A stretch of 63,865 nucleotides of DNA, filler included, from Asterionella formosa (lineage: Eukaryota), in assembly GCA_002256025.1 (NCBI GenBank). It is 16 parts of 16 records of this genome, joined end to end, with 100 filler letters (N's around TTAATTAATTAA, not from the genome) between each part and the next. Parts side by side here need not be neighbours in the genome. Positions count along the whole stretch, not along the records: positions 21,997 to 43,864 come from NKIB01002929.1; 15 more parts are not named here. One strand, 5' to 3'. The position numbers and the translations under genes are program-made. Every line of letters begins with the position of its first letter. The first letter of the stretch is position 1. Below are positions 1 through 63,865 of this stretch, in pieces. The notes under the pieces were generated by a model that was not told the DNA's origin, ran no database searches, and worked only from the letters and a program-made list of their open reading frames with translations.

Positions 1-159
1 GAAAAATTATCAAGAGGTTGCTACATGGACACGAAGGCGATATGATCTATGATAGGTGCAGGTTGTTGAGGGGAGCCTTGTCATTAACAAAGGTGAGCTA
101 CAATATTATGACTTCACCGGTATGTTTTTATGGCTGTCGTTCGATTTTCGCAACACTTG

Positions 160-395
160 GTACCCGGTAGCAGGGTACCGGTACCCTGGTACATCATTCC
201 CACGGGTCTCACACATATTACCTGGTACCGGTACGGTACCTGGTGGACCAGCTATTTGGAACGGAGTACCGGTAACTGGTACCAGGTACCCTGATACCTA
301 CCTGTAGAACCAGCAGTATACCGGTACTGGTACTTACTATGTATTGCCCGAACAATATATACCGGTACCTGGTACCAGCACCTGATACCGCTACA
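160..395. repeat. GGTACC / TACC(W)GGTA-rich palindromic low-complexity cluster
   Basis: Dense TACCGGTA, TACCTGGTA, TACCAGGTA and GGTACC motifs. Similar clusters occur near 7185-7260, 42610-42655, 50855-51014 and 58390-58500. Confidence 0.8.
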
Positions 396-519
396 TATGT
401 GCAGATGACGACAAATGATTCACAGGATCAAACAACCAAGCGGTTTGTTCAAGCGTCCTCTTTTCTTGATAGTACAATTTTTGGGGAGACAAAACTCCCC
501 ATTTTTCTGCCCTGATTAA

Positions 520-1705
520 GTTGCTGCCTCTCCATCTTCCCCTGCACCAGTTGCGTCAGCTCCAGCTCCAGTTGCTCCTCTCCAACTGCCACTGCCCCAG
601 TTGCTGATGCTCCTGTCGCTGGACTTCCATCTGTCACTTCTCCGATGGCATCAGCTCCTGTTATTGCATCTCCAACTGCCACTGCTCCTGTTGCTGTTGC
701 TCCAATGGCCTCTGCACCTGTTGCTGCTCCTCCAGTTAATACTGACTCTGGCGACTTCTGCTAGTTAGACTCCTCTGATCGCGGTGCTGGCACAATTCCA
801 GATACATGTGCATTTGATCGTGAAAAAAATTGGTTACTGTGCTATAGCATGTGTCCCCAGGGTGCTGCGCGCTTTGGCGTTGATTGCCAGTCAGTTTGCC
901 CCCCAAACATGAGGGATGATGGTCTAGAATACGGTCGTGGTGAAGGATATCCTTGGCAATTTGGAGATGGGTTCAATCTTGACAATGCACGTGGGCGCTG
1001 TGAAGGGGACAATGGTGGCCCTGACACGTGCGAAAAAAATGGAGAAATTTACTACCCCAAATGTGCATCAGGTTTCTCCGCTTTTGGGTGCTGCATCTGT
1101 CGTCCCAACCCTCCTGATTGTGGAGCACTTGGCCTTGGTGGCCAATTCGATCTTTCCTGTGCCAAGAATATTATCGTAGGTGACCCAACTCCGATGCAGT
1201 GTGGCAGTAACTTACAAATGGATGCTGGTTTGTGCTACTCAACTTTCTCATCTGGCTCTAGAGGAGTTGGTCCTGTTTGCTGGAGCTCGCCTCCCTCCGG
1301 TTGTGTTTCATGTGGCTTGGGCGCAGCCAAAAATAGCAAGCAGTACCTGTAGCAGTATTGACTTGGGTCAGGTAAACGCTGTTGTTCAACTTGCCTTCAC
1401 CATTGGTACACTGGGTGCAGGGGCAGGTGCAAGTGCTGTCAACACAGGAGGCAAAATTGAGGAGCCCCCTTTCAAAGTGGAAAGAAATCAAAGAGCTCCC
1501 AGAGGTACAAATGGCAATACAGACTGCTGAAGATGCATTATTTGTGAAGAAATTGGTGGACTTTCTCAATGGTGATTTGGAGCCAAACTCACGAGAAGAA
1601 GCAGTGCATTTGGCAGCTGAAGTAGCGTCCTTCTTTGATGCAAGTGGCATTTCCTGTACTGTTGCAGCCTTCACATATGCACGATGCAGCACAATTGTGC
1701 CATAA
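520..1705 (+). pseudogene. Cys-rich, probably secreted protein with a Pro/Ala-rich stalk; disrupted
   Basis: An APVA-rich stretch leads into DFC*LDS (in-frame TAG at 762-764). It continues as CYSMCPQG...YGRGEGYPWQFGDG...YYPKC...GLCYS...GVGPVCW. Frameshifts near 1340 and 1465 link ORFs 849-1352, 1180-1530 and 1382-1705. Confidence 0.65.
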
Positions 1706-2160
1706 GAACAACACACTTGCTGGGCTTCCTGTCTCTATAAACAAACTAAATGCAGGTAAGAGTCAAAGAGTTCAAGCCGACATCAAGGACATAATATTAG
1801 CATTGTAGGAGCGATGTACAAGAAAAATATTATTATGGACTGAAAACAGTGGTTTCACAATGGCACATTTTTTACGGCAAATTAAATTGTGCACAATTAC
1901 TTTAGCTCGCTTTTCAATGAGCTAATTCTTCATTATAGCTGCTTTTTGACGCAAAAGATATTTGAATAATGTGCCACAGTACAAAACCGGTAGATCATTA
2001 TAAACAACTACCAGTATTCCATCTAATAGGCATTTGCGTCAACCCAACTCAACGATCAACACACCACCTTCCACAATCGATTATTCATCCAACTTTCCAC
2101 TTCACGCACTCAAATCAGCCAATGGAAATACAACATATTCCATATCCTTCAAGTTTAGAA

Positions 2161-2306
2161 TAAATGTGTCCATGATGGTCTTGACTGCAAAATTTTGATC
2201 TGGTGACTAAGTGGATGATGTTCCGCTTCATTATGCTCTCAAATGTGGTGTGAGCGATCATGATGTCTTGCAGGCCATATTATCTCATCGAATCCAGCGG
2301 CATTGG
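2161..2306 (+). pseudogene. Inverted duplicated fragment of the ankyrin-kinase gene (copy of 15743-15880)
   Basis: The nucleotide sequence aligns to the reverse complement of 15743-15880. It encodes DDVPLHYALKCGVSD, which is identical in the 2347-aa protein. Confidence 0.9.
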
Positions 2307-2314
2307 CTGGAATG

Positions 2315-5300
2315 TCAATTTCCCCCTTGTGAGTCAGCACAATCGTCAACTGCAGGCCAAGGGGGGAGAATAGGGGGGATGGGACTCATCTCAGCAAGAT
2401 CCACAGCAGTTGTGATCTCTTCTGCTGGCGCCTGCTGGTGGAGGATCTCCCAAGCGGGTAAGTAGTGCTTGTTTTGTTTGTGGTGCCGGGAAATCTCCGT
2501 TGTGTCAAAACCATCGCACAAGGATCTTGATTTCAGGAACTGACAGCATATGCTCAGGCTTGTTGGCTACGTGTAGAGCCATAAATTTGTTCCATAGCTT
2601 CATAAATTCATGCTGCCTTTTGTTTACTCAGTAACCAGTTCCTCTGCCTTTCTCTTTCTCACCATTGCAGATGCAAGCACATTTGGTCCAAGAGCATGAA
2701 TGCCAGCAGATGCCAATAGGCCAGCAGAGATTCTTTTCTTGTGGGAGTCGAGATGGGGGGCTTGGGCAGTTTCCTTGCATTGACGGGCTTGGTCATCAAG
2801 GTCAATTCCATTTTGAGCATCTTCACAATTCCTGTATTCAACAACACGGTCAACTAGAGTGCCAGCAAATCCATGATCTGACTGATTTAATTCTTGGGGA
2901 GAAGTAGCATTTGCAGTGTTGTTTTTTTGGGTGCCATTTTGCAATGTTATCTTTGTAAGTTGGATTTCAGAGTGATGGAGAACATTATAGTTGAGTGGGC
3001 CCCATCCTTGGTTTGCAATTGCAATCCTGTTGGAGGTAACTTTACCAAATGATTCATCCCATGCAGTGCTTACTATTCCGACAATGTCAACTTTATTGAG
3101 TGAGAATTCCTGACGATGGTCCGCTTTCTTGGTGAGTAGTTCCCGCTTCGCTTTTGTATGAATGGCCATCTTGTAGCAACCGTTTTGTTCAGTGGAGTCA
3201 CCGACTTGCCAGTAGGAGGTCCCGTATGGAACACCAATGCAGACACTCCAATTGTGCGCAGGATTATTGATGTATTCAAGAAAGAGCAAGAAGTCAAAAC
3301 TGTTTCCATGACCATCAAGAATTAAGAAAGGTGGTGGTGTCCCATGCAAAAATTCCGGTTTTGTCCATGTGTGCAAGCATTCCAACAAGTAGCTTTGCTG
3401 TGATACTTCCATTTTCAGAGGCACAACAGTAAGTAAGTAAGTAAGTTGACTCCATCAACTGTGCACACTGGTCCTTGCGGGTACCTTTTGTTCTGTCCAC
3501 TGTTCACTAACAAGTTGTTTTCATCTCCCACCCACTCTGCAAATGCATCAAGACCAAGTACCCATTCATCTTCGAGAGTCTTAGCAGCAAAAATATGGCA
3601 CACATAATTGGATTCCCATTTGCAGCTGTACACCCAAGAACGGTAAAGTGTGCATCTTTATGTGCCGATCTTTGCTGTGGTCGCTCACCCTTTCCACAGA
3701 GAAATAACTCTCCCCCCACATTGCCATCTTTAGTTTGAGATGTGTTTGATCCCAAAAAGCAGCCGGTCAGGACAAATCAAATTATACTTTGTCTGGAGTC
3801 CCAATGCATCCTTTTCCTCAAGTACCACTACTCCTTCTTTATTCAACCATTCCTTATTTGGGAATTCAACAGCAATCTCTCCCACAACCATCTCCTTGTA
3901 CACTTGCTCATACATTGCTTCAAAATTATTGTAAGTGCACCAATTGGCTCTCTTGCTTTCAAATTTGACACCTCGTTTAGCGGTCACTAACTCTTTGTTC
4001 CTTTTCATGAACCCTCTCCAGTAACCCATTCCAAGTTTCGGAATTTTATTAGATTGGTATGGAGAAGAATGAGTTTGTCTCCATGAATTGACGCTGTCTC
4101 CTATTTTAGTTCCAGATATTAGGGAGTTGGCAAGTCAAAGACTATCACTGACAGATATAGGATTTCGCATTCAGGCAAGTTGATGAATCAATTTCGCCAT
4201 GTACAGTTCTATTGCAAGCATTCTTGGGCTTACCCTGCCTTCCATGTCGGTGCCCCATTTCTTGTGAGACTCTGTTGACAATTGTGCTTCTATTCATGAA
4301 AGTTTCTTCTGGCAGCCCATTCCTTGCCTTTTCTTCTGTTATGATCATCGCAAGTGTTCCATTTTTTACTCGCCTATTGGCATCTTTGAAATTTTCTTGA
4401 GCAACAGCATACAAATCACATATTTCCCTCACGGTAATTTCATGTTGTTGCCCAACATCTTCTTCAGCAGCTGCAGTGGCTCCCTTTGGTCTTCCTCCGG
4501 TTATTGTGCTGGTTCTTTGTTGACTAACACTGCCTTCTGCATCTGGTGCTGTTCTCATCTCGCCCTCACCACAATTCTCACAGGTATTTTTAATATTGTG
4601 TGTGTCATTCTGCTCTGCGCTTGTCAGCTCATTAATGGCTATCAAATGATATCTCACCACCACTCTCCTCTTTGTTCTGCTGTGTTTGAAAAAAATAAAA
4701 TAAATCAATTGCTGGGGTGGTTGCTGGTGCAACTGGTGAGGAAACATAATTGGTAGTGATGGCAGGGGCAAGATTCCCAGGAGCATTAAAGTTGCTGGTT
4801 GACATTGTGGAAAAGGAAGCAAAAGTCAGAGTGGATGAGGCGGCATTACCCATAGCAGCTGAGAACGTGCTGGTCGATGTAGTAGTACTACTAGAGTAAA
4901 TCTCTTTAAATAATTTCTTGTTCTTCTTCATCTGGCTGGTACATGACATGGTTAATTGATAGCCATGGGAGCAATCTTTTCCTAGCTTCCACCACTTTAG
5001 AAATAGTGCCATATGGCATTTTACCTCCGTTGTTAACCTTGATAGCTTCTAACTCTCGAATTACATTGTTGAGGTTTAGCTGCTCAATTTCCATTTCATG
5101 AGGAGTTAGCATTCCTTGGTCTGCCAACATGATTACTATAGTGTCTCAATGATGACTCCGCAAATAATTGTATATTGCTTGTGAGACTTACAAGTTGGAT
5201 TTGTAGGCTTGTTTTTATGTCATGCATACCAGCCGCAGTGCTAGTTTACTAGTAGTCTATCATGCCAGTACCAGGTACCACTAGGTATAATATTTATTTA

Positions 5301-5530
5301 TTGGCGCACCAGCACTTAAACAACTCTAAATAAACGAGTTATTATGGCGCACAACTTAATTGCAATGGCGCAAACATGCCATAGTGTAATGATGCGGAAA
5401 AGTCTTGAAACAAGCTAATTATTTATATAGCTTCAGCTTCTCCTATGTGTTGAAAACGTCATGCAGGCTCAACGAAGTAAAACTGATTTGGACCAAAAAC
5501 CGTCGACAGCCAATTTTGGGCCACTATAAC
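2315..5530 (-). mobile_element. Degenerate pogo-like (DDE-1 family, Tc1/mariner superfamily) DNA transposon
   Basis: Frameshifted ORF pieces from 5130 to 2315 carry GYWRGFMKRN, HFTVLGCTAANG, PPFLILDGHG and VPYGTSYWQVGDSTEQNG, which are pogo/CENP-B-type DDE motifs. Boundaries are approximate. Confidence 0.8.
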
Positions 5531-5897
5531 TAAAGAACTGGTACGAGATTGCAGTGTTCAAGTACGAACAATGCTGTTCCTTATATGCACAGGAAGAACT
5601 TTGTCTAATACGATTTATAATATTACAAATATTCGTCTCAAAACGTGTGATTACCCCGTTTTGTTATGACTATCAGTACAAAACTGAAAGTTTGTATGAC
5701 TCTCAGTTTTTAGGTGGTAGTATTGAAACTACATTCAGCAATGCAGATTCAATAAAAAAGTATAAATGACATCGTTTCTTTTGTTTGAGAAGAACCCTGC
5801 GGACGTTACCAGCAGGTACGTACACACTGTTGGCGAAATATCATAGGTGTGCATGTCACACTTGTCACACGCCCTTTTTCCTTGCAAAGTCACTGAA

Positions 5898-6021
5898 AAA
5901 CCGCTTTGTCTTCTTCTCGGATGCCAGTGATTGCCACCATCTGCTTTGCCTCCTTGTCAAACCGCTTTGTCTTCTTCTCGGCTGTTAGTGGTTGCCGCCA
6001 TCTGCTTTGCCTCCTTGTCAA
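5898..6021. repeat. Tandem duplication of a ~61-bp unit
   Basis: AAACCGCTTTGTCTTCTTCTCGG...CCATCTGCTTTGCCTCCTTGTC occurs twice in tandem. Confidence 0.85.
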
Positions 6022-6403
6022 GTTCCATCCACACTCCATCACAGTAAAATTACATTTTTCCAGAAGGGTACTACCAACAAAACTATTACACTATTCCAAA
6101 AAGGCCGGGTATCAGCACCATCTAAAGAGAACCCAGCAGGCTTGGGTTTGGCAAGGGTTTTGGCACTATGGGTACAGGTTTTGGTACTACTACTTGTACA
6201 ATATTCTAAATACTTAATACTCCTTTGCAACATCTGACACTCAGCCATCATGCCATCCTAGTACTCCGAACGAATTCAGGATTCAAGCTTTGCTTGATGT
6301 CTATCAAGGAAATCATGCCCCTGTCATGGCAAAATTTTCTCTCCAAACCCAAACCTCTGTCAACAAAAAATACAATTTTTGCACAAAAGTGTCAGGAAAT
6401 GCA

Positions 6404-6529
6404 CAAACCGTCAGTCAGAGGACCGAATTAGTGTTTACATTTTAGTAGCGAAATATTAAGTCACTGCAAGGACAAGCAGCATATTGTTCGATGTCTATAT
6501 GTATGTATAGATGTAAAATGACCTAATCA
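6404..6529 (+). repeat. Dispersed repeat, probably a TE end; inverted relative at ~45143-45293
   Basis: The blocks TCAGTCAG, AAGGACAAGCAG, ATGTCTATATGTA and AAAATGACCTAATC occur in the same order on the opposite strand at 45143-45293. Confidence 0.6.
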
Positions 6530-7671
6530 AGCAAGATTCCATAGGAATATGCCACATGACATGAAGTACCACCTGGTGCATACATGAAAGTCAGTACAAA
6601 AAAGGGGTTCAAGTATTTCTTGCATTTTGAGCTGTTGCACTCCTTCCAAGATTTCTATTGCTCACGTTTTCTCATCTATTTTTACAGAAAATAGAAATTA
6701 TTATATAATAGAAGTTATCAAGCTAGTCACCACGGAACAAACGACGAACAAAAACAACTTCTAGTGGCGCTTTCCACTTTTTGTTGTCAATATTGGTGCA
6801 AAATTTTTATTATTGAAGGACGATAATCTCGTCTATGATAGTCTACATATACTAGCGAAATAGGAACTGTTCATCGTGAATATTGGTGGAGATATTGAGT
6901 CCAATAATTTCGTCATGGTCAAGATGGAGTTGCTGTCGTCACATCATCCCCATACTAGCTACATGCAGCTGTACAAACACACATGCAAGTACTGATAGTT
7001 CCCAATAGTATATATGGATGTAAGAAATTTAAATACCGGTGCTGGTGTTAACTATCTACCAGTAGTAGGCATATGTACAACAAAATAAAACCGGTACAGT
7101 AATAGAAATGCACACTGGTAGTATGCTGGTTGTCCGGATTGTTCTAGTTGCGTAAAGGACAAGCAGTCTAAACATATATTCCTGGGCAGGTACCCATCCG
7201 CACAAAACTGGTACCTCTATCATATTATGAGGAATGGTACCTGGTACTGGTACCAGTAACGAACTGCTACGACCTACTGAGTTCTCCTATTCGTTTGAAT
7301 AGTTTGACTAAACCTATTCCATGCCTTGCAAGAATCAAACTTCCAGGTCTTGTCAACCAAAGGAGTCAGCAGGCTGTGGATCTGTCAATGTTCTCATTGA
7401 AGGTCGAGGTACTGAGATACAAACCCTTTTATGTGGACAAAATTTGCCGGTAATGGGTCACAGCAGTACCGGTACTTAAATTTATATCTTGTGGTTCTAC
7501 TTGGCGCACCAGTTTATAATTCCCAAGTTACTTAGCTAGGCACTATCAAGTGACAGGGATAAGGATATAACAGGAATCATATACCAAATAAATTGAAGGC
7601 TAGTATATTTTTTTATTGAGCTGCATATATCATATAACAATGAATTCTCAAACATGGGGTAATCCATGTTC

Positions 7672-9737
7672 TGGCAATTCCCGCTCCAGCTATTGTCTTG
7701 CCATTCGGGTAATTCTAAGTAATTTTTAGGCTCTAAGTAATTTCTTAAGTAATTTTTATTTAAGGGCAATATGGGGCACATCGAATTTTTTGGCATTAAA
7801 ATTGCCGATTTTTGCATGACAGCCAGAATAACGGTATTATGCATAGGATGGTAGTACAACAAGCAGAAAACACATGAGAATGATTGCAACAACATGCAAC
7901 ATCAATGAAAATTGAACATGATGTTTGGAGCAACCAAAGTATGAAATGCGATGTAATAAGTTGCATCAAGTGAGAAATAGAAAAAATTGTTTTGGGCTAG
8001 AAAATAAGTGAAGAATTGGAGTTTCAATGGAGACATATGCATTGCGAATCATTGTACTGTACTTACACTGGCAACATTGACTTTCCATCACCACACAATC
8101 AAAGACCGAAAGAAGAAAGAAAAAAGCTGAACCCAATTTAGACCTGCATAGTTATGTAGCGTAAATGGTCTGGTTGCTGCAACCATGCACATCGCTGTAG
8201 TAGCCTGACACCATAGCAGTATTTCCACCACAGTCATTCCTCCGCCCAGCACCAAACAAGCAACCCTGATCATTCTATTCTGAGCAAGCGTGATCGTCAT
8301 GCTGCTCCAGCACTATTGACTGTCTCTAGCTGAGTATTTATGTAGCTTGTGATATGAACTCGTAGTAGAAATGTAGCAAAGTGCGTTAGAACAAGAAAAG
8401 CATTGCTTGGCGGCAATATTGACATCATGGTAAACGACTATACAAATCAACAAATACAATCAACAACAAAACATTGTCAAAGAGTAGTCATCGGGAAAAA
8501 CACTGGTTCTTATATAGATATATACTATCGAAACTAAACGACAGGGTGGAACGACAAACAACGATGGAAGAGATCAAAATGGACCATGGAAGCAATCAAA
8601 TCGGAACTTCGACAATTAGTATCTACGATCACATTCAGTGTTTCACTGTTGTACTCACCGATCTGCTCTAACAAGCGTAACACACAGCAGACAATGGGCT
8701 CATGAGAAAGTCGAAAGTTCCTGTTGCAAGCCCGAATTGAGCAACGGCAGGATAGAGTTAAAATTATAATTGTTAGGACGAAATCGGGCATACGGTAGTA
8801 CGTAAAATCAATCAAAATGTTTAACATTCTGGTCTCGTAAAAACAATACCGTGTCTACAGAGATCATATTATAAAGTGTTCAAAGTAAGCGTTAAAGTTT
8901 AGGTTAAACCATGCATGGTTGTTTTTAGTACCACGTACGTATGTAGACTAGGTGACTACCGGTCGAGTATCCAGCATCATCAGATGCATGACCAGAGCAA
9001 AAACTTGCCGCCAACATCAGATGTATCGATATCATCAATCGTCTGACGAAATATGGATGATGCGACTACATGAATCCCTCGAGAAGACAAGCAATACAAC
9101 AACCAACCGCATCCGTTAGACAATGATTCGCAACTGGCATCATCAGTGAACTGATTTCGCTTCAAACCGGTCATGATGGACGACAATCGGCATGGTGAAA
9201 GGTGAATTTCCGGAGTCCACTTTTCAGGAGACGAACAAAAACGAGGTGAATTCTAGATATAAAATATTAAAATCTGTAGAGTATATAAAATTGTTTCCTT
9301 AAGTAGACCCCTTGCCGATTTCGGCAATCCCAGGGCTGGACAACCGAGGGGCAATTGCTACAAATTGTAATGCCAAAATGCGAAGATAGGAAATATGCAA
9401 AATATATTTTAATGATGGGCAATATCGGACCCATTGCAAATTTCGATGTGAAGATAGGAAATATTCGAAATATATTTTATATGATGGGCTATAGCGAGCT
9501 AAAATTGATATTTACACTCGATGAGTGGGCAATAGGTAAGCGAATGGCGTGACGATAGCTAGTTTGTGAATTGCCTCAGCAATACCCTTCTCGGTGGCTA
9601 CATGCCTTCTCTTACACATGTGTACTCAGCTGGGATGGCACTCGTAGGGTGACCTTCTCGCAGCACCAGGGGCACCACTCGAACACATGTATACTCGCAG
9701 GCATGAGACCACCTTGGGCGTATATTGCCTTCAGCAC
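7672..9737 (-). mobile_element. Non-autonomous relative (copy A) of the tyrosine-recombinase element family
   Basis: 7672-7945 matches 29828-30133, and 9060-9737 matches 33340-34080. The middle is unrelated and shows no recombinase motifs. Confidence 0.7.
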
Positions 9738-11288
9738 TATTTTCGTCAATTGCACTTTTCAAGAACCAACATTTTAGGAGAAACCAATTGCTATAAACTT
9801 AAATGTGATGGCATTCGCCTGAAAGTGTACATGCTCAGGGTTGGGGTCGAAGTTTTAAAATTATCAAATCTGCATTTGGCAGGGTCAAACCGTGCTTTTC
9901 TCCTGTTCAGTGGGTCACAGCAGCTCCAATTTTTTTAGGGGGTCACAGCGGTTTTTATTGGTACCAGGTACTGGTTCAACATATGGAGCATCATGCATTT
10001 TATATCTTTTCGCTTTGAACCAAACAGGATAATCTGTGTTCACCAACAAATATAAAATTACTTACAGGTCTGTTAAAAAATTTAGATACTGCATTGACTC
10101 ACTGAGACTGAATTTTCCGTTGAGATGAATATAAATAACTTCTGAACTAGATGCTCAATTTAACTAGATAGGAACAGGATGCTAACAGTGTACTGATGCC
10201 TTACAACATCAATACGCACAGTACTTCTGAACAAATTTCAGAGAGAGGCAAGATAAGTGTTAGTTGAATTAATCAAACAAATGAGATAAAACAGTAGGTC
10301 AATGCAGTTTTTTCCTCTACCAGTATCGTTCATTATTGATGATACACTACCAGTATGATATACCACCCAGTAATTAATGCATTTTTGTCGCCACTACCAT
10401 CATAATCAATTGTGTACTGTCATGTACAGCACCTTTTATTAGTAGGATTTGGATGTTGTTTGTAAACCGAGGCAGGATTCAGATGATGACAAAAAGTACC
10501 ATGCATTTTTGATAATATACTACCGGTTGTTGGATGAAGTGGGCAAAGGGGTGCCTTTTCCAATAGCTGCATTCCATTAAAGACAACTCTTTGATTTATT
10601 TCTGTAAAATGGTTGCACTAATTGCACAATGTTTTCATGTATTTGAAGGTCAACAGAACTGTGGAAAAGTGCCCATTTCCTTTCTCTCAATCACAGCAAT
10701 AGAATGATATTAATTTAGCTGTAAACAATGGGAAGAACTTTTAATTCTTTTTATCACCAAAATCAATAGCTCTTTTGGTCAAATCTAGTTTGAAGTACAA
10801 CATGGTGCATGTGAGTTCAAAAATCATTTTTGCTATAGACACGATCACTCAGAATGAAAAAATGTCATTTATGAATGCTCTGTGGTTTGCAAAATTTGCA
10901 TTTGCTCTAGATAGACATCACCTAGACTGAGAAAGTGATGAATTGAAGTTCCGCATTTTGAATGTCATGACAGCACTTGTGCAAATCATCATAATCCTCC
11001 TTTCCCTTTATCTTCCCCTATCATTTCATATTCAAAATTCTATACATACCTTATCATAAAGCTCCTCCCATATTCTTGCGCAGTCATCAAAAGGTGCAGA
11101 GCAGCCCTTATGATAGAATATATTTAGCAATACTCAACTTTGGTATTCTCTACTTTGGCCAAACAACAATGTGAAGTCCACTAGATTTCGTCTGGTGTAT
11201 CAACAATTGAATACATCCAATTACTTGGCAAGGTGATTTGTCATTTACAAGTCCATGAGTAAAAATTCCCAACGGAGTTTCTGATTGT

Positions 11289-14200
11289 TCAGCAAACTCC
11301 AAAGAAGGGGCGGAATCTTCTGGTTGGACGCTTTCGTTCTCGCTTCATCTTGGCATTGAACGCTGCCTGTTCAGGGTCAAATACAACGTCACTGCTGGGC
11401 TGCCAACTTGGATACTCGTCAACTGTTGCCACCTTGCTCGTTTGTGACTGAGGCGAGGCCTGCGCTGATTGATTTTTGTCCCTCCGAGATGGTACGCTCT
11501 CCATCTTGGCAGTCTTCAACTTGTTGACTTGACCTTGTAGCACCTGTATCTCACTTTGGATCTTCTGCTTCTTGATCCACTCCTTCTTCAATTCGCGAAG
11601 CTTGTGCTCAATGCTAGCCACTTCAATGTCTGCCTTGATACGGGAAACTTCACTTTCTGTCGTCCAAATTGCGTGACTTGCTTCACTTCCATCGGTAACA
11701 CGGAGTAAACCAGCAAAGGTACGACTTGGATCATTGTCTCGAAAGAAGTCTTCGAGATGTCTCATCTCCTCTCCAGGTTTTTCAACATCGGCCTTTGAAA
11801 GTCCAGATTCAGATCCAGGTGATTCCATCACCACCTGGAGTTGCTTTCGGAAAACCTCATGTAAAACGGAGAATTCGGCAATACTTGATGGCTTGTCAGC
11901 GTTATGTACGAGACCAGGAATGCCATCTTCCCATACTCTTGGAATCCCATAAGATGGCGGTAGACCCAAAAGGTCGGCAAGTGCTCTGAGCCCACCAGAT
12001 GCAGTCAATTTCATGACAGCTAAATTCATAAAAGGAAAAAAAAGTCGGGACAGGTAGCTAGTGCTTGGATCAATTGAAATTGGGTAGATGTGTTTAATGT
12101 CGTGAATTCTGTCTTTTGAAGCTTCAACATGTGAGTGAACAGGGATGCCATTAATTTCGTCAACTAGATACAAATACTGTGTGGATTCATAGCACAAGAT
12201 CAAAGAATGGGTCGCTTTTTCTATAGCTCGTCGTGCCGCCAACATCGGATCATGTAAGTAATCATTGGATTGAGATACATTTTGATGTTCAATGAGCATC
12301 TCGAAACAGATGGCCTTGTATTCCATGGCACATCCAATCTCCTTGAGAATGTCATTAGCAACCATTTCAATTGAGCGGGCCCGACACTCTTTCTGCCAAG
12401 CTTTCATTCTAGCCTTGAATGTCCCTTTGTGACTGTTCAATGCTTGTCGCTTCAGTAAGAGCCAGAAATACAATCTTGCCGTTGCCTTGTTTATATCCAA
12501 AAGGTAGGTACCAATCTCAAGGGACACCCTGATGTCGTCATCTGCATTGATAACAATCTGTGATCTTCCAACTTTGGCATTGAGTTCCAGTTTGTATGGC
12601 AGAACAATGAGACAAGTGGGAACAACAACCTTTTCCTCATTAAAAATAATCTTGCACTGCCGCTCCATTGCTCGGTCGATCTTTCTCTTAGTCTCCACTG
12701 TCATACGCTTGATCACAACTGTTTCCTCGATGATCAGCTGCTGCTCTTCGTGCTTCTCGAGAATACGCTGGGCCGCAAGATTCGATGGTGATCCGAAGAA
12801 TGGATGCTTCAAAACCTCTTCCATGCTTTGCAATCGATCAGAATTAGGCACTAAAATCTGCATGAGAAGATCTTGGGCGAGAGGATCCTCAATTTTACTT
12901 CGAATGACACGTTCTGACTTTTGTCTATCCCATTCATAGAGCTCAGCAAAGTCTGAAATTCTGTTTAGATCACCATCGAAACCAAGATGGAAGAGGCTGC
13001 TACCTGAGCACATCGAATACAACAGTAAGCCAAAACCCCAAACATCGATGCTTTTGGAAGGGTCCAAAAGTTCATATGGAATTGTCGTTGTGTCTGGTTT
13101 TTCGATGATGCCGAACTCATTTGGTATATCGTTGTAGGTTTTGATGAGGAACGCATATTTCTCATCAGCCGTGAATCTTGGCTTGACTCTCTTCCAAAGT
13201 TTGGCATGAAAGAGTATACGATTCAAGACAACAGAAAATTCTTCGACGCCATCACAACGATTCAACGAAAATGGAAGATCATCAAACGAAATTGTTATCA
13301 AGGAGATAGACAAGACATCCTTCCAATCATTTCGATTCTCAAAGCCACCATAGATATCGTCCATTTCACTTCGTAAGGTCTTACTCCCAGAGGCTGTTTT
13401 GCCTACGTTTCTGGTGGCATTTGCCTTGGCAAGAAGTAACTTAGTTACTGAGGAAATGGTCTGAATGTCATCTGGAGTCAGCAGATTCAAATCCTTCGCA
13501 TCTTCAGATACACCGTGCCAGTATTCCTCATATTGTATCAATTTCTTATAGTCAGAAACAAGGTCTATTCTGCAGATCATCTCTGGCGGAAGAACACCAG
13601 TGCAAAACTTGGACGATCCACTTCCCATTTTTTCGCCCTTCCCCTTTATCCCAAATTTGCATGCAGAATCGAAATCAACAAGAGCAAGATTCTTTCCAAA
13701 TCGAACAACGTTTTCCATTTTAAGGTCCCCGTGAATTGTTGATTGTTCATGAAGACTTTGTAGGGCTGTTCCAATTTGAAAAAGGTATTCACGAATCTGC
13801 AAGATACCGAGTTCTTCATGTTGGCTAATTTCCCCCAGATCTCGATCGCCTGCAGGCATCACAACTGCGTACCTGTACAAAGCAAAGTTATGCACAGAGG
13901 CATTCTTCTCTTGTATGTCGAGTGCATACAGCTCGTCCGTGCTCTCCGGTGCACCCGCAATAGCGTCTTCAGCTACTTCATCACGAAATGAAATAGTATC
14001 GATGTCACGCTTTCGTGATAGTCTAATGCGATCCACACTATAGTCTTCCAGAATGGGCACAACTGGCCACTTAGTCCCCGACAAATCCAAAGATTTGCGA
14101 ACGTCTTTTTCGCGATGGAATTGTTCCGATGTCTTCATAAACTTGATAACCACAGTACGGACCCCATTATCTGATAGCCTGTGTGAACGACAAAAAGTTG

Positions 14201-17200
14201 AGAAGGCTTCCTTGCTAATCTCTAGCTCATCAACCTCCTCTGGCTCAGCCTCAGGCTCAGGCTCTGACTCAGGACTTTTGTTGAAGTCACCAGGTACATC
14301 GTCGTAACTACTATATGACTCGTCGTCATGACGACTAACTTCTCGCATTTCTAGACCAGTTTTCTTACTGGATGGGTGGGCTTCTTGTAGTCTCGACGTG
14401 TTGTTGAGCTGCATCAATTGGACAATATCTGTTTCCGCCGATTTAGAATCCACACCCAATCTTGCTGCGAAATGCAGGAACATTTTCATGGTGACAGTGT
14501 TGGGTCTGTCATGGTTTGATCGTTCTGGCCGGTCGCTACCGGCATCCGAAATATCGTCTTCGATCTCGTGCTCCTGAACGTCAAAAATCTGCAGAAAACG
14601 TTTGTACTCATCTTCCAGACCATGATCCCGAGCACGCATTACAAGGCACGACTCTGACTTGTGCACTGGATGAATTTCATTGAACAAAACATAGCGACCG
14701 ACAAATCGAAGCCTACTCATGATCAATAGCTTGCAAACAGGAGTTGCACAATCTTTGACCATTTCATTTGGGATTGGCAAAGACTTTGGATTGGCAACAT
14801 GAGCCAACACGTCCACAGCGTTGGCGGACAAGCCTCTAAGGATCCGACGAACCGTCCCAGCGAAATTGTCGAAGGGATCTTCAGAGTTACTGTATGTACA
14901 CAGGAAAAGCCATCCTTGCTTCGCCATGTCCGACAGTTTGGCCCTGCAGTTAATCTTTCGTTCCTCACCGCACTGAACTGCTTCACGTTGGATCATCGTT
15001 TCAAGCCGACGTATTCTCTCTCTGTCACTTCGATACTGCTTCCCAGTAACATGGTTTATCAGCAACGGATTATAAACAAATATAAGGTCTGAAACAAGAA
15101 GGTATTGCGCATTTTTCATGTCAGACATTGCCGCACTTCTAGCTGTGGACAAACCATCATCACTACTGGCACAATCCGCCTCTTCATCCGCATCCTGAAG
15201 GGTTTTCGCCCAAGCATTTTCTAGTATGTCAAGGGCAAATTGAGGCTCCTTTTCTATTTCACCCTCCTGAAGAGGAATAACTCGTGCACGCTCAGCCCCT
15301 TCGCCATAAGTCTGAAGCAGTCGTTCCAGGACCTTGAACGACACTTGGTACTCAGCCGCAATATGTAGAGGCAAATTTACTCCCCGACTTCCCCCAATCC
15401 TACAAATGCTCTCATTACTCATTATTGGACGGATCAAAAGCTCAACTGAAGCCACTGTTGCAAGGCCGCTCTTGAGGAGCAGGTGAATTGGAAGATCGCC
15501 CATGTCGTTGGTACGATAGCATCCATCTTGGTAAGCGTCGATAAGGAGCTTTAAAACAGCCTGTCCGGCGCCTCTTTCAGCTGCAATATGAATAGGCAGT
15601 CGACCGCTAGAGTCCTTCATCTTAATAGCGTTTTCTCCAGGTGGAGTAAGTAATGCCCGAATGACTCCGAGAGCAGGCGGTTCGTCCTTACTTAGTAAGA
15701 ACGCCGCATGAATAGGAGTTCTGCCCTCTAAATCTGTATCCACCAACGCCGCTGGATTCGATGAGATTATGGCCTGCAAGACATCATCGCTCACGCCACA
15801 CTTGAGAGCATAATGAAGTGGAACATCATCCACAGAGTCACCGGATCCAAATTTTGCAGCCAAGAGCATGGACACATTTAAGTTTAACCTTGGATTCGGC
15901 GGTTGGTCGGCCATCGCACTCAGTAACAGATGCAGCGGTGAACGACCATACATATTGCATGAATGTAAGAGCTGTCGAATTCGAACATCAGATACACTGA
16001 GATGGCTTCCAGGTTCGCCTCGACTATAATACCACAATCCGTACGACCGTCCTGGCATGTGAGGGAACTGTAGTCTGACAAGGGACCCAGAAATCGGTGG
16101 AACCTCACAACTTGCCACGACAGCATCCCCCCAAGGAATGTCAGGATTTGGTCGTAAACGTCTGTTGTCGTCTCGAACAATCAACATGCCTCCGAATGCA
16201 TGTTGACCGTTGTCATCGGACTCTTCGGCGTGCTTGCATTCAACATAGTAAGACAAAAAAATCGTGTGAGTGCAATCCTCAGTTACCAGAACGTCAAGTC
16301 GCTGCCAGGGCTTGGGCGGCGACATGCCCACAGCGTTTTCTGGTTTCTCCCATGAAGCTTCTGTCACTCGCAATGGTACTTGAGGCAGCAATCGAACGCC
16401 CACAGCTCGAGTAAGTCGACAAGTAGCAGAATAACTTAAGGCATCAATTGGCGCCAGAAAGGAAGTTAGTGAGTATTGGAACCAATATTGCTTCATCATG
16501 TGATTCATTCTAGCAGCAGGTGCACGCAACTCAGCTTCATGGGCAATCGTTCGTCCAGTACAAGCAACCCGCACAAAAACGTCTTGATCATCCATGGTAA
16601 TTACGGTTAATTTCCACAAGCCTGATGGCCGCAAATTGGTTATGATGCGTCCGACACTCTTGATATACTTTCTAGTATTGGGCTCTTGATTATAATTTGC
16701 TAAATACGACCACACTCTCGAAACTGTTTCACTTAAGGGGGCCGTCCCGCTATCTCTAGCTTCGTTACGAATCAATCGTTCCAATCGACGCAAACGAATG
16801 GGATCGTCAATGTATCGATTTCCTGAAACTGGATCAACCACCTCTATCCCAAACGACAGCAGCAAGTCCGACCGAAGGGCAAAATAAACTAACACATCTT
16901 CAGTGTTTTCTTCGCCACTCAGGGGATTATCCTGTAACCGCTCAGCCGCTTCAGTTTCTTCGGCAGCCCTACCTTTTTCAAAGATTTCTAATGCACAAAG
17001 GGATAGAAAGTTGATATTTGGTATGTTCTCCATTGATCCATCAGTGTCCATACCGACACATTCGTCGATTTCCGTTAGCGATTCTGGTGATGTATTCAAA
17101 GATTCTTCTTCCCAAGGTTCATCGTCGTCTGCTGTCGGCATAGGGTTTTCGAGTGATTCCATTGGAGCTCCTTCCCAGTTGTTTTCCACTGCACTCTGTT

Positions 17201-18332
17201 TTCTGACCGCATCATCTGGATATAAAGGTTCTGGCTCGGTTATTTTCTCTTCAGGTTTTGAATAAGTACCGTTTTGCGCTGAATCCAGAATTTCACTTGT
17301 TGCGAGTGTGACTCCTTTCGTTTCCCCCATGAGTTCCCCTTTCCCATAGATATGTTTCTTATTCCAAGGGACTCTGATGCCAACTCCACCCGGATATTGA
17401 CGACAAAGCCCTTGCAAAATCTCCAGTTTGACCCCATGATGGGCTGCAATGTGAATGGGAAGAATCTTGGCATGTCCGAATGTTTGACAAGCCACTTGAG
17501 CAGGACTGGTAAAGGAGGGAGCACAACTAACATCATCTTTGCTATATTGCGATTGTGCTTGCTTGGTCAGATTTTCTAATTGCACCATGGTGCTTGGCTT
17601 GGTCGTCGACACGCTCGCTGTGCGTCGTAATGCTGTCACGGCCAATGGAATTAACAAGGCCTCGATGCTATCGAGATTTCCATTTCCATGATGATGTAGG
17701 ATATGGCATGGCAAATCGCCATATTTGTCTGCAATAAATGTTGATTCTGGGCACGCCTCGACTAGGGCTTGGATGTACTCGGATGGCAAATTTTTGGCAC
17801 AAGCAATGTGTAAGGGCAATCGTTTCTCCTTATCAGGGTGCATGAGTGCTTTCAAGGCAAATTCACGCTGTGCCATCATGATGCGGAGTGCTCCAACGGG
17901 CGGGGCTACATTGGAGTCCAGAAGCGAGTGCAGCGGCGTCTGCCCCCAGATATTCACGATTTGAATGGACTCCGGTGCAGCTTCCACCAGGACATTGTAC
18001 AGCACTTCAACAAACGGCCCCCGCCTCCAATTGGCGCAAAAATGAATTGGAAGGGATCCCGCCTTGTCAGATATGAGACAAGCCGTGGGCTCGGCGTGGC
18101 AGAGCATGGCAATAACATCGAGCGGGGCTCTGACGCAACTCAGCATGAGGGGGGTCCATTCATGTGGGCCTTCCTTGGTCATGAGCGCCTCCGAGAGGCG
18201 TTCCTGGTCCCATTCACTGTAATCTTCGTCAAGGTGCGCGCCAGGTGAAATGACGCTGAGGATTCGTTTCTTCACTTCGCCCCATTGAGCTCCTTCGCAC
18301 AAGCAATGCAGGGTCGAACTAAAGTGCGCCAT
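11289..18332 (-). CDS. Large ankyrin-repeat protein with an insertion-split Ser/Thr kinase domain (2347 aa, intronless)
   Basis: One uninterrupted ORF. It has many ankyrin-type repeats (WTPLM, LPIH, GQTPLH, GRLPIHIAA) and kinase motifs VVIKFMK, HGDLKMEN, VDFD, GVLPPEM, DVWGFG and VLKHPFF. The C-terminus looks coiled-coil. Confidence 0.92.
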   Translation of the reverse strand: MAHFSSTLHCLCEGAQWGEVKKRILSVISPGAHLDEDYSEWDQERLSEALMTKEGPHEWTPLMLSCVRAPLDVIAMLCHAEPTACLISDKAGSLPIHFCANWRRGPFVEVLYNVLVEAAPESIQIVNIWGQTPLHSLLDSNVAPPVGALRIMMAQREFALKALMHPDKEKRLPLHIACAKNLPSEYIQALVEACPESTFIADKYGDLPCHILHHHGNGNLDSIEALLIPLAVTALRRTASVSTTKPSTMVQLENLTKQAQSQYSKDDVSCAPSFTSPAQVACQTFGHAKILPIHIAAHHGVKLEILQGLCRQYPGGVGIRVPWNKKHIYGKGELMGETKGVTLATSEILDSAQNGTYSKPEEKITEPEPLYPDDAVRKQSAVENNWEGAPMESLENPMPTADDDEPWEEESLNTSPESLTEIDECVGMDTDGSMENIPNINFLSLCALEIFEKGRAAEETEAAERLQDNPLSGEENTEDVLVYFALRSDLLLSFGIEVVDPVSGNRYIDDPIRLRRLERLIRNEARDSGTAPLSETVSRVWSYLANYNQEPNTRKYIKSVGRIITNLRPSGLWKLTVITMDDQDVFVRVACTGRTIAHEAELRAPAARMNHMMKQYWFQYSLTSFLAPIDALSYSATCRLTRAVGVRLLPQVPLRVTEASWEKPENAVGMSPPKPWQRLDVLVTEDCTHTIFLSYYVECKHAEESDDNGQHAFGGMLIVRDDNRRLRPNPDIPWGDAVVASCEVPPISGSLVRLQFPHMPGRSYGLWYYSRGEPGSHLSVSDVRIRQLLHSCNMYGRSPLHLLLSAMADQPPNPRLNLNVSMLLAAKFGSGDSVDDVPLHYALKCGVSDDVLQAIISSNPAALVDTDLEGRTPIHAAFLLSKDEPPALGVIRALLTPPGENAIKMKDSSGRLPIHIAAERGAGQAVLKLLIDAYQDGCYRTNDMGDLPIHLLLKSGLATVASVELLIRPIMSNESICRIGGSRGVNLPLHIAAEYQVSFKVLERLLQTYGEGAERARVIPLQEGEIEKEPQFALDILENAWAKTLQDADEEADCASSDDGLSTARSAAMSDMKNAQYLLVSDLIFVYNPLLINHVTGKQYRSDRERIRRLETMIQREAVQCGEERKINCRAKLSDMAKQGWLFLCTYSNSEDPFDNFAGTVRRILRGLSANAVDVLAHVANPKSLPIPNEMVKDCATPVCKLLIMSRLRFVGRYVLFNEIHPVHKSESCLVMRARDHGLEDEYKRFLQIFDVQEHEIEDDISDAGSDRPERSNHDRPNTVTMKMFLHFAARLGVDSKSAETDIVQLMQLNNTSRLQEAHPSSKKTGLEMREVSRHDDESYSSYDDVPGDFNKSPESEPEPEAEPEEVDELEISKEAFSTFCRSHRLSDNGVRTVVIKFMKTSEQFHREKDVRKSLDLSGTKWPVVPILEDYSVDRIRLSRKRDIDTISFRDEVAEDAIAGAPESTDELYALDIQEKNASVHNFALYRYAVVMPAGDRDLGEISQHEELGILQIREYLFQIGTALQSLHEQSTIHGDLKMENVVRFGKNLALVDFDSACKFGIKGKGEKMGSGSSKFCTGVLPPEMICRIDLVSDYKKLIQYEEYWHGVSEDAKDLNLLTPDDIQTISSVTKLLLAKANATRNVGKTASGSKTLRSEMDDIYGGFENRNDWKDVLSISLITISFDDLPFSLNRCDGVEEFSVVLNRILFHAKLWKRVKPRFTADEKYAFLIKTYNDIPNEFGIIEKPDTTTIPYELLDPSKSIDVWGFGLLLYSMCSGSSLFHLGFDGDLNRISDFAELYEWDRQKSERVIRSKIEDPLAQDLLMQILVPNSDRLQSMEEVLKHPFFGSPSNLAAQRILEKHEEQQLIIEETVVIKRMTVETKRKIDRAMERQCKIIFNEEKVVVPTCLIVLPYKLELNAKVGRSQIVINADDDIRVSLEIGTYLLDINKATARLYFWLLLKRQALNSHKGTFKARMKAWQKECRARSIEMVANDILKEIGCAMEYKAICFEMLIEHQNVSQSNDYLHDPMLAARRAIEKATHSLILCYESTQYLYLVDEINGIPVHSHVEASKDRIHDIKHIYPISIDPSTSYLSRLFFPFMNLAVMKLTASGGLRALADLLGLPPSYGIPRVWEDGIPGLVHNADKPSSIAEFSVLHEVFRKQLQVVMESPGSESGLSKADVEKPGEEMRHLEDFFRDNDPSRTFAGLLRVTDGSEASHAIWTTESEVSRIKADIEVASIEHKLRELKKEWIKKQKIQSEIQVLQGQVNKLKTAKMESVPSRRDKNQSAQASPQSQTSKVATVDEYPSWQPSSDVVFDPEQAAFNAKMKRERKRPTRRFRPFFGVC

Positions 18333-21300
18333 GTCCCTTGGATGCAGTATGCGATGACTCCCAGATCAGAGGTTTCGTGTGCCTCAATGGCAAGAAGGAC
18401 GTCGGAAAATTCCCTTGCCCCCAAGCAACAACTGAAGAACTAATTCAGAACCGATCGGTCAACACTCGGCCTTTTTGGTTGCAGGTTTGCCCTACTTGTT
18501 CGATTTATGGTCTCATACTAAATCTTCAACTCCTCCGTGCCTTGCTACGCCCCGGTACACTTCATTACCCTTTATGACTGATGGTCTATTGTACATGGGG
18601 AGCAATACACTTTCGTCAGTTTTCAACAGCCCACATATATATACCTTGTGACTGCTTGGCCCATGAAAAACAAGGGTCATGTTGCTTTATGATAATCCTT
18701 TTTATCCAATAGTGATAAATATCATAGTATAAAATATATTGCATACATAAATATCTTAATACCTTCATATCCTTTTGTCCTAGATAGAAATGTCCTCTAC
18801 TATACTATGTATCCTTCTACTCTCTGGATATACCGGTACCGATATTCTGGAACTTCTACGACACGCTGCATACTACTATGTTGCATTTTTTCAAAGTGCC
18901 CTTTGCAAGCAAATTATAACAATACCATGAAATATATATGTTATGAATATACATATATTTTAGATTCAACATTGAACTTTCCGGGTCAAAATCCCGTCTC
19001 TCATTTCTTGCTCTTCTTAGTACTAAGCCTACGTGCGCAGTCTGTAGAACTGTTGCTGGCACCCTCCTCATTCACCATGTCCATTTTGGACACTGCTGCT
19101 ACCTCCTCCTCCTCCTCTTCTCTTCTTCTACATTCACTTGCTCCGCTAGACCTGCTGGTCCCTCCACAGCAAAATGCTTCCAAGTCTGCCCTTTCCCTCC
19201 TGAGAAAACACATTTTGCCTACTATACACACTGGTGCTCACAGGTCTTCTTATTCAAACAAAGGTGTGTCAATCGTCCTCCCATGACCTTTCCCTGCCTC
19301 TCTATCAATTCTAATTCTCCAATATTTACCTGGGATACCACCAGACCCTTTGGATTTAAAAAAAACCCAAAAAAAACTGTTTCCTTTTGCTTCCATCCAC
19401 TCATCTTGCCAATAGGCACCAATGACGGAAACATCACTTTCCTCTGCTCCTTCTAAAGAATTGGCATCTCAAGTATCTCCTCTCTCATCTCCAAATCTGC
19501 CATCAGATTCTTCATTTCATCATGAATTGCCATATTCATTTCTTTTTAAGCCTGTCACCACTTTCAATGACAGGCCTTGTTCTTTCCAGCAATGATATCT
19601 GCTTCTTGCTTCCACCCTGTGTTTCTTCTATCTGTTTGTTGATTCAAGTTTTTCTCCTCTATCACCTACAACTGCTTTGCTTCCGCCCTTCTTATCTCAA
19701 TTATGACAATGTCTTCTTTTTCTCTCACTTGATCCACCATAGTACTCTAAGTGAAAAAGGGCTCCATGCCTGGCTGGCTCACACCTAATCCAGTTTCAAA
19801 ATCTCCTTCAAAACTCAAAGAGCCACATGGGCTTCTTGCATCATGAACCCACTGTCCTACATTTATAATCCTGGTCCTCTGGGTTGCAGTGCAGAACAAA
19901 GAACTCCAAAATAGTTGAGGCTCCTGTAGGCATACTTAAAAATTTAAATTGCAAATATATTTATACTACATATCGTTGCATAAATATGAATAGTTTTACT
20001 GGGGGCGTATAATTCAAGTAACATTTATTACTGTAGCTACACGCAAGGATAATAATTATTGGTCCACATGCTGTGATTAAAAATTTCTGTAAAGAAGAAG
20101 ACAAAGGAACTCTACGAAGTACCCAATTTGGAGCCATTTAGCACCAAATTGGGACTCCAAATTGATTATTTTTCGGGGTTTTCTCAATGTCCAAAATCGA
20201 AAAATTGTAATTTTTGCTAAATCGATATTTTTGATACCAATTTGGGAAAATAAGAGTGAGGTATGGTTTAATTCTAAAATAGGTATTTATTTAGCCTCGC
20301 AGAAACACCAATTTGCTGTCAATTTTAATATTACTACCAATCGGGTTTTATGGTTATACTTTGTTAAGATTAGGGTCTGGGGTTTGAAATGTTGCTACCA
20401 AATTGGATCCAAATTGGCTGGTGAATTATGTGATTTATCAATGTATTAATAAAATTTTAATATTATGTGTAAAATTATTTTTATTTTAGTATCATGTATT
20501 GTCATTCTTGGTGTAATACTATGTTCCCTTTGGGATTTGTGGAAGGGTTAGCTTCCACTTATTATCCTGGTTTTCCAATACATTCATTCTTATTCAATGA
20601 TTGTTTACACTCCTTGTTCATTAATGGTAGCTGGAATTCGGATACCACTCATGTTCAGTTTTGTTATCAGAATGAAAAAATTGTGAATTCAGTGTTTGCA
20701 GGAATGTCACATAACTCATTTGACAATTTTCAGTAAAAGTCGTATTATTTACAGGAATGCCTAAAATACTTGTGGCTTAGCTGATCATGAAGCGAATGCT
20801 CCGATAATTCTCCGGCTAACAGCCCCGCTTTCTATTAAAAAAATATTCTAAGCAAATGGTGCATATAAAAAATGTTGTAAGTATAGTAGCTTAGTAGAAA
20901 TCGGTGAACCTGACCTCGATTTTTTGGCGCATTTTTCATAGAATCGTGCCCAGTTGGGAGTGTTTTCTCTGGAATCCTTTTTTGAACCTTTTCTAATCAA
21001 TGAACAGATGATGAAGGATTTGACACTACTAGAACGACAACAATATACATCGTCAATGGCTCGCTTCTCAACCTCCAAAGGTCAGTATGCTGGCCAACAA
21101 AAGTTAATACGGCTAGCCTCTAGTGTTGCGACAATGTGGTTTAGAACAAGCCTTGTTAATAAATCGTTAACTAGTGTCTTAACGACAATTCCATACTATG
21201 CTTCTTGGTGTTAGTACAATCCGAAAATACGAAAATATGGTACATTATAATGGTCTCCATTTCATCATTTGATGTCAAAATGTGTAGACAGTACAAAATC

Positions 21301-21656
21301 ACTTTATTCTTATGTTGGCAGACTATTGTGCATGTATAAATTGGAATCATGGCACACACAATCATGCTGTCATGATGCCATGACAATCCAACTGAAGAAA
21401 AGGTTTTAAATCATCCATCTAAATTTATTTGGAATATAAGATATCCTATTCAAAGGCAAAATGTTTGCTCATCTAAATGAGGAAATTATATTTCTTCCAA
21501 TGTGCTGCCTCACTAAGCATTTTCTGCTTCCTCTCTCTAGTGAACTGCAAAAATATATTGTTCCAGCCCTACCCTTCATCTGTTTATATGTGAAGCAAAT
21601 GACTTGTGCATCATCCATACTAGTAAATATCAGCATATTGCTGAAATTGAGAAAGT

Positions 21657-21896
21657 GGGCGCGCTCTGATAATAAAAAATTATTATATCATGTGTGTATT
21701 ATAACACAAATTATTCTGGTGATCTGCTACATAATATCGTCCTTGCGCTCTGATAATAGAGATATTTTAGATTACTTCTCTGACATTATATATATTTTTA
21801 ACTTTAATTTTCAACAGTTAAATTTTCATATCGATGCATCCTCTTGTATGCTATGCCGCCTCTTGTTCATTATATGCATGAGTTCTATATATTCAT
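21657..21896 (+). mobile_element. 5' end of a PIF/Harbinger (PHIS)-type transposon, truncated by the contig end
   Basis: Nearly identical to 47239-47477. It begins with TIR GGGCGCGCTCTGAT, preceded by AGT. Confidence 0.85.
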
Positions 21897-21996
21897 NNNN
21901 NNNNNNNNNNNNNNNNNNNNNNNNNNNNNNNNNNNNNNNNTTAATTAATTAANNNNNNNNNNNNNNNNNNNNNNNNNNNNNNNNNNNNNNNNNNNN
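21897..21996. other. Artificial contig-joining linker (N44-TTAATTAATTAA-N44)
   Basis: The same 100-bp linker, with stops in all six frames, recurs at 43865, 45294, 46723, 48152, 49587, 51015, 52443, 53871, 55299, 56726, 58154, 59581, 61008 and 62435. Confidence 0.98.
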
Positions 21997-22269
21997 ACAA
22001 TAATTGCGGTTGTCGATACAGAAATTATATGATCGGCCATAAAAAAATATTGTTAGTTTGCCCCAAAATTTATGTGGGTTTATAAAAAATTTAGGAAGTT
22101 GTCGAAAATATCTTAGTTCACTCCTATCATATATATTCTATGATGCATCACATTTTATATTTTATATCATACCCTTAAATTATGTATATAGCCCAATTTG
22201 TCATAGTGGGCCACCCAAAATTTTAATTTGGGTGATCATATTTGACTAGCGTTTTTTTTGTGGTGGCTG

Positions 22270-23935
22270 TACCAATAATCGGCGTTGTAGATGAAGCTAC
22301 TGATGATGCAAGTAATGATGAACTGCTCGGAGAAGACTATGACGAAATGGCTCCGGATGAACTATATATGAAGCAGAACAGTTTGAATTAAACAATTTTC
22401 CAAGAGGATGACCCTGAACCTGAGGGCAACAATGAAATTAATGTTGAAATGAATGCTGATGAAATCCAAGATGAGGATGAAGAACTAGTAAATGAAACTG
22501 AAAATGTAGAGGCAATGATAGAAGAAGAATTTAATTCAAACACTGAGGATGACACAGACCCAAATGTTAGAACTACAAGGTATGGAAGGGTCTCAAGACC
22601 ACCAACAAAACTGACTATGGTCCAACATCATTTGCATACTCAAGCACACTGTCAAGAATACACCAATAAAAATGCGAAAGTGATAGCAAAGACAATGTGT
22701 TATAATAATGAGATGTTTTTCATTAAAGAAGCATTTCACTTCGTTCAGTTATGCAGCTTAACAAAAGGCCTCAAGAAATTTGGCCAGAAAGGAAGGGATG
22801 CTGCGTATAAGGAAATGAAACAACTACACGATAGAGTTGTATTTGGACCGATTAGGGTTGAAGAACTAGCTGAGCTCGAAAAGCGACGCGCAATGGAAAG
22901 TCTAATTTTTCTGGTTGAAAAGATTGACAAGAGTATTAAAGGCAGAGCTTGTGCCAATGGCAGTTATCAACGTGAACATATGGAAAGAGATGAGGCAACT
23001 AGTCCCACCACCATTACTGAATCTGTTATGATAACAGCAACAATTGATCCGATGCAAAATCGCGATGTCATGACAGCAGATATACCCAATGCGTTTGTGC
23101 AAGTGTGGATATCGACAAGAAAGATAAAAGGGGAACAATTCGTTATGAAGATTAGAGGTTTAGTTCTCTATATGTTGACGGAACTCAGCCCCAAGACTTA
23201 AGAAAAAATGTTGTTTATGAACGCAACAACAAGGTATCAGAGAAGCTTGAACATGAGAAGGCAAAAAATATTTCATACTTTTGTTATGAAAGGAATGTTC
23301 CTTTGTAAGCGAGGAAGACAGGACATTCAACCAGGAATTACATTTCTGGCAACCTGAACTACCAAGCCAAATGAAGGGCATTGGGTAAAATTAGCCAAGA
23401 TTATGAATTTCTTGAAAGCAACTCAGAATGAGGTTGCGTCTATGAGTGCTGATGACACTCAGAGTATTAAATGGTACGTTGATGCGGCGGTTGCGGTACA
23501 CAACAAAGACTTCAAAAGTCATACAGGAGCTACGTTGTCACTTGGAAAAGGGATTATTTGTTCTGTGTCTACAAAACAGAAAGTGAACACGAGAAGCTTG
23601 ACTGAAGCAGAATTGGTTGGTGTCAACGATTTTATATCAAAGGTGTTGTGGAAAAAACTATTTATTGAAGCGCAAGGACACAAAGTGACTACAAATGTCA
23701 TTGACCATGACAGCACTACTAGCGCAATGAAGCTAGAAGAGAATGGAAAAGCAAGTTCAGGAAAAAAATGCAACATTTCAACATTACGTATTTTTACATC
23801 ACTGATCTTATTGAAAGAAAGGAAGTACAGATATAGTACTGTCCAACGGATGCAGTGATTGCAGACTACATGACAAAACCACTGGTTGGAACGAAATTTA
23901 TTCATTTTTGTGAGCAAATTATGAATTCAAAGTGA
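22270..23935 (+). mobile_element. Degenerate Ty1/copia (CoDi-type) retrotransposon pol (RT + RNase H)
   Basis: Motifs include GLKKFGQKG, IKGRACANGS, ATSPT, VMTADIPNAFVQ, KWYVDA, KSHTG, KQKVNTRSLTEAELVG and ADYMTKPL. There are frameshifts and an internal deletion. The probable 3' LTR starts TGTTG at 25782 after GAGTG. Confidence 0.9.
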
Positions 23936-23945
23936 GCATCCCTGC

Positions 23946-25769
23946 TGTTAAAGTATTACCTTTGTTGGATAGATCTATTCGTTTGACAACGAAGGCTATA
24001 GTTAGAGACGCTCGTTTCTCTTTCGTTTCTATATTCTTATTGTGAGTTTTACTAAACTAGTTTAGATTGTTTGGTTGGATAAACAAACGAACTATTCTCC
24101 AAATGCTGTTTGCATTTCTAGAAACATACAATCATAGATTGGACCACTAGTCATATGACGAGTGAGTTCAATCCGAAGCTCACTTGGTGTAGCGTCATGG
24201 TTTCGTTCTCGACTATCAATAACGATTGTCAACTGCGTATAGCAATCATTATTATCATGTGATACTGGCTTGATGACATCAAAAGTAGACTGCTGGGATT
24301 CGCCAAGACACATGTCCATCTCACACTCAATGATCATAGGTTTATAACCATTGATCATTCATTTCAAACTATCGGTCTTCCGAAATAGCCTATATTGTCT
24401 GTCTCATTATAGCCAGAGTAACAACATTAAACGTGTGGTTGATGAGAGCTTGGTACATCAAAGTTGACTCATTCGAATAGTTTGACTCATTTGACTGTGA
24501 GTCATAGCTACCGGTACGTAGATGAGCTCACTTCAAGGTTGCTGCATGTGAACCCCTAGCTCGAGGTAGGGTTTATAAAATAATATTGAGTCAGACTAAT
24601 CAAACACATACTTTTCACATACAAATTATACATGTATAACGCTCAACGGAGTCTTCACCAATACACACCCTTTCCATATGCTTACATACAGTCTTCGGAC
24701 AAACTAGGGGTGTATGTCCACTCTATATATCGTCAGTATATAGGATCTTTTCAGAAACTGCAGAAAGGAACTTCGGTTTTTTAACTAGGCTAAAAAGACT
24801 CGAAATTTCTGGGGAAATCTGTTTATTCGGCATAGTAAAAAACCGAAGTTCCTTTCTGCAGTTTCTCGCCAGAAGTTGTATACTGATGCTATTTGAAAGA
24901 TACCTATGTATCTAAATCGCCGTCAGACCCAGCCAACGTTTAGCTATCGTCGTCCAAAAACTCGACAAAATCGGCCTTTTCTACGGTCGCCAAGATATCG
25001 GAATCAGAACTATTAAGTGCCGAAACGTCATCATCGGAATGGTAGTCGTGTGCCGGAATTTTTAGTCCTAAATTCTCCTGTCCAAAAAGTTCCATTGTAG
25101 GTGCCCGCTTCCACATATACAGTATGATTGGTGAATGTGAATTACATTCCTCTGTTTGATTGGCCTGGTTTGCGAGGTCTTGCAAACCCACGCCGGCCAC
25201 ATTGGATGAACATATAACATTTTCTTGGGTGTACTGACAGTCCGGTGCTATATTCACGACGGGTACCTGGTACCAGTTGATGATCATCATTTGACATACG
25301 CGTACCGCTCCTTGAGTGCACTTTCAAATATTTGCTGATCCGCCGGATCGTATACATTATACATAGTCGTCGATCGGAGTTTAGATTGTAGTACTGGTGT
25401 ATGCACATGAATCGATGTAGAATCTATATATGTATATCTACCGGTAATATTAAACGATTTGAATATTTCGAACGGATTCAATGCATAGCATATAAAATCG
25501 TTAATACGAGTATAGAGTGTCCATGCATACATGCTGATCGTATTTTTAGCGTATATATACATAAACCGACCAAGAGTGTCTCTATATATATTTAGCGATT
25601 TCGACAAGGAATCTATGTACGTATTCGCAACTTTCCACTGATTTAAATATTTCAAGTGGAATCACGTCATTCAAAAATAGTTAATTAAATTCTTAATTCC
25701 AGGGAATTTTTGCAACCCTAAGCAATTTTTTAATTTTTGCCTAGGGTTTCAAATGCAGCAACCTTAGCA
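23946..25769 (-). mobile_element. Solo LTR of a second Copia family, interrupted near its end by a MITE
   Basis: 23946-24535 aligns with the LTR at 54287-54707 (TGTTAAAGT...ACTTTAACA). The last LTR bases resume at 25765-25769. It is flanked by the duplication CCCTGC at 23940-23945 and 25770-25775. Confidence 0.85.
24536..25764. mobile_element. Non-autonomous TIR element (MITE-like), ~1.23 kb
   Basis: TIRs are AGGTTGCTGCATGTGAACCCCTAG and CTAGGGTTTCAAATGCAGCAACCT, with an inferred TA target. Other copies of its ends lie at 51604-52030 and 56543-56725. Confidence 0.88.
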
Positions 25770-26793
25770 CCCTGCTGAGTGTGTTGTAGAAATTATTTTA
25801 GGAAAAAAAATCCCGGTATGAATTACCTACTACATATTGAATCGAATGAATCAAAAAGACTACGTCGCCAGTAAAACCCATAATTCTATTAAAACTTTTA
25901 GGAGCAATTTCAATCGATTTCAGTCATATCGTTGATCATATCTACAGCCTATTTGGTCCCTGACGCGTGCTTACAGGATACAAGAAAGCAATAGAAGGCT
26001 TCGGGACGCAATTTCAACATTTCCTAGAAGTGATATGATAGACACAGATCGAGTGTTGTCAGCCAATGGCTGCCTGTCTGAGAAAAGGTGGTGTGTAGAT
26101 CATTGTCATGAATGAAGAATGGCCAGGTCATATCAACTGCTCTTTCCTGCCACTGGGCAGATTCATGTTCAAGGGCGGCGAGGAGGAGATGCTCGTTGCT
26201 GAGAATTGCATGGACATGCTGTCATTCTTAGTGATTTATCACTGAGGACAGAGCGAAGAAATGGGGGGAGGGGAATTGCAGTAGTGAATAAATGAGTTTT
26301 GGGCCCAGTGACTGTGCTGGAGTTCGAAGGTAGCAAGGCTGTGACCTAGGAGTGAAGTACATGCTCCTGTGTAGGTCCTTTACTTACCAACATAGTACCT
26401 CCACACCAATTCCCTTTTATCACCAATGATTCATACTTGTAAGGACATGTCTATCATGATTTGACAGGATACTTTTTTATCTCTTTAAAGTTGATACATA
26501 TAACGCCTGGAACTCAACAGGTCAAGCAAACACTAGGTGGCTTCTGTTAATAGGTGTGCTACATCCAACCCAAACATGATGTGGCTGACTTGAGAGTTAA
26601 TTCATCAGAGTCAATGACAGAACATGTCCTTGTTTCTCAACAATATGTTTCACAGGCTGCTATACCACACAGCTATTACACCTACATACATTGCTAATTT
26701 ATGATGATAAACATGGCGAAACTACTGTGTATGAAACATCTCATGACATGTTCAATAGCACATTGTTTCTCAAAATATATAACTGTGGAAGTT

Positions 26794-29513
26794 TCATATT
26801 TCTACTCGACGCTTTATGTCGTCCAACATTTGCAGATCTGTTGGCAGCATCTGTTTATCTCCAGAAAGAAAATTGCTCATGTATGTTATATCACACTCTT
26901 CATCCGGATCTTCGTATTGGCATGGACGGAACAGATACTTGGCTGCCTTACCAAAATTGTACACCTCCAGGGGATCTCGACCTGTTCCATCATCGAGCAA
27001 CTTGACACACTTAGAATTTAAGTCGTAAACAAGAGGAAGCCCATTGGGAATTTCTAGTCCAGTTATCTGATCTTCTGGAATATCGCACAGGTACATCAAA
27101 AGGCCACGAATGGCATTTTCGCTACTCGAAATTAAGACACGCTTGCCCTGGCCCAGCGCTTCTGGAATTATGCGCTCGGTGAAGTATGGAATTGTGCGGT
27201 CCATACAATCTTTCAACGACTCGTGTTTTGGAAGCTTGCGGCGAACAACAATTTTTCCTGCTTCAATTGATCTAATGACGGACTCTCGTAAGGAGTAACG
27301 AACATCATTTAAATTCTGGTAACGGGCATCATTTCCAGGATAATGTTGAGAGAACGATGATACAGCTGGCGGCCGAGTTTTGAAGCCTCGACGCCATTCC
27401 ATGAACTGCTCATCGCCGTGACGCTGGGCAACCATGCGCTTGGAAAGTCCAGTCAAGGATCCATACATTCGTTCATTTAATCTCCAGGATTTGATTATAG
27501 GTAGCCTACAGTGAAAATTGTTTTATGGTGAGTGCAAGGCTAAATCCGAAAGTAAAGGTAGCAGGAAATTAGGCTTACCATAAAGAGTCCATAGCATCCA
27601 GACATAACCACGCGGTTTCAATTGCGCGAGATAACCAGCTGGTATAAACCACATCAAACTCAAACCCATGAAACTTCAACAACCTTCCTGCCTCACGAGC
27701 TTCATCCACCCCGTCTTGCGCCAATGGCGCATCTTCCCAGCCTGTGAAAAGGCCAAGTTTATTGTGCTCTGTCTTTCCGTGGCGAATAATGACAAGAACT
27801 GCATCCTTTCGAATAGGGGTGTCTCCTATAAGCGTTGTAGTTGAAGTCACACATGGATTGCTAGTAATAAGAGAGGGCGATACAAGGCTCTCACCATCCT
27901 CACAATCCTCGTATTCCCTTGTATTCTGCATATTAAACTTGGATTTCTCAACCACAAAACTCAGTGGACTGGTTTCCGGCTTTCGCATGGCATTTTCCCA
28001 AACCTTGTCTTCTACAAACTGCATTGGAAGGCCACCATTCCCATCGTTGCCATCGTCGTCGACTGGTGCATTCGGATCAACGAATCTACCTGCCCATGTT
28101 CCAAGCTCGCGTTCTGCGATCAACTTGAATAAGGAACTTTCCAATGGAGTCAAAGGTGACTTGTTTCTATTCATGGTACTATCATATCCAGGAACTTGAT
28201 TAGACCACTCTTCTTCTCGTTTCAACGCTTCTTTCAACAATCCGGGCTTTTCTAAAAATAAACCTCTCATATGAATCTGTGAAGCCGTTTGAAGATCTCC
28301 ACTTGGAGGCAAAACACGCATTTGTTTGTCAAACTTGTAAATAATTGGAATTCCCGTTGGGATAGCCACTTCCTAGATTGCCAGAAAATACGAGAATATT
28401 AAGTGAGTCTGGAAACAAATCTACGATATGCAACACAACAGCTCCGAAATAAATACCTGAATTTCGTCGGCACCAATATTATCGATCGTCTTGACCAAAC
28501 CACGCAAGGTATTTGCATGCGCGACTACCATGACATTCCTTCCATTACAGAGTTCCTTGCGAATCTTGTTATTCCAAACTGGAGCAGCTCGTTCCATGCA
28601 ATCTTGAAGCGACTCTGTGAGTGGAATCTGGTCGGCAGTGAGGTCAAAATATTTCCGATCTTTTCCAGGCCAATACCTGTCAGTTGGGCGAAGTGCTGGT
28701 GGGCGTGCACCCAATGATCCTCTCCACGTTTGGACTAACTCATGTCCAAGTTGCTCTGCTGTCTCCTTCTTGCTGAGTCCAGTTAAAGCACCTATGATGG
28801 CAGACCAAGGTTAACCCTTGATGCTTCGAAAATGATTCTTTCCACGTTCGATACTACGTACCATACATTCTTTCATTGAGTCGCCAAGACTTGAACACAG
28901 GCATATATTGTAAATTCATTTCCTGTAAAATAATCCAGGACGATCGAATTGCGCGCTTGAGACGAGACGTGAATACCACGTCAATCTGATACCCTCCTTC
29001 CAACAGTAAGCGTGCGGCATGCTCCGATTCTCGATAGCCCTGAGTAGACAAATCTGGATCTGCCCATCCCGTAAAGGTTTTGTTAGCATTCCAAATAGAC
29101 TCGCCGTGCCTTACCAATATCAAGGTTCCTGGTTCTCCAGGAGGGTCAACAATTCTCTTGATGAGTCTAAACGGAAATTTGATGGCCTTGCGCAATATAC
29201 TTCGCTTCTTAGTCATCATTTGAGCGTACCCATCTTCGTCCTCGTCGCCTGGCTCGTCTTCTCTTTGACGTCGGAATAGCTTGAAGCGTCTAAACGAAGA
29301 CGTCTTGGAGAGATATTGAGAATAGTCCTTATCTGTTGTGTAGCCGGAGAACCCAATGGTTTCTGGTTTGTTCTTTTCGGGCTGGACTGCATACAATGTC
29401 GTTAGAGGAATACATAATGAGGACTTGATAGAGGGTGTGAAGCCAGATGACAAAGATATCACGCCGATTAAGATTAGACATGTCATCGAGGACTGACTGT
29501 TAGTCTTGATCAT
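26794..29513 (-). CDS. gpmA: 2,3-BPG-dependent phosphoglycerate mutase with two tandem PGAM domains, probably plastid-targeted (~830 aa, 4 exons)
   Basis: Exons are 29513-28862, 28791-28457, 28372-27579 and 27505-26794, with GT-AG introns at 28792-28861, 28373-28456 and 27506-27578. It has two RHG motifs (LVRHGES..FTGWAD and IIRHGKT..FTGWED) and two SWRLNERMYG motifs. A signal peptide ends at SSG-FTP. Confidence 0.93.
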
Positions 29514-29827
29514 TTATCTCGTCTATCTCAAGTGAAAACTTAAATGATAGAATGGTGAAGATTGTATTTACTGGGCTCTAATTCCTCGCGGCTGCCGTCT
29601 GTTGCCCTTCAAGGTTGCTTTTTGATCCGATTATTTTGATGTACCAGGTACTGAACAACAAAAGAAGGTGTACCAGTGTGTCGTATTAGATGAAATATAT
29701 GGAATCCTACGAGTCGAGCATCGATATTTTTGGGTGAATAAAAAAACCATGACACGCCATGATGTCTTTCTGCCATTTGTGGAGGAGAAGTCGTTTTATG
29801 TTCTGGCTCCTGATGATGGACTTGATA

Positions 29828-32800
29828 TAGCCATTCCCGCTCTATATAGTTATCGTCTTGCCATTCGGGAACTTCTAAGTAATTTTTAGGCTTTAAGTAA
29901 TTTCTTAAGTAATTTTTATTTAGGGACAATATTGGGCACATCGAATTTTTTGGCATTTCAATTGCAGATTTTAGCATGACATTCTGAATAAAAGTAAATG
30001 ACACTTTTTTGAATAGGTCAAAGAACACCATGGAGAAGAGAAATATTTTGACCATCGAAAAATTCACACAAAAATGATTGTAACATACGATGTCAAAATT
30101 GGATCATCATGTTTTGTGCAATCAAAGTATGATTTCATGATTGAATCATCAACAACAAAGGTAAGCAACAAGATGACGATTCAAGTAAGGAGAGAGCGAA
30201 AGAAGAGAAAAGGAAAGGAAAGGAAAGGAATATAGATTTGGTGAGAAAACCATCAACAAAAATTTTTATCAACTTCAATGTCACAAAAAACTTACCCTCT
30301 GTTTTTCCATCATGTCAGCATCACAGAAATGAATTTTTCTATATGAAGGAGGAGCTGGGGTAATTGTATCTACCGGATGTTGATGGCTGATGCTGTGGTG
30401 GATGGGTGTGTGCTGGAGTTGAAGCCAGCTGGTGGTGGTAGTGGTAGACTGGTGGTGGTTGACTGCTTCTTGCCAGAGGCAGCAGATGATACTAGTATCC
30501 ATGAGGAGGAGCATGGAGCAGGAGTATGGGTGTAGTACATTTGTTGTGGTTGTTGTGCTGGCAGTGAATGAATAAATGAATGCAAATATGGCTGCTGATA
30601 GGAATATGCAATGTTGTTAGGTGGGGGAGGATGGGGACCAGAATGATAGATTGCTTGTTGTCGAGGCGGCGGACCAGAACTGTATATGGATATCAATTGG
30701 AGTTGAAATTGCAACTGATTTCTTGACATCACCAAGCGGAATGAAAGATAGTTCAGCAGAATATTTTTCGGGAAAATGAAGCTGGTCCTTGGTGTCTTTG
30801 CACTTTTCGAAATCTGCAAGCCTTGCTTGATGCTGCATTTCCTTTGATGGCAGCTGGTATCTGGCATTTATTTCAGCTGATCCATGCCTGAATTTATCAA
30901 GAATGATCTTCATAGATAGTGACAGCAGAATATTTTTCGGGAAAATGAAGCTGGTCCTTGGTGTCTTCGCACTTTTCGAAATCTGCAACAAGCCTTGCTT
31001 GATGCTGCATTTCCTTTGATGGCAGCTGGTATCTGGTATTTATTTCAGCTGATCCATGCCTGAATTTATCAAGAATGATCTTCGTAGGTAGTGAAACACT
31101 AGAGTTGACAAGTGAAGAAATCATACTCTGCCTCCTACCATGGGAAGCGCAAGCAACGAGCAGTATTATCCATGCCTGAAGCTGTAGCTAAGAAGTCAAT
31201 GGAAAGCCTAGTAGCATAGCCTTTACCAAAGTAGTCTCCCTTCTTGTGTCCTGCCTTGTATGTTAGTCCTAGCTTGCGTCGGTTTGTAGTACCAAGTATA
31301 TGAGAAGCAATGATGTAGAAAGAGTCACACATGATTTTGCTAGAACATAGTTAGTACGCATATGCATATGTACTGGTATGCATAACAAATAACCGGTTCC
31401 AGCAGTACACACACACATAGTATCATAGCAGAAGTACATACCTTGAGCTCTTTCTCAGGAGCATGTCGCCGAAAGAATGGAGGGTTGTTAGTTACCATCA
31501 TCTTGGGCAAACAGAGGTTATCCCGGTAGTGATGTATAAGTTTCACTAGTATACATGTAGGGTTCCTGGTATCCTTGATCATTGTTCGTTCCTATAGACC
31601 TTGGTACTTCCGCTCAGTATGTTGCATTGTCAGGGCATTATTCTTTTCGACTTCACTAGGATGTAGCACGATGACAGTTTGTAGACTGTCCATCAAACCG
31701 ACTGTCACCTTGTTGAATGGATCCTTGGACTCCGAACGCTTTGCCCATTTTCCATACCATTGACTTGAGGCAATCATCATAATTCAGGTAAGCTTGCGTC
31801 CAGAGTGCACGTAGCGTCCTGTCTTCGTCTTAATCGAACTGTGACGCCATGGGGGCCGGCTTGTGACCATATTCCAATGGACAGTGATTGGCAGCAATTG
31901 CCATTTTTTTAAATGCTTAAATCTCACCTTTGCCACCATTGAAATCCTTCGACAGGGAGTATGGGATACCTTGATATCTTTCAGCCTGGTTTGGGCCATG
32001 TTCAGTTGGTACATTGCTGATGTGATGGCTTTGTCAGATGCAGTTTCAAGGATGACAGGTGATTTTTTTCTTAAACAATTTGGTTGCAAACCAAGGCACA
32101 GAAGTGTTGATGATGTCCTTGGTGGAGTTACGGCATACGCCACGACAAAGTAGATAGAATCAATGGATTGGCTGGTTTTCGTTGTCAGGATCCTGATACA
32201 TACAAGCAAGCAAGCCCAAGGTTGGATTTTCGACAAGAGTTTCAAAGAATAACATCAGTTTGTGTAGCAGATCCAAAAACACCATTGTTTGATTGAATGG
32301 CATTTGCATAGCCTTCAGCAGTTGCAACCGACTTTGGATTCCAGGAATCACGGTGGCACTCATGAGCTCCAGCACTAGGATCAACGACGGCAAAATTTGG
32401 GTAGTACTTTGTGTCAGAATCACATCCGCTTCTGTTGCTGCAATCAGAATGATTACAATCAACAGAGCTGGAGCTTTCAAAATCAGAATAGCTTGTTGCT
32501 ACATCAGAATCTTTCACAGTTGTAGTGGATACACTGCTTTTACAAGGTTCTTTAACAAAGCTGACAATGACAAGAAAGAAACAATGCGACTGTGAGTGAT
32601 TGTAACACCAAGGAACAGAAGCACAATGATCCTACTTCTTCATCATTTTGATAAATGGCTACTAATTCGGGAATACTTGCAGCATTTGCAGCAAACTCAT
32701 TCTGTTCCAATAAACTGAAATATGTAATTGATTGAATATGTTAGGATGAAATCAACAGCACGAGCAGCATGATGGTAGCACACAACAATCATTAACATAC

Positions 32801-34080
32801 TACCAAAGCTTCTTTTTCCCTGCCAGTGCACATAATGACGATGCAGCACGCCGGTTATCATCTTGCTCTTTGCGCTTAGCAGTCTTTGTCACTGCTCTTT
32901 GAGAGAAACGACAGCTTCTAGCTCCCCGTTGTCATTGTAGAATAATCAGTATGTTTGAATTATAATAACATTGAATGAAAACAGAGCGAATCTAAATTTT
33001 AGAGCCGCTCAAAAAGCACTATCAAACTTGCTCGTGAGCTACCATATCTGATCTTCACGTAGAAAACATCCTAAAAAGATATTTTTTGAATTGATACTGA
33101 ACATTATGTCTGAAAATAGCACCAAAATTTTGACATCGATGGCACGAAATTGACTCCTTACCGGCGCAACCCATGATGAATCATGGTATCCAAAAATCCA
33201 ATCAACGATAGTATCAATGAGCACCAATCATCTGAATTGTCAGCGTCCAACAGATCGCTCGGATGATGGATGATGATACTTTTGGAGATCAATTGAATTA
33301 GGAATTACCGTTTTTGCGCCACCACGACGAAGTAGGGATGATGACTTAACATGAATCCCACGTGCAGATGAGTAATCCAAGAACCAACCACATCTGTTTG
33401 ACGATGAGTCGCTACTTCCGTCATCAACAAACACATTTATTTGCTTCTGATTGGGCATGATGGTTACTAATGATTGACTGTGTCAATGCTGTATTTCCGT
33501 CCTCACATCATTTTAAGAAACAAACAAAATCGATGTATAGTATTACAACAGATTGGTGAATACTAGATATATTATTATCAAATCTGTAGAGTAAATAAAA
33601 TGGTTTCCTTAAGTAGACGCCTTGCCAATTTTGGCAATCCCAGGGCTGAAAACCGAGGGGCAATTGATACGAATATTTATACCAAAATGCGAACATAGGA
33701 AATACACAAAATATACTTTGATGATGGGCAATATTGGACCCATTGCAAATTTCGTGTGAAGATAGGAAGGAAATATAAAAAATATATTTTATATGATGGG
33801 CTGTAGCAAGCTAAAATTGACATTTAAATTCAATGAGTGGGCAGTAGCAGGTTAGCGAATGGCGCGACAATAGCTAGTTTGTGAATTGGCTCAACAATAA
33901 CCTTCTTGGTGTCTACCGGTACATGCCTTCTTGTATACATGTGAACTCGGCTGGGATGGCACTCGTAGGGTGACCTTCTTGCAGTGCCAGGGGCGCCATG
34001 GTCAATCTACTTGCACCACCCAGCCTCGAACACATGTATGCTTGCAGGCAAGAGACCACCTTGGGCGTGTCTTGCCTTCA
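29828..34080 (-). mobile_element. Degenerate tyrosine-recombinase (Crypton-like) DNA element, copy B
   Basis: A fragmented, intron-containing ORF runs from ~32935 to ~30370. Across one frameshift it reads ASHGRRQSMISSLVN...RHGSAEINTRYQ (HxxR plus distal H...Y), with IKDTRNPTCILVKLIHHY upstream. Its ends are shared with 7672-9737. Confidence 0.7.
30754..31094. repeat. ~169-bp tandem duplication inside the recombinase gene
   Basis: The unit starting CAGCAGAATATTTTTCGGGAAAATGAAG occurs at 30754 and again at 30923. Confidence 0.92.
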
Positions 34081-35148
34081 GGAACAAAGTAAGTTTTAAA
34101 ATATGTAGATAAAACTAGATCAGATGACCTGACCATTTCGACATGACACTGGCAAAAGCAAAAAACCGTGTGCTGTCCATTTCTTTGAAACACGAATTTT
34201 AAGTGCGGAAGTAATAGCTAACCCTTCATACTCTCTAAGCCTTTCTTCCATTTCAAAAAATGCACATTTATAAAGTTATGTTTGTTTCCGAAAAATCGTG
34301 CATTTTCGGGGACTCCAGTTCTTTTATCAACCACAATGCTCCGTTTTTGAAACCGAAGAGTGACTTATAAATGTGCAACATCATTGATTTCCTCTGCATC
34401 ACTGAATGACTGCGCTTGGCCCTAGTTGCCTTCTTCGTTGTCATTGCTGTTCCTATCACTGCTTTCTTGTCAGACAAATCAGACTCATTCTTTGGAGGTT
34501 GTCTGCATCATAAAGGAATACATTGAACAGAAGCAATAAGCAAACAAAAAGCAAGCAAATTAGCACATTGGAATGACTCTGGGGCTCAGTTGTTGCTTAT
34601 TACTGGCATTGCTACTCATCCCCGAAGACTATGACATCAGAACCTTTCAGCTTTGCCTGTTCTTGCCTCTCCTTCTTCAGTCTCCCAGACACGGTTTATT
34701 TTGGAATTGAATGTGCAGTGAGCGAGAAGAGTAACTGGCGCACATTCATAAAGATGCATAAAGATGATAAACATTCATCCACGACCGGTGCGCCAAACCA
34801 CTGAGTTGGCGATCCGCATAAAAATCCGTATACTACTTTTGTATACCTTTTTACGATAAATTTGGGTAGCGCGTGCAAGAAGCATTCGAAATCATACCTC
34901 GGAGACATATCAATTTTCTACTTTCCGTATATGGGGGAACATGGAAACTTGGAGCCCGTGTGGGAACTCATAATGATATAGAAGCAAAATTACAAGAGTC
35001 CGGGCAATGGAAAGACATACCTGAGCCAAGGCAAACTGTAACCTCACAACTTGAATGGTCTCAAACCATTTGAAGAACCTGTGGATCTTTCTTTGAAATC
35101 AGGTTAATCCTTGAATCAATTGAGCTTATTGCTGTCCTTACAAATCTT

Positions 35149-36957
35149 TCAGAGGAATTCATCCGATACAGATATTCCTGCCACTTCGACCAACTCTAAA
35201 CGAGAAGCAATCCTTTTCGACAATCTAGGGGGGTCGACTAGGCCAGCCGTTGACGAAAGATGGTTGGCAGCTGATACAACGTCAATCGGAGTTATCCCTA
35301 ACGAACTGGCACGTGAGATATAGTAGGCTAGGAAAGCGCGATATGCTCCTTCAGCAGAACGAGTCAAGACAACGTCACCGCAGCGAATCCTCTTGTGTAC
35401 GCTTTCCAACTGATTCTTCATTTCGTCGTCAGCAATTAGCAATGATTTCTGAAACTTTTCATTCCTTTCAATTCCATATCGTTTCATCGTCGTAACCACC
35501 TTCTCTTCGAAAGGCAGCAACACCTGCAACCCTCGTCCGTCCTTGCCAGCTCGACCAGTCCGTCCAAGTCGATGGATATAGGTGTTTTCGCTGTCCGCAG
35601 ACCCGTACTGCACAACCAAAGAAACGTCTGGATAGTCAACGCCCCTTGCCGAAACGTCGCTAGTGAATAGAACACCCTTGCGACCAACGCGAAATGCATC
35701 ACTTGCACGTTGGCGAGCAGATTGGGACATTTTGGAATGAAGTTCCAATATTTGTATGCCCAGACCAACTTGGAAAACGTCCGCGAAAAAGCCAACGAGT
35801 TTTGTGGTGGGAAAAAAGACGACGACCTTGTAATTTCCCAACGTCATGGCTTCTTGGATGATGTAAACAAGCGTAGATATATAGGTATCCATACTTGGTA
35901 GCTGAATATACGATTGTTCAACCTGCTGGTTTGTTTTGGTGGATGTATCTCGTTCATTCACGCAGTCCACCATTACAGCATCCGCCCCGACGATTTCCTT
36001 CATATCATGTCGCAAGGATCGTGGTATTGTGGCTGAGAAAAGTAGCGTTTGCCGCTTATCTGCTCTCGGCAAGTACGTGAGAATTTTACGAATTTCTTTG
36101 GAAAAGCCCATGTCCAAGAGTCGATCCATCTCATCGAGAACAACAATCTTGGTTTCTTTCAAGATGGCGCTGAACTTTCGAGGCCCGAAATTGGTTTCTT
36201 GAATATGATCCTGGAGCCGACCAGGAGTGGCGACTAGAATTGTAGGAAGCCGTTTCTGGAGCATGTTAATGTCCCGGATCATTTTGGTACCCCCGTACAT
36301 TGACATAACTGTGTATTCCTTGGAATGATACGTCATCAATATAGCAGCTTCCTCTGCAATTTGAATGACGAGCTCTCGAGTGGGCGCAATTATGATCATT
36401 CCTATGGAAGCCCCTGTTATATACAGATCTTTGTCATTGGAAATTAATCGTTCCAACGATGGAATGAGAAACGCAAGCGTCTTGCCTGTTCCAGTTCGAG
36501 CTCGACCCATTATGGATGTTCCAGAAATCGCATGTCCAAAGGTTTGCGCCTGAATTTCAGTCATTTTCTCCAGCTTCATCTTTTCTATCAGAGCCCGTTT
36601 GGTAGCCGCATGAAGGTCGGCTCGGTCCCGAAATGTGGTTTTCGATAACAAAGTTGGGTCTTTCAATGGAAGTATTTGAGGCTGCTCATCAGATGAGGTA
36701 GCCGCGTCGGATTGATGTCTAGTTCGCATGGGTCTCACTCGTCCCGACAAGCGTTGAGGCGTCGACGAGGATTCTTCGCCGTAACCATATTCGTCCATCA
36801 GACTTGATCGATGATGAACATGAGTCGAGGGACCAGCATGGTGGCAGAACCTTTTCGTCCATTGGCACTGGTTGACGGTGACCAACGACTTCGCTGTTGA
36901 TCGTAAGAAACAACCGACGATCAGAAACAGGAATTGAACGTTTTTTTGCCCCCTCAT
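35149..36957 (-). CDS. DEAD-box RNA helicase, MSS116/DDX18-like, probably organelle-targeted
   Basis: Motifs: Q motif MTEIQ, ARTGTGKT, PTREL, GG, TPGRL, DEMD, SAT, ARGVD and HRLGRTGRAG. The ORF is open to 37146, but the start at 36957 (MRGQKNVQFLFLIVGCFL) gives a signal-peptide-like N-terminus. Confidence 0.92.
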   Translation of the reverse strand: MRGQKNVQFLFLIVGCFLRSTAKSLVTVNQCQWTKRFCHHAGPSTHVHHRSSLMDEYGYGEESSSTPQRLSGRVRPMRTRHQSDAATSSDEQPQILPLKDPTLLSKTTFRDRADLHAATKRALIEKMKLEKMTEIQAQTFGHAISGTSIMGRARTGTGKTLAFLIPSLERLISNDKDLYITGASIGMIIIAPTRELVIQIAEEAAILMTYHSKEYTVMSMYGGTKMIRDINMLQKRLPTILVATPGRLQDHIQETNFGPRKFSAILKETKIVVLDEMDRLLDMGFSKEIRKILTYLPRADKRQTLLFSATIPRSLRHDMKEIVGADAVMVDCVNERDTSTKTNQQVEQSYIQLPSMDTYISTLVYIIQEAMTLGNYKVVVFFPTTKLVGFFADVFQVGLGIQILELHSKMSQSARQRASDAFRVGRKGVLFTSDVSARGVDYPDVSLVVQYGSADSENTYIHRLGRTGRAGKDGRGLQVLLPFEEKVVTTMKRYGIERNEKFQKSLLIADDEMKNQLESVHKRIRCGDVVLTRSAEGAYRAFLAYYISRASSLGITPIDVVSAANHLSSTAGLVDPPRLSKRIASRLELVEVAGISVSDEFL

Positions 36958-37288
36958 TGGCGTTGTTACAGACTTTGTCTTTCTACAAATAGCCGGTCTC
37001 AATTTATCATGCTTTTGTTTGTACTTTCGCCGACTCAAAAATCGAGATAAAATAAAAGGAGTGAACTTTTTTTTAACCCCGGAGTAGCGGTATTTTACAT
37101 TTCTTTGCATACCGGTACATAGGATTCTTGATGACTGATGGCTCATGAGGGAGGACCAGAATTCGCAGAATGATGTGAGCCATTTTTTCTACTACCGGTA
37201 CAGTAGTCCACTAACTGGTGTACCAGTTAGCCCTGGTGCCGGTATGTTGACAATACCGGCATGTCAAAGTGAGAATCAAATGATCTGT

Positions 37289-37491
37289 GGTTATAAACAT
37301 ATGATCAATAAGTGTGAGATAGACATGGGCCTATCTATGAATGTATGTTCCTATAAATGCCAACAGCATTTGGAGAATAGTTTGTTTGATTAGTATTCAA
37401 ACTGAACAAACCTAACTACAGTAGTTTAATAGAAATGAAAGAGAAACAAACATGTCTCTCTATCTATAGTCTTCTTTGTCTAATGGACAGA
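37289..37491 (+). mobile_element. Fragment of the same Copia LTR family as 54287-54707, opposite orientation
   Basis: Reverse-complement match, for example GTGTGAGATAGACATGGG, CAGCATTTGGAGAATAG and TCTCTATCTATAGTCTTCTTTGTCTAA. Confidence 0.85.
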
Positions 37492-38169
37492 TTTGAAAAT
37501 TTTACAGTAGCTCTAAAATGAATATGAAGAATCCAACAATAATATGACTAGTTGAAGCAAAAGATGTAAAAATAGTTATTTATCAGCCAACTGACAATTG
37601 ATTGATTGTATCAGCAATTTGTGAATTATTCAATATAAGTCAGCACCAACAAATGTGGTGTTTTTTGGAACTTGATATAAAAGCAAAACGCCTAAGTGTA
37701 AAAATAATAATTGAATACATATTAGTGACTTTCAATTTAGCTAATTATGTGGTGAGACCAGGATTAAATGGCCACTGGGCAACAACATTTTGAACATTAT
37801 ACAGTCATGAAGAAGGCTAGTTGAAAAAAAACAACTGTTGCTAACACACATAATAATTGGTTTGAACACACAATTATTTGATAAGCGAAACAAATTTTAT
37901 TTTAGTACATAAAAATTGTGGTTCTTTGACCCAAATAAATTCCGGAAAAAGTGCCATAATATTTTACAAGTAGCAAGAATACTTCACTTTAGACATAAAT
38001 TCGAAAAAGTGTTGTAAAAGGCGTCTTAGATGGTGTTGAGGAGTTTGAGGCAGATGGGAGAAGAATTGGACTGGGGCTTGAGGATGAGCAGGAGGAGGTG
38101 GGTCAGCAAAGGACAACAACAAAACAACTTTACAATCAACAATAGCTAGCTAGGATTATCAATAGGAAT

Positions 38170-40920
38170 GGAATCTGCAGCCAATTTCTTGACATCAGGA
38201 GGAACAACTGCAAAGTCGGAATAATATTTTTCAGGAATTTGATTCTGGCTGGTCCTCATTGTCTTCAAACTTTTCAAAAAACTGCAAGCCTTTTTTAATG
38301 CTGCATTTCCTTTGATGGCAGCTGGTATCTGGCATTGATTTCAGCTGGTGATCCATGCCTGGATTTGTCAAGAATTATTCCTATAGGTATGTAAGGAAAC
38401 ACTGCTAGCTAGAGTTGACAAGGGAAGAAATCGTACTCTTCCTCCTTGCTCCCATGGGCAGTGCAATGAGCAGCATTATCCATATCTGCAGCTGTTGCTA
38501 GGTCAACACATAATCTTCTAGCATAGTAGCCTTTACCAAAATATTATTCCTTTTTGTGTCCTGCCTTGTATGCTAGGAGCCCTAGCTTGCGTTGGTTCTT
38601 GGTGACAAGTATACAAGAAGCCATGCAGAAAAAGATTCACATAAGTTAGTCCATGATAGTACCGTATGCAAAACAAATCACCGGTACATATGCATAATGA
38701 ATCACCGGTGTGTACAAGAGAGTACCACGGTACACAAATAAACTACATACCTTACTAATTTCCTTCTCAAGAGCGCGTCGCGAACGGTTGGTTGCTAGCG
38801 CTACCTGGTACCATCTCGGGCGAAAAGAGGTTATCCCGGTAGTAATGATGTATTAGTTTCACTTTGCATGTAGGGTTGCCGGCATCCTCAATCATTAAAT
38901 TTTTCCCTGTAGACTGTAGACCTTGGTACTTCCGCTAAGTATTTTGCAACATCAGGGCTTTATTTTTTTCGATTCACTTGGATGTAGCACGACAGTTTGT
39001 AATCTGTCCATCAAACCAACTGTCACCTTGGTTATTGAATGTCAAATCGACCCTCTGACACCAAACGCTTTGCCCATTTTCTAAAGCTACCATGGACTTG
39101 AGGCAATCATCATAATTAAGGTAAGATTGCACCCGGAGTGTTCCTAGCTTCCTGTGTGTCTTTGTCGGGATCAAACTGTAACGCCATGGGCTTGTGACCA
39201 TATTCCAATGGACGGTACTTGGCAGCAATTAAAATATGTTTTAAAAGAATGCTTGAATCTCACCCTCGCCATTTTAATCCTTTGAAAGGTAGTATGGTAT
39301 GCCTTGATGAGAAAAGCGTCAGATAAGGTCTTTCAGCTTGGTTTGGGCCAAGTTCGGTTGGTACATTGCCATTGCAATGGCTTCATCAGAAGGACTTTCG
39401 AGGATGAGGGGCGATTTTTTCTTAAAGAATTTGATTGCAAAACAAAGTACTGCAGTGTTGATGATGTCTTTGGTGGCGTGGCGTCTTAATGACAGATTAG
39501 ATAGTGTTGGAAAAATGCGAGCTGACTGCCACAGGACAGGAGTGAAGGGTATAGTAGACACGAGAAAGAACAGTACTACGCTAGAGCCACTACCAAGATG
39601 TACCTGGGCTGACGTGGTAAAAGGCACAACGCAAGCAAAAGCAATCAGAGGTCAGGAAATGATAAAAACGCAATGTGAGTAATAAGATTGTTTCGAGACC
39701 ATCATCTCGAAACAATCCAGTTAACAACTTCTTCGTTGCTATCAATTTCATCAACTGTATTCGATTAACACAGTACTAGGTTCAGGGCCTACGATACGGT
39801 CGATTACTACGGTAGTTGAAACAACAGATAGAATCAACGGATTTGGTTGGTGGCCGTTGTCAGGATCTTTGTCGAAAGAAGCAAGCGAGCTCAAAGTTTC
39901 ATTCTCGACAAGGGTTTCAACAAACCTTGATTCAATGATGGTAAGTGCCTTGGTGTATTTGCGTGTGTTGTGCGACAGGTTTCTAATAGAATTTGTTTTG
40001 TTTTGTTGATCCAAAAACATCATTGCGGGATCGTATAGCTTGGCATAGTCTTTGGCAGTTGAGTGAGACATTGGAATCCGAGAATCAGGGCGATGAGCAT
40101 GAGATCCAGCATGAGGAACAATGATGGAAGAAGTTGAGGAGTGCCTTGAATCGGAATCAGATGTGCTAGTACTGTTGCAATCATCCTCAGAATCACGACA
40201 ATCAACAGAGCTGGAGCTATCAATGTCAGAAGGGGGGGAGGGGGGTTATTTCAACAAAATTGGAAGAGTTCACAACTGTAGATACATTTGGTTTACAAGG
40301 TTCTTTAAAGCTGACAATGACAAGCAAAAAGAAAACAAAGCGACTGTGAGTGATTGCAACATCCATGATGGAATCAAAATGGAAGCACAATGATGCAACA
40401 ATCAACAATAAACGCACCTTTATTCTACTTCTTCGTCGTTTTCATCAATGGCTACTTCTTCGGGAATACTTGCAGCCTTTGCAGCAACCTCATTCTGTTC
40501 AAATAAACTGAAGAATGTAATGGTTTGAATATATTAGGATGAAATCGACAATTCGGTCAGCATGGAAGCACACAACAATATACCCAAGCGTCTTTTTTCT
40601 TGCTAGTGAACACAAGGACAATGCAGCACGGCGGTAATCATCTTGCTCTTTGCGCTTAGCAGTCTTCATGACTAATCTTTGAGAGAAACAGCTTCTAGCT
40701 CCCGTTTCCATTGTGTTATAATCATTATGCTAGAATTATAATAACTTTGAATGAAAAAAGGGCAAATCTATATTTTAGAGCAGCTCAAAAAGCACAATCA
40801 AACTTGCTTCCGAGCCATCATGTGATCTTCACGTAGAAAACATACTAAAAAATTATTTTTGAATAGTAACTAAATATATTATGTCTGAAAATAGCACCAA
40901 AAATAAGACAACAATGGCGC
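38170..40920 (-). mobile_element. Degenerate tyrosine-recombinase (Crypton-like) element, copy C
   Basis: Collinear with 30705-33145, with an extra block at about 39490-39825. It encodes CTAHG..RRKSTISSLVN and the RHG..AEINARYQ region. The probable start is at 40711 (METGARSCFSQ). Confidence 0.7.
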
Positions 40921-41227
40921 TCGTACAGTCCACCTACTCTCGCGCCTCCCCAGGAAGGTCCGGTAGCGCACGTTTTATGCGCCTTTTTAGTTTCGACTCA
41001 CTCCCAATGATTTGTCTCATGCCTGCTGGACAAGATAGGCCAGCTTTCGATAAAAATTACATTTCTTAAGTAATTTATTAAAAAGTTACTCATATTGACT
41101 GATGACGATTTGCAGAATCTGTCTCTGAACACGACTCAGATTTGCTGACTGATGAACGGGTTCAGGAAACCGACTTCTAGGTTTGGAATCCAAAAAGGAA
41201 TCCAAATAGGAATCCTACCATTCTATG

Positions 41228-41340
41228 CTTAGAACTTGCTGATAATCACTAGAATATGCTGATAACGACTAGAATTTGCTGACTATGACTAGAACTTGCT
41301 GACAGCGACTAGAATATGCTGACAACGACTAGAACTTGCG
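41228..41340. repeat. 20-bp minisatellite (ACTAGAAyWTGCTGAcaacg-like), ~5.5 copies
   Basis: A regular 20-bp period is directly visible. Confidence 0.9.
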
Positions 41341-42110
41341 AATAAGAATAGATTTTCTGAATGACCTTAATGCCTACTATGAGTATATACATAGACAAAC
41401 ACAACCACTACCCCCTGATTGCCTTGCCAATAATGCATGTAAGCAGATGTAACGTTATATCTATATACATGGTGAAAGTCATTATCACGCATGATGCAAC
41501 AGCCTAACTGGGTACCACTGTTTTTTTTCTATATTTGCAATATCATACACATCACATGCATATGGCGTCTACTATGGCTACGCACATAGGATATATGCTC
41601 AGAGTGCCCGAGGTAGCCCTTGTAGATGCTAGTATATAATTATTTAGCTTAGATGTTGCGATTTCTTTCTATACAGAAAACGCTACACTTCTTGTGAGCG
41701 GCTGGAGAATGCTGCATCATGCCGTCTCCGCCTTAACCATGATGAAAATAGCGAATTTCTCCACAAAAATGAGAATAATGCTTTGCTATTGGGTACATAT
41801 ATCCAACATGACAAAGATAATACAATCATAAAAAACTAATTGTAATAACACCAATATTAACAACAAAAATTGAAGTCGCCAATGGCGCATTTCTTCAGGT
41901 AGTAGTTTAGACGATGCACAATTCAAAACAACGAATTTACAAACAGATTTGACGCTTTCACAGCACGCAACATGCTACATTATGGTAATCTGTAGTTCAA
42001 ACCAAATTTTTTGATTCTTTATTTAAGTCATGTCGATTAATAGTCCATTGACATTTTCAAAATGACCCTTTTGTCTACTATGTCTGCTGATCCAGCTGGC
42101 AACTACATGC

Positions 42111-42272
42111 GACTAGAAATCTGCTGACAACAACTAGCTAGAAACTGCTGACAGTGCCAAGAATTTGCTGACTACGACTAGAAACTGCTGACTACGACTA
42201 GAAACTACTGACTCTAAATAGAAACTGCTGACTACAAATAGAAATTGCTTACTATGACTAGAAGTTCTTACT
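42111..42272. repeat. 19-20-bp minisatellite of the same family as 41228-41340, ~8 copies
   Basis: Units resemble ACTAGAAACTGCTGACTACG, in the same orientation as the 41.2 kb array. Confidence 0.88.
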
Positions 42273-42911
42273 GATTGGTGAATTCCATTAATAATCCAGT
42301 TGCTGAGGCCGTTGCGTTGGTGGACCAAAACCCAAACCAAACAGTGTTTTGGTTTCGGTAACCCTAAAAAACGATGCTAACGGGAGTGAAAAACCCAACG
42401 CAAACGCATTACGTTTAGGGGATTCCGTGCCCATATCCCAATAAGTTACCCAAACGCATTACGTTTAGGTTTTTTTCCCAAAGTTACCTAAACGTAGGAT
42501 TCCATATTGACTACTTTGAATGCAGTCACTAGAAACCCAATTATTATCATCGTAGAATCAGTAGATATGGGACGCATCATTTACCAGTATATCATACATA
42601 GATAGCTATACGGTACTGTGGTACCAGTACCTGGTACCAGGTACCAGGGGACCACACTGTCAAGAACAACAACAACAAGAACAAATCATCTCGGATTTCA
42701 CCACAATCAATCAAGATGTCATCAAAACCACATTACACCAACATGGCACACATATGTACCGTATCAACGATATTGTGGAACTTGTCCAACCAACTCGCCA
42801 AGATCATCTACTCCAAGGCAAGTGCCCTATGTTCCATGGTTTTACTCCATCTGCCTGGCGTACCAAGGTTTGATATTCAATCGCTACTTTTTATATAGAA
42901 ACTTCCTTTGT

Positions 42912-43665
42912 TTAAACTCCTTCCATTTGCACTTCGTACTTGTAACTGTATCGGGCGTCATCACTTATCAAGAAACCAACTCGATCCACCAGATAATCAA
43001 TTTGCTTGTCATCACAGTCTGCAGGTCCAGTCCAGCCGCTTGCACCTGTCGTCGCTCGCTTCTTGGAATGCAACAGCTCCACGTGATATGACTCAATCCA
43101 GACTTCAAACACATTATCTTCCTCTCTTGCATGAGTTATCACGTGGGTCTCAACGAACACTTGCTTCCCAAACTTTCCTGTCAGCGCTAGAGTAATCTTT
43201 TCTGCGATCTCCAGATCGGAATCGTCACCGGTACAAGCCACAACGACATGGCCACGAAACTGCTCTTCGAACTCCGGATCATGATCGTAGTCATACTTAA
43301 TTTTGTTGCCAAGCATCTCTCTGTACTCCCTTTTGTCTTCTGACAACTCATCGTCTTCTCCAATTCCATTTTCACGATCCATTTCCATATTTCAGCGGCG
43401 AATATCCTCCAATGCATCTTGAATCAATGGTTTGTCTGGATGAAGCGGCATTTCAAATCTATTTGAAAAGACACATCTTCATCTTTGATATCATCGTCGT
43501 CAAAGTCCACCCACGGCTGCTCTTCCGACAGAGAATCCGCGTTCTTTTCTAGGCATGTCGTTGATCATGTAATCAATGGGATCAAAGTTGTTGACAACAA
43601 GACAGCAGCATCGCTCAAATTGCGGGAAAAACTAACTAATTCCCAAATAGGAATTATAATATTTC
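42912..43665 (-). pseudogene. Hypothetical protein gene with premature stops in its 5' part
   Basis: The C-terminal ORF 43388-42912 looks protein-like (GHVVVACTG...GKFGKQVFVET...ISDDARYSY). Upstream it continues as PLHPDKPLIQDALEDIRR*NME, with another TGA and a frameshift. Confidence 0.6.
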
Positions 43666-45393
43666 ATTTATAAAAGTAGTCTAATAGAAATATTTTACTT
43701 TTTTTATAATGGTTTTGTCATCCTACGTCACAGTAGAAGTTGAAACACATAGAGATTCCTGATTCCTGATCAGGTTATGAGTGTCAATATATTTTCGCCT
43801 CTAGTGACCTGATTAGGAACATGTACCACAATCCACTAGATGATTGATTCAAGATTACATGGTTNNNNNNNNNNNNNNNNNNNNNNNNNNNNNNNNNNNN
43901 NNNNNNNNTTAATTAATTAANNNNNNNNNNNNNNNNNNNNNNNNNNNNNNNNNNNNNNNNNNNNCTTCATCGCTCAGCGAATCTTGGTAGCATTCTGGAA
44001 TCCTGTCAATATTTGCTGAAAAATAAAGAAGTCGAAAATCCTTAATTGCGGCGATTTCATAATTTTGGAGATACATTCCGCATATGTCTCTCTATGTAGA
44101 AAACTTCGTAGACTTTGTTCTCCCTCTTATCACAACACGGTGAAGTTAGTACATATGCATAAAGAACAACATACTAAATTCACTATAAATATCACATATG
44201 TGCACACCTCTGGAATTGCATCCTTCTCCTCCGTTTGTTTTGATTGCTTGGTGTCTCGTCTTGCAATATCTCACAAGTTCATTGTAGTTTTTCGATAGCC
44301 ACTTGGAGCAGAGGGAATTGTGCACATTGTCTCTGATGTGACAAAAAGGGGAGAAACCCTCCAACAGTAAGTGACGAGCAGCAGTACGGATATAGTAAGA
44401 ATACCTCTTTGTCCACCAGAATCTCACTCAATTGTCCATTTTCATTCCTCTTCTTTCTTTTGGAAGCAGTGATAATGACGATGATATGAGGAATGGGTTG
44501 ATTTGAAAGAAAACTTGCGCAATAGAAGTCGAAATATCCTTCAAGTTGGACATGGGCAACCAGAAAAGTAACTGATTGGTGACGAAGGTTTCAAGCAACA
44601 CAATAATCATCAGATAGTAAGCAGGGAAAAGGGAAGTAACTAAGTAAGATATTCTATTGACAGATGTAGCGATGAAGGATTGGCAAAATGCGATTCTAAG
44701 ATGATTGTTGAGTGATCAATATTTCAAGGTCAATTGCATGCAAATTACCTAGCTAGCGAACAGACTACAGAGCGATCCATCAGATTGTCAACGTGCCCCA
44801 AAACACATTATAGTCTCTAATATTGAAATCATATAGTTTGCTATCATTAAACCTGTTTATTTGGTCACTGACTAACAAAATCACCTCCATTGTCGATCAA
44901 CTTATTGATTTAGGATTGCTAGTGGTTTTCTTGTTATTTATTGTGCTTGAGGTACCTCAGTGGCCAATTTTTCAAAACAAGCAATGAGTAGGTAACATTA
45001 AGTACTATAGGAGTTTGTTGAATGGTTCTACTAAAATTTTGCTTGGTAGAACTCGAAACAAAAGAAGGTTTACCTATAGGAAAAACAGGCTACAACAACC
45101 CGGATTTTACAGACGTTTGACTATGGCGAAGGTTTGTATGTAGATTAGGTCATTTTGCAGTTTAATATACTAGGTCATTTCAAAGTTACATATAGACATT
45201 TATCAATACACTGCTTGTCCTTTAGTTGACTGTGTGAAAATTTGCATGGCATGAATAGTCATGAATTCAATTCCGCCCCTGACTGATGATTTGNNNNNNN
45301 NNNNNNNNNNNNNNNNNNNNNNNNNNNNNNNNNNNNNTTAATTAATTAANNNNNNNNNNNNNNNNNNNNNNNNNNNNNNNNNNNNNNNNNNNN

Positions 45394-46219
45394 CTGTGCA
45401 GATCATACCATTCATTAGATATTATCATATCATACAGTTTCAAGAATATGTCAAATGGAAGACGAAATTTTTTGTGAAAGAGTCTTGCTTCCCATGTGTT
45501 CATGTCCAATTGTATGATGCACTTTTTGTTTGTTAGGAACTTATTCCACCAACATGACTCTTCCCTTGACACCAGAGGTCGTTTCTTTCTTTTTCACTTA
45601 GCAGATGTTGTTGGATGGCAATTTCTGTTGGACGGCGATTGCTGATTCCCTCTTTCAGATTGAGCTTCCAAATGGAACTGAGAAACCAGCTCATTTCGCA
45701 ACGCAGCTGGCAAGGCTGCTGGTAGTTGCCATGACAACCATTGTTACTTCCATGGCTGTACACACTGTTGATAATGTGCCAGGAAGGTTGACAATAGCAT
45801 GGGCAGAGTCGTCATGTTACAAATTATTATCATTAAGCAAAAATATTAAAAGTAAGAATTATTATATTAATAATATCTACGGTAATAATAATGACATTAA
45901 TGCTACAATAGAAGTATCGAAGTATCGAATACTATATCATCAGTATATGTGATGACGATTATATATTGTTTCTGCCATTCTGATTGGTGGAGACAATCTT
46001 CGTTTGCCCGAAGATTAATCTTCGGGAAACGAAGATTTGTTCAAGAAAATACGAAGATTGGGTCAATATCGGGGATGACCCTCGAAATATTCGCGCAAAA
46101 AAAGATTAATCTTCGTAATCGTGGGGGATTTGCGAGTTATTTAGCCCGTAAGGGACGAAAATACGAAGATTAAACGCGCAACAGGTATCTGGGCGACTGA
46201 ATCTTCGTAAGACGGGGCC
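45394..46219 (-). mobile_element. 5' end of a Harbinger-type transposon with a transposase N-terminal fragment
   Basis: The minus strand begins TTA|GGCCCCGTCTTACGAAG (TAA/TTA target, GGCCCC-type TIR). ACGAAGATT/AATCTTCGT subterminal repeats lie at 45995-46210. The peptide SCWWNKFL...LFHKKFRLPFDIFLKL resembles Harbinger transposase N-termini. Confidence 0.65.
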
Positions 46220-46822
46220 TAAATCCATGCATGGGCTGTTCAACATACACATGTATTGGTCGTACATATTTCCACCCTGCCTGTTCACTATTGAATGACT
46301 TTGCTTACCTGGGGCACGTTGCAATATTTCTCTGCTAATTACCACGGGATAATTCTCCCCATTCTATTATGAAATACCGGTATTACTTTTGAAACCACAA
46401 GTTCAGACTGTATTCTATTATGTCGGTAAAATAAGACAACTATGTCCAGAAAACAGCCTACAAGGGAGGCTTTATCGATGTAAACCAGACAATTAATAAT
46501 AAAGAATGAGCATGAGCATGAGCATGATGAGAACTCATGTCAATTTTATATATCCACCATATAGCGGTCGTACATTCCTACTGATCCGTCTACTCCACCT
46601 TCACTGGCGACGTGCGTGGCTCGTCTTCTTTCTGCTTCCCTTTCCTTGTGTACGGTACTCCTTTGATTCACTCACCGTCTGTATCTTGCAACAAGGCGGT
46701 CTCAATATTTATTAGCAATTACNNNNNNNNNNNNNNNNNNNNNNNNNNNNNNNNNNNNNNNNNNNNTTAATTAATTAANNNNNNNNNNNNNNNNNNNNNN
46801 NNNNNNNNNNNNNNNNNNNNNN

Positions 46823-47235
46823 GAGCGAGGTGGCAACTCAGGCAAGATTCCATTTTCAAGTCTAGGTGTGCCTGCCATTCAGGGCTAGGTTCAAACCTAA
46901 GATGGTCCCTTCTTAGCTGATCTTGGCATGAATTTTTATTTACAAAGCTGGAGAAATGAAAGTTAGAATACAAAGGATCATTCTTTGTTGAAAGTTCTAG
47001 ATTAGGTTCTGGTGCCAACACACCACACCATTGCCAATTGCATCCTCAGGGAAATACATCATTAGAAAAGAGTGTAATAACTAGCAGTACTACAAATTCC
47101 AGTGTTACAAGCCCCAATGTACGAAGCCATGATGACTCAAAATAGTTGATTTGGGCTAAAACGACGATGGGAATTGAAATTTTCCAATGCATTGCAAAAA
47201 ATTTCGTGCACACTAATGCACATCAGAGCGCGCCC
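46823..47235. mobile_element. Terminal part of a PHIS element ending in TIR ATCAGAGCGCGCCC
   Basis: The TIR at 47222-47235 is the exact reverse complement of the TIR at 47239-47252. Confidence 0.65.
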
Positions 47236-47238
47236 ACT

Positions 47239-48151
47239 GGGCGCGCTCTGATAATAAAAAATTATTATATCATGTGTGTATTATAACACAAATTATTCTG
47301 GTGATCTGCTACATAATATCGTCCTTGCGCTCTGATAATAGAGATATTTTAGATTACTTCTCTGACATTATATATATTTTTAACTTTAATTTTCAGCAGT
47401 TAAATTTTCATATCGATGCATCCTCTTGTATGCTATGCCGCCTCTTGTTCATTATATGCATGCGTTCTATATATTCATCATCGTCGGTCACTGACCATGT
47501 CAACTTTCATCTCATCTCCTGATGATGATGATTATGATGACATTATGATCGCATTGCTACTGTTAGCAATGTGCTATCCACCAGTAAATAGGACGCCATC
47601 GTTCTTCAGGGAAAGTTTGACTGTTGATGAGGTCCGAAGAAGAAGTGGCAAAATCCTTCGCCACGCAATACAGCATCCATTATCGAGTCCATTCTGGACT
47701 TTGTTCAACAGCAAGCATGATGATGCTCTGATTACCTTGTGTGGGTTTGACCATGCTTCTTTCGAGCTCCTACACCAGCTGTTCAAACCTTGTTTTTATA
47801 CCTTCACTCCCTGTAGGAAAAATACGGATTTCATTGTTAGAAATTCAACAACAAAGAAAGGTCGGCAAAGATACTTCTGTTCCATCAGTTGTCTAGCTCT
47901 TGGGTTAGCATGGACCAGGACTCGTGGTTCCTATATGATTCTTCAGATTATTTTCGGATTAACTCATGGTTCTTTGAGTGTTTGGTTGAGGTTTTCAAGG
48001 CGAATGATTGTAAAAGTACTGCTGACACATGAAGATGCCGTTGTGAGACTGTCTACTGTAGACGAAGCCACCTTGTTTGCAACCATGATCAATCAGAAAT
48101 ACCCACTTATAACAAATTGTTGGGGAGCAATGGATGGTCTGAAACTGACCC
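47239..48151 (+). mobile_element. PIF/Harbinger (PHIS) transposon 5' half with a DDE_Tnp_4-type transposase (ATG ~47497), truncated by the contig end
   Basis: TIR GGGCGCGCTCTGAT. The ORF contains DDALITLCGFD, WTRTRGS..LQIIFG, WLRF and CWGAMDG (first catalytic Asp). Confidence 0.88.
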
Positions 48152-48251
48152 NNNNNNNNNNNNNNNNNNNNNNNNNNNNNNNNNNNNNNNNNNNNTTAAT
48201 TAATTAANNNNNNNNNNNNNNNNNNNNNNNNNNNNNNNNNNNNNNNNNNNN

Positions 48252-48643
48252 TGAGGTCCGGAATGGAAGTTGTTCTGGTAAGATTACTGCGCTATTTTGA
48301 CGGCTATATGAGCAACGCTTTTTACACTGACTACTCACACTGATCTTCCTCTACATTCAATTGACATTGCAGCAAACCCTTTCAATTCAGGAGCATTCGG
48401 ATGAAATCCAAAAGAACTCTGCAATACAGTTGAATGGTGAGTGTGTTCTTGTTGTGTACCTAAATGCTAGTATGGCTTGTCAGCTCAAGCATTGTTGTCG
48501 ACAACAGGCAGGGACAATGAGGTTCGGAATGAACGTTGTTCTGGAAAGATTACTGCGCTATTTGACGGCTATACGAGCAACGCTACTGATAACTCACACT
48601 GATCTTCCTCTACATTCAATTGACATTGCAGCAAACCCTTTCA
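48252..48643. repeat. Direct repeat of ~130 bp (48252-48383 and 48518-48643)
   Basis: Both copies share AAGATTACTGCGCTATTT...CACACTGATCTTCCTCTACATTCAATTGACATTGCAGCAAACCCTTTCA. Confidence 0.88.
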
Positions 48644-48769
48644 GTGCAGGATCATTCGCATGCCATTCGGAATGAGCAGGCTTTATTTCATTAATGAAAC
48701 TCTTTAATTTAGTTGAATGAACTCCAGAAAATTACGTAAACAAATGTTACATATTAAGTGAACTTTTTT

Positions 48770-49018
48770 CTAGAATTATGTGAACGAAATTACAGAATTA
48801 CGTGAAGTATTTCAAATAATTATGTGAAGTATTTTCAAATAATTATGTGAAGTATTTGAAATAGTTATGTGAAGTATTTTCAATTAATTATGTGAAGTAT
48901 TTCAAATAATTATGTGAAGTATTTCAAATAATTATGTAAAGTATTTCAAAAGTATTTCAAATAATTATGTGAAGTATTTCAAATAATTATGTGAAGTATT
49001 TCAAATAATTATGTGAAG
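48770..49018. repeat. ~22-bp minisatellite TTATGTGAAGTATTTCAAATAA, ~10 copies
   Basis: Direct tandem array with no spacers. Confidence 0.92.
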
Positions 49019-49212
49019 GTGATCACATAATATAGTGATGATCAGGAATGCATGCATGATACTTTGATCAAATATTTAACGTGATGTATTCAGATAATAT
49101 ATAGATATTTTCAACTACGTATTTTGATGTATTCAACTAATTCATGTGATGCATTCAAAATCAACTAGTCTTATTTATGTGATGGTCAGTTCACGTAATA
49201 CACGGCTTTGAT

Positions 49213-49586
49213 GTGGTCCTCAAACATGTCCTTAATACTGCAAAACAAATCAATGATCGCAAAGTTCGCCTCTGCGTGAATGGCAGTTTCCAAATCAAAG
49301 GAGTAGATTACACTGAATCTTTTGCACCAACCATCTTGGCTATGTCTATCAAAGTTTTTCTCGCCTTTGTTATATATCTGCATTATGATTTCTACCATCT
49401 TGATATTAGCAATTCATTTAAAAATACCCCAGCACTTCCCAATGAAGCTGGCAATCGCATTTGGCTCAGAATGTTTCCTGAGTACATCCTATGGTTTTAA
49501 ACTAGATTCCCTACTGAATATGCGTCAATGACTAAAACACTCCCGGATAGTAACAAATATCCATGGAAAACTCTTGGAGTCGAAAT
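49213..49586 (+). mobile_element. Copia reverse-transcriptase fragment
   Basis: KVRLCVNGSFQIKGVDYTESFAPT...HLDISNSF matches the RVT_2 N-terminal motifs. There is a premature stop at 49500. Confidence 0.85.
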
Positions 49587-49686
49587 NNNNNNNNNNNNNN
49601 NNNNNNNNNNNNNNNNNNNNNNNNNNNNNNTTAATTAATTAANNNNNNNNNNNNNNNNNNNNNNNNNNNNNNNNNNNNNNNNNNNN

Positions 49687-50185
49687 ATTTTTTGAAAGTG
49701 TATCACCAGTCGCATAATTAAACACTGCCAAAGCATAGAATTGCAACAAAGTATAGTCTCTGGGCATATTATCTAGTGTCGACTGCTGCAACCATGACAT
49801 TGCCAATTGTTGTGAGGAGCCAATAGTTGAATGTGCTGTTCCATTATCAGATGAATATTCAGCCAAGAAATCAAACAATGGCGATAATGTAGGAGATAAT
49901 GTAGGAGATGGCGGTTTGAGATTCCATATGACAATAGCAATGATGGCACCTACGATGCCAATCATCACAAATGTTGCCAAGACTTTCCACCCTTGACGCC
50001 GACAATAGGCTTTTTCAGCTGCTTCATGATCAAAAATGGAGGCACTTGGAATCTCAGAATCGTCCACAAGAACAGCTTTGAATAGTGATTCAGGTTCCAC
50101 CTGCTCAAGTTCATCCTGAACGTTGTTAGTGTTAGTGGGAGCACTATATAGTGAAAGTGGTATTTGATCTGGCTGCATCATGCTC
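49687..50185 (-). pseudogene. N-terminal fragment of a diatom-type single-pass membrane (LRR receptor-like) protein
   Basis: An acidic N-tail, a TM helix (VLATFVMIGIVGAIIAIVIW), an SPT stalk, then SSQQLAMSWL...LLQFYALAVFNY. This cap motif usually precedes LRRs in diatom proteins. Confidence 0.6.
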
Positions 50186-50600
50186 ATCAACATTGCCTTG
50201 TTGCTTTGCTTCAACTGACTCTTTTTTGAATGATTCTAAAAACTTTTGTTTTTCTTGATGGTAGATTTGAGGTAGAACTTCTGATGCCTGCTCTGCACCA
50301 AATAAAATGAAATCATGAAACTTTCGAATATTTGAAAATGAGCATATTTTCCCATTTGATTTTCGCTTCGCAGAGCTAAGAAATGCTTTGATGGGAGTGA
50401 CATTGATCCCATTGTACTTTAAGTCTTCTGTGTTTGTGCATTGGAAATGTGTTGGAAAAAATTTGGGTTTCTTGCATGCTCTTGAGAAATTGAAATAACT
50501 CCACCAGCTGCAGTATACTGAGGGTATTGCTCTTTCAACCATTGAATTATTATCTTCAATCTGTTGTGGTGTTCCTCTTTTGTTTTCAGCTTTCACCTGT
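50170..50600 (-). mobile_element. N-terminal fragment of a CryptonS-like tyrosine recombinase
   Basis: LKYNGINV..IKAFLS...SFSNIRKFHDFILFGA...FLESFKKE...AKQQGNVDE resembles, from recollection, the core-binding region of stramenopile Crypton recombinases. The catalytic part is absent. Confidence 0.5.
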
Positions 50601-51114
50601 TATCTTCTGTCTCTTGAATTTGACCCAAGTGCTCATCATGGACATCAATATTGCCTCCAATTACTACAACAGGTTCATCTGTCCCTTTAGAACAAAATGT
50701 AGGATGTCTACGGCCTCCAGGCATTCTTGTTGTCAAAAGCACAAGTTGTTGTGAAGAATAAGTTGTTGTGGTATGGTGATTGTGACTTACCTATTCGTAT
50801 GAGAGATGAAGGAGTCAGAACAATCATTTACAGTGGTAACTATAGTGCATAACACCCGTACATGCCTCTACCTCCTGCACGGTACCCTGGTACCAGGTAC
50901 CGGAGTACAGGTATGTTACATGGAAACCAGGTACCTGGTACCAGGGTTTAGGGGAGTTGGCACTGATACATTTGTACCTATACCAGCATACCGGTACCCT
51001 GGTACCTGGTACTANNNNNNNNNNNNNNNNNNNNNNNNNNNNNNNNNNNNNNNNNNNNTTAATTAATTAANNNNNNNNNNNNNNNNNNNNNNNNNNNNNN
51101 NNNNNNNNNNNNNN

Positions 51115-51379
51115 CTCCGTCAACACCAATTGAATTACTATGGAGATCAAGACTAGTCAATCCAGTATTGACCTTGAGAGCCTCTGCAATGGCCTTGGCT
51201 CCGTCAACACCAATTGAATTACTATGGAGATCAAGACTAGTCAATCCAGTATTGACCTTGAGAGCCTCTGCAATGGACTTGGCTCCGTCATCACCAAAAC
51301 TATAGAGAGAAAGGTAAGTCAAACTTGGATCATTCGCTTTCAACCGTTTGACACCTGCTTCCCAGCTAGGCATTGTCAA
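51115..51379 (-). CDS. RNI-like (NLRC3-type, 28-aa) leucine-rich repeat protein, 5' part only
   Basis: RLKANDPSLTYLSL is followed by repeats of GAKAIAEALKVNTGLTSLDLHSNSIGVD and runs into the contig end. Confidence 0.85.
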
Positions 51380-51603
51380 TATAGTCTTGGATGTAATGGA
51401 AGTTGTTTATTGTGATTGACGAGCGACTTCTTTTTTGGTTCTTGTTCGAGTGAAAAGTGTTTTTTGTTTTCTTTGTTGACACTCCTTTTCTCGTGCTGCC
51501 AAAATAGTGTCTCGACAACTTGTCGTAGAATTCTACGCAACTCATTCGTCAGGCATGACATATATACCTTCATCGTCGTCAATTCTGATTGATTACAAAC
51601 TTA

Positions 51604-52030
51604 AGGTTGCTGCATTTGAACCCCTAGCTCGAGGTAGGGTTAAAAAAATAATATTCAGTCAGACTAATCAAACACGTACTTTTCAAGTATAAATAGACAT
51701 GTATAACGCTCATCGAAGCTTTCACCAATACACACCTTTTCCATATGATTACATACAGTCTTCGGACAAAGTACGGGTGTTGGTCCACTCTATATATCGT
51801 CAGTATGTAGGATCTGGTGAGAAACTGCAGAATGGAACTTCGGTTTTTTAACTACCGGTATGCTAAAAAGACTCGAAAATTCGGGGGATATCTGTTTATT
51901 TGGCATAGTAAAAAACCGAAGTTCCTTTCTGCAGTTTCTCGCCAGAAGTTATATAAAGATGCTATTAGAAAGTTACCTATGTATCTAAATTGCCGTCAGA
52001 CCCAGCCAATGTTTAGCTATCGTCGTCCCA
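51604..52030 (+). mobile_element. Left part of a second copy of the AGGTTGCTGC MITE
   Basis: Aligns with 24536-24960 and is preceded by TA. Confidence 0.88.
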
Positions 52031-53200
52031 AAAAAAGATGAGTTGCATTTCAGTTTTACCGGACACTTCGACATTTATGTAGGTCAGATATGAATATGCT
52101 AAATACGATAATTCTACACACGAGTGTCCCACAAGACGGAATCCAGAATCCATTCGTATGCCATCCTTTGTTGAAAGGTCTCGTACTCCTTCCCGTCTGA
52201 CGGGTTCCTCTTACGTAGAACTTACCTACTATACCACTAGTATTGTTATCTTCTTTCTGCTGCTAGCCTTCGTGCTAGTTTTCGCTATTGACCTTACTCT
52301 GTCAATTCTCACTGTTTCTTAATTATAAGATTAAACTAAAACTAAGTTTCAATCCCATTCATCACACTTTGAGAACCTGTTCTTCGTGTTCCCTTTTCGT
52401 TGATGTAAACCTTCTTCTGATTGATCTAAGACATCAATCTCGNNNNNNNNNNNNNNNNNNNNNNNNNNNNNNNNNNNNNNNNNNNNTTAATTAATTAANN
52501 NNNNNNNNNNNNNNNNNNNNNNNNNNNNNNNNNNNNNNNNNNGTACGGAACGAAACATTTAATATTGAATTTGAAATGCTAAACTAAATATCTATTCGAA
52601 TTAGTGTGTGTTATCGACTGCAAATCTTCGGAGTGCTATTGGGCATGAATTGATGGAGAAAATCGAAGCGATGTGGTTGTCGGCAAGTGGGTGCATGATG
52701 TTAAATTCCTTACACCAGTAGCAGTACACGTTTGTACACGCTGTATGCTATAGTCTTTCTTTTAGACAAGTTAAATGTAGACAGCAACGTTTTGCTTCTT
52801 TATTTTATTGTGAGCTTATAAAACTAGAAATCGATTTACAATCGATTCAACTCCACTTATTTCAGATCAGTTGGATCTTGGATCTTTTGTCCAAACTTTC
52901 ATACAGATAACCAAGTAATGATAATGATCTGTTCCTGATCATTCAATCATTCTTTTAATTCATAACACATATAGAATATTGTTTTACTTACATTGTCGGC
53001 AGCTCCAATGGCGACGACATGCCTGTGAATAGTTCATTACATAGAACATTTAACTTTCCAAATATTCCATCCCATCTTATTATTTGTATGTTCGTCTTCA
53101 TTAACATTAGTTCAAATATTTCTCACCGGAAACAGTTTCTCTGTATAATATTGACGACATGTACATTGATGGAATGCTGTTAACCCTAACTGAAATCATC

Positions 53201-53870
53201 CTAGATTTTGTCACTCTCCTCATTCCAGCAATCCATTGTCCCATTGAGCATTTTATGTGCATGAGAATCATGGATTTTCTGAGTTACGTTCTTTGACAGA
53301 AGGTCTGCAGGGTTTTTCAATGTATTCACATATTGAACAAGGATATTACCATTTTCAACTTTCTCCCTGATAAAATGGTACCTGACATCAATATGTTTGG
53401 TTCTTGCACCAACTTGTTTATTTCTTGAGAGAAAAATCGCTCCAGTATTATCCTCCAAAATTATGCTTGGCAAGACAACGTGATCGATCTCATTCAATAA
53501 GTTGGATGTAAAAGTTGTTTCTTTAGATCCATCGCTGAGACCCACGTATTCAGCTTCAGTGCTCGAAACAGTAACGATGTTCTGCCCTTTTGAAATCCAA
53601 TTGATCAATGCAGTTCCACCGATTGTACCCAAGTAGGCACTAGTGCTCTTTCGTGTGTCCTTATTGTCGCCAAATGACGTGTCAACAATATCCTGTGGAC
53701 GTAACTCAATTGGAGTTCTCAATTTTAATTTCCTGTTTGTGACATCCGCACGTAGATATCCCAAAAGACGTTCTACTGCCATCCAGTGTGACTTGTTGGG
53801 ACTCTCCAAATTTTGAGACAATTCTCTGCATGCATTTGCACAAACCGGAGAGACTTTCTTGACAAAGTAG
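53201..53870 (-). mobile_element. Copia pol C-terminus (RT end + RNase H)
   Basis: Motifs HWMAVERLLGYL, DTRKSTS, INWISKGQ..VTVSSTEAEY, EDN, RTKHIDVRYHFIRE and NPADLLSK. A purine tract GAGGAGAG lies at the ORF end. Confidence 0.92.
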
Positions 53871-53970
53871 NNNNNNNNNNNNNNNNNNNNNNNNNNNNNN
53901 NNNNNNNNNNNNNNTTAATTAATTAANNNNNNNNNNNNNNNNNNNNNNNNNNNNNNNNNNNNNNNNNNNN

Positions 53971-54257
53971 AACGTTTTCGTTTTGGCTTGGTTTACGAGT
54001 CCGAAGGCGATTCCGGTGCAGCTCATGATGAGCAACTGGTACGCCTTGTCGTTGGCCTCGTAGATAGCCCTGACTCCTTTGTCTGTCTCGACTTCGTACT
54101 CTTCGTCAGAACACGGGTTGTGGTTCTTGGAGTACATCGTTCGGAATCCTCTTGCCTTCGCCAGAGCGAGCGTTTTAACGCTCCACTGGTACCAGTTCGT
54201 TTCGTTGCCATCAAACTTGATGAGCCTCATGCTCTCTTCAGACATTTCTGTAGACAT
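53971..54257 (-). mobile_element. Copia gag N-terminus
   Basis: IKFDGNETNWYQWSVK...NDKAYQLLIMSC starts about 30 nt after the LTR. Confidence 0.8.
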
Positions 54258-54286
54258 GTTAAAACACTTAAGTCCGTTTATAAACG

Positions 54287-54707
54287 TGTTAAAGTATTAC
54301 CTTTTGTATAGATCTATATCGTTAGACAAAGAAGACTATAGATAGAGACGTTCGTTTCTCTTTCCGTTTCTATATTCTTATTGTGAGTTTACTAATCTAG
54401 TTTAGGTTGTTCTGTTTGAACAAAACAAACGAACTATTCTCCAAATGCTGTTTGCATTTCTAGGAACATACAATCATAGATAGACCCATGTCTATCTCAC
54501 ACTTACTGATCATAGGTATTTAACCATGATCATTCATTTCAAACTATCGGTCTTCCGAAATAGCTTATGTTGTCCGGCTCATTATAGTCGGAGTAGCAAA
54601 GTATAATGTGTGGTTGATGAGAGCTTGGTACATCAAAGTGGACTCATTCGAATCGTTTGACTCGTTTGACTCCGAGTCCTAACTACGTAGATGAGCTCAC
54701 TTTAACA
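54287..54707 (-). mobile_element. 5' LTR (421 bp) of a Copia element
   Basis: Termini TGTTAAAGT...ACTTTAACA form a 9-bp inverted repeat. It is adjacent to gag and homologous to 23946-24535 and 37289-37491. Confidence 0.9.
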
Positions 54708-55949
54708 CAATGCTGCTCCGGAATCACAGGCAATAAATTAGCGAAAGGAAGGGCATTAAATTGCGGAAGCCGACAACCGGTATGTTGCATCTCCGGAAGT
54801 AGTCTACTGATTTTCCAGAATATGCTCATTCCAGTTGTAGCCAATATGCAATGAGGTACAGCTATCTCTCGCTGGTCTCTGCCAAGACTCGACGACAAGT
54901 GATGATATGAAACATTCCCTCGTTTGGGACAATGATGTATAAGAAAAGTGTTTGCTGGTCAGTATTTGATTGTTGCTCTTTTCTCTAGATATCTCAAGCC
55001 GACTACCAGGGTAGCTGGTACTCAGGATGGGAACAACGGTACGTTTTTCATTACCCTATATTCCGGTTGATTACCGTAGACCAATTGCTTATAGCAAGCA
55101 TTGTGCACATTGGCACACATAATGTACGCATCTGGCTAGAAATGTATATATATTTGTGATATACATAGGGAAATTCCCAACTAATGCCTAAATTCACCAC
55201 TAGTTAATTATAAGGACTCCTCTCTCAATAAACCTCATTTCTATTTGCCAGCAGCTTTGTCTGCTCTTGCCTTCGCTAGCATTTCTTGATATCTAGATNN
55301 NNNNNNNNNNNNNNNNNNNNNNNNNNNNNNNNNNNNNNNNNNTTAATTAATTAANNNNNNNNNNNNNNNNNNNNNNNNNNNNNNNNNNNNNNNNNNNNAT
55401 GAGTTACTTGTCAAATCTTGTGCTTCTTTCATCTTTTTAATGTTCAGTATGTACTGAACCTGTAGGGTGGGATGGAAACAGTCTGTGGATCTGATTTGGA
55501 TGCTTGGATATTGTCAATAGCCTTACTCAATCTACTGATGCTGTTTGGTGGATCTCAGTCATTTTGGTGTCTCTCTATGTGTTACTTGTCAAAGCTTGTG
55601 CTTCTTCCATCTGCTTGTAGCATGTTGTATACTTTGTACCCGCTATGGCGCTGAAACGGACTCATTTGATGGTGTAGCTGTAAATATACGTCGCCCTCCA
55701 TGGTGAGGGAGGCTGCTTACCAGTTACTTGAATTTCTTTAAATTTTGTAGATAGAAAACTATAGATTCTACTATGTTACACAGAATTATGTTCAAAAAAT
55801 ATAATATACCGGTAATACACATTAATGGTCCATATTATTTTTGATATTTGTTGTCACATCATGTTCAATGCATTGTTCTTGGTTTCAAAAAACGCAGTCA
55901 TTATTCATTGAACAGTGGATAATGACAAATATTTAACACACTGACAGAG

Positions 55950-56172
55950 ATCAAACAAAAGACCTCAAAAGAACGCGAAGTTTGCAAAAGACCACATAAG
56001 TTTGCAAAAGACCGCAAAACACTGCAAAAGAACAGGAAAACACGGATATACAATGTTTTTCTGCTGAATTTTGCAGTCTTTTGCAAACTTTGCTTTCTTT
56101 TGCATTCTTTTTTGCTCTTTTGCTCTTTTGCAAACATTTGCGAACTTTGCGTTCTTTTGTGCTCTTTTGTGA
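55950..56172. repeat. Fold-back region built from TGCAAAAG/CTTTTGCA motifs
   Basis: CAAAAGAACGCGAAGTTTGCAAA (~55966) pairs with TTTGCGAACTTTGCGTTCTTTTG (~56137). The left arm is A-rich and the right arm T-rich. Confidence 0.7.
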
Positions 56173-56542
56173 AAATGCAATGCAAGGTCGATTTTAGATA
56201 AAACATTGTTCGAGCATTGCCACCGCATCAACCAAATACCAAGCCAATTGAAGTTGCGGGTCGTGATGCGTTGTGTTGGTCGAAAAAGCAAAAATATTTT
56301 AGCCACCGCATCGACCAAGACCAAATATGCTTTGGTCTTGATCGAGGATGACCCCCTTATCGACCAAATATCAGGTGTTTGGTTGATTGGACTCCGACCG
56401 TAGCCAAATAAAAGGAGTATTTCTATTGGTTTAGATTGTGGCTAGCGCCGGCAACATAACGTCAACAACTGTTTAATTGATCCACAAACGCTTACAATAC
56501 ACATTTACCTTACTCTCTTGATGTAGACAAATAATGAACTTA

Positions 56543-56725
56543 AGGTTGCTGCATTTGAACCCCTAGGCAAAAATTAAAATATTGCTTAGGGTTGCGAAAA
56601 TTCCCTGGAATTAAGAATTTAATTAGCTATTTTTGAATGACGTGATTCCATTTGAAATATTTGAATCAGTGGAAATTTGCGAATACGTACATAGATTCCT
56701 TGTCAAAATCGCTAAATATATATAT
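56543..56725 (-). mobile_element. Right end of a third copy of the AGGTTGCTGC MITE
   Basis: Reverse complement of ~25583-25764, preceded by TA. Confidence 0.88.
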
Positions 56726-58557
56726 NNNNNNNNNNNNNNNNNNNNNNNNNNNNNNNNNNNNNNNNNNNNTTAATTAATTAANNNNNNNNNNNNNNNNNNN
56801 NNNNNNNNNNNNNNNNNNNNNNNNNACTCTCTTGGGTATACAAATTTGCTGGTGCGACCTTCTTTGTTCCATGTACCATGTTATATCAAGGAGTTGCATA
56901 CATGAGGAGCACTTTGCAAACCATGCAACTCACACAGCACATACACAACTACTAACAATTGGCCAACTTAAGAAAATATGATTGATACATCATACATATA
57001 TATGGTATAATAAATTATTCAATGATGAGACAATCATGCATCAGACAACTCGACAAATGTGGAAGAGGCAAGTAGCTTGTGCATTGGAGCTCCTGGCATG
57101 ATTATAGTAGAAAACATTGAGGCATGGATGGGGAATTTGTCACATTAAAAGCAGCAAAAATGGTTTGAGTATCAATTCTACTTCCATCCAGAGAGCAGAT
57201 GATTGAATGCTGCTTACTCTGGGAAAATGAGCTTATGAAGAGCGTATTCATTCCTGAGACGTGTCCATGGAAAATTCATGCTCTCCTCATTAAACATCAA
57301 TGGATGGAAAGACAGACGGATCGAATTTGTGCTGAACTCGTCAAAGTGTTTTAGACCACCATGATGATAACAAGCGAGGAGGTAAAGGAATATTTCCGTG
57401 AAAGCATGATGGATGTAGCGAAGGAAACTTCTCTTACCCAATTAACCTCATGACAAGGCAACTAGCAGAAGATACCGGTATATGCGGCCTTTGCCCCTTT
57501 GCCTACTAGTACTAGTACTAGGACTGCCTCTTCTACTCAATCTTAGAATAAGGAACAATTTGGGGTCTAGCAGTAGGATAATGAGTCTTGGTGGTAAAGG
57601 CGAATTTGCTATGAATTTCCTCCTGCACCACAGTGACTCATGTCCATAGACTACTAGATGTTTGCTGGTTGGTGGCTGGGTGGGTGTGGTTTAATTAGCT
57701 CACGAAAAAGGCTGTTTCAGATCGAACAACACAGCATTGTCTTTCCATGGTTGAGTGAGCTTGCTTTCGAAGTCAGCACTGCTCCAACTGGTCTTTTGCT
57801 TTGCTCAGTTATGGTTTCAATCTCAGCGGATTCGAACAAAACAATAGTGAGTTTATTCTTTTCAATTGCCGGGGTATAATTTTAATATTGGGTATGAGAA
57901 TGGGATTGATCCGTCGCTCACATCCCAGCCTGCAGAAGGCACGACTATTGCACTTCTACGATATACCGGTAACATACTATCATCATGTTATTTTGAGGAT
58001 ACGCACGGCGCAAGGTTATATATAAATGTGAATGCAATATCAAAAGATGAAATGCAAAATTATGACTACGTGATATATTATTCTACTGTAGGTAGGTAGG
58101 ACAGACGGTTCAGCTGTAAACCACACTGACACCCCCCCTCGCTCAAAGGGCAGNNNNNNNNNNNNNNNNNNNNNNNNNNNNNNNNNNNNNNNNNNNNTTA
58201 ATTAATTAANNNNNNNNNNNNNNNNNNNNNNNNNNNNNNNNNNNNNNNNNNNNTAAAAGTGTGAAAGTTATTGAAATACAACTCCTAATTCTTTGCAAAA
58301 ACGTTTGTCCGTTGCTTGTTGTATGCTTATTCCGGTACGCATAATTGCAAAACTCTGCATGCAATCATCGTCATACTGTACAATTCCCCCAGGGTACCTG
58401 GTCCCTGGTAAGCTGCATGGGCGAGTTTTCCTACCATTCCAGGTTCTAACCACGGTACCAGGTACCAGGTACCGGTGTTGCTTCTCATTTACCGGTATGC
58501 TGTATGAGGTAATCCCACAGCCCCACGGAACCAGCCATGCCTGTGCCCTATTGTGTG

Positions 58558-58728
58558 TGTTGAGAGGGAGAAACGCTTGCAACGGATGCCAGCGGCAGCT
58601 ACATTAACAAGGAACTGAGATTCTAAAGTAGTATTTAACTAGCTGTAGAGGGACCAGTACTCACGGGAATTAAGCACTTACAGGAATCTTGGTAGGATAT
58701 ACGGAGTAACCGGTATATGGTACCAACA
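58558..58728 (-). mobile_element. Probable 3' LTR (~171 bp) of a Copia element
   Basis: On the minus strand the polypurine tract GAGGGGGG is followed by TGTTGG...CAACA, directly after the RNase H stop. Confidence 0.7.
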
Positions 58729-58734
58729 CCCCCC

Positions 58735-59580
58735 TCAAGTGAGAAAATTCCCATGAGACGGGACAATAATATTGCGGAGGCGGAGAAAATGGGCATCATC
58801 TTTATGTTCTTTGGTGAACAGATCAGCAACATTGGTATCCCCTGGGAGGTGGGTGACAAAGATTTCGGAAAAACGGTGAGCGTCGCGCACAGCCATGTTG
58901 CGGATATTAATATGCCGCATCTTTTTGTTAGCACAGTTGTGGGACCAGTCCACAGCACCTCGGTTGTCATTCCAAAGAGGGGTGGGGAGAGTTACATCAG
59001 GCATGTGGAGGTCACTAAGGATATGGCGGATGAATTGGGTAACCTTGGTGCCCTCATCTGCAGATTTGATTTCAGATTCGCAGGTACTGCGGCTCACACG
59101 AGGTTCACGAATGACATGCCAGGCAATGGGGCCACCTGTACGTGTACTGATGGAACCAAGAAGGGAGCAACACTCGGCAAGAGAGATGATGTCGGTGGGG
59201 TTGGGTTTGGAAGCATCTTGGGGGCCCCAGTTGGCATCGGTGTAAGTGGTGAGAGTGGGAGTGTCCTTGGGCCAGCCAAAGGTGGTGGAGAGGTATGAGG
59301 AAGCAAATTGCGAGGTAAAGGCAATGCCATGATCGGCAGAGCCAGCCAGGTATCGTAACACATACTTGGCACCTAAAAGGTGAGCAGGGGTGGCATAGGA
59401 GTTGTGCTGAGCCAGGAGAGTGAGGGCCACAGAGACATCAGGACGTGTGCTGACAGCCAGCCAATTGAGAGCCCCAATGAGTGACTGGTATTGTGTAATA
59501 ATGGCCGCGCGAGCTTTGGGGGAAAGTTCAGCACCATCAGGCACAATGCGGTCATAGACCAGGCCAGAGCGATAAGGGGT
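58735..59580 (-). mobile_element. Copia pol C-terminus (RT end + RNase H)
   Basis: Motifs YQSLIGALNWLAVSTRPD, AKYVLRYL, YTDANWG, SRSTCESE, WNDN, MRHI and NVADLFTK. Confidence 0.92.
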
Positions 59581-61107
59581 NNNNNNNNNNNNNNNNNNNN
59601 NNNNNNNNNNNNNNNNNNNNNNNNTTAATTAATTAANNNNNNNNNNNNNNNNNNNNNNNNNNNNNNNNNNNNNNNNNNNNCATGTTCAGTGTCAAGATAT
59701 GCACATGCATTCAATGTGATAAGAATATGGTGTCCATAGTGGAGTAATATACTTTAATATTATATTATATAGTAAATCGTTTTCTCTGTGTTTGGCGGCA
59801 CATGCTTATGTCAGCATGTGTTTATATATTGATTACTGTATAAAATCATGAGTATTAGTTGTAATCAATTACGAGAGATTTGAACATCTTTATTTGATAC
59901 TCAGCTTCCTCACTAAATATAATTTTTTTTAAAGATTTGAAAGGTAGTGTTTAAGCATTTTTCAGAATGGCAACCTTCAGAAAATAGATGCCAATCCCCA
60001 CATTCTGATTAATTCAGACAAAGAAATGCCTCAAACATCAAAATGTGTTGAGTATGATGTTTCAATCATTGTTCAACGTGTTCTGACTATTTAAAAAACA
60101 TCAGTGCTGACTTTGTCCACACATGCATGAATTTTCCCTTGCTTCATAAAAATGCAGAAATCTCATGCACAGAAGATGCACCTGTTCGTCATGATGGAAT
60201 TTATGCATCTGAAACATGCATAGCCCATGATACTATGCATAGCCCAAAATAGGTGCAGGATTCAAGGAATGAGATAAATCTTGATGAGATCATGGCAGAA
60301 TGACAACAGAAGGAGTTCTCAGTAATAACAATCACTGAGAACAAGAAGATATATGATGGGGTTCAATGTGGCAGATGGGTTCTTCAAAAGCTGAACCACA
60401 GAGGAGCTAGAAGATATGCACAAGAGAAAGGAGGAAACCAAGGAGAAAGCAAAGCAAACAAGCAACCATTTAAAAACACAGTAACATCAACAATGTTCAA
60501 GATAGCTATCAGAGGGCTCCACAGACAGGCAAAAAATGAACCATTGCACAAACAAAAGCAATGGCGTAGTGTTTGAATAGATTGGCAATGACATTGTGGT
60601 TGCTGCCCTTCTTACTTACAGGTACCAAGAAACTGTGGCAAATGGCGATGTACTTGTCCCATCAGTTGCTGGAGCAACGCCCCCTCCATCACTGGCAGCG
60701 TAGTGTGGACAATGGGAGGAGCTGATAATGGAGGAGGCAGTGGTGGAATAAAACCAGAATTAGCAAGATCAGAAGATGTTCCGAGAAATTGAAGAAATAG
60801 TGGAAACTAGGTGGGTTTTTGCTTGTAACTGGTGCTGTTTAACATTAAAAAGTAGTATTTATACAGAATAAAAAATTACTGCTAGAACGGAAGACTCATG
60901 ATATCTATCAAAGTGATGTGACCAATAAATGCCTAGCTCAAGTAAGGGCTTATTTAGTGTCCTTTTTTGATATTCCTAAATTAGTCCAAAATCGGGAATA
61001 TAGAGGTNNNNNNNNNNNNNNNNNNNNNNNNNNNNNNNNNNNNNNNNNNNNTTAATTAATTAANNNNNNNNNNNNNNNNNNNNNNNNNNNNNNNNNNNNN
61101 NNNNNNN

Positions 61108-62434
61108 GCTCAATGCTTCCTTAAGATATTCCTTCATAGTAATGACAGCTGTGCCCTTGCCTGTGTAATGTATATGCATGCCCAGGAAAATGTGCTCTGT
61201 TCCTCTGGTGACAGTCATTTTATCAAAGCGCTCCTCGATTTTTTCGATAATTGATGTTACGACGTCCGGGTCCACATGCGAAATCTTGTTGTCGTCTACA
61301 TACCACGCAATCGTGCACTGCTTCCCGTTGATTGTGCAGTTAGCAATGCAAGAGTCGTAAGGGTTTAACACAAAACCCATCTCTTTTAGGGTGTTGTGGA
61401 ATAAATCATACCATAGTAGGGCAGATTTGACGCACCCATAAATCGCTTTCACTAGCCTGACGTACAACACTTTGTTTCCTTTCTCGTTGGACACAAAATT
61501 CGTGTGCTCTGGATTCATGTTGCATAATATATCGACTGATTCACCAGTGAATTTCATAACAACGAAATCATCCATATCTGCTTTCAAATACGCACCCGCC
61601 ACATCTGCTGTGGCGACATCTCTTCCTTCATGTGCATCAATCATGATGGACAACATGAGTGCATCGGTGGATACTGTTGGAGATGCCGTCTGCGACTTGT
61701 CATAAAGTGATCGCTGCGGTCTCCCGTCGGCTACTGTACGCCCCTTGAGGCGCCCGTCTCTCTTCTCTTTGATGAGATTGATGGCTCGGAGCGCTCCCGT
61801 CCTCTGTTCCCTGGTAAGGGAGTTCGCGCTTACGGGTTCGTACACATCCAGCTCCTCTAGTTGTGCAAATTCTCTCATCAGGGCGGCCTCCGCCGCTTTC
61901 CCGTGTTTCTTTATTCCCGCCTTCGCGGTCATCTGGTTCATTACATACCCAAAAATATGTTTACTTGTGTTGTCGTCTGCGTATGGCATCGTTGTTCGAA
62001 ATCCGCGTTGTACGAACTGTCTTGGTGGAAAGTATGACTTGTTGCTATGCGGTGCATCAATGGCCTGCTTGAACTGTTCACTTGTGGCTACCCGGCGTTG
62101 TCGGGGATTATGTGGTCTGTGTTCCCCTGCCAACGCTCCTTGATCTGCCACCTCGTAGTCGTTGTCAGAACCCGCTTCTTGATTGGCTTCTTCAATGGTC
62201 GCTGTCTCTTCCATAGACGCTCCTTGTTCCAAGTGCGCTCCTTGGTTTTCGTTGTTGTGTTCATGTTGTATGTAGTCATCGTAGACAAGCGTGACGTCAT
62301 CAACGTCGATCGTGTTTGGGTCTCCTGGGTCCGGGTCGACTGGATTTGGCTCGACTAGCGGTGCATCGTCCAAAACCGTAGGGTGTGGCCCATCATGGAG
62401 CAGATCGGCAACTTCGTGATCATCGATGGCATCA
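61108..62434 (-). mobile_element. Copia (CoDi-type) pol fragment with an uninterrupted RT
   Basis: Motifs AGIKKHG, IKEKRDGRLKGRTVADG, ASPTV, ADVAGAYL, KAIYGCVKSALLWY, NPYDSC and WYVDD. The frame stays open through the contig. Confidence 0.93.
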
Positions 62435-62534
62435 NNNNNNNNNNNNNNNNNNNNNNNNNNNNNNNNNNNNNNNNNNNNTTAATTAATTAANNNNNNNNNN
62501 NNNNNNNNNNNNNNNNNNNNNNNNNNNNNNNNNN

Positions 62535-62951
62535 ATCGACACTGGAATTTGCACTGTCACATTGAAAGAAGACCAATTCAGATCAAATCTTCTCTACCTT
62601 CCCGCCATTATTGTTCTCACAAGTGTTTGGCTTGGTATTGGTTTCGAACTCTTGTCGACTGTGTTGAGAATCAACCCGTTGTTCTGAATCAACCCGTTGT
62701 TATTCCTCCTCATTGGCACTCCGTTCCTCTACACCGGATCTAAATTTATTACAGAGGAGCTTCTCTTCCCTGGTAAATTCATTGCTTTCGGGCCTTGCCC
62801 CAGCTGTGAAGTTGAGAACCGCGTCTACTTTGGAAAGATCTTGGGTGTGGAGGGTTTCACTGACATTGCTAAAGTCAAGTGTCCTAGCTGCAAAACTGAA
62901 TTCATTGGCCAACGTAAGACATTGCGTGCTTCGACCATTCCGAAAGCATAA
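62535..62951 (+). pseudogene. PGRL1: PGR5-like protein 1, 3' part, interrupted by an in-frame stop
   Basis: IDTGICTVT..D.FRSNLLYLP, two TM segments, then GPCPSCEVENRVYFG..LGVEG...VKCPSCK. An 18-bp duplication creates TGA at 62685-62687. Confidence 0.8.
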
Positions 62952-62971
62952 AAAGTCGCACACAATGAACT

Positions 62972-63742
62972 CTAGCCACAAGGAGTATATAAACCGAGAT
63001 AGGCATGGAAGTATGTTTCTTGGTTTTGCAACTTTTCAACCATTTCTACTTCTGAAGTGTTGTCAGCCACGTTTCCGCCGATATTTTCATTCATCGCATG
63101 AATTCGTTCATCAAATGAATGAGAATCACTGAGTTCTTCTTCATTATCAGCGATTTCGGGAAAATGAGGAGCAAAATACGACACTGGATGGTGGAACTGT
63201 GACTCTGTACGAATAGAGTCTTCATCCACAAAGACCAAATGTTTGGGTTTCCTCTTCGAAAGCAATCTTTCCTTCTTTTCAATCTCAGCCACTATTGTAT
63301 CGGCATACTTGCTTCATTATTATTTTTTCTGGAGTATTATGAATCTGTTCAAATTCATCTGATCTTTGAGTGTATTCAAAGGAATCTTCGATTGATTGAT
63401 TTCATAAGTTTCTTCATCTTCTTTTCCGAAAACATAAAGTCGTGTAGTGTAAACAATGGAAGTAAGTCTCGTTTCTTGTTTGACTGATCCTTTCCATGAA
63501 ATCCGTGAAATGCCATTTGGAAAGTTGTCAAAGGGCCAGAAGACTATGATGTAAAACAGTGGAAGGGAAACGCGGAGCTTTTTGCGGCGCTTGTGGAGGT
63601 GCAACTGGTGTGATGGTAACCGAGTGTAGTAATTGTTGAACAGAGCACAGTGTAATATGCATGTTCCGCCAGCGTAGTGTTTACACAATACACATGCTGG
63701 CACATATATAGCTAAAACCAGCCAGGAAAGACGACACAACAA
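62972..63742 (-). pseudogene. Fragmented gene of unknown function (hydrophobic then acidic segments), convergent with PGRL1
   Basis: Consecutive minus-strand ORFs 63742-63320 and 63292-62972 have protein-like composition. No family was recognised. Confidence 0.35.
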
Positions 63743-63865
63743 TGAACGTGATGGCTGGTTGTTGAGGATACCGGTATGTGATATGCATCAATCCATATCA
63801 CAAATCATATTATAGTGATGTACATATCAACGCATCCGTATACTTAGATCCTATCCACTGTATAA

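Follow-up and report, generated by a model that had tools for sequence, protein, structure and literature searches.

Cryptons generally use a tyrosine recombinase (YR) as their sole mobility enzyme, generally lack terminal inverted repeats (TIRs), CryptonF-2_PI with its 602-bp TIRs being one listed exception, and generally have a short terminal direct repeat, which is undetermined for all CryptonA and CryptonI elements in the 2011 Crypton table. A circular DNA intermediate is a proposal, and an excerpt of PMC13565253 describes the transposition mechanism as having no experimental demonstration, which is partly because the ends of these elements are hard to define. Two more distant systems are relevant to the ends described below. 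DIRS-1 requires for its transposition an 88-base internal region (ICR) that is complementary to both of its ends (PMC7192593, excerpt), and for CTX phage the form that integrates is a single strand in folded shape (PMC3089051, excerpt). The family analysed here is probably a DNA transposon family of ~4.2 kb whose sole enzyme is a five-exon, DUF3504-like YR, with a far commoner gene-less derivative that is moved in trans, both by a circle route. The initial annotation had seen in it a Crypton-like DNA transposon family with several copies, introns and no mobility gene but the YR. This core reading is upheld: the protein has a YR fold and the copies have discrete termini in common, so that neither of the two conditions named beforehand as refuting it applies.

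All of the copies that we saw are broken; besides those of the window (the whole 63,865-nt stretch of DNA that was analysed; Table 1), two better-preserved metagenome copies, L001 and L002, were used as references. Copies A and B had been described as two collinear, same-orientation copies flanking a helicase gene, at 30705-33145 and 38170-40920; both do lie on the minus strand and align by blastn at 73-74% identity including gaps (1876 of 2324 columns identical), while their limits had to be moved to those given in Table 1. The true ends, the split inverted repeat formed by them and copy C, which is non-coding, had been overlooked. Copy A has lost the first catalytic arginine (Arg to Gln at 31727) and carries nine frame-breaking indels relative to L002 in its two main exons. 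In the exons, copy B is ~91% and copy A ~85% identical to L002, and the differences between copy A and L002 are most frequent at third codon positions (0.228, vs 0.141 and 0.069); the subfamilies of A and L002 diverged under coding constraint. Copy C matches the element over ~690 bp at the 5' end and over ~270 bp at the 3' end, and its interior contains no detectable YR remnant. The solo LTR is a later insertion into copy B and not part of the element; no LTR had been noted before, and copy B does hold this one, although acquired later. An Rfam scan of the window and a Pfam scan of the raw window ORFs from copies A and B gave no match.

Table 1. Features of the element copies and their surroundings, in window coordinates.
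Feature	Position	Strand	Remarks
Copy C	7674..9734	-	2061-bp gene-less, non-autonomous derivative
Copy C segments	a 9675-9734, a' 9575-9634, b 9537-9574, b' 7674-7711	-	clearest split inverted repeat
Copy A	29830..34081	-	complete element, 4252 bp, decayed
Segment a, copy A	34022..34081	-	true 5' terminus, starts CTGAAGG
Segment a', copy A	33890..33949	-	inverted copy of a, 37/60 identical
Segment b, copy A	33852..33889	-	inverted copy of 3' terminus, directly after a', sub-terminal
Segment b', copy A	29830..29867	-	true 3' terminus
Intron 1, copy A	32918..33161	-	GTAAGG...TAG
Intron 2, copy A	32715..32800	-	GTATGT...CAG
Intron 3 acceptor, copy A	32561	-	just before main exon
Main exon, copy A	31442..32560	-	core-binding domain and first half of catalytic domain; R 31727, K 31645
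Intron 4, copy A	31285..31441	-	GTATGT donor; acceptor AG mutated here
Last exon, copy A	30370..31284	-	H 31142, R 31133, H 31058, Y 31031, then Pro/Gln/His-rich tail
DEAD-box helicase gene	35149..37146	-	between copies A and B; start codon tentative
Copy B	38033..40920	-	both ends truncated; neutrally decayed; L001/L002 subfamily
Intron 4, copy B	38750-38598	-
Catalytic positions, copy B	R 39056, K 38967, H 38456, R 38443, H 38357, Y 38327	-
Solo LTR	39505..39826	.	322 bp, TG...CA, 5-bp duplication GATAG, inside copy B

Since copies A and B are collinear and near each other, we considered whether they derive from a segmental duplication of a host gene, or form a composite with the helicase as cargo. 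This is refuted, with next to no probability left to it, by discrete shared termini: the same ends are common to dispersed copies with unrelated flanks, the two termini of copy A itself exclude the helicase, and A and B belong to different subfamilies according to their exon identities. Copies A and B are independent, dead insertions of two subfamilies, and the helicase (Pfam DEAD match, E=2.8e-41), which lies outside the termini of copy A, is a host bystander.

The YR gene, as seen in the better-preserved metagenome copies, has five exons and at least four GT-AG introns, instead of the single intron noticed at first. Splicing three introns of L001 in frame gives 397 codons without a stop, and the four sense-strand introns are retained in every copy that covers them. 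The position of intron 4 is common to distant relatives. For this intron, the positions first given for the GTATGT donor (31441) and for the TACTAAC are right. The TAG noted near 31340, however, is not the acceptor that is conserved, since in L002 the stretch from the branch point to 2672 contains no AG; the site of the conserved acceptor is 31285 in copy A, where the AG is lost, and 38598 in copy B. The last exon of copy A also contains a 172-bp tandem duplication at 30746-31094. The previously reported HG-RR...RHG...RYQ and P-C-VKLIHHY motifs are present, and in the spliced model the R, K, HxxR, H and Y residues align with those of 12 relatives. Across a larger set, counting the sequences that cover each column, conservation is 77/82 for R, 28/32 for K, 8/16 for H, 16/16 for R, 15/17 for H and 12/13 for Y; the R-K-HxxR-H-Y series is intact in L001 and L002. 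Among the 15 of 97 joints displayed, none is a spliced RNA joint; the RNA contigs (runs X10 and X12) are sparse, and one of them reads through intron sequence. Separately, one DNA contig links L002 position 2467 with position 2673, where the last exon begins, with 20 bases on its short side, which hints at an intron-less or deleted copy.

The predicted structure of a full-length relative, P0163, has a core-binding and a catalytic fold that compares with Cre (Z 14.5, 276 aligned residues, rmsd 5.3), XerH (Z 14.0) and QRICH1 (Z 12.5). QRICH1 is the top Foldseek match both for this model and for a model of the family's own main exon, the latter giving weaker fold evidence because the last exon is missing. 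The modeled YR fold is Cre/Xer-like and nearest to DUF3504/QRICH1, in agreement with the tyrosine-recombinase identity first proposed from motifs. DUF3504 is also the commonest Pfam match (6/26 members, all below the family cut-off, best E 5.3e-05), and the best atlas cluster is DUF3504/KIAA1958-like. None of the 26 members matched NDC10_II, and no GCR1_C, the CryptonF domain, appeared in Pfam scans of P0001 and the relatives. The C-terminal tails of the relatives are of low complexity and look unconserved. A search of IMG/VR returned no relative of the protein, a tblastn search of P0137 against phages gave no match, and the recombinase tree took in family members only. The element had been considered separate from a fragment at 50.2-50.6 kb that was labelled CryptonS-like and drew no result from the atlas, and the separation holds (hhalign probability 0.14; no match in the family alignment search).

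The two complete 5' ends available, those of copies A and C, reveal a layout that we call a split inverted repeat, a-loop-a'-b...b'. The CTGAAGG start of copy A recurs at 9734 in copy C, giving two matches in the window where 0.08 are expected, and L002 lacks most of the a-loop-a' extension. Loose ends agree at L002 position 19 (0.82 and 0.75), and only at 0.38-0.40 at the 3' end (L002 4029/4030). The absence of TIRs reported at first does not hold: b and b' match at 24/38 positions in A and 28/38 in C, values that none of 3000 random window pieces reached (0/3000), and the match of a with a' was equalled by 2/3000 random pieces. The a-loop-a' portion would form a terminal hairpin (fold z -2.6 in copy A), and the ~95 internal bases of a' and b together mirror the predicted circle junction b'|a. 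The alignment of this junction with the internal stretch scores 85 in A and 96 in C, while the best of 500 shuffles scores 60, and in copy C nine bases match straight across the predicted junction; the internal region is complementary to both termini, imperfectly but significantly in A and C. The joined ends of C fold as one long hairpin (z -4.9) and those of A at z -2.8, equal to the best shuffle; in one test, folding of the 5' end of C by itself, before joining, did not surpass that of shuffles (z -1.05). Pairing is ~62-74% per arm, and no compensatory changes between A and C were seen by eye. The flanks differ between copies and no target duplication was found. Six loci with the terminal motif in viral and prokaryote collections were rejected as chance matches with no further homology. 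We did not find this split-repeat layout in a literature search, Repbase and Dfam being outside its scope. Eulor5/6 are CryptonA-derived human repeats that repeat databases reportedly list as hairpin-shaped; the literature search surfaced no such text.

In read set X1, summed depth, which is not equal to copy number, is 1.5-2.1 million at the ends and 18,000-95,000 in the interior. Members of the family that have these ends are far more numerous than those that have the YR; this, together with the lack of a detected YR remnant inside C, could mean that the ends belong to another non-autonomous element, a MITE or a Helitron2-like element with asymmetric inverted repeats and hairpins, in which the YR gene is a passenger; in one Helitron type the terminal inverted repeats are indeed short and asymmetrical, and the ends carry hairpins (PMC8969392, excerpt). 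We consider this very improbable. The same ends are found on two YR subfamilies, A and L002, diverged under coding constraint, the 5' region of C common to the element reaches the first exon-like stretch of the gene, and CryptonA and CryptonI are known to have abundant derivatives in which a few hundred bases remain at either end (PMC3212892). In addition, the 5' base here is C, while the said Helitron type begins with T (PMC8969392, excerpt).

On the reading that the YR gene and the ends belong together, the recombinase probably links b' at the 3' end with a at the 5' end, forming a circle that would then be integrated at another site, as judged from YR chemistry and the Crypton model. No circle junction and no empty site was observed, and the 15 joints displayed out of 97 include no end-to-end joint, L002 lacking the true 5' end. 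The role of the internal a'b stretch is less certain. As a single reading of the repeat we tentatively favour, by analogy, that it folds a single strand into a recombination site: a'b would base-pair with the two termini of a single displaced strand and act as a splint for their ligation, and the hairpin duplex thus spanning the junction would serve as attachment site, after which one strand would be exchanged and host replication would complete a copy-out/paste-in cycle. A classical double-stranded Crypton cycle, in which a duplex circle is excised and reinserted, competes with the splint step only, and we regard it as a serious contender, if somewhat short of an even prospect; the internal mirror may then be a relic or a second inverted recombinase-binding or recombination site, either accessory or for inversion. 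The yeast 2-micron circle provides an example of an inversion site. The imperfect repeat arms fit such a duplex cycle, as do the short ATATTGCCC-like motif repeats that lie in direct orientation near both ends and resemble protein-binding sites, and the active CryptonF-1_cRei excises cleanly yet its copy number rises (PMC9977147, excerpt). However, the internal copy runs unbroken across the predicted junction at a length well above a core YR site, and neither of the two complete copies has a 4-6 bp terminal direct repeat. More broadly, though this is speculative and on balance unlikely, DUF3504-type Cryptons from diatoms to animals might move as single-stranded DNA circles, with an ICR-like splint aligning the displaced-strand ends and forming the hairpin site.

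The ICR-like stretch could also play its DIRS role in an RT-less, DIRS-like retroelement whose antisense RNA is copied by an RT in trans, since the internal complement, when the antisense strand is read, is located close to the 3' end and is similar in length to the DIRS-1 ICR, and the DIRS-1 RT is able to act in trans (PMC7192593, excerpt). This is highly improbable, because all covering copies keep four sense-strand introns, the element contains neither a long ITR nor a remnant of gag or RT, and the YR weakly matches DUF3504, unlike the YRs of DIRS and Ngaro (PMC3212892).

The folded single-strand reading makes the internal mirror of the junction a specific structural prediction, testable by mutation and compensation, and the layout hints at how a poorly understood class of elements moves. 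The family supplies base-resolved ends, near-intact recombinase genes and a substrate that is very abundant. It also adds to the DUF3504-like recombinases a broad and deeply diverged lineage from diatom-like algae. Its YR, possibly acting without target duplication or an evident target motif, could serve as a tool.

Compared with Cryptons in general, the element likewise has a YR as its sole mobility enzyme, no RT (a six-frame reading of L002 and the window copies contained no RT ORF inside the element, as noted initially), dispersed copies, discrete common termini and non-autonomous derivatives, but its ends show no short direct repeat of 4-6 bp and instead form a split inverted repeat. With the CryptonA/DUF3504 lineage (animal CryptonA, fungal Glomhoppers and the QRICH1/ZMYM derivatives; PMC3212892, PMC13465315) it shares a YR-only content, tolerance of introns, abundant non-autonomous derivatives and the lack of an evident conserved C-terminal domain. 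DUF3504 scores of CryptonA are, however, 8e-12 or better (PMC3212892), and those here fall under the cut-off; no terminal repeats are reported for CryptonA (PMC3212892, PMC13465315), and the word 'diatom' has 0 occurrences in the text of the Glomhopper paper, while the host here, a freshwater alga, is probably a diatom, judging from relatives. CryptonS of oomycetes and CryptonS-1_PTri of Phaeodactylum tricornutum (4671 bp) are likewise stramenopile, YR-only and of similar size, and the terminal repeat CTGTAAG of the latter, compared by description only, resembles the 5' start here; kinship with it is possible. The 5-7 bp direct repeats at the termini of CryptonS, mostly TATGG, are absent from the family, which also differs from CryptonS in having no NDC10_II match and low-complexity, unconserved C-terminal tails. 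In DIRS-1, too, a YR integrase occurs together with an internal sequence that is complementary to the two termini once joined, 88 bases long vs ~95 here, whereas the present element lacks RT/RNase H, gag and long ITRs, retains sense introns and belongs to another YR lineage. Two inverted site copies with a loop of some tens of bases between them and a folded recombination substrate are also features of CTX phage attP and the integron attC (PMC3089051, excerpt), which are bacterial and comparable by analogy only. If the single-strand reading of DUF3504-type Cryptons is true, their movement would parallel, in eukaryotes, the single-strand recombination of integrons and CTX phage, and would be a precursor or a derivative, based on DNA only, of the way in which DIRS elements replicate.

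The tyrosine recombinase (YR)-only, Crypton-like transposon family proposed in the initial annotation is real. Its two collinear minus-strand copies, A and B, were recovered by self-comparison of the window as 73-74% alike including gaps, the protein motifs quoted for both are present in the window sequence, and the gene between them is a DEAD-box helicase gene, as described. Two stretches of a further, gene-less copy C, 7674-7831 and 9045-9734, match the regions immediately outside the first copy as then delimited. A search with the last-exon peptide returned six metagenome proteins (73-82% identity), whose alignment led to three loci with better-preserved copies (L001-L003) among 110 pattern matches. 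L002 (4374 bp) aligns to nearly the whole of copy A and also to copy B. At 100% identity, L003 has 297 bases in common with a different part of the window and 96 with L001/L002, which suggests that they belong to the same species. The sequencing runs containing the YR stretch are, where labelled, mostly algal, lake or freshwater. Of 1.84 billion representatives searched by profile, 267 matched at E≤0.001; among the 150 matches listed, full-length relatives are 23-32% identical to the gene model. One atlas cluster of relatives is mostly Bacillariophyta, and the relatives that carry a name are Psemu1 gene models, which we take to be from Pseudo-nitzschia multiseries. Run labels and relatives together make a freshwater diatom the probable host.

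Features of the window by position
Position	Strand	Feature	Remark
7674-9734	-	Copy C	Gene-less derivative
11289-18365		2358-codon open frame	Ankyrin repeats and protein kinase domain
21656-21896 / 47238-47478		Young dispersed repeat	99% identical
25583-25766 / 56541-56724		Young dispersed repeat	96% identical
26794-29513		Four tandem histidine-phosphatase-like ORF pieces	Adjoining copy A
29830-34081	-	Copy A	Complete, decayed
37487-38032		Separate repeat	Also at L003 2003-2538
38033-40920	-	Copy B	Both ends lost
41223-41339 and 42138-42263		Two arrays built from a related 20-bp unit	Same orientation, separated by about 900 bp
49183-49500 and 61060-62478		Remnants of Copia-type reverse transcriptase (RVT_2)	
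50147-50599		Second recombinase-like family, fragment	Presumably CryptonS-like; unrelated to the copy A/B family by profile

Stops and indels run throughout copies A and B, with 9 and 23 frame-breaking indels, respectively, relative to L002 over the two main exons. Copy A has a 172-bp tandem duplication across the His-Tyr region and a Gln in place of the first catalytic Arg, and copy B carries a solo LTR of 322 bp, accompanied by a 5-bp duplication. Relative to L002, the differences at codon positions 1, 2 and 3 peak at the third position in the main exon of copy A (0.141, 0.069 and 0.228) and are even in copy B (0.097, 0.075 and 0.108). Copy A comes from another, once-functional subfamily and copy B, now decayed, from that of L002; the two are therefore independent insertions. 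The separate repeat beside copy B adjoins YR-family sequence in both the window and L003 with the same repeat end (...CGTCTTAGATG), at different points of the YR gene and in different orientations to it. These are independent insertions into the YR family, and the one in the window probably removed the 3' end of copy B.

Mapping of the YR gene gave four GT-AG introns. Although no intron among the first three has a length divisible by three, their removal from L001 leaves a continuous frame of 397 codons without a stop, and splicing out intron 4 joins the exons gap-free relative to the protein relatives P0031 and P0046; in the distant relatives P0012, P0023, P0067, P0117 and P0132, an intron at this place is run into or kept. 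The acceptor previously assigned to a TAG near 31340 did not hold up, the conserved acceptor lying at 31285 in copy A, where it is mutated, and at 38598 in copy B. Splicing of these introns was not seen in the RNA contigs. Conservation of an exon-like stretch farther upstream in copies A and C and in L002 makes an additional intron, or a frameshift, likely.

The main-exon product matches DUF3504 (Pfam, E=0.0035), and alignments with the relatives conserve R, K, HxxR, H and Y. Among 26 family members, six match DUF3504 and three Phage_integrase, all under the Pfam cut-off, and none matches NDC10_II. The family profile, which the last exon of copy A matches with probability 95, matches the solved structures of XerA, staphylococcal and Tn1549 integrases, XerD, IntI4 and QRICH1. 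The tyrosine-recombinase fold was found in the model of the relative P0163 (pLDDT mostly >80, residues 1-370), with Z scores of 14.5 for Cre, 14.0 for XerH, 13.2 for XerA, 12.5 for QRICH1 and 6.5 for Ndc10, and for the main exon of the family itself, modelled at a mean pLDDT of 85, QRICH1 is the first and Cre the second match. On the basis of these fold, Pfam and profile matches, this YR is provisionally a distinct lineage nearest DUF3504/CryptonA. The 50.2-kb fragment, earlier described as apparently a different family, indeed has no match to the profile.

The 3' terminus (arm b') is sharp: past ...GGGAAT(T/G)GC, A, C and L002 have different flanks, and contigs aligned to L002 break off at 4029/4030, where agreement is only 0.38-0.40. 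The inverted copy b does not form the 5' terminus, since A and C extend 192 and 160 bases beyond it, to a common start CTGAAGG; this extension is also continued by 75 and 29 contigs in two DNA runs (agreement 0.82 and 0.75). In both copies it consists of a-loop-a', giving the layout a-loop-a'-b...b' with a as the 5' terminus. With arms scored separately in A and C, a/a' are identical at 37/60 and 39/60 positions and b/b' at 24/38 and 28/38, scores equalled by at most 2/3000 random window pieces and 3/3000 shuffles. When the ends are joined in silico, the b'-a junction pairs with a'-b directly across the junction. Of the earlier statement that no RT, LTR or TIR is visible, the absence of RT stands, the split inverted repeat contradicts the absence of TIRs, and an LTR is present as a later solo insertion in copy B. 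Neither a target duplication nor a 4-6 bp terminal repeat was seen in copies A or C. In L002, internal b (42-76) matches the locus's own 3' end better than b does in A or C, and its 5' extension (1-19) gives way to other sequence about 22 bases out, possibly by conversion between b and b' or as an assembly artefact.

Summed depth is 1.5-2.1 million at the ends and 18,000-95,000 in the interior in DNA run X1 (single contigs, about 500-1,100), and 127,000-243,000 and 1,100-4,700 in run X2 (single contigs, 125-170). Although summed depth is no copy number, this suggests short derivatives numbering on the order of a thousand, and full copies numbering in the tens. Loose contig ends at 282 and 3866 run on into copy C sequence, so copy C represents the abundant form. 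At the loose end before L002 3971, one contig of RNA run X12 joins the 5'-terminal a directly to the element's last 60 bases, possibly a mini-derivative of about 100 bases.

The data establish the anatomy and the enzyme class of the element. Established YR chemistry, taken with the model proposed for Cryptons (PMC3212892), makes it probable that the YR joins the element ends into a circle, which would reinsert elsewhere; the b'-a circle junction was not observed. More tentatively, a displaced single strand might be splinted by a'b, the internal stretch mirroring that junction. One analogy is with DIRS-1, where an 88-base internal complementary region (ICR), which matches the complement of 33 bases at one end and 55 at the other, is described as essential for transposition (PMC7192593). 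Another is with CTX phage, in which two inverted sites spaced by about 90 bases fold into the attachment site and one strand pair is exchanged (PMC3089051). The splint is favoured because the sense introns kept in the element and its lack of an RT speak against an RNA route. Against the splint, the pairing is imperfect, the fold is weaker in copy A, comparison of two copies showed no supporting covariation, and the junction was not seen. A duplex route, with a'b as a second inverted site, is equally probable.

In the portions of the Crypton literature covered, Cryptons are without TIRs and have short direct repeats, one CryptonF is listed with 602-bp TIRs, and one diatom element is listed, CryptonS-1_PTri, with the repeat CTGTAAG. 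An internal junction copy is not described for Cryptons in the portions covered of PMC3212892, PMC13465315, PMC12130899, PMC5753468, PMC13565253, PMC9977147, PMC8969392, PMC12166591 and PMC8869645, and Repbase, Dfam, Goodwin 2003 and subscription reviews may already include such families or terminal hairpins. The novelty of the copy A/B family lies in its lineage together with its ICR-like ends: in contrast to the Cryptons described, it has split inverted ends and no 4-6 bp repeat, and compared with DIRS-1, it has an ICR-like arrangement but lacks the RT.
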